Part shown: positions 1 through 64,000 of the stretch, one piece after another
Layout: each line of letters starts with the position of its first letter
Numbering within the stretch: position 1 is the first letter of the stretch
From: Magnetococcales bacterium HHB-1
GTDB taxonomy: Bacteria > Pseudomonadota > Magnetococcia > Magnetococcales > JBQGBW01
Assembly (NCBI GenBank): GCA_052043475.1
Contig: JBQGBW010000009.1
Span: 1,818-65,817 of the forward strand
DNA length: 64,000 bases
Direction of reading: 5' to 3'
Translations under genes and position numbers: made by a program
Notes under the pieces: generated by a model
The model's database searches: none
Told to the model about the DNA's origin: nothing
What the model saw: only the letters and a program-made list of their open reading frames with translations

Positions 1-510
1 AAATCCTAAACAAATAACCCCATTTTACAAAGAAACTGAAAAATGGCAGGTCAGATCTCAAAATTTCGTTGTTGGTTAAACACAAATATAGCAACGCATG
101 GAACCCGTTGCAAGGAGAAATAAAAAAAACTTTTAATTAGCAAGAAAAAACACACGGCCAATATTTGCTCTTTTCTTTCGCTCTTGTCGTGCATATTTAT
201 CATATAAAATAATGATAATTTTTCAAATAAGAACATAATAAAAGAAGAATAGGAGAATAAAATATCGAAAGGAATCAATCTATTGTTCTTATGAGTCCTA
301 AAAGGAAAGGTTGAAATATACTTGTTATATAAGTTGTTTTTTTTAAAAGCATTCAAAGGCCCACAATCTTATGATATCAATTTCTGCTTCCAGTATACAA
401 GGGGGAAGTGCTCAGAGCCTTAACAGATCGTTCAATTTTAATAGCGCTCTTAAGGTTTGCTGAAATATTGTGCGTGTTTAAAAAAGGTATTGTCCCTCAG
501 TGATGATCCA

Positions 511-544
511 GAGGAAAAGGAGCGCTCTTACATCGGAGCACTCC
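511..544 (-). terminator. putative intrinsic terminator after metH
   Basis: The minus-strand RNA folds as GGAGUGCUC, an 8-nt loop, then GAGCGCUCC (9 bp, one G-U), followed by UUUUCCUC. It lies about 15 nt past the metH stop codon. Confidence 0.5.
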
Positions 545-558
545 AAAATTGTATAGTA

Positions 559-3500
559 TCACAGAATATTAGGTGCTAAAATCTTTTTCGCTTCTTCGAT
601 GTTGAGCCCTTTGCGCTCTGCATAGTCACGCACCTGATCTTCATCAATCGTTCCCAGCGAGAAATAACGCGCCTCGGGGTGGGCGAAATAGTAACCACAA
701 ACCGATGCCGCTGGTAGCATGGCAAAGCTCTCTGTCAAGGAGAGATCACAGTTTTCTTCAGCCGATAGCAGAGAGAAGATGGTCTTTTTCTCTGAATGTT
801 CAGGGCAAGCGGGATACCCAGGTGCTGGGCGAATGCCCCGGTAGCGCTCTTTTAAAATCTCTTCATAATTGCATGTTTCTTCCACTGCATAGCCCCAATA
901 GCGGGTTCTTACCTCAAAGTGGAGTTTCTCTGCAATGGCTTCTGCCAGACGATCCGCTAACGATTTGATCAGTAGCGCGCGATAGTCATCATTTTGTTGT
1001 TCGGCCTGTTGGGCCAGTTCGTCTGCACCGGTGATGGTGACGGCAAACAGACCAAGATAGTCTTCATAATCATCTTTTGAGGCAATATAGTCGGCAATGC
1101 TGCGACAGATCCCTGTTCCACGTGATGGTTTCTGCTGTCTCAAGCAGTGTATCATCGCGATTGTATTTTTTCTCTCTGGATCTAAAAGGGCAATATCATC
1201 GCCTTCTCTTTGGGCGGGGTGGAGTGCAAATACCCCTTTGGCTTTTAATGTCTGCTCTTGAACCAGTCTATTTAAAAGATCCTGGGCTTCATTGAAGAGT
1301 TTTTTCGCCGCCTCTCCCCGTTTGGGTTCATCCAATAGCGCGGGATAGCGTCCTGGAAATTCCCAAGCATGGAAGAAGGGGGACCAGTCGATCCAATCCA
1401 CCAGATCTTTTAACGCATAATCTATAGTGGTTATTCCAAGTTGGTTCGGTGTGGCCTGTGATAATTCCTGCCAGGAGAGCGACAGACGTTGATTGCGTGC
1501 TTTCTCTAAAGGAAGGAGATTAATGCGTGCCAAGCTTTTCTCCCGCATCAAGCGTAGACGTGTCTGCTCTTCACGCAGGTTAGCAACAAAGGCTTCTTTT
1601 TTATTTCGATTTAAGAGGTCCGAAGCCACGGCGGCGGCCCGGGAAGCATCCTTCACATAAACAGCCGCTTCATGATAGGCCGGTGCAATTTTAACCGCAG
1701 TATGTGTCGGCGATGTGGTCGCACCACCAATCAGGAGGGGTTGAGTAAAATTTTGTTCCTCCATGACTTTGGCGATATCGGCCATATGCTCTAAAGAGGG
1801 GGTGATCAGTCCAGAGAGTCCAATGAGATCCACCTGCTCTTTTTTTGCTTCTGCAAGAATTTTCTCCTGGGGCACCATCACGCCCAGATCGATCACTTCA
1901 AAGTTGTTGCACTGCAAGACAACCTTGACAATGTTTTTACCGATATCGTGGACATCGCCTTTCACGGTGGCTAAAAGAACCTTTCCCTTGCTGGTGGAGC
2001 CTTCTGTTTTTTCCGCTTCCATAAAGGGGATGAGATGGGCGACGGCTGATTTCATCACCCGTGCACTCTTTACCACCTGGGGAAGAAACATTTTGCCTTC
2101 ACCAAAAAGATCACCGACACGGTCCATACCCGCCATCAGGGGGCCTTCGACCACATCCAGTGCTCTCTTTGAGTTTTGGCGCGCCTCCTCCACATCTTCG
2201 ACAATATATTCGGTGATGCCCTTAATTAGAGCGTAGCTCAATCGTGCTTCAACAGGCTCTTCTCTCCAGGCCAGCTTTTTTTGGTCATCAACCGCTTTAT
2301 CTTGCCCCAAAAAGGTTTCCGCCACAGCAATCAGGCGGTCGGTAGCATCTTCTCGACGGTTGAGTAGAACATCTTCGACGCGCTCACGCAGATCTTTGGG
2401 GATATCTTCATAAACCGCCAACTGCCCTGCATTAACAATGCCCATATCCATACCCGCTTTAATTGCATGGTAGAGGAAGGCGGCATGCATCGCTTCTCTT
2501 ACGGGGTTATTTCCCCTAAAAGAGAAGGATATATTGCTTACCCCGCCACTGACTAAAGCGCCAGGGAGTTGCTTTTTAATCCACCGAACGGTCTCGATAA
2601 AATCAACCGCATAGCTGTTATGCTCTTCGATGCCTGTGGCCACAGCAAAGATGTTGGGATCAAAGATGATATCTTCAGCAGGAAAACCCACCTTCTGGGT
2701 TAAGAGATCATAGGCCCTCTGGATGATCTCTTTGCGTCTGATCAGTGTATCTGCCTGGCCTTTTTCATCGAAGGCCATCACCAATACCGCCGCACCATAA
2801 CGGCGTACCAGACGTGCCTGCTTTAGAAATGCCTCCTCTCCCTCTTTTAAGCTGATGGAGTTGACCACCCCCTTACCTTGAATACACTTTAATCCCGCTT
2901 CTAAGACACTCCAGCGAGAGGAGTCCAACATCACAGGAACGCGGCTGATTTCAGGCTCTGAGGCAATCAGATGGAGAAATTTAACCATGGCGCTTTTAGC
3001 ATCCAGAAGGCTGTCATCCATATTGATATCGATCACCTGAGCCCCATTTTCAACCTGTTCGCGCGCCACACTCAATGCGGTTTCAAAATCACCCTCCCGA
3101 ATCAGGCGGGCAAAACGCAGCGATCCTGCCACATTGGTGCGCTCGCCCACATTAACAAACAGGGACGTTTTTTTGATTTCAAGCGGTTCCAATCCACTTA
3201 AGTTGCAGGAGGCCGCGCGTTTGGGGCGTTCACGGGGAGAACAGTTTTCAACGGCCTGGGCGATTTTTTTGATATGTTCCGGTGTGGTGCCGCAACAGCC
3301 GCCGACAATATTGAGCAATCCTGCATTGGTGAATTGAGTGATTTTTTCTGCCATCATCTCAGGTGTTTCATCATACTCACCAAATTCGTTGGGAAGCCCG
3401 GCATTGGGATGGGCGGAGACAGAACAGAAAGCGATTTTTGAGAGTTCTTCGATATGGGGGCGGAGTTGATCTGCACCTAATGCACAGTTGAATCCGACGG

Positions 3501-4236
3501 TCAAAGGTTCGGCATGGGCGACCGAATTCCAAAAGGCGGTCACGGTCTGTCCTGAGAGTGTTCGGCCACTCTGATCGGTGATGGTGCCTGAGATCATGAT
3601 CGGAATTTCTTCACCGATCTTCTCCTGATGCGCTAAAATAGCGAAGAGGGCGGCCTTACAGTTTAAGGTATCAAAGACCGTCTCCACCAGTATCAGATCA
3701 GCCCCCCCTTTTAGAAGCCCCTTTAACGCTTCATCGTAGGTGCTCACCAGATCATCGAAAGAGACATTTCTAAAGCCGGGATCATTCACATCCGGCGAGA
3801 GCGATGCGGTGCGGTTGGTTGGCCCCAGTACGCCTGCGACAAAACGGGGCTTATTCGGGGTCTTCTTTGTGGCTTTATCCGCCTCTTCGCGTGCCACTTT
3901 AGCGGCGGCCTGATTGATCTCAAACACCTGTGACTCTAAATGGTGTTCGGCCAGAGAGACCGCATTGGCATTAAAGGTGTTTGTCTCCAGAATATCGCAG
4001 CCCGCATCCAGATAACGTTGGTGGATATCGGCGATCACGTCAGGACGGGTGATGGAGAGTAGGTCGTTGACTCCTTGCAGTTCACAACGGTGATCCGCAA
4101 ACTGCTGGCCCCTGAAATCCTCTTCTGCTAAGTTTCGGCTTTGAATCAGCGTCCCCATGGCGCCATCTAAGATAAGAATGCGCTGTTTAAGAAGCTTTTT
4201 AAAAAGATCTGTGCGTTGAGACCGATCAAACATCAT
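559..4236 (-). CDS. metH: cobalamin-dependent methionine synthase
   Basis: 1225-aa ORF, full length and collinear with E. coli MetH. It has the Hcy-binding N-terminus (ILDGAMGT), a pterin-binding region, the B12-binding DxHxxG motif (GDVHDIGKN) and a C-terminal AdoMet activation domain. Confidence 0.97.
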
Positions 4237-4549
4237 TGTTTATCCTGACCTTAAATAAAGATAGCGATGTGGCGACATCTGAAAAAATGTCGCGCCTGTT
4301 TTTATCTGCGTTTAAAAGAGTGCGCCGTTTAAAGACGCGCTTCTCCTTTATAAAAAAATAATAGAGTAGATAAAACGGCCTAAAGTCTGCATGCATTAAG
4401 AGCAAAACAAATTTTGGTTTATTGGATAGTCGCAGAAAATAAGCAGAAAAGTGTTTGCTTTTTTAAATGGTTATCCCTGCTTATCACGGTTTAAGTGATT
4501 GCCCATATGATGCAAATATGATCAAGGAGGTATAGGAGGCCTTCACGTC

Positions 4550-5083
4550 ATGAGATTGACAGTTTTCCTTTTATTGTTCCTGCTGTTCTCACCGCTGAAC
4601 AGTGAGGCTGTGGAGATTAGCCGAAACGGTGCCTTTTCTGTCCGCAAAATTGATGCGCCTGGAGATCGAGGAAAAAAACAGTCGGTCTGCAAACTGGATA
4701 TTTCCATGACTTTGGCAGATCGGGAAAGTGGCAAAAGCAAAAAAGGTTCCAGCGGCTCGGTAGCCGTTTTAAGTCTTTATCCTAACGATGACTTTCATTC
4801 TGAGTTGTTTACTCTTCGCGATCCCGTGGGGTTAGCGCGTAATAAGGTTAAGATCCAGTTTGATGAAGATCGCGCCGAAACCTTTGAGTTTCTCCCTGAT
4901 GAAGCGCGGAAGGATGAGTATTGGCGCTGGCAGTATCTGCGTGATGCCCGCGATCTGCTGGATAAGGTGGCCAATAAGAACCTGATGCGAATCTCCTTCT
5001 CCAATGGCCGTGAATGGTGGCGCTTTAAACTTCCCCTGCGGGGAACCCATCGTATGGTGAAAAAATTGAAGCAGTGCCGTTGA
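4550..5083 (+). CDS. secreted hypothetical protein (possibly IalB-like)
   Basis: Strong SD (AAGGAGGTATAGGAGG) just upstream of the ATG. The N-terminus is a cleavable-looking signal peptide ([14 protein letters not shown]). The C-terminal FKLPLRG...KQC is only loosely reminiscent of IalB-family ends. Product is not assigned. Confidence 0.65.
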   Translation: MRLTVFLLLFLLFSPLNSEAVEISRNGAFSVRKIDAPGDRGKKQSVCKLDISMTLADRESGKSKKGSSGSVAVLSLYPNDDFHSELFTLRDPVGLARNKVKIQFDEDRAETFEFLPDEARKDEYWRWQYLRDARDLLDKVANKNLMRISFSNGREWWRFKLPLRGTHRMVKKLKQCR

Positions 5084-5107
5084 TGTGCACTGATTATGCA
5101 CAGATAA

Positions 5108-5767
5108 TTATGTGCGATGTGCCATGCCATGCTGTTGGCGATAGCGCTCCACCGCCGCGAGATTGTGCTGATATTTTGGATCGCTCTGTAGCAGTTTAAC
5201 CAGATCATCCAGATGCGCAATGGAGATCACGGGAATTTTATACTGTTTTTTGATCTCCTCTGCGGCGGAGCGTGCTGTTGTGCCACGCTCCTGTCGATCC
5301 AGCGCAATCACAACGCCTGCTGGGCGGGCGTTATGCGCTAAAATAAGATCAATGGATTCTCTTACGGACGTTCCTGCACTCAAAACATCATCGAGAATGA
5401 GAATATTCCCCTTTAGTGGTGCACCGATAAGATCCCCCCCTTCACCATGGTCCTTAACCTCCTTGCGGTTAAACGCAAAAGGATAAGCTTCTTCTGCACG
5501 CGCTTTAGAGAGTGCCATCGCTGTGGCTGCTGCTAAAGGTATTCCTTTGTAGGCTGGACCAAAGATCAGATCAAAATTGCATCCTGATTGTAGAATTGCT
5601 TCCTTATAGAAGTGGCTCAAACGATCCAGCATCTCCCCTGTATTAAAAAGCCCCGCATTAAAAAAATAGGGACTCATGCGTCCTGCTTTGGTTTTAAACT
5701 CACCGAAGCGGAGCACGTTACATGAGAGCGCAAATTGAAGAAAATCCTGAGCAAGAGCTTGAGACAT
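5108..5767 (-). CDS. pyrE: orotate phosphoribosyltransferase
   Basis: Contains FGEFKTKAGRMSPYFFNAGLF and the PRPP loop ILILDDVLSAGTS. I moved the start to ATG 5767 (MSQALAQDF...), giving 219 aa. The ORF-track start at 5833 adds 22 unsupported residues. Confidence 0.92.
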   Translation of the reverse strand: MSQALAQDFLQFALSCNVLRFGEFKTKAGRMSPYFFNAGLFNTGEMLDRLSHFYKEAILQSGCNFDLIFGPAYKGIPLAAATAMALSKARAEEAYPFAFNRKEVKDHGEGGDLIGAPLKGNILILDDVLSAGTSVRESIDLILAHNARPAGVVIALDRQERGTTARSAAEEIKKQYKIPVISIAHLDDLVKLLQSDPKYQHNLAAVERYRQQHGMAHRT

Positions 5768-5897
5768 GGTCTGAAAAATCCCTGAGCAAAAGGAGAATGC
5801 CTGAACTGTTTTCTCTCTTTTATCGATTGGCAACGGCTCTATTTTGCCTTAAATTCCATAGAAGGTCACGCATCATCTTATATGAGGAGATAAAATC

Positions 5898-6248
5898 ATG
5901 CCCTTCTGGAATCAGGAAAAATGGCCGGAGCGACGCTGGATCTATCCTTTGTTGTTGGCTGTTCTGGTCGCTGCCAACATCTGGGGCCAGTATGATCTCT
6001 GGTTCGGAAAGCAGGGGTTCTTGCGTTGGCAGCAGATTGAAAGCCAATTGATTGATCTGAAAAAAGAGGTGGCGGTGGTGGAGAACCGCGTGAATATGCT
6101 CAAACAGAAGATCCGTGGTGTTGAAAAGGAACCGGCAATCCTCGAAGAGGTGGCGCGTAAGGAGTTGGGGTTTGTCCATCCTGGAGAGATTATCTTTGTT
6201 TTTCCAGAGCAAGAAAAACAAGAAGAGATTGGTAATAGTAACAATTAG
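5898..6248 (+). CDS. ftsB: cell division protein FtsB / septum formation initiator family
   Basis: 116 aa with one N-terminal TM helix (WIYPLLLAVLVAANIW). This is followed by a coiled coil and the ARKELGFVHPGEIIF motif typical of FtsB/DivIC. Confidence 0.8.
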   Translation: MPFWNQEKWPERRWIYPLLLAVLVAANIWGQYDLWFGKQGFLRWQQIESQLIDLKKEVAVVENRVNMLKQKIRGVEKEPAILEEVARKELGFVHPGEIIFVFPEQEKQEEIGNSNN

Positions 6249-6466
6249 TGTTTATTTTGAAGGCCGCTTTTTAATAAGAGTGGCTTTTTTTGCGCTCGCT
6301 GCCTGACACTTTTTAAGGTGCTGCGTTGTTGATTTTACGATTGACAAGGCATCCAGCTTTTAGCAGGATCATATGGCGTAACGGCAATAGGCTTTTAAGC
6401 GTATCTTTATGGCATTCGTTGCGCCACTGTCATCAGAAAATCGCCCAATAAAAAGGATGAGTTTTA

Positions 6467-8212
6467 ATGAATGTGTTAAAAAACCTGTTTCAGGTTCTTG
6501 TTGTGGTGGCCATTGTTCTGGCGGGAGTCACAGCATTTTCCATGAAAGGCTATCAAGAGGCGGAACAACGCATTCTGGCTTCTTCAGCAAAGAATGCCCA
6601 AAATTTTGAAACCATCTTTGAAAATTCTCTGCTAATGAATTCCGACAGTCTATCCATGGCCATGGAACTGCTGATCAGAAACAAGGAGATCATCCAATCC
6701 TTTCATGAGAGAGACCGATCCCGTCTCCATGAATTAACCGTTCCTCTTTTCAAGGAGGTCTTGAAACCCAAATATGCCATCCAGCAGTTTCAATTCCACC
6801 TCTCTCCAGCGACCAGTTTCTTTAGAGTTCACAAACCAGGAAAATTTGCGGACGACCTGTCGGGGTTCAGAAAGACTGTGGTTGAAACCAACCACACAAA
6901 GCGTGTTATCTCAGGACTCGAAGTGGGCCGGGCCGGACCAGGATTGCGCATGGTCTATCCTCTATTTTACAAAAAGGAGCATCTAGGGAGTGTTGAGTTT
7001 GGTGCCAGTCTTAAATCATCCTTAGCCATTGCACAGAACACCATCAAAGCTGGTTTTGCCATCGGTATTCTGGAGTCTGCCTTTAAAGCCGCAAAAAGAT
7101 TTAAAGGGATGGATACAGATATCAAAAGAGATAAGTTGATCTATTATGAGTACTCTACAGGTGATATTCATGACATCATGAAAAAAATGGGCAAACCAGA
7201 TGACCGGGGGGTGTTGACCGTAGGGCAGAGAACTTTTTTTGTGCACTCGTTCCAGTTGGAGAACTATTCTCTCAATCCAGTGGGCTCTATTCTGGTCTTC
7301 CAGGAGTTGACCGATGCACTGAATCAACTGAAGCAGGAGACCATTCGCTTCGGTTCTACGGTATTCTCCATACTCGTGATTATCAGTATTGTCGTTCTGT
7401 ATAAATTCCGCAGCATACGCGCTAACCTTGAAGAGAAACTGAACCAGCGCCGGCGCGAAGTCGAAGAAAAAACCCAAGCCTTCAACCGGATTATGACCAA
7501 CTTCTCTGACTTCGATCAATTGAAACGCGGCTTCATCATGCGAATTGCCTCTGGTATTCAAGCGCCTTTGCGTTCCATGCAAGGTTACTGGGAAGAGATT
7601 CGTCCTCACTTAAAAGAGGAAACCATCCAGCCGCTTCGCCTTCTCATGGACCGCAACCAACGACTCCTTATGGTGGTCAACCAACTCAGTGATCTCGAAA
7701 TGATACGTCTGAGCAAGAACGACACCTGGGAAGAGAAGCGGGAATCGATTAAGAGACTACTCGAAAAGCTACACACTGACTGTCAACGGTTTCTGACACC
7801 GCAATCTTCTCTCTCCATTGAAGTTCCTGAAGACTTTCCCACCATGCGTCTCGATCCTGGCCGTGTACAGACCGCACTGGGCTCACTGCTGAAATTTACC
7901 ATCAAACGGACCCGCCAAGGCACCATCCGAATGATCGTTGCCGCTGAAAATGAGATCTGGGCAACCATTCTCATTCAGACGGAGAAGATAGACCTTGATG
8001 CCAGCGATGCCCAGGTTCTTTTCCAGGAATCTGACCATATGTTGCGCTTTTTAGAGGCCGGTCAAAGCCTTGAAGAGCACCATCTTGAATTGAGTATCAG
8101 TCAGGCGATTGTTGCCCATTATGGTGGCACAATCAATATTAAAGAAGGTCGAAGTCAGGACGAGGGTATCAAAGGTTTTGAAATACGCCTTCCTCTTTTG
8201 GAATCAGATTAA
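6467..8212 (+). CDS. membrane Cache-domain histidine-kinase-like protein with degenerate catalytic motifs
   Basis: N-terminal TM, then a Cache_3/Cache_2-like periplasmic region (FRVHKPGKFADDLSGFRKTVVETN...GLEVGRAGPGLRMVYPLF...GSVEFG), a second TM and a coiled coil. The DHp-like helix reads FIMRIASGIQAPLRSMQGYWEEI, with no His at the phospho-acceptor position. The HATPase-like end (LELSISQAIVAHYGGTINI) lacks the N, G1 and G2 boxes. Confidence 0.8.
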   Translation: MNVLKNLFQVLVVVAIVLAGVTAFSMKGYQEAEQRILASSAKNAQNFETIFENSLLMNSDSLSMAMELLIRNKEIIQSFHERDRSRLHELTVPLFKEVLKPKYAIQQFQFHLSPATSFFRVHKPGKFADDLSGFRKTVVETNHTKRVISGLEVGRAGPGLRMVYPLFYKKEHLGSVEFGASLKSSLAIAQNTIKAGFAIGILESAFKAAKRFKGMDTDIKRDKLIYYEYSTGDIHDIMKKMGKPDDRGVLTVGQRTFFVHSFQLENYSLNPVGSILVFQELTDALNQLKQETIRFGSTVFSILVIISIVVLYKFRSIRANLEEKLNQRRREVEEKTQAFNRIMTNFSDFDQLKRGFIMRIASGIQAPLRSMQGYWEEIRPHLKEETIQPLRLLMDRNQRLLMVVNQLSDLEMIRLSKNDTWEEKRESIKRLLEKLHTDCQRFLTPQSSLSIEVPEDFPTMRLDPGRVQTALGSLLKFTIKRTRQGTIRMIVAAENEIWATILIQTEKIDLDASDAQVLFQESDHMLRFLEAGQSLEEHHLELSISQAIVAHYGGTINIKEGRSQDEGIKGFEIRLPLLESD

Positions 8213-8314
8213 ATTTTATCACCAAAAAATACTTTGTATTTCATCGTATTCTGACCAGATGATCTGCATAACCTCTCCTTGCGGAGGGGTTATGCAAATA
8301 GAAGGTACGCCCTC

Positions 8315-9742
8315 ATGAATCCACACTTCATCAAAAACTATCTTGTCCCGCTCTCAATTTTTCTGTTTGTCAGTTTTCTCTATTCTGTCAACGATCTTCT
8401 CGCCAAAGCGCTGTCTCTGTTGGTCGAGTTGGATATACAACTATTCCAACAGATTCTCTCCTCCTCTGTCTATCTGGTTCTGACCTGGATTATCGCGCGC
8501 TTCATTCGACTGGATATTATTCATGGCCTGCTTGAAGAGCGATTCCAAAGAGAAATTCCCAGGCTGATGGGGGATATCGCAGGTTTTCTGGTCTTTTGTG
8601 CAGGCATCCTCTTCATCTTGACGACGGTTCTTAAACAGGATATCACCGCTCTGCTGGCCACCGGCGGAATCGGTATCATGGTCTTGGGTATTTCTCTTCA
8701 GGATTTGATCTCCTCCATCTTTTCTGGATTAACGCTTAATATGGAAAATCCTTTCAAAATTGGCGATACCTTAAAAATGGACTTTGCTGAATCCGATAAG
8801 GAGGTGATCGGTACGGTCAAGGAGATCAACTGGCGGTCAACCCATCTTATTGGGCCGGAAGGCGATTTGATTGTCGTTCCCAACAACCAGGTGGCCAACG
8901 CCATTCTGGTCAACCACAGTCAACCCACAGTCAATGTGCGCAGCAAGGTTTCTCTGGAAATAGATGCCACAACCTCCATCGACAGTGCGGAAAGAATTCT
9001 TCTGGCTGCAACCTTAGATGCCCCCAAAGTGCTCCCGACACCGCCTCCTCAGGTCTATGTCGAAGTGTTATCTGAACAGACGATTTGCTGTCATGTTCAT
9101 TTTTGGCATGCTGAATTCCAAGAGCAGGATCAAGTGAACAATTCTGTCACCCGCAGTCTCTTGGCGCGATTGCAAGATGCCGGCATTATGCATCCCTCTG
9201 ATCATTCGACAGATCGGATCAATCTCATTAATCAGATTGATCTGTTTCGTCCGTTCCCCCCCGAATGGAAAAAAATGATTTCAGAGGCCATGGAGCCCAT
9301 CACTTTTCCTGCTGGGGTTACGATTGTGGGTATGGGCGAAGAAGATCAATCACTCTATCTTATTGCTGAAGGGTTGTGCCAGTATGTCGCCAGTGATTTC
9401 CGTGCCCAGCCGCCAAAAATACATCGACTGATTGCAACAAAACATTTTGGAGCGATGTCTTTGTGTGTGGGCGAACCGCAAAGAGGTACGGTAACCAGTA
9501 AAACAGATGTTTTACTCTATCGAATTACGCCCCATATTCTGTTCCCTTTGCTACGCAATCATCAAGAGATGCTTCCGGCAATGTGTAGCATCCTTGCCAG
9601 ATCATATCTTCAAGAGATCGATCCAGATCGCGCAGACCGCCGTATATTTGAATCGCAGGATCGTCTGATCCAGGTGCTCAAAGGACAGCTTTTTTTAAAA
9701 TGTGCTTTAGCGGCCCGTGCGTCCTCTGAAAAAAATAACTAA
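8315..9742 (+). CDS. MscS-family mechanosensitive channel fused to a cyclic-nucleotide-binding-like domain
   Basis: TM helices plus an MscS beta-domain (IGDTLKMD...GTVKEINWRSTHLIGPEGDLIVVPNNQVAN). The C-terminal cNMP-binding-like domain reads GEEDQSLYLIAEG...HFGAMSL. ATG 8315 (MNPHF) is preferred over the TTG at 8279. Confidence 0.85.
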   Translation: MNPHFIKNYLVPLSIFLFVSFLYSVNDLLAKALSLLVELDIQLFQQILSSSVYLVLTWIIARFIRLDIIHGLLEERFQREIPRLMGDIAGFLVFCAGILFILTTVLKQDITALLATGGIGIMVLGISLQDLISSIFSGLTLNMENPFKIGDTLKMDFAESDKEVIGTVKEINWRSTHLIGPEGDLIVVPNNQVANAILVNHSQPTVNVRSKVSLEIDATTSIDSAERILLAATLDAPKVLPTPPPQVYVEVLSEQTICCHVHFWHAEFQEQDQVNNSVTRSLLARLQDAGIMHPSDHSTDRINLINQIDLFRPFPPEWKKMISEAMEPITFPAGVTIVGMGEEDQSLYLIAEGLCQYVASDFRAQPPKIHRLIATKHFGAMSLCVGEPQRGTVTSKTDVLLYRITPHILFPLLRNHQEMLPAMCSILARSYLQEIDPDRADRRIFESQDRLIQVLKGQLFLKCALAARASSEKNN

Positions 9743-10128
9743 AAAAAACGCTTCAAAATAGTTCAGGAACGGCCATTGCATATAGATATCGTAATCGCGG
9801 ATTTTTCAAGCAGCTTTTAGCATTTCATCAATGGTTAAGCAGGGATGTTTCTTTAAGTCTTTGTTAGGCCCCAGGCTGAAAATTCTGCTTTTGTTGAATT
9901 AGATATCATTTAGAACTGGAGTGTTAATCATGGGAAATGGCCCTTCCATCGCTTACCAGATCAACTTTAACGGCATCAGAGATCGTGCTCAGGGCAGTGT
10001 GCAGAGAACATCACAAAATAGCCGGGTGGCCTCATCAAATAACAACAGCAACTGTCCTTTTGAGAAAATCCTTCGCCAGGAGAAATCACTTTTTCAAAAA
10101 GCCTTTCCCTTTATCCGGTAACACGATG

Positions 10129-11250
10129 TCATCGATTTGTCAGGTGTTGAAACAGTGACAGATAGTTCCTCGTCATCTTTTCAAGGGAGAACTGTTTTAA
10201 TGCTTTTCTCTCCGCAGATAATCCCTCTTTCTCTACTCTTTTGGGATGATTAAAAAACTTGAGAATGGCTTCTTTCCAGGCCAGTTTATCAGAGACTGGG
10301 AGAAGCAGGCCATCCCGATTGGGTGTGATAAGCTCTGGTAGTCCACCCACATTAGAGGCGATTACAGGAAGTCTTGCGGCCATGGCTTCGAGGACCGTGA
10401 GGGGTGTTCCCTCAGCTAAAGAGGGCAGGAGGAAAAGAGAGAAGAGATGATAAAAAGGGATGACATCCTTTTGTTCCCCAGCAAGCCAGACATTTTCCTC
10501 AATACCCAGTTGTGATACTCTTGCTTTGAGTTCTTTATGAAGAGAACCATCACCCACTAAAACCAGAAATGCCTGTTTTTGGAATGCTGTGGATTCATTC
10601 CGTAGTTCAGCAAACACTTCCAATAGAAATGACTGATTTTTTACCGGTGAGAGTCTTCCTACCGTGCCAAGAATAAACGCCTCTTTTGGAAAGCGATCAA
10701 TCTTTTTTTCAGGTGGCCTATTGATCTTCTCGACTGGAACGCCGTTAATAATCCGGATAACTTTCTTCGCAGGAATCTTTACATCATCAATTAACCAGCG
10801 CTCAAGGTCACCGGAGACCGCAATCATTCGGTGGGTCCAGTGGCTGAAAAACTTTCTTAAGATTTGATATTTGCGATTCTTCCCTTCCAGGTCATAGATA
10901 TCCCGACCATGCTCGGCGTGAACGCTTACAGGAACACCGGCCAGCCAGGCTAGGAGTGTGCACTCAAGGGCCGCAAGATTGCAGGTATGTACAATGTCAG
11001 GTTTTAGTTTACGCATCAATTTCCAGAAGCGCCAGGCGTAAGCGGGATCTTTTCCTGGCTTTTTGTGGAGTGCAAAAATCTCGATCTCAGGATCAAATAT
11101 GCGCGCTTTAAAATCGCTGTAATCGGTGAGGCAGACCACTGCGTGACGAAAATGATCGATCTGGTTAATCAGATTGACCAGAACGGTCTCCATCCCTCCG
11201 GTTGCCAAGCGATAAGCCACATGAACAATTAGTGGACGATCATCCGGCAT
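10129..11250 (-). CDS. GT4-family glycosyltransferase (exosortase/PEP-CTERM-associated type)
   Basis: GT-B fold with an N-terminal VAYRLATGGMETVLVNLIN and the ExxxxxxE region LPSLAEGTPLTVLEAMAARLPVIASNVGGLPELI. Its start codon directly abuts the stop of the upstream GT gene. Confidence 0.85.
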   Translation of the reverse strand: MPDDRPLIVHVAYRLATGGMETVLVNLINQIDHFRHAVVCLTDYSDFKARIFDPEIEIFALHKKPGKDPAYAWRFWKLMRKLKPDIVHTCNLAALECTLLAWLAGVPVSVHAEHGRDIYDLEGKNRKYQILRKFFSHWTHRMIAVSGDLERWLIDDVKIPAKKVIRIINGVPVEKINRPPEKKIDRFPKEAFILGTVGRLSPVKNQSFLLEVFAELRNESTAFQKQAFLVLVGDGSLHKELKARVSQLGIEENVWLAGEQKDVIPFYHLFSLFLLPSLAEGTPLTVLEAMAARLPVIASNVGGLPELITPNRDGLLLPVSDKLAWKEAILKFFNHPKRVEKEGLSAERKALKQFSLEKMTRNYLSLFQHLTNR

Positions 11251-12471
11251 CTAAATCTTCTCCAGCGCCTTACCCACCCGCCTTAAGTTGTTTGACCAGC
11301 GGTAGTTTTTTAAAATGACCTCTCGACCAAGATCGCCCAACATCTGCCAGCGCATCGGATCTTCTCCCTTTAAAATACGCACTGCAAAACTCGCCAACTT
11401 TATAGGATCATCGCTGACGGTCTGTTTTAAAATTACAGGTGCGTTAATTCCCTCCATCGCTTTTTCTGTCGCCAGTACCACTTTTCCCATGGACATCGCT
11501 TCGAGTACCTTATTCTGCACCCCTTGTGCAATGCGTAAGGGCGCCACCACAGCGGTGGCATAGGCTAGATAGGGCCGTACATCATCGACCCTTCCTGTCA
11601 CTGTAATTCCAGAATAATCGGCTAATTTCTTGACTTCTTCTGTGGGATTGCCTCCGACAATAATAAAACGTGCCAGAGGAACCTGTTGCTGGATTTCAGG
11701 GAAAACCTGTTCAGCAAACCAGGAGACCGCTTCAACATTGGCCCAATAATCCATGGCACCGGTAAAAACCAGGGTTTTATCTTCAGGAGGATAAGGGTTC
11801 TCATAACGCTCTTCTGGGGAGAAGCGTTGATGATCCACACCATTCTCCCAATAATCCACTTTTTTAGCCACTTGCGGGGAGAGCTGTTTAAAAATTTCAG
11901 CCTCCTGTTGACTGACAAAAAAGGCGACTGAAAACGCCTCCGCCAGCATCTGTTCATACTGTAGGAGCAGTTCCGCCTCACGGCGATAGATCCAGGCGGA
12001 GAGCCCCTGTTTTTTTTCAGCATATTGACGCCACTTCTGGGAGTCCACATCCACAAAATCGAGCACCTTTTTTTTAAGCTCTGGTCGATCCAGTAAAAAA
12101 GGTGCCACCGCGGATGAATAGGCGACCGCGTGACTTATCTTATATTTCTCAACAATAGATTTCACCCAGGAAGTCATTGTGCGGCTTGCGTAGTAGGGGA
12201 TGGTGAGTGGTTTTCCTGTGAGTAATCCAGAGAGTGCTTTGATCTTTGCCCAGTGGGGGTGGAGACGTAAAATTTTATGTTCACCGCCTGCTTCTTCAAC
12301 CATCTCTGTCAATAGAGGGAGATACTCCAGATCTTTTGGGTCATCGATAAATGTGCCAAGGTGAACGCGGTATCTTTTGCAAAGATAGCGAAAGAGTGGG
12401 TACGAGCGGATTTTATCCCCCTTATTGGGAGGGTAGGGGATGCGATGGACAAGCAGTAGCAGGTCTTCCAT
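11251..12471 (-). CDS. glycosyltransferase, PEP-CTERM/exosortase-system-associated sugar transferase type
   Basis: The N-terminal LLLVHRIPYPPNKGDKIRSY signature is characteristic of that family as I recall it. The C-terminal GT-B region reads VVAPLRIAQGVQNKVLEAMSMGKVVLAT. Confidence 0.78.
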   Translation of the reverse strand: MEDLLLLVHRIPYPPNKGDKIRSYPLFRYLCKRYRVHLGTFIDDPKDLEYLPLLTEMVEEAGGEHKILRLHPHWAKIKALSGLLTGKPLTIPYYASRTMTSWVKSIVEKYKISHAVAYSSAVAPFLLDRPELKKKVLDFVDVDSQKWRQYAEKKQGLSAWIYRREAELLLQYEQMLAEAFSVAFFVSQQEAEIFKQLSPQVAKKVDYWENGVDHQRFSPEERYENPYPPEDKTLVFTGAMDYWANVEAVSWFAEQVFPEIQQQVPLARFIIVGGNPTEEVKKLADYSGITVTGRVDDVRPYLAYATAVVAPLRIAQGVQNKVLEAMSMGKVVLATEKAMEGINAPVILKQTVSDDPIKLASFAVRILKGEDPMRWQMLGDLGREVILKNYRWSNNLRRVGKALEKI

Positions 12472-12488
12472 AATCTTACCCTGGGGCG

Positions 12489-15452
12489 TTAATCGGTCTC
12501 GTTGTGATGTTGATCAACAAGCTGTTGCAGTGGGAATGGATTTTTATAGTGCTCTTCTAAAAAGAGCGTGAACGCTTCTACGCTTAAGGGAGGGCTGAAA
12601 AAATAGCCCTGCATCTGTTGGCAACTCACATCTCTTAAGAAGGCAAGTTGGGCGACATTCTCAACGCCTTCAACAACAACGCTTAAGCCAAGATCACTGG
12701 CCATGGAGAGAATGGCGCGGACGATGGCTTCGTCATCGGAATCCGTGGTGAGATCCCGGATAAAAGAGCGATCAACTTTTAAAGCATGAATCGGAAAACG
12801 TTTCAGATAGCTGAGTGAGGAGTACCCTGTGCCGAAGTCATCGATTGAGACTTTCAAGCCCATGCTGTTGAATCGGCGTAAGGTTTCAATGGCGTTATCC
12901 ACATCTTCGACCACCATGCTTTCGGTGATCTCTACCTCCAGATGTTGTGGCGCCAAACCTTGATCGGAGAGCGCCTGCTCGATGGTTTCATGGAGATTTT
13001 TACGTTTAAACTGGACTGCAGAGAGATTGACCGCAACAGAGAGTTGCGAATACCCCTTATTAACCCACTGTTTGGTTTGTTTACAGGCTTGTTCTAGAAT
13101 CCACTCTCCCAAAGGTGAAATCAAGCCGGTCTCCTCGGCGACCGGGATAAATTCCGCTGGAGAGATAATTTTACCATCAGGGTGAATCCAGCGTACCAGA
13201 GCCTCCATGCCAACGATCTCTCCTGTTTGAGCAGAAATTTTTGGTTGGTAGTAGAGGGTGAACTCTTCATGCTCTAATGCGCGACGCAATAGGGCTTCTA
13301 ACTCTAAGCGTCGCAACGACTCCTGATTCATCTCTTCGGTGAAGAATCGGTAGGTATTTCTGCCGCTCTCTTTGGCGCGGAACATCGCCACATCGGCATT
13401 TTTGGTTAATGCGGCATGATCAAGGCCGTTATCTGGATAGATGCTGATACCGATGCTGGCACCGATGAAGATCTCCTGATCCTGCAGAATAAAGGGTTCA
13501 GCAAGCTTAAGAAGGATCTCTTGAGCTACACGGATAATATGTGACTGCTCTTGAACCGCACGCAGAATCACGGTGAACTCATCGCCGCCTAATCTCGCGA
13601 CCGTATCGGATTCGCGCACACACTCCTGTAATCTTTCAGAGACCTGAATCAGAAGTTCATCGCCAAAAGCGTGGCCTAAGGTATCATTGACATATTTAAA
13701 ACGATCCAGGTCAATGAAGAAGATCGCCAGTTTGTTTTTCTGTCTGGCCGCCGCGCGACACTCTTGATCCAGCCGATCAAGGAAAAGAATGCGGTTAGGC
13801 AGTTTGGTCAGGGGATCGTAGTAGGCCAGTTTCTCCAATCGATCCGCCGCCATCTTGAGTTGGCTGATATCGGAGAAAATCCCCACATAGTTGACCACCT
13901 TTTTATCACGATCATAGATGGCATTAATTGTCAGTTTTTTGGGGAAGACTGAACCGCTTTTGCGCCGATCCCAGATCTCACCACTCCACTGACCGGTACG
14001 CTCCAGTTGTGCCCACATGGCCTGATAAAACCGTTCATCGTGACGATCTGAGCGGGTTAGACTGGGGGTCTCTCCCAAGGCTTCGGTTTTGGAGTATCCC
14101 GTGATCCGGCAAAACGCAGGGTTAACATTGATAATCCGGGTTTCACTGTCGGTGATGATAATGCCTTCACCGGTATTATCGAAGACTTTCCCCATCAATT
14201 GCAGTTGCTCTTCGGTGCGCTTGCGCTCAACAATCTCTTTTTGCAGGATCTCATTGGTTCTCTTTAGATCTTGCGTGCGCTTCATCACACGATCTTCCAG
14301 ACTCTCTTTGGCTTTTGCCAGGGCGAGTTCGGCCTCTTTTCTCTCTGTGATATCGTGGAGAATGCCTGTAAAAAAGATGCTGTTATCCACAGAGAACTCG
14401 CTGACAGAGAGTTCGAGAGGAACCCTTTGGCCATTTTTGCGTACGCCCTGCACTTCGCGTTGGGTGCCGACAATATTTTTATGGTGCGTCTTGCAGTAGT
14501 CCTGAATATAGCGATCGTGGCGTGTGGCGTGGTACGTAGGCATCAGGCAGTTGACTTTCTGTCCCAAAAGCTCACCATGGGCATAGCCAAAAAGTTTTTC
14601 AGCCGCCGGATTGATTGAATCGATATATCCCGCCTTATTGATAATGATAATCGCATCCACAGCAGTATCCATGATCGCTGTGGTGTAGTTGCGCTGCTTC
14701 TCCAGTTCGCGGGTATTCTCTTTTACGCGCTGTTTAAGCCTTGTGAATGCATGAAATATCGCTCCAAACTCACTCTCTTTTTTAATTTTCAGCCGGATCG
14801 TATCCTCCGCACCGGTTTCAAAACTCTCCATAGCCTGACGGATTTTCTCTAAAGGCGCCATCAAATATCTGGTAAGAAAGAAGACGCCAGCCAAGCCTGT
14901 TGAGATCACCACAAGGAGGAGAATGATCACCTGCTGATTAAAAACGGTCGCCATTTTGCCTTGAATGGCGTTTTCTAGAACCAGGGTATTCATCTCTCCC
15001 TGAAGAGAGAGGGGCATCCAGACCCGTGCTTTAAAGATCTTTACATGATCGTTTGACTTCCACACACTTAGATTGGATAACTCACGCCAGTCGGCGGAGA
15101 GCACCCTTTGCTCCATATCCGAGAGGGGATGTAGACCCTGCGTTTGATCCCAAACCTGAAAAATCCCTTTTTGATTACGAAAGTAGAGATAAACTGGCTC
15201 CCCTGGCTGTTCAAGGATTGAGAAGAGTTGCGTGAAAAAACGGACGATCTGTGAATCGTCTCTCTTTTCTAACAGTGATTTTGTTGTTAAGAGATCTTTT
15301 CCAGCAACCAGAAGCGACTGAATCTCTGCACGGCGATATTTTTGCCAGGCATGGCGGTTCTGATAGTCGAGAACAGCGATAATTGTTGTCGCTGCCATAA
15401 GTGTAAGCAGTAGAAAAAGAGCGATAATCTTCCAGGTCAATCCCAGACGCAT
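12489..15452 (-). CDS. membrane sensor PAS-PAS-GGDEF-EAL protein (c-di-GMP turnover)
   Basis: Two TM helices flank a periplasmic domain, followed by a HAMP-like region and two PAS domains. GGDEF is RLGGDEFTVIL; EAL is MEALVRW...DDFGTGYSSLSYLKRFP. Start set at ATG 15452 (MRLGLTWK), preceded by GGAGG. The ORF track extends to 15524. Confidence 0.92.
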   Translation of the reverse strand: MRLGLTWKIIALFLLLTLMAATTIIAVLDYQNRHAWQKYRRAEIQSLLVAGKDLLTTKSLLEKRDDSQIVRFFTQLFSILEQPGEPVYLYFRNQKGIFQVWDQTQGLHPLSDMEQRVLSADWRELSNLSVWKSNDHVKIFKARVWMPLSLQGEMNTLVLENAIQGKMATVFNQQVIILLLVVISTGLAGVFFLTRYLMAPLEKIRQAMESFETGAEDTIRLKIKKESEFGAIFHAFTRLKQRVKENTRELEKQRNYTTAIMDTAVDAIIIINKAGYIDSINPAAEKLFGYAHGELLGQKVNCLMPTYHATRHDRYIQDYCKTHHKNIVGTQREVQGVRKNGQRVPLELSVSEFSVDNSIFFTGILHDITERKEAELALAKAKESLEDRVMKRTQDLKRTNEILQKEIVERKRTEEQLQLMGKVFDNTGEGIIITDSETRIINVNPAFCRITGYSKTEALGETPSLTRSDRHDERFYQAMWAQLERTGQWSGEIWDRRKSGSVFPKKLTINAIYDRDKKVVNYVGIFSDISQLKMAADRLEKLAYYDPLTKLPNRILFLDRLDQECRAAARQKNKLAIFFIDLDRFKYVNDTLGHAFGDELLIQVSERLQECVRESDTVARLGGDEFTVILRAVQEQSHIIRVAQEILLKLAEPFILQDQEIFIGASIGISIYPDNGLDHAALTKNADVAMFRAKESGRNTYRFFTEEMNQESLRRLELEALLRRALEHEEFTLYYQPKISAQTGEIVGMEALVRWIHPDGKIISPAEFIPVAEETGLISPLGEWILEQACKQTKQWVNKGYSQLSVAVNLSAVQFKRKNLHETIEQALSDQGLAPQHLEVEITESMVVEDVDNAIETLRRFNSMGLKVSIDDFGTGYSSLSYLKRFPIHALKVDRSFIRDLTTDSDDEAIVRAILSMASDLGLSVVVEGVENVAQLAFLRDVSCQQMQGYFFSPPLSVEAFTLFLEEHYKNPFPLQQLVDQHHNETD

Positions 15453-15842
15453 CTTCTCGCCTCCAAGAGGGACACCAAACGCGCATAAGCGTAAACAATC
15501 GTACCATGTTTTTTGCTTATGCATTCATTTTGTTTCAAACAAGGGGTTGATTATATAAGAAAAAGCCCATCAATAACATTTTTTTCTCAATTAAAAACAA
15601 AAAAACATTATTAAAGCGCTGCTTCGTGCTTAAAGACGCTGCAATATCTGCGGTAATACCTAATGGTCTTTAGTATATCGCAAAAAAAAATTTATGGTAT
15701 TGTAATCCCTGCTTTTATCTAAAGGTTTGTGCTATAGTTAGTGAGCCTTTGAGGAGAAAAGAGCGTCTTTGTCTCATGCCTCTTCTGAATAAGAGAAAAA
15801 AACAAGTAATTAAGAACTAAAGCCAACATTATAAATGAGGGT

Positions 15843-17807
15843 ATGACCATGCGCTTTGATGCGTTGAAAATTGGTGCCAAGCTGGCGATTGGTTTTGGTG
15901 CTGTCCTGGTGCTTACAGCGGCCGCCATTGTGGGCTATATCTGGATTTTAAGCGGTACTGTAGATCAGTATGACCACCTTTTACAGCAGGTAAAACCCGC
16001 ACATGTTCACTTTTTAAACATCGAAAGAGATATGCTGCAAGCGCGCCGTGCTGAGAAAGACTTTATCCTCAGAAAAGATGAAAAATATGTTGCCAAGGTT
16101 GAAAGTGCCGCCAACCGGATTCTCACAGAGATTAACCATTTAAAAGATCTTAACTATAAAAACATATCTCAGAATAACTTAGATGCGCTAACCCATGCGG
16201 TTCAGGAGTACCGCAACGCCTTTGCCAAAGTTACCATGGCTTTCGAAACCATGGGGTTGGATCATAACTCAGGGTTGCAAGGCGCCTTTCGCCAGGCGGC
16301 GCATGGCATTGAGACGATTGTTAAAGAGAAAAAACTCTCCTTCCTCTATACGCCACTCCTGATGCTCAGACGTCACGAAAAAGATTTTCTTCTGCGTAAA
16401 CAGGATAAATACCGTAAAAAATTTGATAAAGGAATCATCGTCTTTAAAAAGGAGATGGATGACTCTGATGCAATCAGCGATACCATCAAACAGCATGTCT
16501 TAGAGCGTCTGATATCCTACCAGAACAAGTTTCACGCCTTAGTTGCTCAGGAGAAGAAAAAACAGAACAGTATCGATCATATGCGCAATTGGATTCATAA
16601 AACAGAGCCGCTTATCGAACGTGGTGTTAAACAGATCTCTGAAGATATGCGCACCAAACAGGCGCAGACCGATAGCGATGTTGAGCAGACCATTACACTC
16701 GCCCTGGTTATCGGGCTGTTTATCATCTTAAGTGGCGTTGGTATCGCGATCTATTTAACACGCCAACTTACGCCACCGATCATTGAACTCTCCGAGACCA
16801 TCACTCAGGTGGCCAATACAGGAGATTTTAGAGCACGCAGTAAAGTGCGTGGTAAAGATGAAATTGCGCAAACCGCAATGGCCTTTAACAGCCTCCTTGA
16901 TAACTTAGAGCAGGCTATTGAGGATATCAGCACCATCTCTCAAAATATGGCCGATGGAAACTTAAAACAGACGGTTGGCACAAACTATAAAGGCTCTTTA
17001 AATATTTTAAGCAAAAGACTCAATGGCGCCATCGAAGGGCTTAAAGAGACCCTTTTGCATGTGGCGCAAAATACCCACCATGTGGCCACCGCCGCTTCGC
17101 AGACCAGTACCGCTGTGGGGCAGGTCTCCGATGGCTCCCAAAATCAGATGAACGCCACAACCCAGGTGGCCACTGCGGTCAATCAATCCACCGATGCGAT
17201 CACCGATGTCTCTATAAGTATTGATAGCGCCAACAGTGCTGCCAAAGATACCGCCACCCGTGTACTCTCTGGACGCGAAAAGATGGATCAGATGGTCTCT
17301 GTGGTGCATCAGATCGCGCTTAATAGTGAGAAAATCAGTAAAATTACTGGCATGATCGGCAAAATCGCCAATCAAACCAACCTGCTCTCGCTCAATGCCG
17401 CCATTGAGGCCGCACGCGCCGGTGAACATGGGAAAGGATTTGCCGTGGTTGCTGAAGAGGTGCGCAAACTGGCTGAAAATACCGCCGAATCGGTAGAAGA
17501 TATTGAGAATCTGGTGGATCAGGCGGTTAAAGAGGCCGAAGCCGCCGAGGTGACCGCCCAAACCGTGAATGAAGAGATGGAGGTGATCCTCAATGCCGCC
17601 AGAAACTCAGAAACACTGCTCAATCAGATTGCCACTGCCATGGAAGAGCAGAGTGCCACAATGACTGAGATCAACCAGAATATCGGCTCGCTACGCACCA
17701 TTGGTGAAACCAATGCGTCGGCCTCTGAAGAGATTACCGCAACGGTGATCGATCTCTCTAAACTTGCCGATCAAACCCGTATTCTGGTCGAGCGTTTCCA
17801 ACTTTAA
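15843..17807 (+). CDS. methyl-accepting chemotaxis protein
   Basis: Two TM helices and a helical periplasmic domain with a duplicated R(R/H)xEKDF(I/L)LRK motif, then HAMP. The canonical signalling hairpin is present: [33 protein letters not shown]. Confidence 0.95.
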
Positions 17808-17828
17808 ATAGATGAAATAGATAAGAAA

Positions 17829-17858
17829 ATCGTAACGTCTAAGCTTAGACGTTACGAT
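17829..17858. repeat. perfect 30-nt palindrome between mcp and cheR (possible terminator/attenuator or operator)
   Basis: ATCGTAACGTCTAAG|CTTAGACGTTACGAT is exactly self-complementary. It sits 22 nt after the mcp stop, is flanked by A-runs, and has no U-tract on the plus strand. Confidence 0.6.
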
Positions 17859-17956
17859 AAAAACAGATCAAAAAGATAAAAAGAGGCGTAAGTAGCCGTG
17901 ATTATCGAATCTAAAAAAAGGCTTAATCAGAATCCTCTAAGTTTAAGAGCTTTCCA

Positions 17957-19129
17957 ATGAAAGATCATCGATCCGCGTCTGAATCACTCAATAAAAATCT
18001 GCAAAGGTTGCGCGAAGGATTGCAACAGATCGAACGCCTCTCTCCCCCAAAAGCCGCTGAGATTAAACTGCCCCATACCATTCCAACAAAAAAAAATAGA
18101 AGAAAACGGCCTTCTTCTCTCACCGTTGAGTCGGCCACCGTTGAACTTGAGCGTGCAACAGAAGAGCGAAGTGCCAAGGCGTGTCGCAGGCCGCTTGATG
18201 TGCAATCGATTATTGATCAGGATGCAAGGAAACAGGCGAAAAACAAAATATTAAGCCACTTAAAAGAGACCACCGGCCTAGAAGCCAGCGATAGCCTGAA
18301 AAAAAAGCTTGATCTTTATCTCAAAGATAAATCTCCTGAGGCGCTGAAATCAGAGATCTCCCTTTTAGCGGTTCTGCCCTGGACGCATCAACTCTGGCGT
18401 ACGATCACAGAGCATATTATTGTTCCTGAAACCTATTTTTTTCGTGATCGTTTTCAGATCGAGATGCTTCGCCGTCAGATCATTCCGCAAATTATTGAGG
18501 AACAGCGGCAAAAAAACAGCCCCCAGATCCACATCTGGTCTGCGGCAACCTCTACAGGGGAGGAGAGCTACACTTTAGCTATACTTACCTTAGAGGCGAT
18601 GCTTAAAGCCGGTGTCGCCAGAGAGAGAAAAAGTGGCGAAATTGTGCCGCATCACGACTGGTCGGTTAAAATCCTCGGCACAGATATCTCCAATCGATCA
18701 CTGAGTCACGCCAAAGCAGGAATCTATCGACGTTCAGGGCGTCTCAACGCCTTTCGTAACTTCTCTCCCACCTACAGCCGCTTTTTTAAATTTCGTCGCA
18801 CGCCCAATGGTCCGGATGTTCCCTTAAGTCAGGCTAAAATGGGCCGTATCCGCTCCTTTGTGCGCCCTATCGTTCATTTTAGCGCTTTTAACCTGCAAGA
18901 GAAGAGCCCTCCTGCCACAGATTTTAACCTTGTACTTTGCCGTAATGTTTTAATATACTTTGATAATCCAACAAAAAGAAATGTGCAGAAACTCCTTTGG
19001 CAATCCCTCCTGCCTGGAGCAACACTCGCGTTAGGTGCCTGTGACTCCATGCTTATACCACAATACTTTTCTGCTCATGTCATGGCCAATGCCATCTGCT
19101 ATGAGAAACGCATGAAGCCCTCTGACTAA
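17957..19129 (+). CDS. cheR: chemotaxis protein methyltransferase CheR with ~130-aa N-terminal extension
   Basis: Contains ETYFFRD, the SAM-binding IWSAATSTGEESYTLAI, and LCRNVLIYFD. The first ~130 aa are charged, low-complexity sequence not found in standard CheR. Confidence 0.9.
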   Translation: MKDHRSASESLNKNLQRLREGLQQIERLSPPKAAEIKLPHTIPTKKNRRKRPSSLTVESATVELERATEERSAKACRRPLDVQSIIDQDARKQAKNKILSHLKETTGLEASDSLKKKLDLYLKDKSPEALKSEISLLAVLPWTHQLWRTITEHIIVPETYFFRDRFQIEMLRRQIIPQIIEEQRQKNSPQIHIWSAATSTGEESYTLAILTLEAMLKAGVARERKSGEIVPHHDWSVKILGTDISNRSLSHAKAGIYRRSGRLNAFRNFSPTYSRFFKFRRTPNGPDVPLSQAKMGRIRSFVRPIVHFSAFNLQEKSPPATDFNLVLCRNVLIYFDNPTKRNVQKLLWQSLLPGATLALGACDSMLIPQYFSAHVMANAICYEKRMKPSD

Positions 19130-19143
19130 GGAGTTGTAAGAAA

Positions 19144-20541
19144 ATGAACTTTGTCCTCTTTGATGTTGGCGACGACTGTTTTGCATTTCCCACCGAAAAA
19201 GTGCAACTGGTCTCCGAACCGGTGCCGGTCACTCCGGTCCCCTTTACACCTCCCCATGTGGATGGTCTGGTCAATATCAGTGGACAGATCCTCACCCAGA
19301 TCGATCTTGGCACGCATCTAAACGGCGATAAAGAAGAAAACATAGCAAAAACATCCTCAGAAGGGGCGCTTCTTATCGCTCAGGCGAACGGTTATCTTTT
19401 CGCTTTTCGTATTGATCGTGTTGCTGCTATGGCCTATCTGGAGCCTGAACAGTACCATCTTTTTGCTGAAAAAGAGAAAAGCCACACCGCCACCATCGGG
19501 GAGTTGACCTGGAAAAGCCGTACCGCACTGCTCCTTGATCCTGAAAAAATGGGTTTGGAGCAATTTCAGAGTACCGATCTACCCAAGGGTGATGGCCCCT
19601 TGGGGCTTGAAGATCATTCAGGTAAAAAGAATAAGCTTAGAAGCGACCTGACGCCTGTTCTTGTCTGTGAATGTGGCGGAGAGTCCTATGCGTTTCCTCT
19701 AAAGAGTGTCTCTGAGGTGGCGGAAATTCCTAAAATTACCCCACTGCCCAAAGCGCCTAAAGAGGTTCTAGGACTCGCCTCTCTACGCGGAACGCCTCTG
19801 CTCACCCTCTCTTTACTCACTGCTTTAGGCGGGCCTGTCACCGATTTCTCTCCCGCGATTATTATTCTTGAGCGAGAAGATACGTTGCTGGGCTTCTCGG
19901 TGGATCGTATCTGTGGCATTCAGCGCCACAGTGATCGAGAAATTCACCGACCTCTTGATAATCAGGGTCACTTCGAAAGCTTTATTCGTGACCAGAATAA
20001 CCGGATGACCGCCCTGATTCGTCCTGAGGGGTTGGTCTCAGAACGTGCGTTGATGCGCTATCAGATGTTTCTTTCGCAAAGAGATATACACCCTCTCCAT
20101 GAGAAGAGTGAGACCACCCATGACTTTCTCTCTTTTAAGGTGGGTAATGAAAATTGCGCCCTCCCTTTAGAGCAGGTGCAGTGGGTCTCTGAATTTCACC
20201 CACCAGAGCCCACGCCAAACAGTGCGTCAGGCCATCTGCACGGATTGGCTCAGATCCGTGGTGAAGCGCTTCCGGTGGCGGACTTACGTAAAATGCTCCA
20301 CCAATCCACCAAGCCCTCGCCTTATCAGGCTTTTGTGGTGGCACGCACAAAAGCGTCGCTCTGGGCGCTGCTTACAGACCGGGTTTTTCGCGTGATTAAA
20401 ATTGCCGAAGAGAATATCGAGCCCGTTCATCACACCTCTCATGAGATGATCACAGCCGTGGGCAATCTCAATGGTGTGCTCTGGTCTATTTTAACCATGA
20501 AACCTTTTGATACCTTCTCCACGACCGAAGAACCTGTCTAA
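19144..20541 (+). CDS. triple CheW-domain scaffold protein
   Basis: Three CheW-like modules. Module 1: FVLFDVGDDCFAFPTEKVQLV...VDGLVNISGQIL. Module 2: VLVCECGGESYAFPLKSVSEV...VLGLASLRGTPL. Module 3: FLSFKVGNENCALPLEQVQWV...LHGLAQIRGEALPV. Confidence 0.85.
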   Translation: MNFVLFDVGDDCFAFPTEKVQLVSEPVPVTPVPFTPPHVDGLVNISGQILTQIDLGTHLNGDKEENIAKTSSEGALLIAQANGYLFAFRIDRVAAMAYLEPEQYHLFAEKEKSHTATIGELTWKSRTALLLDPEKMGLEQFQSTDLPKGDGPLGLEDHSGKKNKLRSDLTPVLVCECGGESYAFPLKSVSEVAEIPKITPLPKAPKEVLGLASLRGTPLLTLSLLTALGGPVTDFSPAIIILEREDTLLGFSVDRICGIQRHSDREIHRPLDNQGHFESFIRDQNNRMTALIRPEGLVSERALMRYQMFLSQRDIHPLHEKSETTHDFLSFKVGNENCALPLEQVQWVSEFHPPEPTPNSASGHLHGLAQIRGEALPVADLRKMLHQSTKPSPYQAFVVARTKASLWALLTDRVFRVIKIAEENIEPVHHTSHEMITAVGNLNGVLWSILTMKPFDTFSTTEEPV

Positions 20542-20575
20542 GCCTTACGTTCTTTTTCTTAAAGAGTATGATGCA

Positions 20576-20977
20576 ATGAAGAAAAAAATTTTGATTGTCG
20601 ATGACTCCTACATGATGCGCGTCATCATCCGTAAAATCATTGAATCCGATGAGGCTTTGGAGGTGGCTGCCGATGCCCAAAATGGCCTGGTCGCCCTGGA
20701 TAAGGCGAAAGCCACTAAACCCGATATTGTTCTGCTCGATATCGAAATGCCTGAAATGGATGGTTTGGAGTGTCTGAAAAAACTTCGCCTGATCAGTCGT
20801 GCAAAAGTGATTATCATCTCCTCCGTGGCTCAAGTGGGCTCTCCTCAAGCGATGGAAGCGCGGCGCCTTGGCGCTGTAGAGGTGATTGCCAAACCCTCCG
20901 GTGCGGTCTCCATGGACTTAGAGCGCAAACAGGGACGCCCTATCTTAGAGGCCATTCATAAAGTTCTTGGTAGTTAG
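20576..20977 (+). CDS. cheY: CheY-like single-domain response regulator
   Basis: Receiver-domain motifs are MKKKILIVDDS, LLDIEMPEMDG, IIISS and AKP. Start moved to ATG 20576, because the ORF-track start at 20507 overlaps the preceding gene. Confidence 0.9.
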   Translation: MKKKILIVDDSYMMRVIIRKIIESDEALEVAADAQNGLVALDKAKATKPDIVLLDIEMPEMDGLECLKKLRLISRAKVIIISSVAQVGSPQAMEARRLGAVEVIAKPSGAVSMDLERKQGRPILEAIHKVLGS

Positions 20978-21050
20978 TCGATCTCTCTAGAGAAACAAAG
21001 GGGAGAACAAGATGGACTCTTCCTGTTAAAAGCCGCAGTGAGGCACCAAG

Positions 21051-24020
21051 ATGGACGATTTTATCGAAACCCTCTGGTCACAGTTTGCCATTGAAACCGA
21101 GGAGCATACCGAAGGGATTGAATCAATTTTGATCGCTTTGGAGGATCATGCCGGGGATAGCGAAACCATCTCCGCACTCTTTCGCGCTTTTCACTCCATC
21201 AAAGGACTCTCCCGGGCCATGGAGATGACCGGTATGGAGAGCGTGGCGCATCGCTCCGAAGACCTTTTAGGTCTCATTCGTAGCGGCGATCTTGAGCTTA
21301 CTCCCCAAATCAGTGCGCTGCTTCTTGATGCCTTGGATGCCTTAAAAGATCTTCGCGATGATGCGGTTGAAGAGCGAAAAAATGGTGCGCCTCCTGAAAC
21401 ACTGCTGAAGCGCTTAGAGCAGGCGCTTTCTGGAGAGGTTTCACCAGAGGTCGAAGCGTCTCCAGAAGAGGTTGCAAAAGAGGACGATTCACAGACGTCG
21501 TCTGAAGCACAGATTGAGGCATCTGCTAAGATCTTTAATGCTGATCCTGAGATGTTAACCTTCTTCGCTGAACTCTGCACAACAGAACTGCCTCTTTTAG
21601 CACAACTGCTCACCCCATCAGATGAGCCCTCTTCTGCCGCCTTAGATGCCCTCTATGCTCTGGAGAATGCCGCAGAGGTGATGGAATTTCAACATCTGCA
21701 TGAGGCGTTTCAGCAGCTTAAAACAAACATGAGCGTGCCACCTTATCCTGTTGAGGATAATATAAAAACGCTCTTTAATGTTCGTGAGATTATCACTGAC
21801 CTGGAAAAAGAGATCCACAACAGTTGTGGTGCATCGACACTCACCAAAGCACTGGCAGAACAACTGTTCGATCAACTCGACCCTCTTTTTCAAACGTTAA
21901 GCAATCAACTCGACCAGTGGCCTCCTCAAGAGACTGAATCACGCACCAAAGAAGCTTTAAACATTGCCGCGTCAGCCGAAGCGCTTTATCACTATTTAAG
22001 CCTTTATCCCGATACCCCGGCTTATCCTTTAATTCTTCTGCTGGCGGATATCTTTCATCGCCCCACAGAAAACCTTCTTGAACCCAGCATCGCTTTCTCC
22101 AACCAACTCAGTCAGATTATAAACTGGTCTCGGCTGAGTTATCAGGCACAAGCTGAAGGGGAGTCTTCTCCTTTTACCGAAGAGGAGGTTGAAGAACTCG
22201 CTTTAGATATCCGTCAACGCCTCACCACCCCAACAGCCACTCAAGAGCAGGATGAGGTCCTTAAAGCATTTGAACTCTCTGAAGAGCTTGAAGAAATTCT
22301 TACCCCGGAGAATGTGCAGGATCTTAAAGGTGCGATGGCTCAGGGGCAGCATCTCTATACGATTATTGCCGACTTAGACAGTGCGCCTGAGGCCAGTGAC
22401 GCTTTTTTTACCTGGGCTACAGAAGAAGCGATGGCCATTACCAGTCGCTCTCTTTTTCATCAGGGACAGAGTCTGTTTGAGTTTCTCATCACCAGCTTTG
22501 AGACTCAGGATGATATTCTGAAAAAACTCAATCAGATTGATGCTTCAGGAGCGCTGTTTAGCGTTCAATCGCTTACGTCACCTTCTTCTGCTTCACCACC
22601 AGCCGATCCTCCCCCCAAAAAGCGTGCTCCAGAAAAAGAGAAGGGTACTTCAAAAAAAGAGCCTCTTCCTGCAAGAAAGAGTGGTCACAGCTATAATATT
22701 ATTCGCGTCACCGGAGAAACCCTTGATACCTTTATGAACCGTATCGGTGAAATGGTTCTGGTGCGCAGCCAACTCTCCCATGTGATCCATGATGAGAAGG
22801 TGCGCCAATCGCTCATCGCCTTAAAAAAACTCTCTGAAGATCTACGTCAAGATGGCAACACGGAAGCGATTGCAGACCAGATTATGCAGCACCAGGAGTT
22901 GCTTATGGAGCAGCGCCAAACCTTGATTCAATCGGAACATCAGATTCAAGGAGCGCTTCTGCAACTCCAGGAAAATGTGATGGCTTTGCGGGTCGTTCCT
23001 ATTGAAACCGTGTTCAAACGCTTTCCGCGTGTGGTTCGTGATCTGGCGAGAAAAACAGGAAAAGAGGTTAAGCTGGTGCTCTCAGGTCAGGAGGTGCGTA
23101 TCGATAAAAGCATGGTCGATGCCCTGGTCGATCCTCTGATGCATATGGTGCGCAATAGCTTGGATCATGGTTTAGAGCCTCCGGAGGAGCGTGAACAGGC
23201 GGATAAAACCACGCCTGCAAAACTAGAGTTGAGTGCGGTTCAGAGGGGGAATCGTGTGTTTATCACGGTGCAGGATGATGGCCGGGGCTTGGATGCTGAA
23301 AAAATCCGTCAAAAGGCGGTTGAGCGCGGTATATTCACGCCAGAAGAGAGTCTTTCCCTTCCTCCTGAAGCCATTTTTCAAACCATTTTTCATCCAGGAT
23401 TCTCCACCGCTGAGAAGGTGACAGAGACCTCTGGCCGTGGTGTGGGGATGGATGTGGTGCAGACACTGGTCTCTCGCTTAGGAGGCGAGGTGGATGTGCG
23501 TTCAGAGTTGGGCCAGGGCACCAATGTCACGCTTAAACTCCCTCTCTCCGCTGCGATCCAGAATGTTCTTTTAGTGGAGAGTGCTCGTCATACCCTGGCG
23601 ATTCCTGACCGTTTTGTCTCAGAGATTCTAGAGATCCCCAGGAGAAAAACCCAATCGATCAAAGGGCGACAGGCGATCCCTTTACGGCAACATTTTCTTC
23701 CCATTCATCCGCTATCCCACCTTTTAAGTAATACCCCTGAAAAAGAGCCTTATACGGAGAATCTTCATGTGGTTGTTCTTACCAATGGTAAAAACCGCAT
23801 TGGGATCACGGTGACGCGCCTCTACAATCGAGAGGAGCTCTTTGTCAAAGATATCCACCCCCAACTGGCCGCACTTCCTGGCATTGGTGGCGCTTCCATT
23901 CTTGGCAATGGCCGTGTCGTTCTGATTCTTGATGTTGAGGAGTTGTTTCTTCTTGCTGAACGGAAAAACCGAAATGCTTTCGGTAAGCCGCCCACCTCTT
24001 CAGAGCGGAGCGCTGCATGA
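21051..24020 (+). CDS. cheA: chemotaxis histidine kinase CheA (989 aa, long P1-P3 linker)
   Basis: Hpt/P1 is FRAFHSIKG (His48). The dimerisation region starts near Tyr548 (YNIIRVTGETLDTF). The N box is HMVRNSLDHG, G1 is DDGRGLD and G2 is GRGVGMDVV. A C-terminal CheW-like P5 is present. Confidence 0.95.
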   Translation: MDDFIETLWSQFAIETEEHTEGIESILIALEDHAGDSETISALFRAFHSIKGLSRAMEMTGMESVAHRSEDLLGLIRSGDLELTPQISALLLDALDALKDLRDDAVEERKNGAPPETLLKRLEQALSGEVSPEVEASPEEVAKEDDSQTSSEAQIEASAKIFNADPEMLTFFAELCTTELPLLAQLLTPSDEPSSAALDALYALENAAEVMEFQHLHEAFQQLKTNMSVPPYPVEDNIKTLFNVREIITDLEKEIHNSCGASTLTKALAEQLFDQLDPLFQTLSNQLDQWPPQETESRTKEALNIAASAEALYHYLSLYPDTPAYPLILLLADIFHRPTENLLEPSIAFSNQLSQIINWSRLSYQAQAEGESSPFTEEEVEELALDIRQRLTTPTATQEQDEVLKAFELSEELEEILTPENVQDLKGAMAQGQHLYTIIADLDSAPEASDAFFTWATEEAMAITSRSLFHQGQSLFEFLITSFETQDDILKKLNQIDASGALFSVQSLTSPSSASPPADPPPKKRAPEKEKGTSKKEPLPARKSGHSYNIIRVTGETLDTFMNRIGEMVLVRSQLSHVIHDEKVRQSLIALKKLSEDLRQDGNTEAIADQIMQHQELLMEQRQTLIQSEHQIQGALLQLQENVMALRVVPIETVFKRFPRVVRDLARKTGKEVKLVLSGQEVRIDKSMVDALVDPLMHMVRNSLDHGLEPPEEREQADKTTPAKLELSAVQRGNRVFITVQDDGRGLDAEKIRQKAVERGIFTPEESLSLPPEAIFQTIFHPGFSTAEKVTETSGRGVGMDVVQTLVSRLGGEVDVRSELGQGTNVTLKLPLSAAIQNVLLVESARHTLAIPDRFVSEILEIPRRKTQSIKGRQAIPLRQHFLPIHPLSHLLSNTPEKEPYTENLHVVVLTNGKNRIGITVTRLYNREELFVKDIHPQLAALPGIGGASILGNGRVVLILDVEELFLLAERKNRNAFGKPPTSSERSAA

Positions 24021-24454
24021 GTACAGGCTATCTTCTCATTATTGCCGGTCCCTTCCGCTTTCTTCTTGATGCGCAAACCATTTTAGAGATTCTTCCTGCA
24101 TCCAACTTAGAAGAGGTTGAGAAGGAGGCCAACTTAGGACGCTTTATTATCTGGAGAGATACCCCCATCCAACTCATTGACAGTCGAAAACTTCTCAATA
24201 TCAATAGCCCACCTGAGAAAAACTATAGTGATATTATCTGTCGCTATGATCACGAACAGCTTCCCATTGCTTTTCGTATCGATAAAGCGCTACGCTTGAC
24301 CCAACTTCAAGATAAAGATTTTCACCCCCTACCGCCGCTCCCTGCACCGCTTCCAGAAATCTTTGATAAAACCTACGTCAACGCCCAAGGCGTGTTAAGT
24401 TTACGTTTTCGCATTCCACTCCCCATGGATCGGATTTTGGAGAATAATAGATGA
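24017..24454 (+). CDS. divergent CheW-like coupling protein
   Basis: 145 aa, with ATGA start/stop overlaps to both cheA and cheB. The weak CheW-like pattern reads LLIIAGPFRFLLDAQTILEILP...LGRFIIWRDTPIQLID. Confidence 0.6.
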   Translation: MSTGYLLIIAGPFRFLLDAQTILEILPASNLEEVEKEANLGRFIIWRDTPIQLIDSRKLLNINSPPEKNYSDIICRYDHEQLPIAFRIDKALRLTQLQDKDFHPLPPLPAPLPEIFDKTYVNAQGVLSLRFRIPLPMDRILENNR

Positions 24455-25551
24455 TTAAGCTGTTGATGGTCGATGATTCAGGATTTATGCGCATCGCCAT
24501 ACGCAAAATGGTTGAGGATGCCCCCGATATTAAGGTGGTAGGCGAAGCCAAGGATGGCGCTTCTGCCATTCATCTTGCGAGAGAGACCAAGCCCGATGTC
24601 ATCACCATGGATATCGAGATGCCCGGCATTGATGGTTTAGAAGCGACCCAGCGCATTCTTGAAAATCGTCCTGTGCCGATTATCATGCTCTCCAGCCTCA
24701 CCAAAGCCCATGCCCCCGCCACCATCAAAGCGCTCTCTATAGGGGCGGTGGACTACATCTCCAAAGCCTCCTCTTTTGTTCAGCTCGATATTGTTAAAAT
24801 ACAGAAAGAGCTGCTCGATAAAGTGCGTTACTGGGCGCGGCGTGGTCTGCTTCAATATGCAAAAGCAAATTTACCAAAAAATAGTGGTATTTCCTCAAGA
24901 AAAACAACGCTTCCCCCCCTGAAAACTTCACCGACCGCTCTGCCTCCCAAACGACGCGGTTCACGTCCCCAGGAAAAGATTGATCTTGCTCTGGTGGGAA
25001 TATCCACAGGCGGCCCGCGCATGTTACCTGAAATGCTCAAAGCGATGGGTAAGTTGAATATTCCCCTTGTGGTTGCCCAACATATGCCAGAAGCCTTTAC
25101 AGGGGGATTTGCCGATCATCTGCGTGTGAGTACAGGGCTTGATGTGCTCGAAGGAAAACAGAGTATGACTCTGAAAAATGGGCAGGTTGTGATTCTTCCT
25201 GGCGGAACCGATGCCCAGATAAAACGAAGTTCTTTAGGGACATTTACCTTAAAGGTGGTTGATCTACCACAATACACCTTCCATCCATCGGTGGATGCGC
25301 TCTTGGAGTCGGCCTGTCAGTGTGTAAAGCATAGTGCGGTGGCGGTGATTATGACCGGTATGGGAGAGGATGGTCTTAAAGGGGCGCGGCTTTTTGATGA
25401 AAAAGCGTGGCCTATTCTTGCGCAAGCGCCTGAAACCTGTGTTGTCGATGGTATGCCGGGGGCTGTATTGCGTGAAAATCTGGCGTGGGATCAACTCCCT
25501 CCCAGCAGTTTAGGGCGTCGTCTTGCACTCTGGATAAATATGCAGAAATAG
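24451..25551 (+). CDS. cheB: chemotaxis response regulator protein-glutamate methylesterase CheB
   Basis: The N-terminal receiver is KLLMVDDSGFMR...DIEMPGIDG. The methylesterase catalytic motifs are GISTGGP, HMPEAFT and GMGEDG. Confidence 0.93.
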   Translation: MIKLLMVDDSGFMRIAIRKMVEDAPDIKVVGEAKDGASAIHLARETKPDVITMDIEMPGIDGLEATQRILENRPVPIIMLSSLTKAHAPATIKALSIGAVDYISKASSFVQLDIVKIQKELLDKVRYWARRGLLQYAKANLPKNSGISSRKTTLPPLKTSPTALPPKRRGSRPQEKIDLALVGISTGGPRMLPEMLKAMGKLNIPLVVAQHMPEAFTGGFADHLRVSTGLDVLEGKQSMTLKNGQVVILPGGTDAQIKRSSLGTFTLKVVDLPQYTFHPSVDALLESACQCVKHSAVAVIMTGMGEDGLKGARLFDEKAWPILAQAPETCVVDGMPGAVLRENLAWDQLPPSSLGRRLALWINMQK

Positions 25552-25617
25552 TGCTGTCATGGATAATACTTTTAAATAGTATAATTACTGCGTCATAAAG
25601 CAAAAATACAATGGATA

Positions 25618-26637
25618 ATGCGAGCGTCAACTCACAGCGGGTTCTCTGGGAGAAAAAACGTTTTGAGAAAACAGGAAAAAAGAACATGTTGGCATTGCCT
25701 GGTTGCTGATACCCTGAAAACGCTTTTGCAGCCAGTCGGCGTTGAGGTGCGCCCAGAGGTAAAGGTTATCGAATCTCCCAGGGCTGATATCCTGCTTATT
25801 CGTCGCAGAGGAAAACGGTGGACCGATGAACAGCGTTTGCTGTTAGCTGATGGCCTGCGAGATCTTGAAGCCAACCATATACTCGCAGAATTAAAGGTAA
25901 CTGAAAGCCTGAATGAAAGCGCGTTGCGGCAAACGCTGGCCTATGATCACTTTTTCCTGATCGGTGAAGAACTCCCCAGAAAGCAATTGCAGAGCGTGTT
26001 GATCAGTGCCAAGACGCCGCGGGGTGATATCCTGGAGCAGTTCGGCTTTGAACCTTTGGGGCCAGCGGGAGTCTATGCTTGCAAAAATTCTCCCTGGTGT
26101 GGGTCACTTCGTGTTATCCTGTTGAACAAGCTATCGAATGAACCACACAATGCGCCACTCAAAATGTTCGCAAGTCAGCGGGCAGAGCGAAAAAAAGCCT
26201 TTGAGACTATCAAGCGCTCGGGGTTAATGGAACGGTCAATAAAATTTGGACGTATTGTTGCTGGTCTATGGAGATTGTTGATGAAAGGATCTATGGAGAA
26301 TATTGAAGCTGACGGGATTACGACAGGTCATATTGCCGAGCTGGGCAAAGAGTGGTTTGAGGCGATGGTGGAATCGTCACCAGATGATGAACTGTTCTCA
26401 TTGCCAAGGCTTGAAAAACGTCTAAAACAGAGCGCCGCTAAAGGTAAAGCAGAAGGTAAAGCAGAAGGTAAAGCAGAAGGTCAAGCTGAACTTCTCCAAC
26501 GCCTTCTCCAGAAAAAATTCGGCAACGTCCCTGCTTGGGCTAATGAGAAGCTCAAAACAGCAGATTCTCAAAGTCTGGAGATTTTGGGGGACCGAATCCT
26601 GGACGCTTCTTCAATTGATGAAGTTTTCAAGCAATAG
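25618..26637 (+). CDS. PD-(D/E)XK nuclease-like (Rpn/YhgA-like putative transposase family) protein with C-terminal DUF4351-like module
   Basis: D...E.K pattern (PRADILLIRR ... HILAELK). The C-terminus has xEGx tandem repeats (KAEG x3), then LLQRLLQKKFGNVPAWANEKL...LEILGDRILDASSIDEVF, typical of DUF4351 tails. The assignment comes from motif recall only. Confidence 0.55.
   Translation: MRASTHSGFSGRKNVLRKQEKRTCWHCLVADTLKTLLQPVGVEVRPEVKVIESPRADILLIRRRGKRWTDEQRLLLADGLRDLEANHILAELKVTESLNESALRQTLAYDHFFLIGEELPRKQLQSVLISAKTPRGDILEQFGFEPLGPAGVYACKNSPWCGSLRVILLNKLSNEPHNAPLKMFASQRAERKKAFETIKRSGLMERSIKFGRIVAGLWRLLMKGSMENIEADGITTGHIAELGKEWFEAMVESSPDDELFSLPRLEKRLKQSAAKGKAEGKAEGKAEGQAELLQRLLQKKFGNVPAWANEKLKTADSQSLEILGDRILDASSIDEVFKQ
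26443..26490 (+). repeat. in-frame 12-nt tandem repeat (GGTAAAGCAGAA x3 + 1 degenerate), encodes GKAE
   Basis: Read directly from the sequence; it encodes the KAEGKAEGKAEG stretch in copy 1. Confidence 0.9.
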
Positions 26638-26684
26638 AGAAAAAAATTTGCGTACCGGTAAGCAGAACTGCAAATGCAAAAAAT

Positions 26685-27448
26685 GTGACTGCCACTCACA
26701 GCGGGTTCTCTGGGAGAAAAAACGTTTTGAGAAAACAGGAAAAAAGAACATGTTGGCATTGCCTGGTTGCTGATACCCTGAAAACGCTTTTGCAGCCAGT
26801 CGGCATTGAGGTGCGCCCAGAGGTAAAGGTTATCGAATCTCCCAGGGTTGATATCCTGCTTATTCGTCGTAGAGGAAAACGGTGGACCGATGAACAGCGT
26901 TTGCTGTTAGCTGATGGCCTGCGAGATCTCGAAGTTGATCATATACTCGCAGAATTAAAGGTAACTGAAAGCCTGAATGAAAGCGCGTTACGACAAACGC
27001 TGGCCTACGATCACTGGAACGGTCAATAAAATTTGGACGTATTGTTGCTGGTCTATGGAGATTGTTGATGAAAGGATCTATGGAGAATATTGAAGCTGAT
27101 GGAATTACGACAGGTTATATTGCCGAACTGGGCAAAGAGTGGTTTGAGGCGATGGTGGAATCGTCACCAGATGATGAACTGTTCTCATTGCCAAGGCTTG
27201 AAAAACGTCTAAAACAGAGCGCAGCTAAAGGCAAAGCAGAAGGTAAAGCAGAAGGCAAAGCAGAAGGCAAAGCAGAAGGCAAAGCAGAAGGTCAAGCTGA
27301 ACTTCTCCAACGCCTTCTCCAGAAAAAATTCGGCAACGTCCCTGCTTGGGCTAATGAGAAGCTCAAAACAGCAGATTCTCAAAGTCTGGAGATTTTGGGG
27401 GACCGAATCCTGGACGCTTCTTCAATTGATGAAGTTTTCAAGCAATAG
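26685..27448 (+). pseudogene. disrupted second copy of the Rpn-like gene
   Basis: Relative to copy 1, nt 25951-26227 (277 bp, not a multiple of 3) are missing. The N-terminal ORF (26685-27029) therefore frameshifts into TAA. The C-terminal module survives as a separate ORF (TTG 27062 / ATG 27068 to 27448). Confidence 0.78.
27230..27301 (+). repeat. in-frame 12-nt tandem repeat (GG[C/T]AAAGCAGAA x5 + 1 degenerate)
   Basis: Read directly from the sequence. There are five KAEG units in copy 2 versus three in copy 1. Confidence 0.9.
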
Positions 27449-27552
27449 AGATTTTTTTTCTTGCGTACCGTGTTCCTTCCGAGAATATCATTAGCTCATT
27501 GATGAGCTTATTGCGTAGTTAATAAAAAAATCTAGAAAGTTTTGAACTCTTT

Positions 27553-28290
27553 TTAATGAAGAATCTGGCTGAGAAACTGCTTTGTGCGATCTGATTTTGG
27601 TTTACTAAAAAAAAGTTCCGGTCTGTTCTCTTCGATGATACATCCCTCATCCATAAAGAGAATGCGGTCCGCCACTGTGCGGGCAAATCCCATCTCATGG
27701 GTGACACAGATCATGGTCATCCCTTCATTGGCGAGTTCCGCCATCACATCCAGGACCTCTTTGATCATCTCAGGATCAAGGGCGGAGGTGGGCTCATCGA
27801 AGAGCATGATCTCTGGTTTCATGCAGAGACTGCGGGCAATGGCGACCCTCTGCTGTTGGCCTCCGGAGAGTTGACTGGGATAGCGTGAAGCCTGTTCAGG
27901 GATTTTTACTCGCGTAAGATAGTGTCTTGCGGTCGCTTCGCTCTCTTTTTGAGATAAACCTAAAACGGTCATCGGCGCGATGGTGCAGTTTTCAAGCACT
28001 GTGAGGTGTGGAAAGAGATTAAACTTCTGGAAAACCATGCCCACATTGCGACGCACCGACTCAATATCTTTGAGGTTATGGGTTAAGGTTTGATCGTTAA
28101 TCTTGATGGTGCCGGATTGATGGGGCTCTAAATGGTTTAAACATCTTATCAGGGTTGATTTCCCTGAGCCAGAGGGACCACAGATCACGATGCGCTCGCT
28201 CTGTTTAACTGTGAGATCAATGCCTTTGAGCGCATGGAAGTTATCGAACCATTTATGCACATTGATCATTTCGATGACTGTTTTATTCAT
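27553..28290 (-). CDS. aapP: general L-amino-acid ABC transporter ATP-binding protein
   Basis: Walker A is GPSGSGKST, the ABC signature is [13 protein letters not shown] and Walker B is [12 protein letters not shown]. It is the last gene of the co-oriented aapJQMP-like set. Confidence 0.88.
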
Positions 28291-28311
28291 GTTTCTTTAG
28301 ATCTATTGGTT

Positions 28312-29376
28312 TTAAGGTCGATCCGTCTGTAGAGTGCGTTCAATATGCTGGCTGTAGCGAGAGATGCTAAAGCAGAGCAGCCAAAAGATAAAAGCGATAA
28401 AAACATACCCTTCTGTGGCATAACCCAGCCAATCTGGATCACTGAGTACCGCCTGCACAATCCCTAAGAGATCCAACAGTCCGATCACCACCACCAGGGT
28501 GGTATCTTTAATCAGACCGATGAAAGTATTTACAATGCCAGGGATGGAGACTTTTAGCGCTTGAGGAAGGATAATCCAGAGCATCCTCTGCCAGTAGTTC
28601 ATGCCTAAAGCGGTGGCGGCCTCATACTGTCCTTTAGGAACGGCGCGCAATCCGCCACGGATCACTTCCGCCATATAGGCGCTCTGAAAAAGGGTGATGC
28701 CGATTAAGGCGCGGACCATTTTATCAAAATCAATTCCTTCAGGCATAAAGAGGGGAAACATCACGGAGGCCATAAAGAGGATGGTAATCAGAGGAACGCC
28801 TCTTATGAGCTCAATAAAAGCGGTGCTGGCGGCTTTAAAGAGCGGTTGCTTTGATAACCGTCCTAAAGCGAGAAGTATACCTAAGGGAAAAGAGAGAATC
28901 ATACCGATGGCCGCCATAATCAGGGTGAGCATCAGACCGCCCCAGCGCGGTGTTTCAATCTCTAAAAGTCCAAACCATCCGCCATGGAGTAGGATAACGT
29001 TAATTCCAGGATAGATGATTAACAATCCTATCAGAGCCCATTTTTTATAGGGGAATTTATCAATAAACAGCGGTATGGATAGGAGAGTAAAGAGCAGTAG
29101 AGCAAGATTGGGGCGCCAGTATTCACTCTGAGGATAGAGTCCATAGATAAACTGATTAAGGCGCGCACGAATAAAAACCCAGCAAGCCCCTTCACCTGTA
29201 CAGGCGTGACGATCTGAGCCTGACCAGTTGGCATCTAGGATTAACCAGGAGAGCAGGGGAGGGAGGGTGATGTAGAGAAAATAGCTGGAGAGTAGTGTCA
29301 GAAAGATGTTGAAAGGGGAGGAAAATAGATTAATCCGAAGCCAACGAAGCGGTTTAATTAATGGATAAGTGGTCAT
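28312..29376 (-). CDS. aapM: amino-acid ABC transporter permease
   Basis: Polytopic membrane protein with the EAA-type loop (SAYMAEVIRGGLRAVPKGQYEAATALGM). Confidence 0.85.
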   Translation of the reverse strand: MTTYPLIKPLRWLRINLFSSPFNIFLTLLSSYFLYITLPPLLSWLILDANWSGSDRHACTGEGACWVFIRARLNQFIYGLYPQSEYWRPNLALLLFTLLSIPLFIDKFPYKKWALIGLLIIYPGINVILLHGGWFGLLEIETPRWGGLMLTLIMAAIGMILSFPLGILLALGRLSKQPLFKAASTAFIELIRGVPLITILFMASVMFPLFMPEGIDFDKMVRALIGITLFQSAYMAEVIRGGLRAVPKGQYEAATALGMNYWQRMLWIILPQALKVSIPGIVNTFIGLIKDTTLVVVIGLLDLLGIVQAVLSDPDWLGYATEGYVFIAFIFWLLCFSISRYSQHIERTLQTDRP

Positions 29377-29379
29377 GAT

Positions 29380-30498
29380 CTACCCCCAGGCCCGTTTTTT
29401 ATCATAGAGGTTCATTAAGGCGGAGAGGGTTAGATTGATGGTGAGATAAAAAGCCATGGTCATCGCGATAATCTCAATCGCCTGGCCGGTCTGATTGAGC
29501 GTTGTGCCCGCAAAAACGGAGACCAACTCAGGATAAGCGATGGCCGCACCCAAAGAGGAATTTTTAATCAGATTGAGATACTGGCTGGTGAGGGGGGGGA
29601 TAATTACCCTTATGGCTTGAGGAAAGATAATCTTTTTAAGTGCTTGCGTGCGGGTTAACCCTAAAGCGGCGGCGGCCTCTTTCTGACCTCGATCCACCGA
29701 TTGAATTCCGGCGCGGACAATTTCAGCAATATAGGAGGCGGTGTAGAGGGTTAATGCAAGAACCAGTGCGGCCAGTTCGGGCAGGATGGTTAACCCTCCT
29801 GTAAAGTTAAAACCGCGCAACTCAGGCCTTTGCCAGGTGATGGAGCTGCTTGCCACCATGCTGAGGAGAATAATGCCTAAAGCGGTGAGGAGAAGCTTTT
29901 TAAGCGCGATCTTTGCCTTTTTTTTCCGCCAGCTAATCCATAGCAGTGATATGGCGCCGATGATTGTGATTATGAAAAAAAACGTATAATCCAAAGTGAG
30001 TTGTGGACTGGGGAGATAGAGACCTCGGATATTGAGAAAAACACCTTCAATTGGAGAGAGGCTCTGGCGTGGCATGGGCAGGGTGCGCAACACTGCGAAG
30101 TACCAGAAGAAAAGTTGCAGAAGCAGAGGAATGTTGCGCAAGATCTCAATATAGACCATCGCCAATTGCGCGACTAACCAGTTGCTGGAGAGCCTCGCGA
30201 TACCGATGGTAACCCCTAAAATAGTGGCTAAGATAATACCGATTACCGCCACCAGTAGGGTATTGGTTAATCCAACCCAGAAAACATCGAAGTAGGTGGA
30301 TTGGGCGTGATAGGGGATAAGATACTGAATGATATCAAAGCCTGACTCCTGGGAGAGAAAATCAAATCCGGATTGGATGCCGATTTTTTCCATATTATTG
30401 AGTGCATTGCGAAACAGATAGGTGAGAACGCCCGCACCCAGGATAAAAAAGAGAAGCTGGCTTCCCCAGGCTCTTATCTTTAAATTTAAAAAAGTCAT
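29380..30498 (-). CDS. aapQ: amino-acid ABC transporter permease
   Basis: Polytopic membrane protein with the EAA-type loop (ASYIAEIVRAGIQSVDRGQKEAAAALGL). Confidence 0.85.
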   Translation of the reverse strand: MTFLNLKIRAWGSQLLFFILGAGVLTYLFRNALNNMEKIGIQSGFDFLSQESGFDIIQYLIPYHAQSTYFDVFWVGLTNTLLVAVIGIILATILGVTIGIARLSSNWLVAQLAMVYIEILRNIPLLLQLFFWYFAVLRTLPMPRQSLSPIEGVFLNIRGLYLPSPQLTLDYTFFFIITIIGAISLLWISWRKKKAKIALKKLLLTALGIILLSMVASSSITWQRPELRGFNFTGGLTILPELAALVLALTLYTASYIAEIVRAGIQSVDRGQKEAAAALGLTRTQALKKIIFPQAIRVIIPPLTSQYLNLIKNSSLGAAIAYPELVSVFAGTTLNQTGQAIEIIAMTMAFYLTINLTLSALMNLYDKKRAWG

Positions 30499-30501
30499 TT
30501 T

Positions 30502-31515
30502 CTAGCGAAACGGCGGGGCATACATAATGCCGCCCTGATTCCAGAGGGCATTTAATCCTCGCTTGATCTTCAATGTGGTTTTTGGCCCTAGGTTGCGCTG
30601 GAATATTTCATCATAGTTTCCCAGATGTTGAATAATATTCGCCGCCCATTTTGGCTCTAATCCCAGTTTTTTCCCCATATCCCCAGATGTGCCTAAGAGG
30701 CGTTTTATGGCGGGATTGTTACTTTTTTTCTGCTCGATTATATTTTTAGATGTAACGCCTAACTCTTCGGCATTAATCAGCGCAAAAAGCGTCCATTTTG
30801 CGATATCAAACCACGCTTCATCTCCTTGACGTACCAGAGGCCCTAGAGGCTCCTTGGAGATGATATCGGGAAGAATTTTATGCTGCTTTGGATCTTTAAG
30901 CTTAATGCGTTGGGCGTAGAGTCCTGATTGATCTGTGGTGAACACATCACAGCGTCCCGAGTCATAAGCCGCAATTGCTTCATCACCATTCTCAAAAACC
31001 ACCGGCTGATACTTCATATTATGGGCGCGAAAGTAGTCTGCTAAGTTAAGTTCAGTGGTGGTTCCTGTCTCTACACAGATGGTGGCGCCATCCAGTTCGC
31101 GGGCGCTATTTACGCCGAGATCTTTTTTAATGATAAATCCTTGACCATCGTAGTAGATAACACCGACAAAATTAAAACCCAAAGCGGTATCCCTGGAGAG
31201 GGTCCAGGTTGTGTTGCGGGAGAGGATATCGATCTCGCCAGACTGTAGTGCGGTAAAACGCTCTTTGGGGTTTAAGGGCGTAAATTTAACGCGGCCTGGC
31301 TTTCCGAAGAGGGCTACGGATACCGCGCGACAGTAGTCTACATCGAGTCCATTCCAGTTTCCTGTTTTATCTGGATTAGAGAAGCCTGGCAGGCCACGGT
31401 TGACACCGCATTGGATATACCCTTTCTTTTTAATGCTTTCCAGCGTGGTTCCCGCTTCGGTATACGTGATAAAAAAGAGACAGCACAGCGTGAGGATAAC
31501 TCTAAACATGCGCAT
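30502..31515 (-). CDS. aapJ: general L-amino-acid ABC transporter periplasmic binding protein
   Basis: Strong resemblance to AapJ (TLESIKKKGYIQCGVNRGLPGFSNPD..NWNGLDVDYC..KERFTALQSGEIDILSRNTTWT..YYDGQGF). Start set at ATG 31515 (MRMFRVILTLCCLFF signal peptide, AAGAGG SD upstream). The ORF-track extension to 31857 overlaps the next gene. Confidence 0.9.
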   Translation of the reverse strand: MRMFRVILTLCCLFFITYTEAGTTLESIKKKGYIQCGVNRGLPGFSNPDKTGNWNGLDVDYCRAVSVALFGKPGRVKFTPLNPKERFTALQSGEIDILSRNTTWTLSRDTALGFNFVGVIYYDGQGFIIKKDLGVNSARELDGATICVETGTTTELNLADYFRAHNMKYQPVVFENGDEAIAAYDSGRCDVFTTDQSGLYAQRIKLKDPKQHKILPDIISKEPLGPLVRQGDEAWFDIAKWTLFALINAEELGVTSKNIIEQKKSNNPAIKRLLGTSGDMGKKLGLEPKWAANIIQHLGNYDEIFQRNLGPKTTLKIKRGLNALWNQGGIMYAPPFR

Positions 31516-31606
31516 TGGAACCTCTTGCTCTTTAAATATAAAAGAATCATTAATTAGTGATGATTCAAACATAAAATAGCCCCAATTGAAAGATAAAATG
31601 CGTTTT

Positions 31607-32044
31607 TTAGCGTGGATCAAGAAGTAGGTCACGAATAAGGGCAAAGAAGGTCTGTTCTGCATTGCTTGAGAAAAACCAGCCGAGATGTTGATTGCATTGC
31701 TGACAGTGCGCCATCTGCCAGCGATAACTTTTAAACCAGCTATATTCTGCGATGGGCGTACCCAATACCAGGCACCCACCAGCCTTTTGAAAGCAGCCCA
31801 CATTAAAATAGATCTGGCTGGGATTTTTAAAGGTATGGGTGTGACTACCAAGAACATTTATTTTATGTTTATGATCTGTGATGGTATTGCGGCACGATTT
31901 ACAAAAGATCTTGCGCTTCTTTCTCTCTTTTTTAAGATCATCTTTGCTCTGATTTTGCAGATCAAGTTTTGATATGGGAGGAGTGGGTTGCTCTATTTTA
32001 AAAAATAGGGAAAAATGCATGTTGTCATGTCTGTTTTTCATCAA
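31607..32044 (-). CDS. bacterial cereblon-like CULT-domain protein
   Basis: Two zinc CxxC pairs (CKSC, CQQC). The block EYSWFKSYRWQMAHCQQCNQHLGWFF aligns with human CRBN [25 protein letters not shown], and all three cage Trp are conserved. Start is ambiguous (ATG 32044/32041/32020). Confidence 0.8.
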   Translation of the reverse strand: MMKNRHDNMHFSLFFKIEQPTPPISKLDLQNQSKDDLKKERKKRKIFCKSCRNTITDHKHKINVLGSHTHTFKNPSQIYFNVGCFQKAGGCLVLGTPIAEYSWFKSYRWQMAHCQQCNQHLGWFFSSNAEQTFFALIRDLLLDPR

Positions 32045-32433
32045 GGGACTTTTTTAAGTTTTTCTCTCTTTTTAAGATTAAGGATACGACAAAATTTAAT
32101 TTTTGCCAAACATCTGCTAAAATGGTTTTACTCATTTTTTCTACTTAAGGGAACTTTAAGTCCCGCTTTTTTGAGATGGACATATCGTGCTTATTACAAG
32201 AGGCCAACGCAATCGGGGGGAGCGCAGACGCGCATCCCCTGTTCAAGCAGATGATCATGCAGAGAAATTAAAGCGTTCCACGCCTGAAGGTGGAGAAGAT
32301 GCAGCACCATCCTTTCGTGCCCGGTGGCACCACTGGAGTGTCTGGCTGGCTTTTGCGCTTGTCTTTCTTTTTGGTCTACTTAAAATTATCTTTTTTGAGT
32401 AGTGTGTGATCGATAAAAAACGATAGATGATCA

Positions 32434-32757
32434 ATGATGAAAAAAAGAGCTTCGCGAAAGTTTCGTGGTATTGTCAGCCACCATATCGAAAAAGAGAACG
32501 ACTGGCCGGTGGCTGTGGTGATGGATCTCTCCAAGGGGCAGAAAGTTCGGCTTAACCTGCATGATCATACGCTTGATCTGCTTTCTGGAGCGCCTCTTAA
32601 GGAGAAAAAAGCGGCATGGTGTCTGGAGATTGGCCGTTATCTGGCGCGAAGTGATCTTCTTGAGCAGAAGGAGAAAGCCGCCGAAAATCGGATGGATGGA
32701 CGGCAGCGCATAGCGTTCTCTGTGCGACCAGATCCCAATAGAACCTGGTGGGGATAA
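32434..32757 (+). CDS. hypothetical protein
   Basis: 107-aa ORF that fills the gap and runs convergent with yhbY. It has no recognisable motif and no clear SD. Confidence 0.35.
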   Translation: MMKKRASRKFRGIVSHHIEKENDWPVAVVMDLSKGQKVRLNLHDHTLDLLSGAPLKEKKAAWCLEIGRYLARSDLLEQKEKAAENRMDGRQRIAFSVRPDPNRTWWG

Positions 32758-32759
32758 TC

Positions 32760-33083
32760 TTATTTGGGGAGTTTGTAGTGGCGCTTTTTAGGATTTTTAT
32801 GGGGACGATAGAGAATAATCATATGGCCGATGGTTCCGATATGTGCGCTACGGCTCTCCTCTGCCAGTTTAATGGCGAAAACCTTCTTCTGCTCTTTAAA
32901 GTCAATCAGCTTCACTTTGATCAACTCGTGGGCGAGTAGTGCGACTTCTACTTCATTTAAGGCCGACTCTGAGAGTCCTTGTTTACCAATATAGGCGGTT
33001 GGTGAGAGTGCATGGGCTTTCCCTCGAAGAAAACGGCGTTGTGCTCCGGTAAGCACAATTGATGGTGGTGACTCCTTATCCAT
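32760..33083 (-). CDS. yhbY: ribosome assembly RNA-binding protein YhbY (CRM domain)
   Basis: LTGAQRRFLRGKAHALSPTAYIGKQGLSESALNEVEVALLAHELIKVKL matches the YhbY/CRS1 family pattern and size. Confidence 0.85.
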   Translation of the reverse strand: MDKESPPSIVLTGAQRRFLRGKAHALSPTAYIGKQGLSESALNEVEVALLAHELIKVKLIDFKEQKKVFAIKLAEESRSAHIGTIGHMIILYRPHKNPKKRHYKLPK

Positions 33084-33281
33084 GAAGGGCTTCTCCTTAA
33101 AGCTTGTTTGTTGATTTTGTTAAAATAGTCTATTTTGTTCCATTCTTTATGATGAATGAGACAAGATTGATAAAAAAAACGAGAAAAAAACGCGGGTAAG
33201 AGAACACTCTCGCTTTCTCTTCTCCTTTAAATTGATTATCATATGGCGCTGGAAGATAAAGAAAGATAGCAATCATGTGGA

Positions 33282-33530
33282 GTGCAGCCAATGGATAATC
33301 CTTCTTCTTTAGAGCAGGCGCCTAAAAGGCGGCGGCGACAACGGCGTCGAAAAACTTACGGTCCTTGTGTGGCTTGTAAAAAGGTGGCTTCTTTTGCCTG
33401 GGTCTGTCGTAAGTGTGGTATGACTATGTGTCAGGACTGTATGCAAGAGAACCTTTGGGGGATGACCTGCAACCAGATTACCTGGATCTGTTCCGATTGC
33501 GGTTGGGAAAACAATTTTGGCACGCGATAA
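33282..33530 (+). CDS. small Arg-rich, Cys-rich (multi-CxxC) zinc-finger-like protein
   Basis: 82 aa (GTG 33282, or ATG 33291). Contains KRRRRQRRRK followed by C-x2-C-x10-C-x2-C-x4-C-x2-C-x10-C-x6-C-x2-C. It lies 21 nt upstream of the first GTPase gene on the same strand. Confidence 0.55.
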   Translation: MQPMDNPSSLEQAPKRRRRQRRRKTYGPCVACKKVASFAWVCRKCGMTMCQDCMQENLWGMTCNQITWICSDCGWENNFGTR

Positions 33531-33551
33531 AACGGTTCTCTTAGGCACTTA

Positions 33552-35276
33552 TTGACTTGGACTGTCACGATGGATCTGTTAAACCTCTATGAAAAAGCCA
33601 CATCTCAAGCACGTTCTTTGCTGAGAGGACGTGGGATTCTCTCAATTATTCTGGTCTCTTTTCTTCTTCTGATTCTCTATTTTATCCTGTCACTTACATC
33701 ACTTGCTTTTTCAGTATGGGACCGTTTTCAAGCAGGGCCAGGTTGGGTTGCGTTTATCTATTGGAGCGCGCTTATCGGATTTATGGGCTCTCTGGCCTTG
33801 ACGTGCTGGCGTGGTATTCGCCGTTTCTCCTCCGGTAAAAAACGCGATAAAGAAGCGACAGAGACGCCTGAAGTTCTTCCTCCCCCCCCAGATGAAGAGG
33901 AGGTTCAGCTTCGTATTGAGCGTAATATTGAGGCGGGCGCTTCTGTGGGGGCGGCGGAAGCGGAGTTGGAACAACTCTCTCAGCGCCGTGAAGCCGGAGA
34001 AGTGCATGTGGTTCTGTTTGGTGAAATCTCTGCGGGAAAGACGGCGCTTTTAAAGGTTCTTCTGCCTGAAGCGGAGGTAGAGAGCTCTCCTGTGGGGGGA
34101 ACCACCCGTAAACTGGAGCGAAGAACCTGGATTAGCCAGGCGGGCGATCGTCTGGTTCTGACCGATCTTCCTGGCTTTAATGAAGCGGGAAATCTCGATG
34201 AATCCCATGGAAAAGAGGGCAAGGCTTTAGCGTTTGTGGCACGGGAGGAGGCCGCGAGATCGCATGCGGTGGTCTACCTCTGTGATGGCGATCTTACCAG
34301 GGATCAGTTTGCTGAACTCGCCAGGCTTGTGCTGTTGAAAAAACCGATGGTGCTTGTGCTCAATAAGGTGGACCGTTTCTCAAAAGAGGAGCGCTTAAAG
34401 GTTGAAGATAAACTGCGTGAACGGGTGGCTGAACTGCGTGCTGAGATCCCGATTGAGGTGGTCTCCATCAGTAGCGGTGGTCAGCGTGAAGTGGTTCGTT
34501 TATTGCCTGATGGAGAAGAGCGCCATGAAGTGCGTCCGATTCCTCCTCAAATTGAACCCTTAACCCATGCCTTACAGCGCATCTTTGATCAGGATATGGC
34601 GCTTTTAGAGTCTCTGCGGGATAGTGCGGTCTTCACCTTGGCGGCAGAGCGATTGGATGAATCTTTGCGCCTAAGGCGGCGGGAGCAGGCGGACGCCATG
34701 ATCTCCAATCATGCACACAAGGCGGTTTTGGGCGCGATGGCAGCATTCTCTCCGGGAATGGATCTGATTGTCCAAGGTGTACTTGGTGTGGCGATGGTGC
34801 GCAAGCTCTGTGAGCTCTATGATGTTCCTGTAAAAGAGCTGGAGTTAAAACAGCTTCTTAAAAGAATTGATCTTAAGGCGATAAAATCGATCCCTTTTCT
34901 GCTTACGGTGGTTGGTAATGTCTTTAAAGCCTTTCCTGGCGTGGGTACGGTTGCCGGTGGTGTTCTGCATGCGGTCGCTTATGGCCTGATTTTTGAAAGC
35001 TTAGGTAAATCGGTGGTGCGCACCTTAGAGAGCCGTGGAAAATTGGCGGTCAATCCGACAATCCAACTATTTGAGGAGTGTCTTGGCGATGACCTGGAGA
35101 ATCGCTCCAGACGCTGGTTAAAGTTGGCCATCTCCATGGCAAGACGCAAAAAAGAGAGTGAACAGGAGATTATGCCTGGAGCAGAGAAAGATCAAAGTGG
35201 ATCTTCAATCCGGGCGACGGATAAAAACCGACCAAAACCTGTTGATTTTGTGCAACCAAAAGAAGACCTCCGGTGA
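33552..35276 (+). CDS. membrane GTPase with C-terminal DUF697-like domain
   Basis: Two N-terminal TM helices. G1 is GEISAGKTALL, G3 is DLPGFNE and G4 is NKVD. The C-terminal hydrophobic/amphipathic DUF697-like region reads AVLGAMAAFSPGMDLIVQG...FPGVGTVAGGVLHAVAYGLIFE. The first ATG is at 33570 and the TTG at 33552. Confidence 0.8.
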   Translation: MTWTVTMDLLNLYEKATSQARSLLRGRGILSIILVSFLLLILYFILSLTSLAFSVWDRFQAGPGWVAFIYWSALIGFMGSLALTCWRGIRRFSSGKKRDKEATETPEVLPPPPDEEEVQLRIERNIEAGASVGAAEAELEQLSQRREAGEVHVVLFGEISAGKTALLKVLLPEAEVESSPVGGTTRKLERRTWISQAGDRLVLTDLPGFNEAGNLDESHGKEGKALAFVAREEAARSHAVVYLCDGDLTRDQFAELARLVLLKKPMVLVLNKVDRFSKEERLKVEDKLRERVAELRAEIPIEVVSISSGGQREVVRLLPDGEERHEVRPIPPQIEPLTHALQRIFDQDMALLESLRDSAVFTLAAERLDESLRLRRREQADAMISNHAHKAVLGAMAAFSPGMDLIVQGVLGVAMVRKLCELYDVPVKELELKQLLKRIDLKAIKSIPFLLTVVGNVFKAFPGVGTVAGGVLHAVAYGLIFESLGKSVVRTLESRGKLAVNPTIQLFEECLGDDLENRSRRWLKLAISMARRKKESEQEIMPGAEKDQSGSSIRATDKNRPKPVDFVQPKEDLR

Positions 35277-35298
35277 TGTTTAAGGGGAGGAGATAAAT

Positions 35299-37194
35299 AT
35301 GAGTATCTGGAAGCGGGTTACAGGATTGCGTTCTGATGAAGAGAAAAATGGCGCGAAAGGGGAGGAGAATAGATCTTCCGAAAAGGGGGCTGACGCGAGC
35401 GATGCGCGTTGGAAAAAATTGACGCAGGATGCCTCAGGCGCTTTTGGTAAGGGATTTAAATCTCTGGAGAATGGTCTGGAGAAGGGGTGGCGTGTGGTCA
35501 GTGATACGCTACACACCGAAAAAGATAAAGAATCCACATCGGTGACCACCAAACAGGCTTCTTCAAAACATCTTCCTCTGGATGCCACGGGAGCGGAATC
35601 CACACTGGCGGAGATTCGTAAAGCCTCCAAAGAGGAGAAATCCTCTCTGGCTTCATGGGATCTAACCGCCTGGGAGTCGCGCCTTGAAGATCAGATGAGC
35701 CATTTTCGCACCTTTTGGAAAGATCGTGAGGTGGATCAAAAGATCAAGGAGGTGAGCGAGCAGAGTGGAAAATATCTCCTCCAAACCGGGGCACGTCTGC
35801 ATCAGGTTAAAAATATTCTCACAGGCCGTGGAATGCACCTTCCTAAGACAGAGGAGCGTGTCGCCGTTGAACCTGTCGAGGAGCCCAGTACAGTACAGGG
35901 TTTAGGGCATCTGGATCTGGCGGAGCGAAGTCTGCGTGATCTTCTGGATAATGATAACGTTCCCGCGCAGGTTAAAGAAGCGCTCAAAGAGGAGTATCGC
36001 CAGGTTCGTGATCTGCTGGAAAAAATTGAACTGGGACAGATCCATATCGCCGCTTTTGGTCGCGTAAGTGTTGGAAAATCTGCGCTGCTCAACGCTTTAA
36101 TTGGTGAAGAACTGTTTGAGGTGAGTCCGCTGCATGGTGAAACCAAAGTGGTGCAGAAGGCGGCCTGGAAGGAGGCTAAAGCCTCTTCGGATACATCCCA
36201 TGGTGGTGTTTTTCTTATTGATACCCCCGGCATCAATGAGGTGGATGGCTTGGATCGTGAGTTGTTGGCGCGCGGGGTGGTGGATCGCAGTGATCTGGTG
36301 CTCTTTGTGGTGGATGGCGATATCACTGAAACCGAGCATCAGGCGTTAAAGAGTATTCTTGCCGATCACCACCGTCCGCTGATTCTGGTATTAAATAAGG
36401 CGGATCGCTACACCTCCGTAGAGAAGAGTCTGCTCTTAAAAACCCTTGTTGAGCGTACGGAGGAGATGGTGGCGCCTGGCTATGTGGTCTGTTGTGCCGC
36501 AAAGCCAGCGGAGAAGGTCTATATTCAGGTGGATGAGGAGGGCAATGAGACAGAAGTTTGCCGAACCCCTGAGCCCGACCTGATTGAGTTGAAGGAGTTG
36601 CTCTGGAATATCTTAGAGAGTGAGGGCAAGACCCTCTCGGCGGTGAATGCCAGTCTTTTTGCAGGTAAACTCTCCGATCAAGTCTCTGAAGGCATCACCC
36701 GTTACCATAAAGAGACCGCCGAGAAGGTGATCCGTACCTACTGCCTGGGAAAGGGCGTGGCGGTGGCGTTTAATCCGGTCCCCATAGCCGATGTACTCGC
36801 TGTTGCCGCCGATGCCGCAATGATTGTCAATATGGGCAATATCTATGGTATGCCTGTAAATGCTTCAGAGGCGGGCAGTTTAATGAAAACCATCATCGGC
36901 CAGATGATGCTGCTCATGGGCGCGGTCTGGGGGGTTCAACTGGCCTCTTCTGCCTTAAAAGGGGTGAGTCTTGGTCTTTCCACGGTGTTTACCGCAGGAA
37001 CGCAAGGTGCGGTGGCCTACTATGGTACTTATGTGGTTGGAAAGGCGGCTGAACGCTATTTTGCTCAGGGTAAATCCTGGGGTGAGGGCGGACCTAAGCA
37101 GGTGGTGCGTGAGATCTTGGACTCCTTGGATCGTGAATCCATTCTGGCTCAGGCGCGTGCGGATATTCTGGCTAAAATTAAAAAGGCAGACTGA
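35299..37194 (+). CDS. GTPase with charged N-terminal region and C-terminal DUF697-like domain
   Basis: G1 is GRVSVGKSALLNAL, G3 is DTPGINE and G4 is NKADR. The DUF697-like tail reads AVAFNPVPIADVLAVAADAAMIVNMGNIYG. It lies 22 nt after the preceding paralogous gene. Confidence 0.8.
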   Translation: MSIWKRVTGLRSDEEKNGAKGEENRSSEKGADASDARWKKLTQDASGAFGKGFKSLENGLEKGWRVVSDTLHTEKDKESTSVTTKQASSKHLPLDATGAESTLAEIRKASKEEKSSLASWDLTAWESRLEDQMSHFRTFWKDREVDQKIKEVSEQSGKYLLQTGARLHQVKNILTGRGMHLPKTEERVAVEPVEEPSTVQGLGHLDLAERSLRDLLDNDNVPAQVKEALKEEYRQVRDLLEKIELGQIHIAAFGRVSVGKSALLNALIGEELFEVSPLHGETKVVQKAAWKEAKASSDTSHGGVFLIDTPGINEVDGLDRELLARGVVDRSDLVLFVVDGDITETEHQALKSILADHHRPLILVLNKADRYTSVEKSLLLKTLVERTEEMVAPGYVVCCAAKPAEKVYIQVDEEGNETEVCRTPEPDLIELKELLWNILESEGKTLSAVNASLFAGKLSDQVSEGITRYHKETAEKVIRTYCLGKGVAVAFNPVPIADVLAVAADAAMIVNMGNIYGMPVNASEAGSLMKTIIGQMMLLMGAVWGVQLASSALKGVSLGLSTVFTAGTQGAVAYYGTYVVGKAAERYFAQGKSWGEGGPKQVVREILDSLDRESILAQARADILAKIKKAD

Positions 37195-37197
37195 TCT

Positions 37198-37857
37198 TTA
37201 ATGATGCTGTTTTTTCTGCTCTTCTAACCGTTTTATGAACCACTTACGGTTATCCTCTTTTTTAAAGCGTTGCTCTTTTTCAGCCGCAAGGCTTGTCTGG
37301 CGCCAGAATTTCTGTCTTATTTCAGGTGTCGGTAAGCTTTTTATCACCGTTTGACGCAGTTCGCCAAAAAGTTTGACCAGATGTTGCCAACCGGGCTCTA
37401 ATAAGCGATCCAGACGCTCTTTTAAGAGACGGGAGAGTGAAGGGCTTAAGCCTTGTGTACCGATAGCGATGGTGATCGGTGGTCGGCGCAGCGTTGCGGG
37501 CACAAGAAAGCCGCTCACTTTAGGATCATCGGCGGAGTTACAAAGAATGCCTTTCTCTCGACAGAGAAGGGCTATTTTTTTGTTTTGATCAATGCTTGAT
37601 GTGACAGCAAATAGGAGTAGGGGGCGTTTTTCTCTGATTTTTTCCTCAAATAAACTTTCAGAGAAAAGTTCTTTTTGATGCGCGATCTTTCCCTCCTCAA
37701 CCCAGCGGGCAACATAGGTGTCTAATTCTGGAGAGATTACGGTAATCTCAGCACCACAGGTGAGCAGACCAGAGATCTTGCGACGGGCCACCCTTCCGCC
37801 ACCAAAAACGAGCACCTGTTGTTGAGAGAGGTTTGCTTCAAGCCAGTAGTGATCCAT
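37198..37857 (-). CDS. precorrin-2 dehydrogenase / sirohydrochlorin ferrochelatase (SirC/CysG N-terminal type)
   Basis: The Rossmann N-terminus is VLVFGGGRVARRKISGLL and the size is ~219 aa. Start set at ATG 37857 (MDHYWLEANL). The longer ORF-track N-terminus (MPCCMPCC...) is the antisense image of a QQGM repeat. Confidence 0.8.
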   Translation of the reverse strand: MDHYWLEANLSQQQVLVFGGGRVARRKISGLLTCGAEITVISPELDTYVARWVEEGKIAHQKELFSESLFEEKIREKRPLLLFAVTSSIDQNKKIALLCREKGILCNSADDPKVSGFLVPATLRRPPITIAIGTQGLSPSLSRLLKERLDRLLEPGWQHLVKLFGELRQTVIKSLPTPEIRQKFWRQTSLAAEKEQRFKKEDNRKWFIKRLEEQKKQHH

Positions 37858-38155
37858 GGGAGATCCTTTACCAGAAGATTTGATGGAGGTTGCCAATATG
37901 TTATCTACGCGTATCGAACAGTGGTCAAGAGATCTTGAGCAGCGAGGATTGCAGCAAGGCATGCAGCAAGGCATGCAGATTGGAGAACAACAGGGGGAGT
38001 CAAAGCTTCTTTACCGTCTTCTTCTAAGGAAGTTTCATGCATTACCTCCTTGGGTTTCCCAGAGATTGTCGGATGCGGATGCCCAACAGTTGGAAGCCTG
38101 GAGTGATCGCATTTTTGATGCCGAGTCTCTTGAGGAGATCTTTGAAGAGAAATAA
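37856..38155 (+). CDS. free-standing DUF4351-like C-terminal module (Rpn-like tail only)
   Basis: 99 aa. QQGMQQGMQIGEQQGE repeats are followed by LLYRLLLRKFHALPPWVSQRLSDADAQQLEAWSDRIFDAESLEEIF, paralleling the tail of the 25618 gene. It lies antisense to the flanking sirC-like and hisC genes. It could equally be a gene remnant. Confidence 0.5.
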   Translation: MGDPLPEDLMEVANMLSTRIEQWSRDLEQRGLQQGMQQGMQIGEQQGESKLLYRLLLRKFHALPPWVSQRLSDADAQQLEAWSDRIFDAESLEEIFEEK

Positions 38156-38217
38156 GAACTGTTTTTCTTTGGGAGACGTTGCTGAAAATTTAATCCATGT
38201 CTCCCAAATCGTTTTTT

Positions 38218-39300
38218 TTAAGAGGGATTCTCTTTTAAGAAGCGATCAAACACATCAATGAATGTTTTCATCTGATTGATTGTGCCAATACTTAACCGGA
38301 ACATATCATCGATCATTGGTGCGAACATTGGCCGTGCCAGGATTCTATGTTTTTTAAGGTGATTAACTGCAAAGTCTCTATTCGATGGTTTTACAAGCAT
38401 AAAGTTGGCTGAGCCAGGAATGAAAGGAACGCCTTTTTTCGTGAAATACTCTTCAATAATGGGCTTTGAGAGCGAGATAACCTCATTGACATAAGTCTTC
38501 CAATGGGTGTTTTCATCGATCTGAGCGCTGGCGGCATAGAGCGCGCAGGTATTGACATCGAATGGACAGCGAATTTTATAGAACTCTGCGATAAGATCGG
38601 GGTGGGCTAAAATATAGCCCAGTCTTAGTCCAGCCATGGCGAAGGCTTTTGAGAAGGTTCGGGTGATAATCAGGTTGGGATAGCGGTCTAAGAGGTGGAT
38701 CGCAGTGATATTGGTAAATTCATAGTAGGCTTCATCAACGATGACAGGCAGGTGGGGGAATTTTTGGAGAATTTTCTCGATCTGCTCAAGAGAGACGCTT
38801 GTGCCGGTGGGATTGTTTGGATTAATCAGAACAATTAGTTTGGTTTTTTTATTGACCGCCTGAATAAAACGTTCAAATGGGAAGGAGAGGTCCTTCTCAT
38901 AGGCGACGCCTTGAATGGTGGCACCGATCACTGAGGCGACTTGGGCGAAAATAGGAAATTCTGGGCGGGCGAAGAGAATACCATCGCCGGGATTTAAGAA
39001 GGCTCTCAGGATGATTTCGATGCCTTGATCGGAGCCGTTGGTGAGGATGGTCTGCGCTTCGCTGACATCTGTATATTGACTTAGCTTCTTTAGAAACCAG
39101 CCGTAGTCTGGATACATCTGTAAGTTTTTTTGTTTCAGTAGTTTTTTAAGTGCTTTGGTGACGTGGGAGGGGTGGGGTGATGTGTTCTCATTCAGATCCA
39201 GGCGTAGATAATTTTGGCGATCCAGTCCTGTCCAGGGTGGGGAGTAAGGAGCGAGTTCAGAGATGCATGGTTTTACAGAGATGTTCATTCGATAATCCAT
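38218..39300 (-). CDS. hisC: histidinol-phosphate aminotransferase
   Basis: Family motifs present are LNENTSP, NGSDQGIEIILRAF, NPNNPTG, VDEAYYEF, RTFSKAFAMAGLRLGY (PLP Lys) and RLSIGT. Confidence 0.93.
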   Translation of the reverse strand: MDYRMNISVKPCISELAPYSPPWTGLDRQNYLRLDLNENTSPHPSHVTKALKKLLKQKNLQMYPDYGWFLKKLSQYTDVSEAQTILTNGSDQGIEIILRAFLNPGDGILFARPEFPIFAQVASVIGATIQGVAYEKDLSFPFERFIQAVNKKTKLIVLINPNNPTGTSVSLEQIEKILQKFPHLPVIVDEAYYEFTNITAIHLLDRYPNLIITRTFSKAFAMAGLRLGYILAHPDLIAEFYKIRCPFDVNTCALYAASAQIDENTHWKTYVNEVISLSKPIIEEYFTKKGVPFIPGSANFMLVKPSNRDFAVNHLKKHRILARPMFAPMIDDMFRLSIGTINQMKTFIDVFDRFLKENPS

Positions 39301-39329
39301 TAAGAAGTTTTTTGGCTATTTTTAAATGT

Positions 39330-41294
39330 TTAGAGCAGTGTTGCTTTAACACCAGCAGGAACACCGCGCCGGTTTGGATTAACCTCGAAAACCTGCTTTA
39401 GTGCGACGCCCATATGGGAGAAAATCTCGATCCATCCTTTCTCAACAGCTTTATTTTTAACAGGAACCTTTTCAAAATGGATCATAAGGCTACACAGCAT
39501 ACCGCCTGCAAATCCATCGAGAAAATCATCCAGATCTTCTGCTCTGATATGATCTAAAATGGTTTTTCCGATGAGAAAATGTTCTCGAAGATAAGCAAAG
39601 GTATTGGAAAGTGGAGCGAAACGGCAAAATTTTCGTCCTTCAACACTGATGCCTAAACGAATTTTTTGACTGTTGAGTTCTTTAAGGGTTTGAAAACTGC
39701 TTCCAGCGCAGTTGGCGCCCTCGTTCTCCATACGCTCTTTTAAAATTTCTAACAGGGCACGCCCTAAGACCATGGCGGTATCTTCAAGAACCACATGGCT
39801 GGAGCTTAATGCCAAGGCTTTGAAAGTGACTTGAAGAGAGAATCCTGCCTCTTTAGCAAGCGCCTCTAATAAAATAGCAAAGTTATCCACCTTAATGGAG
39901 TCTGCCACCTCAAATATAAAGTGGTTCTCCGTTGTTCTATTAAAGTCAACGGTTAGAGAGATCTCGCTTTCCGCTGTTTTTCTTAAGAGTTGGCAGTAAT
40001 CTGTTCTCTTCTCAGAGATAATGATGCTTCCCAGATCTTTTTTTGGGGGAGTGTTTTTTGTATCGATTGAAGGGGGGGAATCCGTTTGCTCTGGAGTAAA
40101 GTTTAATCCTGCCAATGCAATACCGATGGATCTGAAGATCCCTTCCCAGGTGTGGTGGGGATCTTCTGCACTACAGATGGTAATTTTAAAGTGGGCATTT
40201 AAGGCTTGGGCCAATCCTTGTAGAAGCGCCACTAAAGGTTGACCTGAGTGAAGCTGCTCACAGCGAAGGTTAAGAAACCACTTAAGATCGATTGCAGGCA
40301 CTTCTTTGAATGTGACGCCCGCCTTTTTAGTAGACATGTTAATGCTGACTTCTGCACTGCCATCATCAATCATGCCTAAGGTGGCGGAAAATTTTTTTTT
40401 ATGAGGAATTTTACGGAGTGTCGATCCGAGTTCTTTGCCGAGTTCCACCCAGTTATCATTGTTCCAGCTTAGATTGATGCCAGTGCCTAAACGCCAAGCG
40501 ATATGTTCAACCATATGGCTGACAAAGTCGTTTGGTGTATCGATCTTTTTATCAAGGACATTGCCAAAACGGAGTTGGGTTTGAAACGTATCGAAGTTTT
40601 TATAAGCCTGGTTTGTGTAGGGGCTTTTTGAGAGGAGATCATGCTTTTCACCGCCCATGGCCACAGCAATTGTATGGCATTTTGCACGTGATCCTGCTTC
40701 AATGCCGATGCTGGAATCCTCGATGACGACGCATCTTTTCTGTTTTACGCCGAGTTTTTTTGCTGCAAAAAGGTAGGTATCGGGGGCGGGTTTCTTTTTT
40801 AGGTTTTTGAGATCATTGCCAATAATTTTATCAAAGTAGTGATCGATTTTACTGCGTTCTAAAAGTTCGATGACGTCTGTCGTGGGATTATTGGATACCA
40901 CGGCCAGCTTTAACCCTTTTTTCTTTGCCGCCTGAAGAATGTCTTCAATACCAGGGTTGACATCAAAGGCTCTGGCTTGGCGTTGTGTTTCATACGCTTG
41001 CAGGATTATTTCAAGCTGATCATCATTAACGGATATCTTAAAATTCTTTTCAATATAGGCAGAGATTCTTTTCCAAAATTCTGGCGGATGGTAAGCAAAA
41101 ATGCTCTGAATGAATGCATCCGGTAGATGGATCTCTTCTCCCAGATGATTTTGCACCAGTTCATTGCAGACAACATAGTCAAATCCCAAGGAGTCGATGA
41201 GAACGCCATCCATATCCCAAAGAATGGCTTGGGCTTTTTTAGGGATAAGGATTCGATTCGCCAGGGTGATATATCTTTTTTTATCTGACTTCAT
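39330..41294 (-). CDS. atypical HisB-like fusion: HAD-IA phosphatase + two tandem IGPD-like modules
   Basis: HAD motifs are WDMDGVLIDS, VVSNNP, KKKPAPD and IEDSSIGIEAG. Module A has DTPNDFVSHMVEHIAW and EDPHHTWEGIFRSIGIAL. Module B has RKTAESEISLTVDF, SSSHVVLEDTAMVLGRAL and a terminal GVPAGVKATLL (compare E. coli LPSSKGVL). It is 654 aa versus ~355 aa for E. coli HisB. Confidence 0.72.
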   Translation of the reverse strand: MKSDKKRYITLANRILIPKKAQAILWDMDGVLIDSLGFDYVVCNELVQNHLGEEIHLPDAFIQSIFAYHPPEFWKRISAYIEKNFKISVNDDQLEIILQAYETQRQARAFDVNPGIEDILQAAKKKGLKLAVVSNNPTTDVIELLERSKIDHYFDKIIGNDLKNLKKKPAPDTYLFAAKKLGVKQKRCVVIEDSSIGIEAGSRAKCHTIAVAMGGEKHDLLSKSPYTNQAYKNFDTFQTQLRFGNVLDKKIDTPNDFVSHMVEHIAWRLGTGINLSWNNDNWVELGKELGSTLRKIPHKKKFSATLGMIDDGSAEVSINMSTKKAGVTFKEVPAIDLKWFLNLRCEQLHSGQPLVALLQGLAQALNAHFKITICSAEDPHHTWEGIFRSIGIALAGLNFTPEQTDSPPSIDTKNTPPKKDLGSIIISEKRTDYCQLLRKTAESEISLTVDFNRTTENHFIFEVADSIKVDNFAILLEALAKEAGFSLQVTFKALALSSSHVVLEDTAMVLGRALLEILKERMENEGANCAGSSFQTLKELNSQKIRLGISVEGRKFCRFAPLSNTFAYLREHFLIGKTILDHIRAEDLDDFLDGFAGGMLCSLMIHFEKVPVKNKAVEKGWIEIFSHMGVALKQVFEVNPNRRGVPAGVKATLL

Positions 41295-41358
41295 TGTCGT
41301 CTCGCTATCTTTAAACAGAATTAATAGATATTTTTATCTTGATGGCGCTCTTTAACCT

Positions 41359-41395
41359 GTTTTAGCCCTGGATTAAACCGATCCAGGGCTAAAAC
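41359..41395 (-). promoter_or_regulatory. perfect 15-bp stem / 7-nt loop hairpin between hisD and the hisB-like gene
   Basis: GTTTTAGCCCTGGAT-TAAACCG-ATCCAGGGCTAAAAC sits in the 125-nt intercistronic gap. No U-tract follows on the transcribed (minus) strand. Confidence 0.6.
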
Positions 41396-41419
41396 GAAAC
41401 AAGAGGGGCTTTTTAAAGG

Positions 41420-42721
41420 TTAATCGTCTCTTTTAATCAGCGCGTTGGCATGGGCTGGGAAGCCTTCATATTCGGCAAAGCGGGTGGTGCTCTCCCGAAG
41501 GCTGTCGAACCCTTCTCTGCTTAAATAGCCGATTGAGGTGCGTTTTAAGAAGTCAAAAATTGTGACGCAGGAGAAGGTTTTTGCGAATCCACCGGTGGGT
41601 AGAATGGCATTGACCCCTAAGGAGAAGTTGCCCATGGTGATTGGGGTATTGAGTCCTAAGAGGATTTCGCCAGCATTTTTAATCTGATTGAGAGCAAAGA
41701 AGGGCTCTTCGATTAACACCTCAAGATGTTCTGGGGCGAAGTCGTTGATAAAATCGATGGACGCCTCCAGACTTGAGGTGATCACAATGCCACCAAAAGT
41801 GGAGAAACCTGTGTTGCAGAATGTTTTTCTGGGTTCAGGCAGATCATCAATCAGTTTTGGCAGGAGCTTAGCCACTTTTTTCGCCAGCTTTTCAGAGTGG
41901 GTGACTAAAAGGGCGGTGGAGTCGGGGCCGTGTTCGGCTTCGATCATCAGATCTAAGGCGGCGATTTTTGCAGGCGTGCTCTCATCGCAGAAGATAATCG
42001 ACTCACTAGGACCAGCAGGTGTGCCCACATCAATGTGGGTGTAGAGCAGGCGTTTGGCTGCAGAGACGTAGCTGCTTCCAGGACCGATGGTTTTAACCAC
42101 TTTAGGAACGGTCTGGGTGCCGTAAGCCATGGCGGCGATCGCTTGTGCGCCACCGGTTTTATAAACTTCTTTGATACCGCAGAGTTGGGCTGCATAGAGC
42201 GTGGCATCCTCGACGCCACCATCGGCTTTAGGAGGGGTGCAGACGATAATTTTCTCAACACCAGCAATGGCGGCGGGCACGCCCAACATCAGCATGACCG
42301 AAGGAAAAGCGCCTTTTCCGCTGGGGACGTAGAGTCCGACCGAGTGAATTGGTGTGATCTTCTCACCTGCCATAACCCCTTTCTCGATCTCGATAAACCA
42401 GGTCTCTTCAGGGCGTTGGGCTTCGTGATATTTCTTGATATTTTTAAACGATCTTTCGATCATCTGCTTGAGGGGTTCGGAGAGGTTGGCTTCGGCCTGG
42501 GCAAACTCTTCTTCGGTGACTTTTAGTTGCTCAGGGCGCATATCTGCCTGATCAAATTTTTTATTAAATTCTAGCAATGCTGCGTCACCACGCTCTTGAA
42601 CCGCGGATATGATCGGCGCAACGGTATCGGTGAGTTGATCAATGCCGATTTCAGAGCGTTTCATTATTCTGGCGATCTCTTCTGGAGCCATCTCTGCCAG
42701 TCGGAATACATTTATTCCCAT
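41420..42721 (-). CDS. hisD: histidinol dehydrogenase
   Basis: 433 aa with family-typical blocks GLYVPSGKGAFPSVMLM, GGAQAIAAMAYGT, GPGSSYVSAAKR, PAGPSE, AEHGPDS and APEHLE. Confidence 0.95.
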   Translation of the reverse strand: MGINVFRLAEMAPEEIARIMKRSEIGIDQLTDTVAPIISAVQERGDAALLEFNKKFDQADMRPEQLKVTEEEFAQAEANLSEPLKQMIERSFKNIKKYHEAQRPEETWFIEIEKGVMAGEKITPIHSVGLYVPSGKGAFPSVMLMLGVPAAIAGVEKIIVCTPPKADGGVEDATLYAAQLCGIKEVYKTGGAQAIAAMAYGTQTVPKVVKTIGPGSSYVSAAKRLLYTHIDVGTPAGPSESIIFCDESTPAKIAALDLMIEAEHGPDSTALLVTHSEKLAKKVAKLLPKLIDDLPEPRKTFCNTGFSTFGGIVITSSLEASIDFINDFAPEHLEVLIEEPFFALNQIKNAGEILLGLNTPITMGNFSLGVNAILPTGGFAKTFSCVTIFDFLKRTSIGYLSREGFDSLRESTTRFAEYEGFPAHANALIKRDD

Positions 42722-43050
42722 GTCAAAACATACCTTATCATGAATGCCTGCTAATGTTCAGGCCCGTATTTAATTTCAAAGGATGATATCTAAAAAGGAT
42801 ATAATCCGGTTTGGCCTTCTGTTTTTCAGGGGCATACAGGGGCGCTTAGGCATGCTACTATGTTTTTTAATATTTTTTCAAGGAACTTCTTTTTTGGGCT
42901 CTTGGAGCTTGATTTTTCTTAAAAGTTATCCTTGTAATTGGGGGTGGCTCACAGATCATACTCTTTACTTGGCTAAAACTGGCCTGGTTTATGCTGTGAA
43001 AAGCGTGGCCACATAGAGAAAAATTTGCAACAGACCGAAAGGGGAGGAAG

Positions 43051-46000
43051 ATGCCCACCAAAAACAGAAGACTGTTTTTTTTATTCGTTTGTATGATGGT
43101 TTTATTCAGTTCTGCCCCAGAAAATACTTTTGCGAATAATAGATTATATACGATTCAGGTGCAAGCAACGCAGGAGGAGTCTGTTGTTCAAGAGACACTG
43201 GAAATGTTGCGCAAGTGGGGCTATAAGCCTTTTGTGCTCTCGATCAGGGATCATAGAGGTCGAACCTGGCAGACGGTTCATATTGCCAAGTATCGTACCT
43301 TTAAAAGTGCAACCAAACGGCTGAGAAAATATAAAAAGAAGACCGGTAAGGATGCGGTGGTTGTGCCGACAAAAGAGCATCTTTATCGGCGTTTTATTGC
43401 GCGGCGGAAAGCGTTTCTATCACGATTGAATAAAGAACAATTGGACGCAGCTAAGGCTACCGAAAAACGGACTGTACAACAAGTTGAAACAGAAAAAGAT
43501 GCTTCACTCCTTGAAGCGTCTTTGGCTTTAGAGCAAAACAAACCTGTTGAAATCTCTGTGGATATGGACGCTGCGAAGGTAGACAAAAAAGAAGTGACTT
43601 TGGCGGTAGAACAGAAAGTTGAAGCGGTTGAGGCGTCTGCTTTGGAATCTACTGAAGCGGTTGAGGCGTCTGCTTTGGAATCTGCTGAAGCGGTTGAGAC
43701 GCCTGCTTTGGAATCTGCTGAAGCGGTTGAGGCAGAGAAAAAGGTTGAAGCGGCCATTGCTGAGGCTGAGGCGGAAGCGAAAGTTGCAGAAGAGGCGAGG
43801 CTTGTGGCTGAGGCTCAAGCGGAAGAAGCCGCCGCTGAGTGGGTTGCTGAAGAACGTGCAGAAGCGTTGGGGCAGGCTTTGGCTGAACAGTCTGCACCTG
43901 CGGATGAAAGTGATGCGGCATCTGAGCCAAAAAAGACGCCTGAGACAATGGTTGTGAAGACGTTGCCTGTTCAACAGATGCATCCGGCGTCCTATCTATG
44001 GATTTTTCTCTCTCTGTTTCTACTTGGTGTGGTGGCTTTTCTCCTGTTAAAACTGCGTAAGATTCAACAGAACGACAAGCGGGCTCAACAGAAACGTGAA
44101 GATGAAAAACTGGCGAAAATAAAAGTTGGTGACCGTGTGCAGCGCTTTTATTTTCCTAAAGATATTCCCAAATCTCGTCTCTCTTCCTTCATTGGGCGTC
44201 GCAATCAATTGCTCAAATTGCGTGGTGCACTGACTGATTTTTCGACAGGCTCTTTTCCTAAACCGCAGGTGATCTATGGTATGGGGGGAGTTGGTAAAAC
44301 CGAGCTTGTTGTTGAATATGTTTACCGTCACTTTGAGGATTATCAGACCATCTGGTGGATTGATCGCCATATGCCTACAGCCATTGCTAAAAAAATGGGG
44401 TTAGAGCAGGAGAATCTATCTGCTGTTTGGGAGGATATCGGACTATGGTTTGCAACCAATGATCATTGGTTGATTATTCTTGATAACATGAACAGTCCTC
44501 AGGAGGCGCTCTCACATCTCCCTGAAGGGAGGGGGCATGTGATTATTACAACGCGCCATGCCAACTGGGGTGACCGTTTCAATGTGCAAAGGCTCAATCC
44601 TTGGTCCAGAGGTAGGGCCAGAGCATTTATCAGCCGTTATCATCCGGATATAGCTAAATCTTCGGTTAAAGCGCTTGCCGATGCTTTTGGTGGTTTCCCT
44701 TTGGCTTTAAGACAGGTGATGACCCACCTTACGCAGATGGATATCTCCATTGAGGCGTATCTTGAGCAGTATCATTCTGATCCTTTAAGGTTTCTTTCCT
44801 TGGGGCAACAGGAGTCGGCACGCTATCCGTGTTCGGTTATGGCAGCTTGGATCAACTCGATTGAGCAGATTGAAAACAGTGATCCTGTCTCTATGGGGAT
44901 TTTAAATCTGCTCGCTTTCCTTGGCTCTAAAAGGGTTCCTCAATCGTTGATTCTGGATAACCGTTCCGGACTCCCTTCACCACTGGATCATTCCGATGCT
45001 TTAACGGATCTTTTTACTTTCCATGATAAAGTAGTGCAACCTCTGGATCGCAATGCACTGATTACCGCTGAGCGCGATACTTTAAATCAACACCGTCTGT
45101 TGCAGACCGTATTGCGTGAGCGTTTAAAACCAGAGGAGCGTAAACGCTGGATTCATGTCGCTTTGACTCTGGTTGGTGCGTCCTTCCATCATAAAAAGCG
45201 CAGCAGTCATCTGAAAGAGGCGCAGGAGGAGTCTAACCGTGCGCTTCTTCCCCATGCCATTGCGGTGACAGAGCATGCTGAAAAAGCGGGGATCGATTTT
45301 GAACGGCTTGCCCGTCTCCTTGATGATATTGTTACCTCTCTTGTGAATAGAGGCGCGTTTGAAAAGGCAGAGGGGTTCTGTCATCGTGCAGTGACGATTA
45401 CAAAAGAGTTCTTGGGAGGGCACGCTCACGCCAACTACGGCATGCGTTTGAATACTTTAGGGCTTATCTTTAAAGAGCAGGAACGCTTTGGGGAGAGTCT
45501 TCATCTATTCCGTAAGGCCGCACAGATTGATATGCAGCGGTTTGGTCCAGATTATTCCTATCTGGCGGTTTATGATCTCAATATGGGAACGGTCTTCTAT
45601 CTGGAGAAAAACTGGAAAGAGGCGGAGAAGTACTATAAGAGGTCTTATGAGGTGATCAAGAAAAACGGTGCAACCATGACTCGACTGGCCACCACCTGTT
45701 TGATTAATCTTGGCTTTTTGCGTTTGAAGGCGGAGGGGGAAGTGGCGGCAAACGTCTATTTTGAAGAGGCGCTGCGTAGAGAGAAAATTGATCAATTGGA
45801 TGAGCAACCGGTAGCAAAAGATATTCAGGCTCTGCCCGAGGTGATTAAAAAACTGGAAGCGTTGGATGAAGCGAAAAAGATGCGGATCGCATCCAGTCGA
45901 GATATGCTTCAGAGTGCGGATGCGCTTCATGAGACCCTTATGTCATCATCCAAGTTGCCACCTCAATCGGCGACATCAAAACCTCTGTCGTGGTCATCGG

Positions 46001-46437
46001 TCCCTAAATCTTCAGCGCCAAAACCTTTTACGCCTAAAAAGCCTGGTAAGCCCAATAAAGAGCAGATTAAGCTGTTCACCTATAGCGCGAAAGAGCAGTT
46101 GCTGGTGGCGGCGCCTGTTTTACAGTCTGTGGAGAAAATGGGGGCTTCATCACCGTTGGAGAGCTTTGATAAGCTCTACCGGAGTATGCGAGCCATCAAG
46201 GGGGGGGCTAATCTGATTGGCTTAAAGAATATCTCTCGTCTAAGTAGGATACTGGAACAGCTTCTGGAAAGAATGCGCAATGATGGTCTCTCTGGTGTGG
46301 ATGCTTCCGTTATTGAGAGACTGCTTTCTGGCATTACGATCTTACAAGCGATGGTTGAAGATGCCGCCAATAGCGATGATGTGAATGTCAATCCGTTTAT
46401 TGGTACGATCCAATCGACATTGGATTCCCTATCATGA
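43051..46437 (+). CDS. bitopic SPOR - TM - NB-ARC (STAND NTPase) - TPR - Hpt-like protein
   Basis: AGGGGAGGAAG SD upstream. The N-terminus is a signal-like peptide followed by a SPOR-like fold (YTIQVQAT..WGYKPFVL..WQTVHIAKY..GKDAVVV). Then come an acidic repeat linker and a TM helix at aa 313-335. NB-ARC motifs are Walker A GMGGVGKT, Walker B LIILDN, VIITTRH, GGFPLAL and QHRLL. TPR repeats follow, then a C-terminal LYRSMRAIKGGANLIG...LEQLLERMRNDG that resembles CheA P1. Confidence 0.85.
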   Translation: MPTKNRRLFFLFVCMMVLFSSAPENTFANNRLYTIQVQATQEESVVQETLEMLRKWGYKPFVLSIRDHRGRTWQTVHIAKYRTFKSATKRLRKYKKKTGKDAVVVPTKEHLYRRFIARRKAFLSRLNKEQLDAAKATEKRTVQQVETEKDASLLEASLALEQNKPVEISVDMDAAKVDKKEVTLAVEQKVEAVEASALESTEAVEASALESAEAVETPALESAEAVEAEKKVEAAIAEAEAEAKVAEEARLVAEAQAEEAAAEWVAEERAEALGQALAEQSAPADESDAASEPKKTPETMVVKTLPVQQMHPASYLWIFLSLFLLGVVAFLLLKLRKIQQNDKRAQQKREDEKLAKIKVGDRVQRFYFPKDIPKSRLSSFIGRRNQLLKLRGALTDFSTGSFPKPQVIYGMGGVGKTELVVEYVYRHFEDYQTIWWIDRHMPTAIAKKMGLEQENLSAVWEDIGLWFATNDHWLIILDNMNSPQEALSHLPEGRGHVIITTRHANWGDRFNVQRLNPWSRGRARAFISRYHPDIAKSSVKALADAFGGFPLALRQVMTHLTQMDISIEAYLEQYHSDPLRFLSLGQQESARYPCSVMAAWINSIEQIENSDPVSMGILNLLAFLGSKRVPQSLILDNRSGLPSPLDHSDALTDLFTFHDKVVQPLDRNALITAERDTLNQHRLLQTVLRERLKPEERKRWIHVALTLVGASFHHKKRSSHLKEAQEESNRALLPHAIAVTEHAEKAGIDFERLARLLDDIVTSLVNRGAFEKAEGFCHRAVTITKEFLGGHAHANYGMRLNTLGLIFKEQERFGESLHLFRKAAQIDMQRFGPDYSYLAVYDLNMGTVFYLEKNWKEAEKYYKRSYEVIKKNGATMTRLATTCLINLGFLRLKAEGEVAANVYFEEALRREKIDQLDEQPVAKDIQALPEVIKKLEALDEAKKMRIASSRDMLQSADALHETLMSSSKLPPQSATSKPLSWSSVPKSSAPKPFTPKKPGKPNKEQIKLFTYSAKEQLLVAAPVLQSVEKMGASSPLESFDKLYRSMRAIKGGANLIGLKNISRLSRILEQLLERMRNDGLSGVDASVIERLLSGITILQAMVEDAANSDDVNVNPFIGTIQSTLDSLS
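43621..43737 (+). repeat. in-frame 33-nt tandem repeat (~3.5 copies) encoding EAVEASALES(T/A)
   Basis: Units of GAAGCGGTTGAGGCGTCTGCTTTGGAATCT(A/G)CT start at 43621, 43654 and 43687, with a partial unit at 43720. Confidence 0.9.
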
Positions 46438-46467
46438 TCTTGACGTGAGATGGAAAAAAAGTAAAAC

Positions 46468-46503
46468 AAAAAAGCGCTGCCCAATTTGGATCGCGCTTTT
46501 TTT
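46468..46503. terminator. possible bidirectional terminator between convergent genes
   Basis: AAAAAAGCGC, a 15-nt loop, then GCGCTTTTTTT. The GC core is only 4 bp, extended by A/T pairing, so the hairpin is weak. It is placed between the stops at 46437 (+) and 46536 (-). Confidence 0.4.
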
Positions 46504-46535
46504 GTGTACGATTCTAGTTTCTGCACTATTCTGCA

Positions 46536-47903
46536 CTATTTAGTCAAATCTGTTTTGATCCAGAGAGGGAAGCGTGTGATAAATCCCCCTTTTTTCTTGC
46601 GGGTGATTTTCCGCCAGGGTTTTCGGATGGCTGCAAACAGAGCGCTTGTGAGTTTGAGAGGGAGAAGGTTAAGAAATAAACGCATAAAGCGTGTGGTTCC
46701 TAATGTAAAAATGAGCGCGATTAATGTTGTTGTCAGACGGATCTTGAACGGTGGTATCACCTGATAGCCGTAAGAAGGCACGCCTTTTTTTAGCCATCGA
46801 CGCAGGGATAAACGGGCCCATACGGCCACTTTTTTATTAAATAGCCCGTGAGAGTGCATCTCTAGAGCGTCATCGCGACTTGTTTTCTGGAGATGAATAA
46901 CGCCCTGCTTTGTCGCTTGAGTGAGCGCTTGCTCACCTGCTTCTGTGCGTGTGATCACAAGGGAGAACCCTTCACTGCGCTCTTCATAGCGAGGCGCCCA
47001 GGCATCGCCCACAGAGATATCTGCCAGTTCATTGCTTAGATCAACGCACGCCAAGGAGCGCTGCATGGCAAAGAACAGGGTCATATAGTTGGCATAAAAT
47101 TTAGCCATCTCGAAGGTGCGGTTATCGTGAAGCGTGATGCGTAATTTTCCTGGCCAGGCGCCAGCGCGGTATTCCACTTTGCGTATGAGGGATGTGTCGT
47201 GTACGCCCTGTTTATGGAGGTAGTTGACCACAGAAGAGGTGTGCTGAACAACGCCGCAGTAGGAGCCGATAATCAGGCTGATCGAGCGGACCAGAGGATC
47301 GCCCTCTTGCTGCATCATGCGAATGGAGTGCACCTGATCGGGGAGAGCCACAATGGCCAGAGGGCCTTTCATTGTGGCGGCTTGACGTAAAATGGTATTG
47401 ACAGGCGCAATGGAGTAACGACTCTGTTGGGTTGGTGTGAGTTGTGAGGGGTTGGTGATGACGACAGGGATGGGGCGTAAGGGTTCTCCTGGAATATCGG
47501 TTAAGCAGATTGCGCCTTCGATTGCTCCTGTACGCAGAAGGTGCTCAAGGAGTGCAGTGATAATGCCGCCGCTGGCGGCTTGACTGCGTGTTTTTGCCTC
47601 TGTTGCATAGCCCACATGGATTTCACGGGCATGGCCAAGCAGATAATCGGGCGGGGCGGATTTAAATAGCCGTTGATTCATGGCGGGAAAATCGATTCCT
47701 GCGCCCGGGCAGAAGCGGTAACAGAGATCTGAGCAGGTCTGACAAACAGATAATGGGGTGGTCATCATGGGAAGACAGAGATCCAGAGGATCGCTGAATG
47801 TGATGGCGTGTTCAGGGCAGATGGCGACACAGGTGCCGCAACGGGTACAGAGATCGATATCAATGATCTTCTGTGATAAGGTCGTAAAACTCATGGGAAT
47901 CAC
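46536..47903 (-). CDS. FrhB-family (coenzyme F420 hydrogenase/dehydrogenase beta subunit-like) protein with N-terminal 2x[4Fe-4S] ferredoxin
   Basis: Cluster motifs are CTRCGTCVAICP and CQTCSDLCYRFCPG. The FrhB-like core reads AASGGIITALLEHLL...IGSYCGVV. The 5' end overlaps the upstream ORF by 35-44 nt. Confidence 0.78.
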   Translation of the reverse strand: MIPMSFTTLSQKIIDIDLCTRCGTCVAICPEHAITFSDPLDLCLPMMTTPLSVCQTCSDLCYRFCPGAGIDFPAMNQRLFKSAPPDYLLGHAREIHVGYATEAKTRSQAASGGIITALLEHLLRTGAIEGAICLTDIPGEPLRPIPVVITNPSQLTPTQQSRYSIAPVNTILRQAATMKGPLAIVALPDQVHSIRMMQQEGDPLVRSISLIIGSYCGVVQHTSSVVNYLHKQGVHDTSLIRKVEYRAGAWPGKLRITLHDNRTFEMAKFYANYMTLFFAMQRSLACVDLSNELADISVGDAWAPRYEERSEGFSLVITRTEAGEQALTQATKQGVIHLQKTSRDDALEMHSHGLFNKKVAVWARLSLRRWLKKGVPSYGYQVIPPFKIRLTTTLIALIFTLGTTRFMRLFLNLLPLKLTSALFAAIRKPWRKITRKKKGGFITRFPLWIKTDLTK

Positions 47904-49605
47904 CGCTGGAAGAGGAGAGGGGGGGCGATATCTCAGGCGCGTTCCAGCCTGAGGGGGTCAGGGTTCGGATGATGCGCAGCGTCCCTGGTTTGTGAATTTG
48001 GAGTATGGGGTGCAATCGTGAAGGGGAGGTGATCTCACCTGGATAAAAAAAGCCACATGAAGCAAAAGAGAAGGTGAGTTCATTGCCATCGGCATAGCGT
48101 AAACGTAAATCCCCACGATAAAAAGTGATGGTGTCTTCGATAATTAGTTGATTCTCTTTGACTCTTAATTTCCGCTGAAGTGAGGCTTCTGTTTTTCCTT
48201 TGGCCACAGCACGCTGTCGAACCCGATCTAAGAGCCATCGTCTTAGGGGTTTGGGGAGCAATAGATTGGTGGCACGAAAAATAATAAGATTCCAAGGCGT
48301 GGCAATAATGGGGCGAACACGGGAGAAGTCACAGTGGGCGACGCCCTGAGCGGATTGATGTTCCGCTTTCTCCGAGGCCATATCGAGTACTTGAGCGCTG
48401 AGAACATGCTTATCTGATGTGTGAAGATAGATCCCTGCATCCACAAAAAAGTTAGTTTGATCATGAAATGTACAGCGTAATACACCGCCTTTGCGCAGGT
48501 TGGCGACAAGGTGCAGTGTCTCTGTGGAGAGCGACCATAATCCTGATGCGGGATAAAAAACGTCTTGTTGGGGAGGAGAGAGCGCTGGTGTAGAGCGTTT
48601 GGGACTGATCAGGGCCGCCTGGAGATAAAACCCGCCAAGGTAGGCTGCATAACGGTCATCTAGGCGTGGAATGACATGGCGGTTGGGAAAACGTTGTAGT
48701 CCAGAGAGCAGGCGGTTACTTATGGTGAGGGCTTTTTCATGATTACGGGCCAGACTCTCTAAGCCATAGGGGATAAAATATTCCGTATTTCGGCTACCGA
48801 TGACACCGCCTGTCGAGCCATCCGAAAAGAGGAAGGGCTCCAGAAAATTGAGCAGTTTTAAAGCGCTTTGAAACGCTTTTTGATGGCCACTTTTATCGCT
48901 ATAACGCACCAGATAGTCAAAGGTAAGGCTGCTGTAACCGATATCGGCACCGCCATATTCGGGAAACCACCCTTCGCTATGTTGGTGTTTTAACAGCGAA
49001 TCGATAACCTCTTCGCTGAGTTTCTTAAACTGTTGATCTTTGGTGAGCATGAAGGTGTTATAAATTGCTGTTGCTGCACCAGCGACCTGGTTATAAGCGA
49101 AGCTCTCTTGTTGCTGGTGGAGCCAGATACTGGCTTTACAAGCGGTATCGGTAACCTTCTTGCGGGTTGTACTGTTGAGTTGATCTTCTAACATTAACAG
49201 CGCTTCTGTGGCGCAGAATGTGGAGAATGCGGTGGCTGCATAGGAATCATGTCCTTGATAAACTTCATCAAAGGCGCCGTGGGGGCGTTGCAGCGTTGTC
49301 CAGAAGATTAATACGGCATCAATCCAGCGCAAGAGGACAGGGGAACCGGCATAGGGATTCCATGTTTTTTTTAGACGATAGGCAGAGGCGAGGATTAAAA
49401 CAAGTTCCTGAAGCTGGCTGTTGGAGATATCTTCAATGCGGTAGTGCCAATGGTTGCGACAGCAGCTTCCATAGGTGGGAGCGTGTGGTCGTCGGTCGAT
49501 CTGGCTCAGTAGAGAGGGGAGTCTTTTGATGACAGGTTCCCCTAAAATACGGCCAGGATCAAAGTTGGGTTGGGAAGGCTCTGGGGAGGACTGGCTGTTT
49601 GACAT
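47860..49605 (-). CDS. hypothetical protein (possibly alpha/alpha-toroid + beta-sandwich, heparinase II/III-like)
   Basis: 581-aa ORF embedded in the co-oriented glycan locus. The fold guess rests only on composition and pattern (WFPEYGGADIGYSS), with no firm motif. Confidence 0.55.
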   Translation of the reverse strand: MSNSQSSPEPSQPNFDPGRILGEPVIKRLPSLLSQIDRRPHAPTYGSCCRNHWHYRIEDISNSQLQELVLILASAYRLKKTWNPYAGSPVLLRWIDAVLIFWTTLQRPHGAFDEVYQGHDSYAATAFSTFCATEALLMLEDQLNSTTRKKVTDTACKASIWLHQQQESFAYNQVAGAATAIYNTFMLTKDQQFKKLSEEVIDSLLKHQHSEGWFPEYGGADIGYSSLTFDYLVRYSDKSGHQKAFQSALKLLNFLEPFLFSDGSTGGVIGSRNTEYFIPYGLESLARNHEKALTISNRLLSGLQRFPNRHVIPRLDDRYAAYLGGFYLQAALISPKRSTPALSPPQQDVFYPASGLWSLSTETLHLVANLRKGGVLRCTFHDQTNFFVDAGIYLHTSDKHVLSAQVLDMASEKAEHQSAQGVAHCDFSRVRPIIATPWNLIIFRATNLLLPKPLRRWLLDRVRQRAVAKGKTEASLQRKLRVKENQLIIEDTITFYRGDLRLRYADGNELTFSFASCGFFYPGEITSPSRLHPILQIHKPGTLRIIRTLTPSGWNAPEISPPLSSSSGDSHEFYDLITEDH

Positions 49606-49638
49606 GTTTTTGATATCCGCAATAAACTTAAGGCCGTT

Positions 49639-51057
49639 TTAGTGGATAAGAGACCAGATACCTAACGCATATCGTCGGATATCCTGGGGGGTTCGAATAA
49701 AACGGAGATGGCGACGGATCATATCGGCGCGCAGGAAGACCCTTTTATGTCCTTCGGCCTGTTTCTTTTTGAGATAATCCCGTGTCAGTCCGTGAGGGAC
49801 AAAGCTGGCATTGACCATGGAAAATTTATCATAGGCGTCACGATCCACTTTTCCATAGTGATCCGCTTGATCCCAGAAGTAGCTGCCGGGAAGGGGGGCC
49901 ATCAAGCCAAAGGTGGCAAAGTGAACAGGAAGGCTCTGTGCAAAAGAGATGGTCTCCTCAATGCTCTCTTTGGTTTCTCCTGGACTGCCGAGGATAAAGC
50001 TGCTTTTGATCGCCAGTCCAGATTTTGCAGCGAGCGAGATCATTTCACGATAGCGATCAATGGTGACCCCTTTTTCGATGGTCTCCATAATTTTGGCATT
50101 TCCGGTCTCGACGCCGACCTGAATCAGCCAGCAGCCGGACTGTTTCATTGTGCGCAGCAGATCGGCATCATAGATGTTGGCTTCAAAGTTACAGGACCAG
50201 AGCATCTTTGGAAAGTGTTTGCGCATCATCTCGCAGAAGGCGTAGAGGCGGCTTTTTTTCAGGTTGAAGGTATCATCAACGATGTAGAGTTCACGGATTC
50301 CCCAGCGGTCAACCAGTTGCTGGATCTCTTCTTTTACATAGTCGATACTGTGTGCCCTTATGCGTTTATCGAAGATATCGCGGAACTGCTTTGAGGAGGA
50401 GCAGAAGGTGCAGTGGAAGGGACAGCCACGTTGGGTATGGATGGTGGTGTGTGGTTTTTTTCGGTAGCCAAAGATTTTTTGATTGTAGCGTGTAAAATTA
50501 GATAGTAGATCTCTTGCAGGAAAGGGGAGGTCATCGAGATTTTCGACCAGTTGGCCTTTACCGCTGTTCTGAATTTGGCCATCGGCCATCCATTGAACGC
50601 CAGGAACGCTTTTTATATCGCCTTTATTAAGGATGGTTTTTACCAGGTCGCGGAAGGTATATTCACCTTCACCGGGGATAACATAGTCAAAAGCTTGGAT
50701 GCGGAGACAGTCTAATGGGCTTCCCTGGGCGTGTACACCGCCGACAACAATGGGTATCTCTGGATTCCAGCTTTTAACCATCTCGGCAATGCGTACATTT
50801 TCTGGAAAAGAGAGGGTTGTTCCTGTAAGGCCAATAATATCTGGCTGAATAGCTTTGACCTGCTTTAGAACTTTTGATGTGTCGAGATCTTCTGCATTGG
50901 CATCAAGGATATGGACAATGTGGCCCGCTTGTCGTAGTACCGCAGCAATATAGAGGAGTCCCAGTGGCGGCAGCATGGCTCCAGCCCAGCGATAACGGGT
51001 GCCATATTGAAGTTCCACAGGAACGTGAGGGTGTATGAGGAGAATCCTTCCGTTCAT
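49639..51057 (-). CDS. B12-binding-domain radical SAM protein
   Basis: The N-terminal B12-binding-like region is ILLIHPH...PPLGLLYIAAVLRQAGHIVHILDAN. The radical SAM CxxxCxxC motif is GCPFHCTFCSS. Confidence 0.9.
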   Translation of the reverse strand: MNGRILLIHPHVPVELQYGTRYRWAGAMLPPLGLLYIAAVLRQAGHIVHILDANAEDLDTSKVLKQVKAIQPDIIGLTGTTLSFPENVRIAEMVKSWNPEIPIVVGGVHAQGSPLDCLRIQAFDYVIPGEGEYTFRDLVKTILNKGDIKSVPGVQWMADGQIQNSGKGQLVENLDDLPFPARDLLSNFTRYNQKIFGYRKKPHTTIHTQRGCPFHCTFCSSSKQFRDIFDKRIRAHSIDYVKEEIQQLVDRWGIRELYIVDDTFNLKKSRLYAFCEMMRKHFPKMLWSCNFEANIYDADLLRTMKQSGCWLIQVGVETGNAKIMETIEKGVTIDRYREMISLAAKSGLAIKSSFILGSPGETKESIEETISFAQSLPVHFATFGLMAPLPGSYFWDQADHYGKVDRDAYDKFSMVNASFVPHGLTRDYLKKKQAEGHKRVFLRADMIRRHLRFIRTPQDIRRYALGIWSLIH

Positions 51058-51228
51058 TGTTTATTCCAAGTAAGTGAGGGGAAATGGAGACGGCTCAATT
51101 GAGGCGCTTCTTCTATCATGGCGTTTATCGGTGTTATGGCGTTTATCCGTGTTAAAGTTGGTCTGGGCACATATCTGGCTGTATTGTAGATTAAATGCTG
51201 TTTCTATGAATAGTTTATCAGAATTCTT

Positions 51229-53145
51229 TTATCCTATCCAACCCGGTTCCTGATCAATAAAGATACGAAACCAGAGTTCCAACATGACGAGAGAGAAGAT
51301 CTGTTTTCCATAGATGAACTCGCCACTGTTGAGGCTGTTGAGTAGAAACGTAACATGGTTGGTATTGAACAGGCCGCGTTTCTCCATACGGCCATCGGTC
51401 AGTAGGGCCTGGGTCATCTCTTTGAGTGGTGATTGGCGAAGATAGTTTTCTGTTGGAATGTAGAAGGGTTTTTTCCGGCGTTGGCTCATCTCTCCAGGAA
51501 AGACGCGTTCGAGGTAGCGACGTAGGAGCCATTTATTTTGTCGGCCACGGATTTTCATCTGTGGGGGTTGGCTGGCAAGAAATTGGAGCAGGTTGGTATC
51601 GAGAAAGGGGACACGTCCTTCGATACCATTGGCCATGGTCATTTTATCCTGTTTGGTCAAGATATCATCTGGTAACCAATGTTTATATTGCCAGAGGAGC
51701 ATCTGATTAAAAAAAATTTCAAAGGTCTCTTTGGGGGCGTTCTCTATTGAGGGCGAGAGGTGTTGCATTTTTTTGGTATAGAGTGCTTCTTTATCCCGTG
51801 AGTCGAAGAGTGAGATCAAGAAACGATAATTTTTATCCAGACTTCGGGTGGGAAGATGACGGATAAAGTCGCTCAGTTTGCGTTGGCCTCTTTGGCCTAA
51901 ACCGGCGGGATAATCGAACGCGGTATTAATCAGTGCTGTGGGGAGTTTATTGAGTAGAGGAGCCAGGATATGGCGCAACAGAGGTGCGGGTATTCGGTGG
52001 CGCAGTTGGCGCGACCGCAACAGAACCTTGTGCATAAAATAGCCGCCCAGGGCTTCATCGGCGCCATCGCCGCTGAGGATGACCTTGACCTCTTTGGATG
52101 CGGCTTGTGAGAGCAGATGCATGGGCAGAACAATGGCGTCTCCTATCGGCTCATCCAGCTTATGAACAATATCTGGTAGTCGGGCGCACTCTTCTGCTTG
52201 GCAGATGATCTCATGGTGTTCGCACCCCAAGCGTTGGGCGCTCTCCTTGGCTTGATCCAGTTCATCTCCAGGCCAACCGAAGCCTACGGAGAATGTTTTA
52301 ACGGGTTGACTCACCATGCGACTCATGGCGGCAACAATGGCGTTGGAGTCTAAACCGCCACTTAAGTAGGCGCCAAGGGGGACATCGCTGATAAGGCGTA
52401 TTCGAACGGCCTCTTCGAACTGCTCAGAAAAGGTATCGATGGCGGTTTTATCATCCAGGATTTCTTTGGGCGCGGAGGGTTCTGGGGGGTGCCAATAGCG
52501 ATGGAGTGTGGGTTCTGTTTTTGCGTTCCAGTGCATCCAGTGGCCGGCAGGGAATTTTCGGATCCCCTTAAACATCGTCTCTGGTCCTGGACTGTAGCGG
52601 TAGGTCAGATAACGATCGATGGCTTTTAAATCGGCTTCTCTGGAGACCTCGGGCATGGCCAGGATCGATTTGATCTCTGAGGCAAAAATCATTTTTCCTG
52701 GCTTCTGCCAGATGTAGAGCGGTTTGATGCCAAGGCGGTCTCTTGCCAGAAACAGCGTCTCTTTTTGTCGATCAAGGATGGCGATGGTAAACATGCCGTG
52801 CAGGGCGTCAAGGCAGGCCGGACCGCGCTCTTCATAGAGATGAATAATCACCTCTGTATCGGTTTGTGTTCTAAAATGGTGTCCGCGTTCAATGAGCGTT
52901 TTTCTTAATTCAATGTAGTTGTAGACCTCTCCATTGAAGACAACGGCTAAGTTTTTGTTCTCGTTAAAAATGGGTTGTTGTCCGCCATCCAGATCGATAA
53001 TACTCAAACGGCGCATGCCTATGGCGTTGTTTCCTGAAACCAGGCTTCCCTGACCATTTGGACCACGATGATAAATGGCTTCAACCATGTTTTCCAAAAA
53101 AGGTGCGGCTTCAGAAAAGCCACCATAGCCACAAATTCCACACAT
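51229..53145 (-). CDS. asnB: asparagine synthase (glutamine-hydrolysing) family amidotransferase
   Basis: N-terminal nucleophile MCGICGY and the PP-loop YLSGGLDS, in a 638-aa protein. The symbol denotes the family only; the locus context suggests a glycan amidotransferase role. Confidence 0.9.
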   Translation of the reverse strand: MCGICGYGGFSEAAPFLENMVEAIYHRGPNGQGSLVSGNNAIGMRRLSIIDLDGGQQPIFNENKNLAVVFNGEVYNYIELRKTLIERGHHFRTQTDTEVIIHLYEERGPACLDALHGMFTIAILDRQKETLFLARDRLGIKPLYIWQKPGKMIFASEIKSILAMPEVSREADLKAIDRYLTYRYSPGPETMFKGIRKFPAGHWMHWNAKTEPTLHRYWHPPEPSAPKEILDDKTAIDTFSEQFEEAVRIRLISDVPLGAYLSGGLDSNAIVAAMSRMVSQPVKTFSVGFGWPGDELDQAKESAQRLGCEHHEIICQAEECARLPDIVHKLDEPIGDAIVLPMHLLSQAASKEVKVILSGDGADEALGGYFMHKVLLRSRQLRHRIPAPLLRHILAPLLNKLPTALINTAFDYPAGLGQRGQRKLSDFIRHLPTRSLDKNYRFLISLFDSRDKEALYTKKMQHLSPSIENAPKETFEIFFNQMLLWQYKHWLPDDILTKQDKMTMANGIEGRVPFLDTNLLQFLASQPPQMKIRGRQNKWLLRRYLERVFPGEMSQRRKKPFYIPTENYLRQSPLKEMTQALLTDGRMEKRGLFNTNHVTFLLNSLNSGEFIYGKQIFSLVMLELWFRIFIDQEPGWIG

Positions 53146-53256
53146 TATGTATTTCTCACAAATTTAAGTTTGAGAGGCTACGCCATAAAAAAGAACAAAA
53201 GCTTTGATCTGTTTTTTCGTTCGGTTTTCTAAAGGCGGCTGTTATTGATGATGCAA

Positions 53257-55962
53257 CTAGAGAGGGGAGTTGGTCAGACAGCCGGGATCTTTTTTCAGTG
53301 TTCCGTCCAGTTCTCGACAGTGCGTGAGATCTTCAAGGTATTTTTTGACCTCTTTTAATCCCGTTTTCTCCAGAATTTTGCCTGGAATCAGCTCGATTCT
53401 TTTTGCTGAACTGTCAATGACCAGTTGTATGCGGCGTGCGGATCGGCTATCAAAAATGAGTGCTGTGCGGTTCCATTCGGGTTGGATGATCCATTCACCG
53501 GAGTCTGCATCGCGTACGCCCATCCAGGGTGTTGGGTTGCCATAAATTGTTGGTTCAACAATAATTGTTCTATTTGGTGTTACCGTAACAGGTGCACTGG
53601 TGAGTGTGTAGTGTGATGAATCTCCTTGAACAATCAAACGGCCGTTTTCTATGCTGCGGTTGCGTTGATCTGTATTGAGTTGCCAACTGTTTGCATCAGG
53701 AAAGGGGCGTTCACGCCAGTTGTGTGGTTTGGGTTGCAGGACCTTCTGCACGGCAGTAATTGAGAAGTTTGCATTTTTAGAGTCATCGAACTGACTTAAA
53801 ACCAGTAGGCCGCCAGGGTGTTTCGCCAGTAGATACAGGGTTTGATTGCGTGCGTTATAGGTGTAGGGGGCGATATCCATACGCACGCCCATATCAATGG
53901 CAAAATCGGCAAAATGCATTGTTGAGGTGGCGACAAGGGCGCCATAATGGTCGAAATCTACATTGTTGACTTTGGCAGAGATGAGATAGGTTCCAGCGGG
54001 CAGGTGCGTGGATTGGGAGCGATGGGCTTGCGCGATTTTTTTGGAATTTTTTGTGTGTTTTTCAGGTGCAGCCTGTTTATTCAGGCAGTAGAGATCAAAG
54101 TGTGCAGGCGTTGGTGTCGGGATAAAGGAATGCTCTTGGACAGGCTCTACGCTTCGGGCCCATGGGCTGTCCCAGCCTTGATGAACCGCCACTTCAGGGG
54201 GGAGATATTTTTTTTGATCTTTTTGTGGTGAGAGGGTATAGGTTCTTGTAATGCTGTTGGGGGGGGCACTCACCAGCTTTGAAAGGGTAAACGCCTGGTC
54301 AGGATAGAGGGTGTTGACCAGGAAGAACTGGCTACCAAACTGTACTCCTGCATCATAGACCTGTTTTAAGGTTCTTGGTGTCTCTTTCTGGCCGAAATAG
54401 AGCATGTGGCATAGTAGTTCTTGACTGTGTGGTGCGCCCATGATCAGCACATGGGGCATGATTTTTTTTCGTTGTTCGGCTGTTTGAACTCCAGACAGGC
54501 GGATCGCATCAAGGGTGGAGGTGTAGTGTATGCGTTTAGTTGAGGTGAGTCCTAGTTGCAGGAGTCCCCAAACGCGGCTGTTATGAGGAATGTTGCCAAC
54601 AACCTCTTTGATCATCTCTTGATAGGGAATGCTTCCTTTTGCATGGTTGATCCAATGGAGGCGGGACATCTTTATCGGGAGATCAAATAGGCGCCAGGGG
54701 AGAAAAATAATTGGAATCAGTGCCAAGGCGAACAGGCTGGCGAAAAAAGGTTCAAGTCTGTTGCCTGATTGGGGCCAGTGGTGGCGCCACAGGAGGGATA
54801 GGGTGGTGATAATCGCGGTGCAGGCCCAGATGAGCAGGAGGTGGTTAAGGTAGGTGTAGCCCAGGTGAAAGCTTTTATAGAGCCCAAGGGAGGCCGTAAA
54901 GATAACAAAAGCAGAACAACCGGGCAGAATGCGCATGAGATGGCGTGCAGAGAGCGCCGAAAATCGATGGATTGTGCTGGCGACTGCGATGGTGACGATT
55001 GTGAGCACAATCCAGGCGCCATAGATGATTTTTTCAAGGCCGGGCCAGCCGTGGGCGAGGTGTTTTTCTACGGTTTGCCAGAAGGTTAAATCATTAACAA
55101 AGACAACGTTACTATATCCCAGGCTGAATGATATCAGTGTTCCCAGGCGGAAGTCGATGGCATAGAGAAAAATAGCAAAGGAGGTTAAACCTCCGGCGCT
55201 CAAGGCGATAAAGGTTTGTCGGGGGACGTTTTTTGGGGGGGACGTTTGAAAGGAGTAGAGGGCCCATATGCCTACAGCCCACAAAGGCATCGCCCAGAGT
55301 ATGTAGTGGTTGGTTGTTGCCATTCCTACAAAAAGACCTGTAAAATACCAGTCTCGTGGTGCATTTTTTGCGCAGGCTTTCTGGATGGAAATGAGGGCAA
55401 ACAGCATAAGTAAAGGGTTGAAGATATCTGGCCGGAACATCGGTGAGTGGATGCGCCAATAGATAAACAGTATGGACAGAGCCATAAATGTGGCGGCAGA
55501 GAGGGCGTGGCGCCGCCAGAAAAAGAAACCGCCAAAAGTGATGACAAGGATACTTAAAGGGTGGATGAGGCGTAAAATGCCGTAGGAGGTGCCAAAGATA
55601 AAGTCGAGTGCCGCGCTGGCTGTGAATATCCAAGGGCCGTACGTATAGAACCCTGTTAAACGAACAGCGGTGTTATAGCTTCCGCTCCCTGGGTTGAGTG
55701 GAAAGCCATATTGGCCATGTTCGGAGAGGTAGACAGGGATATTGGCCAGGGAGTCATCCCAACCGATATGGGGCGCGGCATCGAAGGTTTGGATTGCGAA
55801 GCGAAGGATAACGATTGCAGCGGCAATCAATAGGAGCAGGATGACGAATTCTAATCGTGATCTACTCTCTTGTGAGAAGAGGCGCGCGCGCATAGATGAG
55901 AGTCCTAAGCTTTGGGATTTTTTGATGTTGTGCGGAGCGTTTGCAGTTCGCGTCGAATCCAC
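53257..55962 (-). CDS. large polytopic membrane protein, GT-C (ArnT/PMT-like) glycosyltransferase candidate with ~430-aa periplasmic C-terminal domain
   Basis: About 12-14 predicted TM helices in the first ~470 aa. An acidic WDD motif sits in the first loop after TM1 (APHIGWDDSLAN). The C-terminal half is soluble. An alternative start is ATG 55893 (MRARLF). Confidence 0.6.
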   Translation of the reverse strand: MDSTRTANAPHNIKKSQSLGLSSMRARLFSQESRSRLEFVILLLLIAAAIVILRFAIQTFDAAPHIGWDDSLANIPVYLSEHGQYGFPLNPGSGSYNTAVRLTGFYTYGPWIFTASAALDFIFGTSYGILRLIHPLSILVITFGGFFFWRRHALSAATFMALSILFIYWRIHSPMFRPDIFNPLLMLFALISIQKACAKNAPRDWYFTGLFVGMATTNHYILWAMPLWAVGIWALYSFQTSPPKNVPRQTFIALSAGGLTSFAIFLYAIDFRLGTLISFSLGYSNVVFVNDLTFWQTVEKHLAHGWPGLEKIIYGAWIVLTIVTIAVASTIHRFSALSARHLMRILPGCSAFVIFTASLGLYKSFHLGYTYLNHLLLIWACTAIITTLSLLWRHHWPQSGNRLEPFFASLFALALIPIIFLPWRLFDLPIKMSRLHWINHAKGSIPYQEMIKEVVGNIPHNSRVWGLLQLGLTSTKRIHYTSTLDAIRLSGVQTAEQRKKIMPHVLIMGAPHSQELLCHMLYFGQKETPRTLKQVYDAGVQFGSQFFLVNTLYPDQAFTLSKLVSAPPNSITRTYTLSPQKDQKKYLPPEVAVHQGWDSPWARSVEPVQEHSFIPTPTPAHFDLYCLNKQAAPEKHTKNSKKIAQAHRSQSTHLPAGTYLISAKVNNVDFDHYGALVATSTMHFADFAIDMGVRMDIAPYTYNARNQTLYLLAKHPGGLLVLSQFDDSKNANFSITAVQKVLQPKPHNWRERPFPDANSWQLNTDQRNRSIENGRLIVQGDSSHYTLTSAPVTVTPNRTIIVEPTIYGNPTPWMGVRDADSGEWIIQPEWNRTALIFDSRSARRIQLVIDSSAKRIELIPGKILEKTGLKEVKKYLEDLTHCRELDGTLKKDPGCLTNSPL

Positions 55963-56885
55963 CAGAGTTCTTTATTCAGTGAGATGTTCTGATAGGTGAG
56001 CACGCCGACAATAAAGATAAGAAAAGCGAATAGAAAGAGAAAGAAGGCGGTGAAGAGTACATAGATGGAGGGGGTAGGGAGAAAAAGGCGATAGATGGCA
56101 TCAAAGAAGAAGACGAGTCCCAGTAGGGCCAGAGCAATGCTGGCTGGAAAGATATAGCGAAAGGGGGCGGATACCAGGGTAAAGAGGGCATGGCTACGCA
56201 TGATCTTACCCATTTTCTTAGGTTTGCTTTGACGTTGGGTTTTATTGCCAGCCAGAAGTTTATGCTCCTGCCAGGCAAGAATGGCAGGAATTTCGATGAT
56301 GTGGTAGTTAAAGGCGAGTGCTTTGCTGACCACCTCAAGGTGAAACTCTTTTCCTTTTTCGCTTAGAGGGAGGTTGCGTATCGCATCGCGGCGATAGCCG
56401 CGGGTCATGCCGGTATACATGGTTAGCGGAACGCCTAAACTGGCGCGAATCAACTGGTTCCCCATCTGGCTGAGCCAGACTCTTTTTTTGGGAACATTTT
56501 CATAACGCCCCTTATCGAGGTTGGGGGAGGCGATGACGATATCGGCTTCTGGTGTCTCTTTGAGGGCTTGTGCTAAACGGTGTGGAATATCATCTCCCCA
56601 GGAGCAGTCGATCTCTGTTGTGATAATAAACTCACCTTTTGCCTGAAAAATCCCTGTATGTAAGGCGTGTCCGCGTCCCTGGTTCTGGTCGTAACTGACC
56701 AGGCGAAGTCGTGCGTTCTGTTCGGCAATTTTGCTGACGATCTCTTTAGAGTTATCTTTGGAGCCATCGTTGACAACGATGAGTTCCCATGGTTCTTCCA
56801 AGCTCTCCAGGTTGCGCAGCATGCGTTGGACTGCTTTTTCGATGATGGCGGATTCATTATAAAAAGGACAGACAATAGAGATCAT
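55905..56885 (-). CDS. GT2 polyprenyl-phosphate sugar synthase-like glycosyltransferase (ArnC/GtrB/DPM1 type)
   Basis: The N-terminus is MISIVCPFYNES, the DxD region is IVVNDGSKD, and two TM helices lie at the C-terminus. It is the first gene of the co-oriented locus. Confidence 0.87.
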   Translation of the reverse strand: MISIVCPFYNESAIIEKAVQRMLRNLESLEEPWELIVVNDGSKDNSKEIVSKIAEQNARLRLVSYDQNQGRGHALHTGIFQAKGEFIITTEIDCSWGDDIPHRLAQALKETPEADIVIASPNLDKGRYENVPKKRVWLSQMGNQLIRASLGVPLTMYTGMTRGYRRDAIRNLPLSEKGKEFHLEVVSKALAFNYHIIEIPAILAWQEHKLLAGNKTQRQSKPKKMGKIMRSHALFTLVSAPFRYIFPASIALALLGLVFFFDAIYRLFLPTPSIYVLFTAFFLFLFAFLIFIVGVLTYQNISLNKELWWIRRELQTLRTTSKNPKA

Positions 56886-57037
56886 TGATATCCGGTTCCT
56901 TTATTTTGTGTCAGAGCCACTTAATCCGTATCTAAAACCAACTTAAAGAAGATGAAGGGCTGTCCTGGGTATTGCCAAGTTAGACCATACGTTTCTTATC
57001 TTAGCACCGATTATCCAATGCGACAACAGCAATTTGA

Positions 57038-57065
57038 GGGGGGGCTATCTTGGGAGAGGGGGGGG
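57038..57065. repeat. two homopolymeric G tracts (G7 and G8) 13 nt apart in an intergenic region
   Basis: GGGGGGG at 57038-57044 and GGGGGGGG at 57058-57065. They lie ~153 nt upstream of the GT2 start codon, as C-tracts on the transcribed strand. Confidence 0.9.
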
Positions 57066-57210
57066 ATGGCTTTTTCGCCTTGGTCAAAGCCTTCGCATAT
57101 TATCTTTGCAGGTTTGTATTGTTTTTGTATTGTTGAGGTTAATTGTTATCTGAATGCTCTATGAAGCATGAGGCATTTTTTGCGGTGTTCGCTTATATTA
57201 GAGAGATTAC

Positions 57211-58290
57211 TCATTCAAAGTCAGGAATGGCGATACCGACCATGGTTTGCCACTGCCCGTTGTGGTCTTGGAATGCCCTGCCAGGGCATCTTGTATTGTA
57301 CTCTTCGACATGCCGTACGACTTTTTTTCTGTAACGTGAATAGAGGTTGCGCCTTGTGTTGGTATTTTTTCTGAATTGTTCTACTTGGTTGTAGAAGTTC
57401 TCCTTCTCTGCATTAAACTCTTTTAACTGACGTTTCCAGTGGCGGTAGCTGCTTTTTGAAGAAAAGTTGGTTTTTTCTGATTTTTTAGAGAGTTCCAGAT
57501 CGGACTTCTCTACGCTCTCTTGCAGGCGTTCCACATTCTGGAGATCCTGTTTCTGATAACGAACGAGTCGTTTGATGGCGTTAACATGTGTTGCAAAATT
57601 TCTATAGAGCATGATGCACGCTTGTGAGGTGTCGTTGTTATTCACAGTGCGTACGTTGGACTGGCGTTTTGAATTTGCATTTTGGGTAATAATTAAACTT
57701 TTCTTAGGAATATCAATTTTCCAACTTCCCAGGGCTTCGAGAATTGGTGTTCCTAAAAGAGGTGTTGTCCCTTTTTTGGACATGACAGAGACATGAACAT
57801 TTTTCAGTGTGATCGGCCCGATCTGGAGTGTTTTGAGCCGATAGATCGCCTCTTTTATTTTTGACCCATCGGCAATGGTGAATGTGGCCATGCGGATAAA
57901 ATCTTTTTGAGAGATTTTTCCCTTTTTAACCAGATGTTCAAAGACATCTTTAGGAATGCTGACGCCGTTTGCACCGGTATCGATCAAAAAATAGAGGCTT
58001 AAAGTTTCATTGAGGATCGTGGCGATCCAGTACTGTTTTTTGGGTAAGCCTTTGGGGTGGAGGGGGAGATGGATTGTTTTGTTTACGGGCTCTTTTTTTG
58101 CTTGGTGTTTTTTGGGGCAGGGGGTTGAACTGATATAGCTCTTTCCCTGTTCATCCCAGCACTGGATGATGGTGATTCCTTTGCTTAAGGCGGGCGATGG
58201 CAAGATAAAAGAGAGGAGAAGAGCGAGTAGATGTGGGTAGGTTATTGGGAAAAATTTGAGATAGGGGGGAGAGACTGTTTTTTTTGACAT
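57211..58290 (-). CDS. secreted retropepsin-like (clan AA) aspartic protease family protein with DUF4124-like N-region and coiled-coil C-extension
   Basis: Start at ATG 58290 gives the signal peptide MSKKTVSPPYLKFFPITYPHLLALLLSFILPSPALS. A DUF4124-like block (CWDEQGKSYISSTPCP) follows. The catalytic-type motif is FLIDTGANGVSIP. The last ~170 aa are a charged tail. Confidence 0.7.
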   Translation of the reverse strand: MSKKTVSPPYLKFFPITYPHLLALLLSFILPSPALSKGITIIQCWDEQGKSYISSTPCPKKHQAKKEPVNKTIHLPLHPKGLPKKQYWIATILNETLSLYFLIDTGANGVSIPKDVFEHLVKKGKISQKDFIRMATFTIADGSKIKEAIYRLKTLQIGPITLKNVHVSVMSKKGTTPLLGTPILEALGSWKIDIPKKSLIITQNANSKRQSNVRTVNNNDTSQACIMLYRNFATHVNAIKRLVRYQKQDLQNVERLQESVEKSDLELSKKSEKTNFSSKSSYRHWKRQLKEFNAEKENFYNQVEQFRKNTNTRRNLYSRYRKKVVRHVEEYNTRCPGRAFQDHNGQWQTMVGIAIPDFE

Positions 58291-58427
58291 TTGTATTCTA
58301 TATATTTGTATGTTATAGACTCTATAAGTATATACTCTCTCTGGTATAATAATCTCTTTCTGATTTTGTGTAAAGAATTTTTTTGATACGTCGTGGCGTG
58401 CACAAATTCCTATTGTAAAAGTCACAA

Positions 58428-60194
58428 TCAATCGGCAGGGAAGTCTCCGGCTGAGATTGTTTGCAGGTCATCTTTGAACGCACTTCCTTCTGGGGTATCA
58501 GGAGGCGCTGTTTTTGTGCTATTTGGCGCCGTTTTTTTTGATTCAGACACCTTTTTTTGTTTTTTAAGTTCCTTCTTTGTATCATTGAGAACTTTTTTTT
58601 GCTTTTTAGTATGGTCAGACGCTTTTTCTGCTGAACTGGGCGTCACCTTTGGCTGCTTCGGTGTCTTTTCAAGGGAGGCTTGCTTAGACGTTTCTTCTGT
58701 TGAGCCAGGCCCCTTTTTTGGCGTATCTATCGCTTTCTTTGGGGGAGCAATCTTTGATGTTATTCTTTTTAATGAGAGTTTTTTTATGACTTTGGTAGGA
58801 ATAAACTTTTTGGTTGCTTTTTCTGCCTCAGGAATGGATTGCAGGTTAAGTTTTCCCATGGTTTGTAGGAGCGTGAATGCGGCAATCACGGTATCGAACT
58901 CAGCGGATTCTGCATCACTTCGGGCATTGATCCAGGCGGTCTCACCGTTAAGAACATCCAGGAGTGAGCGTTTTCCTAATTTGCGCTCTTTGCGGGCCAG
59001 TTGAAGAAACCGTAGCGCGATGCTGGCCTGATTATGGAGAAGGCGCGCATTCTCCTTGGTGGTATTTAAGTTTTGCCAGGCGTTACGCACCTGCTCTTCG
59101 ATCTGAATAATGGTATCTTTAAGACGCTCTTTAGCCGCAGCCACATCTTTCCTACTGGCCTTCCAGGTCTCCAGCGCAGAGAGCCCTAAGTTGAGGGGGA
59201 GGCTGGCTTCAACTTTGAGTAGTTGATCGGAGAGGTGATCTTTAATTCCAGCGACACTATCTTTGGATTTATGCTCAAAGATACCGCTGATGGTGGGAAA
59301 GAATCCGGACGCTTTAGCATTCTCTGCCAGCTTTTCGTTGGTGGCTACCAGAAGTTGCGCGGCTCTGATCTGAGGGTTCATTTTTATGGCAAAACGAACC
59401 GCTTCTTTAACATCTTTTGGGAGCTGTTTCTTTTTAACCTTTCCTGTGTTGAGTAGGGCAATATCTCTTGGTGCACGTTTGAAAACCGCACGAATACGGT
59501 TTTTTGCTTGAATCAGTGCCCCTTCTGCAAGAACGCGCCGGGCTTGGGCGCCCGCCAGTTGGGTTTTGGCTTGAAGTACATCTGTTGAGTAGCCATGGCC
59601 CTCAATCACGCGGATATTCTCAAGCTCGGCCTGGCGCTTGATATTATTCTCTGATCGACGTGCCAGCTTTAAGGTGTTTATGGCGCGTTTAAAATTATAA
59701 TAAGCGCTTACCGCCTCAAGAATGAGCGCTTGCTGGGTGAGAACCAGTGTCTCTTCAAGTTGCTTTTTTTGAAGTTCCACAGCGGAGAGTGAGGCGTTGG
59801 CGGCGCCAAAATCCCAGAGCAGTTGCGTGACAGAAATATCCAGCTCACGCATGTAATAGTCCTGGTTGGCGGTGGCCGCGCGATTCATGGTTTTCTCACG
59901 GCCATACATGCCGGTGATTTGGAGTTGGGGAAACCAGCTTGCTTTTAAATTCTCCTTGATGCGCGTATCTCCTGCGTCCATGTCGTATTTCGCGGCTTTT
60001 ATTCGCTCATGCTGGGAGATGGCGATAGCGACCGCTTCTTGAAGGCTCTCTGCGACTCCAGTTGAAGGGGCGATTAAAGCCCACAGCAGCCCGACAATGA
60101 TCGTGTGCGTTCTCAAGGTTTTAGAATCCCGGTTTAAAAAGCTGATAAAAGTAAAAATGATGATCCTTAGATCATCCAGCGTCCCAACTGCCAC
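58428..60194 (-). CDS. TolC-family outer membrane protein with ~127-aa Lys-rich C-terminal tail
   Basis: A signal peptide (TIIVGLLWALIAPSTGVA) precedes two TolC-type helical repeats. The true start is probably TTG 60116, because the ORF-track start at 60194 overlaps crcB. The tail occupies nt 58428-58811. Confidence 0.8.
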   Translation of the reverse strand: MAVGTLDDLRIIIFTFISFLNRDSKTLRTHTIIVGLLWALIAPSTGVAESLQEAVAIAISQHERIKAAKYDMDAGDTRIKENLKASWFPQLQITGMYGREKTMNRAATANQDYYMRELDISVTQLLWDFGAANASLSAVELQKKQLEETLVLTQQALILEAVSAYYNFKRAINTLKLARRSENNIKRQAELENIRVIEGHGYSTDVLQAKTQLAGAQARRVLAEGALIQAKNRIRAVFKRAPRDIALLNTGKVKKKQLPKDVKEAVRFAIKMNPQIRAAQLLVATNEKLAENAKASGFFPTISGIFEHKSKDSVAGIKDHLSDQLLKVEASLPLNLGLSALETWKASRKDVAAAKERLKDTIIQIEEQVRNAWQNLNTTKENARLLHNQASIALRFLQLARKERKLGKRSLLDVLNGETAWINARSDAESAEFDTVIAAFTLLQTMGKLNLQSIPEAEKATKKFIPTKVIKKLSLKRITSKIAPPKKAIDTPKKGPGSTEETSKQASLEKTPKQPKVTPSSAEKASDHTKKQKKVLNDTKKELKKQKKVSESKKTAPNSTKTAPPDTPEGSAFKDDLQTISAGDFPAD

Positions 60195-60547
60195 CCGCTC
60201 CAGACCGCAAGCAGTGAGAGCGTGACGTTTAAAATGATGTTAACAATGGCGCTCTCCATCTGGCCACGCTGTAAAAGTTGTAGTGTTTCTAAGGAGAATG
60301 TTGAGAATGTTGTCAGTGCACCTAGAAATCCTGTTAATAAGGCTAAACGTATTGTCGCAGAGACAGGCCACTTTTCAACAAGAAGCAGGCTTAAGAGGCC
60401 AATAAAAAAAGAGCCCACCACATTGACCGTCAATGTGGCCCAGGGCATTGCGTGGCCAGGAAATAGATGCTTCATGGCGATAGAGACGCTGTAGCGGCTT
60501 AGTGCGCCCAAGGCGCCGCCAAGCGCAATGCCTAAGAGTTGTTTCAT
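60167..60547 (-). CDS. crcB: fluoride ion channel CrcB/Fluc
   Basis: 126 aa with four TM helices. The family pattern is GGALGALSRY...ATLTVNVVGSFFIG...GFLGALTTFSTF. Confidence 0.9.
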   Translation of the reverse strand: MKQLLGIALGGALGALSRYSVSIAMKHLFPGHAMPWATLTVNVVGSFFIGLLSLLLVEKWPVSATIRLALLTGFLGALTTFSTFSLETLQLLQRGQMESAIVNIILNVTLSLLAVWSGWQLGRWMI

Positions 60548-60558
60548 GGTGTTCTCTC

Positions 60559-61875
60559 TTACTCTTCTTGCTTTTTTCTCTTTAAGCGTTGCCAGTAGTT
60601 GAGGCGTCGGCTAATCTCCCGTTCAAACCCTCGCTCTACAGGCTGATAAAACTGTCGTTCTGTTAAACTTTCAGGAAAATAGTCCTGGTTAACACACCCC
60701 TCCTCGTAATCATGGGGATAGAGATAACCTTTGCTGTAACCAAGATTTTTCATCAGGGTTGTGGGCGCATTAAGAATGGTTTTCGGTGGTGATAACTGGC
60801 CGCTTTTTTTAGCAACCTTCTGAACCTTTTTAAAAGCGAGATAGACGCTGTTGCTTTTTGGTGCAGTGGCTAAGTAGACCACCGCTTGAGCTAAGGCCAG
60901 TTCTCCTTCGGGGGAGCCTAAAAATTGATAGCTCTCCTTTGCCTGCAATGTCAGTGCCAAGGCTTGGGGGTCGGCATTGCCGATATCTTCTGAGGCAAAA
61001 CGGACCAGGCGACGTGCAATATAGAGGGGTTCTTCGCCTGCATTGAGCATGCGCGCCAGCCAGTAGAGGCTGGCGTCGGGATCAGAGCCTCTGAGCGATT
61101 TATGCAGGGCGGATATCAGATTGTAGTGGCCATCGCCGGCTTTATCATAGAGGGCGGCACGGCTTTGATAACTCTTCTCTAAATCGGCTTGGGTCAATTT
61201 TTGTTGCTGCGCTATTTTATTCTCAGAGAGTTGGATCAATGTCTCTAAAATATTGAGCGCATAACGGGCATCTCCGGTGGCTTGTTGACTGATTCTCTCT
61301 AAAACACCTTCTTCTAGGTGGATGGATTGATTACCATACCCCTTTGTTTTATCTTTTATGGCGCGATGAAGCAGTTGTCTAAGGGAATTCTCCTGGAGCG
61401 CTTCTAAAGTGAAAACACGGCAGCGGGAGAGTAGCGCATTATTGAGTTCAAAGGAGGGGTTCTCTGTGGTGGCGCCGATAAGGGTAATGGCACCATCCTC
61501 CAGTTGGGGAAGGAGGGCATCCTGTTGACCTTTGTTGAATCGGTGAATCTCATCGATAAAGAGCAGGATGCCTTGGCCAAGCGTTTGTTGTTCCTTTTTT
61601 GCTTGGGTCGCTACGGCACGAAGATCTTTAACGCCTGAAAAAACAGCGGAGAGTGCTTTGAAGGGGAGAAGGCTCTGTTGGGCCAGTACGCGGGCCAGTG
61701 TTGTTTTTCCGCATCCCGGAGGGCCCCATAAAATCATGGAGGGCAGTGCTTTTGCTTTAAGCGCCTGTTCAAGAAGGCCGCCGGGTTGGGTGAGTTTTTC
61801 CTGCCCTAGAATCTCTTCGAGCGTTGTCGGGCGCATGCGTTCGGCAAGAGGGGCGTTGGTGGGCGGAAAAGACAT
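60559..61875 (-). CDS. rarA: replication-associated recombination protein A (MgsA/RarA AAA+ ATPase)
   Basis: Contains [17 protein letters not shown], Walker [10 protein letters not shown], Walker [12 protein letters not shown] and the MgsA C-terminal block [19 protein letters not shown]. Start set at ATG 61875. Confidence 0.93.
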
Positions 61876-61971
61876 GATGGTTAAAATGCCTGTTTTTCTA
61901 ATACTATTATATGAAAAATAATCTCTTATCTTAAATATTAATGTGTCACAATAGAAAAGTATAGTCAAAAA

Positions 61972-63132
61972 TTAGACGCTTTTTTTGTTCCAGTATTGTG
62001 CAGTGATCTGGTTCATTTTTAGAAAGAGTAGAAAGCCAAAGGAGAGTATGCCTAAAGAGACGGTGATCTCTATGGCTGTGGGCATGTATTCTAAGAGGTG
62101 TGATTCTCCTGTGGGGGTGGGTATAAAACCAGGAATGAGCAGACCGATTCCTTTTTCCATCCATAAGCTGATTATTGTGATGATCAGAGCGACGCGATGA
62201 ATGGAGGATTGTTGGCGCAGTTGAGGGATGGAGAGCATCAGGAGTGCGAGTAGGGTGAGGATGAGGGCGCTTAAGAACCAGAGCGATTGGGAGGCGGTTG
62301 AGAGGAGGTGGTGCAGTGCTTCACCGCTGTGATGGTGGCGGTAGAGGTGAACAAAAAGCTCAGAGCCTAAGAAATAGAGGTGAATCCAGAGTGTGGTGAT
62401 TAAAAAGATTGTGAAGAAGTTTTTTAACTTATATTGATCAATTTTATGATCCAGTCGGTTAAAGTAGGGAAGCAGAAGGATAATCAGAGCACTGCCACTG
62501 GCGAATGCAGAGACGATAAAGCGGGGCGCCAATAGGGCGGTATACCAGAAAGGCCGGGCAGGGTTTCCTGCAAACATAAATGCGGTGATAGTGTGAATGG
62601 ATAGGCCTGAGAGGATGACTAAAAGGAGAAACAGCCTGTCATGGAGAACGTTTTTTTTCTTCTGAGGCTTTAAAAAGTGATACCAGAGATAGAGGTTAAT
62701 CAGAAGATAGAGTGTGAGTGCCACCATATCCCAGGCGAGGATAGAGCGAGGAAAGTTAAGCGTTCCTAAGTAGGGTAGGGCGTGCCACACCTTTAAAGGC
62801 TGGCCTAGATCAACCCAGACAAAGAGGAGACTCATGCTCACCGCTGAGATGGCGATCACTTTGGCGAAAGGCAGCAGTGGCTGCATGATCTGTTGATGAT
62901 AGAGTGCGGCTAAAATGACCACAATCACGCTGGAGGCGGCGATGCCAACCATGAAGGTAAAGTTGGCGATATAGAGTCCCCATACCACAGAATCACTTAA
63001 ACCGGTGACTTCAAGCCCTTGATAACTTTGATAGAGATAAGCGATAAAACCTGCGATCATACCGATTATCAGCAGAATATTCACGCCTTCTCTCTTATGA
63101 TCTATTCTGTTGGGTGGTGGGTTAGACATCAA
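61972..63132 (-). CDS. NrfD/PsrC-family polytopic quinone-interacting membrane subunit
   Basis: 386 aa with ~10 TM helices. It overlaps the 3' end of the upstream FeS gene by 11 nt, the usual NrfC/NrfD, DsrO/DsrP or PsrB/PsrC arrangement. Confidence 0.72.
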   Translation of the reverse strand: MMSNPPPNRIDHKREGVNILLIIGMIAGFIAYLYQSYQGLEVTGLSDSVVWGLYIANFTFMVGIAASSVIVVILAALYHQQIMQPLLPFAKVIAISAVSMSLLFVWVDLGQPLKVWHALPYLGTLNFPRSILAWDMVALTLYLLINLYLWYHFLKPQKKKNVLHDRLFLLLVILSGLSIHTITAFMFAGNPARPFWYTALLAPRFIVSAFASGSALIILLLPYFNRLDHKIDQYKLKNFFTIFLITTLWIHLYFLGSELFVHLYRHHHSGEALHHLLSTASQSLWFLSALILTLLALLMLSIPQLRQQSSIHRVALIITIISLWMEKGIGLLIPGFIPTPTGESHLLEYMPTAIEITVSLGILSFGFLLFLKMNQITAQYWNKKSV

Positions 63133-64000
63133 AATAGTACCAGAACTTAGGATGGGTATTCTGCTCCTGTTTAAGGATAAACACAGGTTTATGTTCTAAA
63201 ACGTAGCGGATCTCACTCTGTGGATCGAGCAGGTTACCAAAAATGCGTGCACCTGTGGGGCAGCTTTCCTGGCAGGCGGGGAGTTTTCCCAATCGGGTTC
63301 TCTGGATGCAGAAGGTGCACTTCTCCATAACGCCACGGGGTCTGGGGCGATTGCCTAAGTAGTGGGTTTCGGGATTGATCTGCTCTTTAGGGATTACAGG
63401 GTCGCGCCAGTTAAAGTGACGGGCACCATAGGGACAGGATACCGCGCAGTAACGACAACCAATGCACCAGTTATAATCCACCACCACCATACCATCCTGC
63501 TCTTGCCAGGTGGCCTCTACAGGACAAGCCTGAACGCAGGGGGGATCATTGCACTGCTGACATTGGATCGGGAGATAGGTGGTGTTCTCTTCAGGAACCT
63601 TTTCTGGTTTAAAATGGTGATTGCTCTGATTGAGATTCCACTCTCCATGGGGGAGTGAGAGGACACGGATGTTTTCATTACTTCCTTGTCGGTCGCAATT
63701 GTTCTCTTCTACGCACGCCTCAACGCAGCGCCGGGTTCCTTTGCAGCGGCTTAAATCGATGGCGAAGCCAAACCTGACATCTTTTTGTGGTGGTGTATTT
63801 CTACAGTGCAGTTTTATACCATAATCTCTTTTGGCTTGGCGTTCGATGCGGGCCAAGGCTTGTTGGATTTCTAAAGTGGAGAGGCGGCGGTAGTGGTCTT
63901 GAAAAAACGCCGCCATGGTATCTTTGATTGCCGATTGATCTGCGGTGATTGTGAGTCCTGCGATGCTGGAGAGGGCGCCAGCGCCTGCGATGCCTTTGAG
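63122..64000 (-). CDS. Tat-signal 4x[4Fe-4S] ferredoxin-type subunit (NrfC/DsrO/HybA-like), 5' end outside window
   Basis: Four cluster motifs: CKGTRRCVEACVEENNC, CQQCNDPPCVQACP, CIGCRYCAVSCP and CTFCIQR...CQESCP. The frame stays open upstream of ATG 63916 to the window edge. It reads LKGIAGAGALSSIAGLTITA there, the hydrophobic part of a Tat signal. Confidence 0.87.
   Translation of the reverse strand, partial: LKGIAGAGALSSIAGLTITADQSAIKDTMAAFFQDHYRRLSTLEIQQALARIERQAKRDYGIKLHCRNTPPQKDVRFGFAIDLSRCKGTRRCVEACVEENNCDRQGSNENIRVLSLPHGEWNLNQSNHHFKPEKVPEENTTYLPIQCQQCNDPPCVQACPVEATWQEQDGMVVVDYNWCIGCRYCAVSCPYGARHFNWRDPVIPKEQINPETHYLGNRPRPRGVMEKCTFCIQRTRLGKLPACQESCPTGARIFGNLLDPQSEIRYVLEHKPVFILKQEQNTHPKFWYYFDV

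Follow-up and report, generated by a model that had tools for sequence, protein, structure and literature searches.

One gene in the 64-kb window (the whole stretch of DNA that was analysed) appears to place three disparate modules in a single chain, which raises the question of whether they belong together and, if so, what such a protein might do. The joining of a SPOR domain, an NLR-type ATPase switch and a CheA-P1-like domain without its histidine in one 1,128-residue protein is real.

The gene and its orthologue

The coding sequence (43051..46437; forward strand, as for all features below unless noted) specifies 1128 aa plus a stop codon in a single uninterrupted frame, and no internal stops were found within it. 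Upstream lies a divergent intergenic region (42722..43050) common to this gene and hisD, which adjoins it at 41420-42721 on the reverse strand, and a Shine-Dalgarno sequence, GGGGAGGA, is present at 43041-43048, 2-3 nt 5´ of the ATG. Matches to promoter-like consensus in 42722..43050 were no commoner than in shuffled sequence. The gene is monocistronic and chromosomal, with the his operon on one side, an EPS-type operon on the other and housekeeping genes as neighbours. No genes for defence, mobile elements or restriction and no FxSxx peptide or maturase genes were found near it, no chemotaxis-type partner is encoded next to it, and PADLOC models did not match the protein even at E<=1. A complete che operon is encoded in the same window, 18 kb away.

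When 1.84 billion representatives were searched exhaustively with HMMER, only two proteins had the whole architecture, bearing out the rarity implied by a sequence-only reading of this DNA. The second, P0002 (MGN7613616.1, magnetotactic coccus HHB-1), is an independent orthologue that aligns with 85% of the query at 48% identity. It is collinear from the signal peptide through the SPOR domain, transmembrane (TM) helix, NTPase, TPRs and second linker as far as its truncated end, after helix 1 of the tail. This collinearity argues that the gene is not a chance ORF and that, over the span running from signal peptide to TPRs, it is not an assembly chimera; together with the single open frame and the Shine-Dalgarno sequence, it also upholds the earlier proposal of one 1128-aa ORF. 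No other full-length orthologue was found among the best 150 matches of the representative library, and none was found beside hisD in other Magnetococcales representatives. Given its presence in two genomes only and the lack of syntenic orthologues, an accessory gene fits better than a core cell-biology factor.

A predicted periplasmic SPOR head on a single membrane helix

The N-terminus has the features of a Sec-type signal peptide (aa 1-28, 43051..43134), predicted from charge and hydrophobicity: an n-region, MPTKNRR (+3), a 14-aa h-region and a c-region with T-F-A, then N. The equivalent cleavage region of P0002 has S-L-A, then N, and both observations agree with the signal-like N-terminus in the sequence-only reading. 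The following segment (aa 29-107, 43135..43371), predicted to be periplasmic, proved to have the SPOR-type fold suggested for it. PF05036 matched aa 31-106 with 24.4 bits in the whole protein and 28.4 bits in an N-terminal fragment, above the gathering score of 21, AlphaFold2 gave a beta-alpha-beta-beta-alpha-beta order for aa 32-107, and hhalign against four E. coli SPOR domains (FtsN, DamX, DedD and RlpA) was collinear over 73 columns (E 4e-4). In the hhalign alignment, Q36 falls on the sole invariant SPOR Gln, the glycan-binding position; no other SPOR residue is highly conserved (PMC6895207).

Composition and predicted fold define an acidic, Ala/Glu-rich helical spacer, probably periplasmic, at aa 108-312 (43372..43986; net charge -27, Ala 24%, Glu 20%), which was modelled as long helices with low pLDDT. 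It includes a 33-bp tandem repeat in 3.5 copies (43620..43733; TRF score 207, 95% matches) encoding the 11-aa unit EAVEASALES(A/T), so that the acidic Ala/Glu linker with tandem repeats described earlier is confirmed. The single TM helix (aa 313-335, 43987..44055; Kyte-Doolittle peak 2.64, pLDDT ~78) had been placed correctly, as judged by the sole 19-aa hydrophobic window above 1.6 (310-338) and by conservation in P0002. Net charge is -2 before the helix and +6 in the 30 aa C-terminal to it, and the basic juxtamembrane segment (aa 336-377, 44056..44181; net charge +8), predicted to be cytoplasmic, fits the positive-inside rule. From hydrophobicity and charge rules, we infer a bitopic inner-membrane topology with the SPOR domain in the periplasm and the NTPase in the cytoplasm.

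Each of the folded modules is 50-67% identical to its counterpart in P0002, with the SPOR domain the highest of all segments (67%). The TM helix is 61% identical, the part of the spacer beside the SPOR domain (aa 108-130) 52% and the bulk of the spacer (aa 131-312) 19%. The difference between the SPOR domain and the linker in these two orthologues indicates probable selection on wall binding. FtsN, DamX, DedD and RlpA resemble this protein in that one TM helix and a long low-complexity spacer hold a SPOR domain, with its invariant Gln, off the inner membrane. However, FtsN, DamX and DedD have their N-terminus inside, their SPOR domain at the C-terminus and short cytoplasmic tails, whereas the topology predicted here is inverted, with an N-terminal SPOR domain behind a signal peptide and a large C-terminal part in the cytoplasm. 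We know of no SPOR protein with an NTPase.

A STAND core and a CheA-P1-like tail

Motifs, NF040586 and fold identify aa 378-600 (44182..44850) as a STAND NTPase, comprising the nucleotide-binding domain and helical ARC1 (pLDDT 76-87). All of the motifs in the complete NB-ARC set claimed by the sequence-only reading are present: Walker A GMGGVGKT (aa 410-417, nt 44278-44301; it had been put one codon off, at 44281), Walker B LIILDN (aa 474-479, nt 44470-44487), VIITTRH (aa 497-503) including sensor-1 R502, the GxP motif GGFPLAL (aa 547-553) and QHRLL (aa 680-684) with the MHD-like H681. The match to PF00931 (NB-ARC), however, covers the P-loop only and, at 14.1 bits, is below the gathering score of 23.5, so that 'complete NB-ARC' claims too much. 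The family-invariant residues G410-K416, D478, R502, P550 and H681 (alignment A2) are kept, and since the STAND motifs are all retained, the module is likely an active nucleotide switch rather than an inactive STAND. Its probable placement in the NB-ARC/AP-ATPase clade is transitive, supported by PF00931 and DUF7779 in the relatives, by NF040586 (231 bits vs a cut-off of 300) and by fold matches, with Foldseek pairing the NTPase region with 6mfv (PH0952), CED-4, Apaf-1 and ZAR1/plant NLRs (E 9e-13 to 1e-7, probability 1.0). The predicted NTPase, helical and winged-helix fold and the motif set are like those of Apaf-1, CED-4, plant NLRs and the archaeal STAND-TPR protein PH0952; unlike these, the protein would be membrane-anchored with an extracytoplasmic domain, and it has no CARD, CC or TIR effector.

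The winged-helix domain DUF7779 (aa 601-700, 44851..45150) was recognized by PF25000, with 25.8 bits in the whole protein and 27.0 bits, just at the gathering score of 27, on an aa 334-750 fragment. The TPR region that follows (aa 701-915, 45151..45795), assigned from Pfam and fold, has ~4-5 kinesin-light-chain (KLC)-type repeats. TPR_12 (51 bits), TPR_10, TPR_1 and TPR_2 all scored above threshold at aa 760-868, consistent with the TPR repeats noted before; 9 or 10 helices are predicted (pLDDT 85-94), and Foldseek matched the region to KLC TPR structures.

Closest to the core are conflict-type proteins of TIR- or nucleosidase-NB-ARC-TPR architecture. Over aa ~370-910 the core is homologous to TIR/PNP-NB-ARC-DUF7779-TPR STAND proteins, including NF040586 (25-33% identity, E to 1e-79), with which it shares the pre-P-loop FxGR motif, Walker A, an hhhhDN Walker B, the sensor-1 Arg, GxP, a winged helix with a conserved His and KLC-type TPR_10/12 repeats. 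The NCBIfam name of NF040586 is 'FxSxx-COOH system tetratricopeptide repeat protein'. When the 48 closest core relatives were scanned, PF00931 passed in 39 and DUF7779 in all 48; an N-terminal TIR_2 is present in 20, and a PNP-type nucleosidase domain in others. These N-termini match defence-effector models of PADLOC (among them ThsB-like TIR, SAVED-TIR, bSEFIR and a PN-superfamily effector), and the NB-ARC-TPR core of the relatives is not itself a PADLOC system. In about 12 of 148 relatives, 1-2 N-terminal TM helices replace the enzymatic effector; these relatives rank 19th to 146th by core score and so are not the nearest kin. Unlike the TIR/PNP-NB-ARC-TPR proteins, the protein has a signal peptide, SPOR domain, spacer and TM helix at the effector position, a much shorter TPR array and an extra C-terminal P1-like domain; neither a SPOR domain nor a P1-like tail was found in the 148 best relatives.

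A partial, bioinformatic precedent exists for membrane-anchored, peptidoglycan-binding STAND-related proteins, which qualifies the sequence-only reading. The iSTAND ternary conflict systems (Kaur, Burroughs, Iyer, Aravind 2020, PMC7159879) combine TM segments with peptidoglycan-associating PEGA, OmpA, PASTA or Sel1 domains, and their predicted site of action is the membrane or wall. Those systems have inactive STAND modules in multi-gene vWA-MoxR systems, whereas here the motifs are intact, the gene is alone and the wall-binding domain is SPOR.

Two helices and a disordered Pro/Ser/Lys-rich tether (aa 916-1004, 45796..46062; assigned from composition, pLDDT ~27-40) lead to a C-terminal CheA-P1-type Hpt-like bundle without the phospho-His (aa 1005-1128, 46063..46434), assigned by phmmer and alignment. 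The CheA-P1-like tail had been proposed from its sequence, and phmmer against PDB sequences agreed, matching T. maritima CheA P1 (2ld6_A, E 6.5e-8, 119 residues) and five further CheA P1 structures, including R. sphaeroides CheA3 P1 (3kyi), with no significant similarity to non-CheA Hpt types. On the tail, PF01627 (Hpt) reached 23.0 bits vs a gathering score of 24.6, and NCBIfam CheA models gave 1e-5 and 3e-3. The tail was modelled as five helices at low confidence (pLDDT 57), and Foldseek on this model was uninformative. The tail has in common with CheA P1 a five-helix pattern and significant similarity over ~119 residues; unlike CheA P1, it has Arg in place of His48 and is attached to STAND-TPR in a protein without P2-P5. 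The complete tail is known from one sequence, as P0002 ends after its first helix.

Alignment with E. coli CheA and the CheA of the window puts Arg1047 (codon CGA, 46189-46191) at the phospho-His position, and no His was found in aa 961-1128. No single-base sequencing error can account for Arg1047, since CGA lies two substitutions away from every His codon. Residues around the lost His are kept, namely R(H-3), I(H+2), K(H+3), G(H+4) and the Glu70 equivalent. The full che operon to which the sequence-only reading had pointed is real, but the tail is ~19-22% identical to the P1 of its CheA and the gene is monocistronic, which argues against a link. With the phospho-His lost, phosphate relay would be impossible, and the tail would be a non-phosphotransfer module with docking or decoy as the only remaining role.

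Candidate functions

We tentatively propose, as a possibility and not as a settled assignment, a scaffold role: anchored to peptidoglycan and switched by nucleotide, the protein would dock a chemotaxis-type partner and would take no part in a phosphorelay. After export by Sec and removal of the signal peptide, the N-terminal SPOR domain would lie in the periplasm on its long acidic spacer, where it would fix the protein to denuded (amidase-processed) glycan, that is, septal or new-pole peptidoglycan. The STAND module would be an ADP/ATP-driven oligomerisation switch, and the His-less P1 a non-phosphorylatable docking or pseudosubstrate module for the usual recogniser of CheA P1, with a CheY-like receiver domain or the CheA kinase core as candidate partners. 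The whole protein would thereby position or sequester a chemosensory-type partner, as a scaffold fixed to the wall and gated by nucleotide. Its logic would be comparable to that of the FimV-FimL-PilG polar hub, in which a wall-anchored TM/TPR hub and an adaptor recruit a CheY-like regulator, but in one polypeptide of unrelated parts. FimV (or HubP) likewise has a peptidoglycan-binding periplasmic domain, one TM helix, acidic repeats and TPR motifs, and the FimL adaptor domain is an Hpt relative without the His. However, there is no sequence relationship, the hub binds the wall through LysM rather than SPOR, the acidic repeats of FimV are cytoplasmic whereas those here are probably periplasmic, and here a STAND NTPase is inserted and all functions lie in one chain; the FimV C-terminal motif (NCBIfam) was not detected in the protein. 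To our knowledge, no polar or septal landmark protein uses a STAND NTPase.

The SPOR match with its invariant Gln, the retained NTPase residues, the CheA-P1-specific similarity of the tail, housekeeping flanks, the lack of a defence island and the lack of a PADLOC match favour the scaffold; against it are the nearest core relatives, with TIR or nucleosidase effectors typical of conflict systems, the missing adjacent partner gene, the che operon being 18 kb off and its CheA P1 ~20% identical, the occurrence in two genomes only, a topology predicted from simple rules, and a tail that is modelled at low confidence and complete in one sequence. The nearest core relatives also suggest a membrane-anchored NLR-like conflict or defence protein, the main rival and somewhat less probable than the scaffold. 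Its core would sense an invader ligand, or wall damage via the SPOR domain, and oligomerise, the N-terminal TM helix and periplasmic module at the relatives' effector position would perturb the membrane or envelope, and the His-less P1 would be an extra sensor or 'integrated decoy'. Such a role is in line with the TIR_2, nucleosidase and other PADLOC-type effectors of the closest relatives, the TM helices that replace the enzyme in ~12/148, the sporadic distribution in two genomes and the stand-alone gene, as Avs-type and NLR-like defence genes usually stand alone. STAND-related conflict systems with TM and peptidoglycan-associating domains are also precedented (Kaur et al. 2020, PMC7159879). 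Yet neither the protein nor the relatives' core corresponds to a PADLOC system, no defence, mobile-element or restriction genes are nearby, the TM-anchored relatives rank only 19th and lower, the TPR array is much shorter than theirs, and one TM helix with a folded peptidoglycan-binding head makes no obvious pore-forming effector. Moreover, the best-conserved part is the SPOR domain, so far tied to division or morphogenesis alone, with all known SPOR proteins having a role in one or the other (PMC6895207).

We consider it improbable that lineage-specific domain shuffling left the modules uncoupled, for example as a tethered STAND-TPR with a relict P1 and no inside-outside function. Although only two members are known, the P1 catalytic residue is lost and the linker is repetitive and fast-evolving, the folded modules are 50-67% identical between orthologues vs 19% in the linker, the NTPase motifs are intact and the flanks of the lost His are CheA-like, suggesting that purifying selection acts on every one of them. 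The phosphorelay role floated in the sequence-only reading, in which an envelope- or division-state sensor would use a working Hpt output to feed a His-Asp phosphorelay, is very hard to credit: the tail is a true CheA-P1 homologue and the window has a complete che operon, but Arg1047 occupies the phospho-His position in a His-free segment with a codon two changes away, PF01627 stays under its gathering threshold, and kinase and receiver domains are both absent from the protein. Least credible of all is an assembly or annotation artefact fusing two or three genes. The G8 homopolymer within the tail (46198-46205) could raise this suspicion, as could the probable origin of the contig in a metagenome assembly. 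However, internal stops are absent, MGN7613616.1 has the same order from the signal peptide into the tail's first helix, and reading on through the G8 run gives IKGGA, the canonical P1 motif.

Reading frame and predicted periplasmic part

The protein is encoded by 1128 uninterrupted codons in a single frame (43051-46437, + strand), and carries, in order, a signal peptide, a SPOR domain, an acidic spacer, a transmembrane (TM) helix, a STAND NTPase, TPR repeats, a tether and a CheA-P1-like tail. A Shine-Dalgarno sequence (GGGGAGGA) lies directly 5´ of the ATG, the divergent hisD gene is 329 bp from the ORF, and a convergent operon is ~100 bp away. A scan for promoter and terminator consensus sequences gave nothing usefully above the shuffled background. 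The uncultivated magnetotactic coccus 'Magnetococcales bacterium HHB-1' encodes a separate protein, MGN7613616.1, which is collinear with the 1128-aa protein at 48-49% identity, from its own signal peptide to a C-terminus truncated where its 11.3-kb contig ends. Because this orthologue is collinear, neither the early start of the N-terminus nor the joining of signal peptide, SPOR domain, TM helix, NTPase and TPRs in one chain is an assembly artefact. The sequence-only reading had taken the region as one ORF rather than two genes split by a sequencing error, and this stands, given the intact frame and the collinearity from signal peptide through TPRs. We also noted a G8 homopolymer at 46198-46205, inside the codons of the P1 motif IKGG; such runs are prone to frameshift in some sequencing chemistries, and here the frame is intact and the canonical motif is encoded.

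Identity between the two proteins is 67% in the SPOR domain, 65% in the winged helix, 61% in the TM helix, 58% in the NTPase and 53% in the TPRs, and 19% in the acidic linker. As judged from this pair of sequences, purifying selection appears to act on each folded module, most of all on the SPOR domain, and the spacer is free to drift and to expand through repeats.

Each element of the N-terminal part named in the sequence-only reading (a signal-like N-terminus, a SPOR-type fold, an acidic Ala/Glu linker with tandem repeats and a single TM helix) was borne out at the level of sequence. Sequence features of the signal peptide (aa 1-28) are a +3 n-region, a 14-residue hydrophobic core, not long enough to form a TM helix, and T-F-A before N, with predicted cleavage after A28 and with S-L-A then N at the corresponding position of the orthologue. 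The SPOR domain (aa 29-107) scored above the Pfam PF05036 gathering score of 21, with 24.4 bits in the whole protein and 28.4 bits as a fragment, and the match spans aa 31-106 and model positions 3-76 of 76. AlphaFold2 placed strands at 32-39, 61-66, 72-81 and 103-107 and helices at 43-55 and 84-98, the beta-alpha-beta-beta-alpha-beta order of the RNP-like SPOR fold, at a pLDDT of only 47-68. No significant match to the SPOR region was found in the PDB with a single sequence or a two-sequence profile, nor any match in a word-indexed homology search with this region alone. Since the PDB searches were empty and SPOR domains are mutually <20% identical (PMC6895207), we turned to hhalign against four E. 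coli SPOR domains (FtsN, DamX, DedD and RlpA, from the annotated K-12 genome). The two-sequence profile aligned collinearly over 73 columns, a marginal match (E 4e-4, probability 34%), with Q36 aligned to the invariant beta-1 Gln (FtsN Q251, RlpA Q270) and Ala at +3 from Q36, as in RlpA. This Gln is the sole highly conserved SPOR residue and contacts glycan directly in RlpA-glycan structures (PMC6895207). We infer that the SPOR domain binds denuded glycan.

The spacer (aa 108-312) is acidic, Ala/Glu-rich and predicted to be helical, and contains a 33-bp tandem repeat in 3.5 copies. The TM helix (aa 313-335) is the only strong hydrophobic segment and is followed directly by a +8 basic stretch, which by the positive-inside rule would make the C-terminal 790 residues cytoplasmic. 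The N-out/C-in topology is thus predicted from a simple hydrophobicity window and this rule.

STAND NTPase-TPR core and its relatives

The STAND NTPase (aa 378-700) contains Walker A (GMGGVGKT, 410-417), hhhhDN Walker B (LIILDN, 474-479), sensor-1 Arg (TTR502), GxP (GGFPLAL, 547-553) and winged-helix His (H681) motifs, all five of which show no variation when the protein is aligned with nine relatives. The 'complete NB-ARC' of the sequence-only reading therefore holds for the motif set but not for Pfam: PF00931 (NB-ARC) reached 14.1 bits on the fragment, over the P-loop only and below the gathering score of 23.5, and gave no match in the whole-protein scan. DUF7779 was detected at threshold in a profile search. 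Foldseek searches with the AlphaFold2 model of the core (pLDDT 76-94), which the earlier reading had proposed as a check, matched solved NB-ARC proteins, with 6mfv_A (PH0952) at 9e-13 and CED-4, Apaf-1, ZAR1, Sr35 and NRC at ~1e-7 to 1e-8, each at probability 1.0. The STAND module would be expected to oligomerise in a nucleotide-driven manner. The TPRs proposed earlier were recovered at aa 701-915 as ~4-5 kinesin-light-chain-type repeats by profile search, AlphaFold2 and Foldseek, and are followed by a tether (aa 916-1004) of two helices and a disordered Pro/Ser/Lys-rich stretch.

The NCBIfam model NF040586 ('FxSxx-COOH system TPR protein') matched aa 375-822 with 231.1 bits, below its cut-off of 300. 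Membership in an FxSxx-COOH system was rejected on this score and on finding no FxSxx precursor or maturase genes adjoining; the gene is flanked by his genes and an EPS/glycolipid-type operon, and the nearby radical SAM enzyme is B12-binding and HpnJ-like.

HMMER, run exhaustively over 1.84 billion representative proteins, returned 33,834 core relatives (2,640 at E<=1e-30), and matches outside aa ~350-960 came only from the protein itself and its orthologue. Local phmmer searches with the SPOR, linker-TM and tail segments found neither a SPOR domain nor this tail in any other of 162 retrieved proteins. Two protein-pattern scans and an exact 40-mer DNA scan of genome contigs, together with one metagenome scan, detected no further orthologues, yielding only the distant core relatives L001 and L002. 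The architecture is thus known from two uncultivated magnetotactic-coccus-like genomes only, with the tail complete in one sequence.

Among the 48 closest core relatives, DUF7779 was found in all 48, PF00931 in 39 and an N-terminal TIR_2 domain in 20. By inspection and PADLOC, the nearest relatives carry N-terminal TIR or PNP-type nucleosidase domains that match defence-effector models; the core thus belongs to a family in which conflict-type NLR-like proteins predominate. In about 12 relatives, the TIR or nucleosidase domain gives way to one or two N-terminal TM helices. Origin from these TM-anchored proteins is without support, as they rank 19th to 146th and are not the closest kin. In the 1128-aa protein, a wall-binding, membrane-spanning module has taken the place of the effector, and a P1-like domain has been appended.

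A CheA-P1-like tail and possible roles of the protein

Comparison of the tail (aa ~1005-1128) with all PDB sequences by phmmer identified CheA P1 domains and no other Hpt class: T. maritima CheA P1 was matched over 119 residues at E 6.5e-8, and the P1 domains of R. sphaeroides CheA3, Salmonella CheA and E. coli CheA were matched as well, with further significant E-values among the P1 matches of 4.8e-6, 2e-4 and 6e-4. NCBIfam CheA models agree. Homology to CheA P1, as first proposed, is thus supported, but the Pfam Hpt model PF01627 fell short of its gathering score of 24.6, with 23.0 bits for the fragment and 17.4 bits for the whole protein. A word-indexed homology search with the tail alone (aa 990-1128) gave no matches. 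AlphaFold2 predicted five helices, the number in P1 (a four-helix bundle plus a fifth helix), but in a single-sequence model with pLDDT 57 for which Foldseek returned only generic helical bundles (E>0.1).

The phosphorylated His of CheA is replaced in the tail. Arg1047 aligns to His48 of the E. coli K-12 CheA (FRAAH48SIKGGA vs YRSMR1047AIKGGA), to the His of the CheA encoded in the window and to His45 of T. maritima CheA P1 (our numbering), and no His is present anywhere in aa 961-1128. The R1047 codon is CGA, two substitutions from CAY, which rules out a base-calling error. Without a His to carry phosphate, a true phosphorelay role, the output suggested in the sequence-only reading, is essentially excluded. 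The tail does retain the residues around the site, namely R(H-3), I(H+2), K(H+3), G(H+4) and the equivalent of Glu70, and this conservation suggests that it still engages something that recognises P1. The tail would serve as a docking site for a partner.

STAND/NLR-type switches are understood to sense in the cytoplasm and to act through an effector that is an enzyme or forms pores, and SPOR domains to be septal-targeting modules of division proteins. All parts of the protein are known, and their combination is not found in sequence databases beyond the two orthologues; neither a SPOR domain joined to a STAND NTPase nor a STAND protein with a CheA-P1-type domain was found in the literature searched. 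We tentatively favour a peptidoglycan-anchored, nucleotide-switched scaffold, in which the SPOR domain would anchor the protein to the septal or polar wall, the STAND module would act as the nucleotide-driven switch, and the His-less P1 would dock or sequester a CheY-like receiver or a CheA kinase core. Such a scaffold would share its logic with the FimV-FimL-PilG hub but is built of unrelated parts; no LysM or FimV-type match was found in Pfam or NCBIfam, and the resemblance to FimV/HubP polar landmark proteins is one of function and architecture only. The main rival, a membrane-anchored NLR-like conflict protein, strikes us as somewhat unlikely. The ancestry of the core and the sporadic distribution speak for it, and iSTAND systems with TM helices and peptidoglycan-binding domains provide a partial bioinformatic precedent (PMC7159879). 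Comparison with the PADLOC-DB 2.0 families (Avs, bNACHT and others) gave no match at E<=1, and near the gene the window contains neither defence genes nor mobile elements nor partners of an FxSxx system.

A more specific and rather improbable model is an NLR that spans the envelope and senses the state of the cell's own wall. In this model, the SPOR heads in the periplasm would be clustered by multivalent denuded glycan, at the septum, at the new pole or where amidases or endolysins have damaged the wall; the proximity induced across the single TM helix would drive cytoplasmic NB-ARC oligomerisation; and the His-less P1 domains, now in an array, would capture a CheA kinase core or CheY-like regulators. 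If true, it would be the first example of a STAND/NLR-type switch that peptidoglycan structure gates from outside the membrane and that connects to a chemosensory pathway by way of a pseudosubstrate instead of an enzyme. If the parts do work together, the physical link between SPOR and STAND modules through the inner membrane would be new to both fields, showing that peptidoglycan structure can position, or possibly gate, an NLR-like oligomerisation switch. The His-less domain would show that P1 can be put to use beyond chemotaxis kinases, for docking or as a pseudosubstrate.

Genomic neighbourhood

The window is ordinary chromosome, with metH, signalling genes, an ABC transporter and two GTPase-DUF697 paralogues. 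The che operon that the sequence-only reading placed 18 kb away is present and complete (15.8-25.5 kb; MCP, CheR, triple-CheW, CheY, CheA and CheB), but the tail is not a recent copy of its CheA P1, given only ~19-22% identity (BLASTP E 0.003). The triple-CheW protein (465 aa; 19144-20541, + strand) has three CheW domains, and in the 989-aa CheA (21051-24020, + strand) ~590 residues between the Hpt (aa 8-100) and HATPase (aa 694-833) domains had no Pfam match at the threshold used. Directly after cheB lies a gene for a DUF4351 protein (25618-26637, + strand), which we take to be of the Rpn/YhgA-like recombination-nuclease type; no other gene seen in the window has a possible link to mobile elements. 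The two paralogues are adjacent (33552-35276 and 35299-37194, + strand) and combine an MMR_HSR1 or dynamin-like GTPase with DUF697, related to the slr1306 family.

Immediately upstream of the 1128-aa ORF, and divergently transcribed, are hisC, a HAD-IGPD fusion gene and hisD. Across 80 fetched hisD loci (48-69% identity), the best of which (67-69%) are in Magnetococcales, Desulfobacterales and Thiomargarita-like (large-sulfur-bacterium) genomes, none had an orthologue of the protein beside hisD. The 654-aa fusion protein (39330-41294, - strand) joins an N-terminal HAD-IA hydrolase, similar to beta-phosphoglucomutase or phosphoglycolate phosphatase, to imidazoleglycerol-phosphate dehydratase, with apparently two IGPD-like stretches (aa ~248-395 and ~435-637), unlike the usual HisB histidinol-phosphatase/IGPD fusion.

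The convergent operon downstream is of EPS/glycolipid type and encodes an FrhB-like protein, a 581-aa protein, an HpnJ-like B12 radical SAM enzyme, an AsnB-like amidotransferase, and PMT_2 and GT2 glycosyltransferases. The 581-aa ORF (47860-49605, - strand) has no Pfam or NCBIfam match and overlaps the downstream FrhB/FdhB-like gene by 44 nt. Further along, a gene (57211-58431, - strand) whose 406-aa product contains a retropepsin-like aspartyl protease domain (gag-asp_proteas/Asp_protease_2) lies immediately downstream of, and overlaps, the gene of an outer-membrane efflux protein of the TolC-like kind.

On the + strand, GC skew is weakly negative over 1-24 kb and strongly and persistently positive over 26-64 kb, with the cumulative minimum near 24 kb (change at ~24000-26000). 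The skew does not simply track gene orientation, since most genes to the right of the minimum are on the - strand, and the change could reflect a replication-related switch or a rearrangement boundary.
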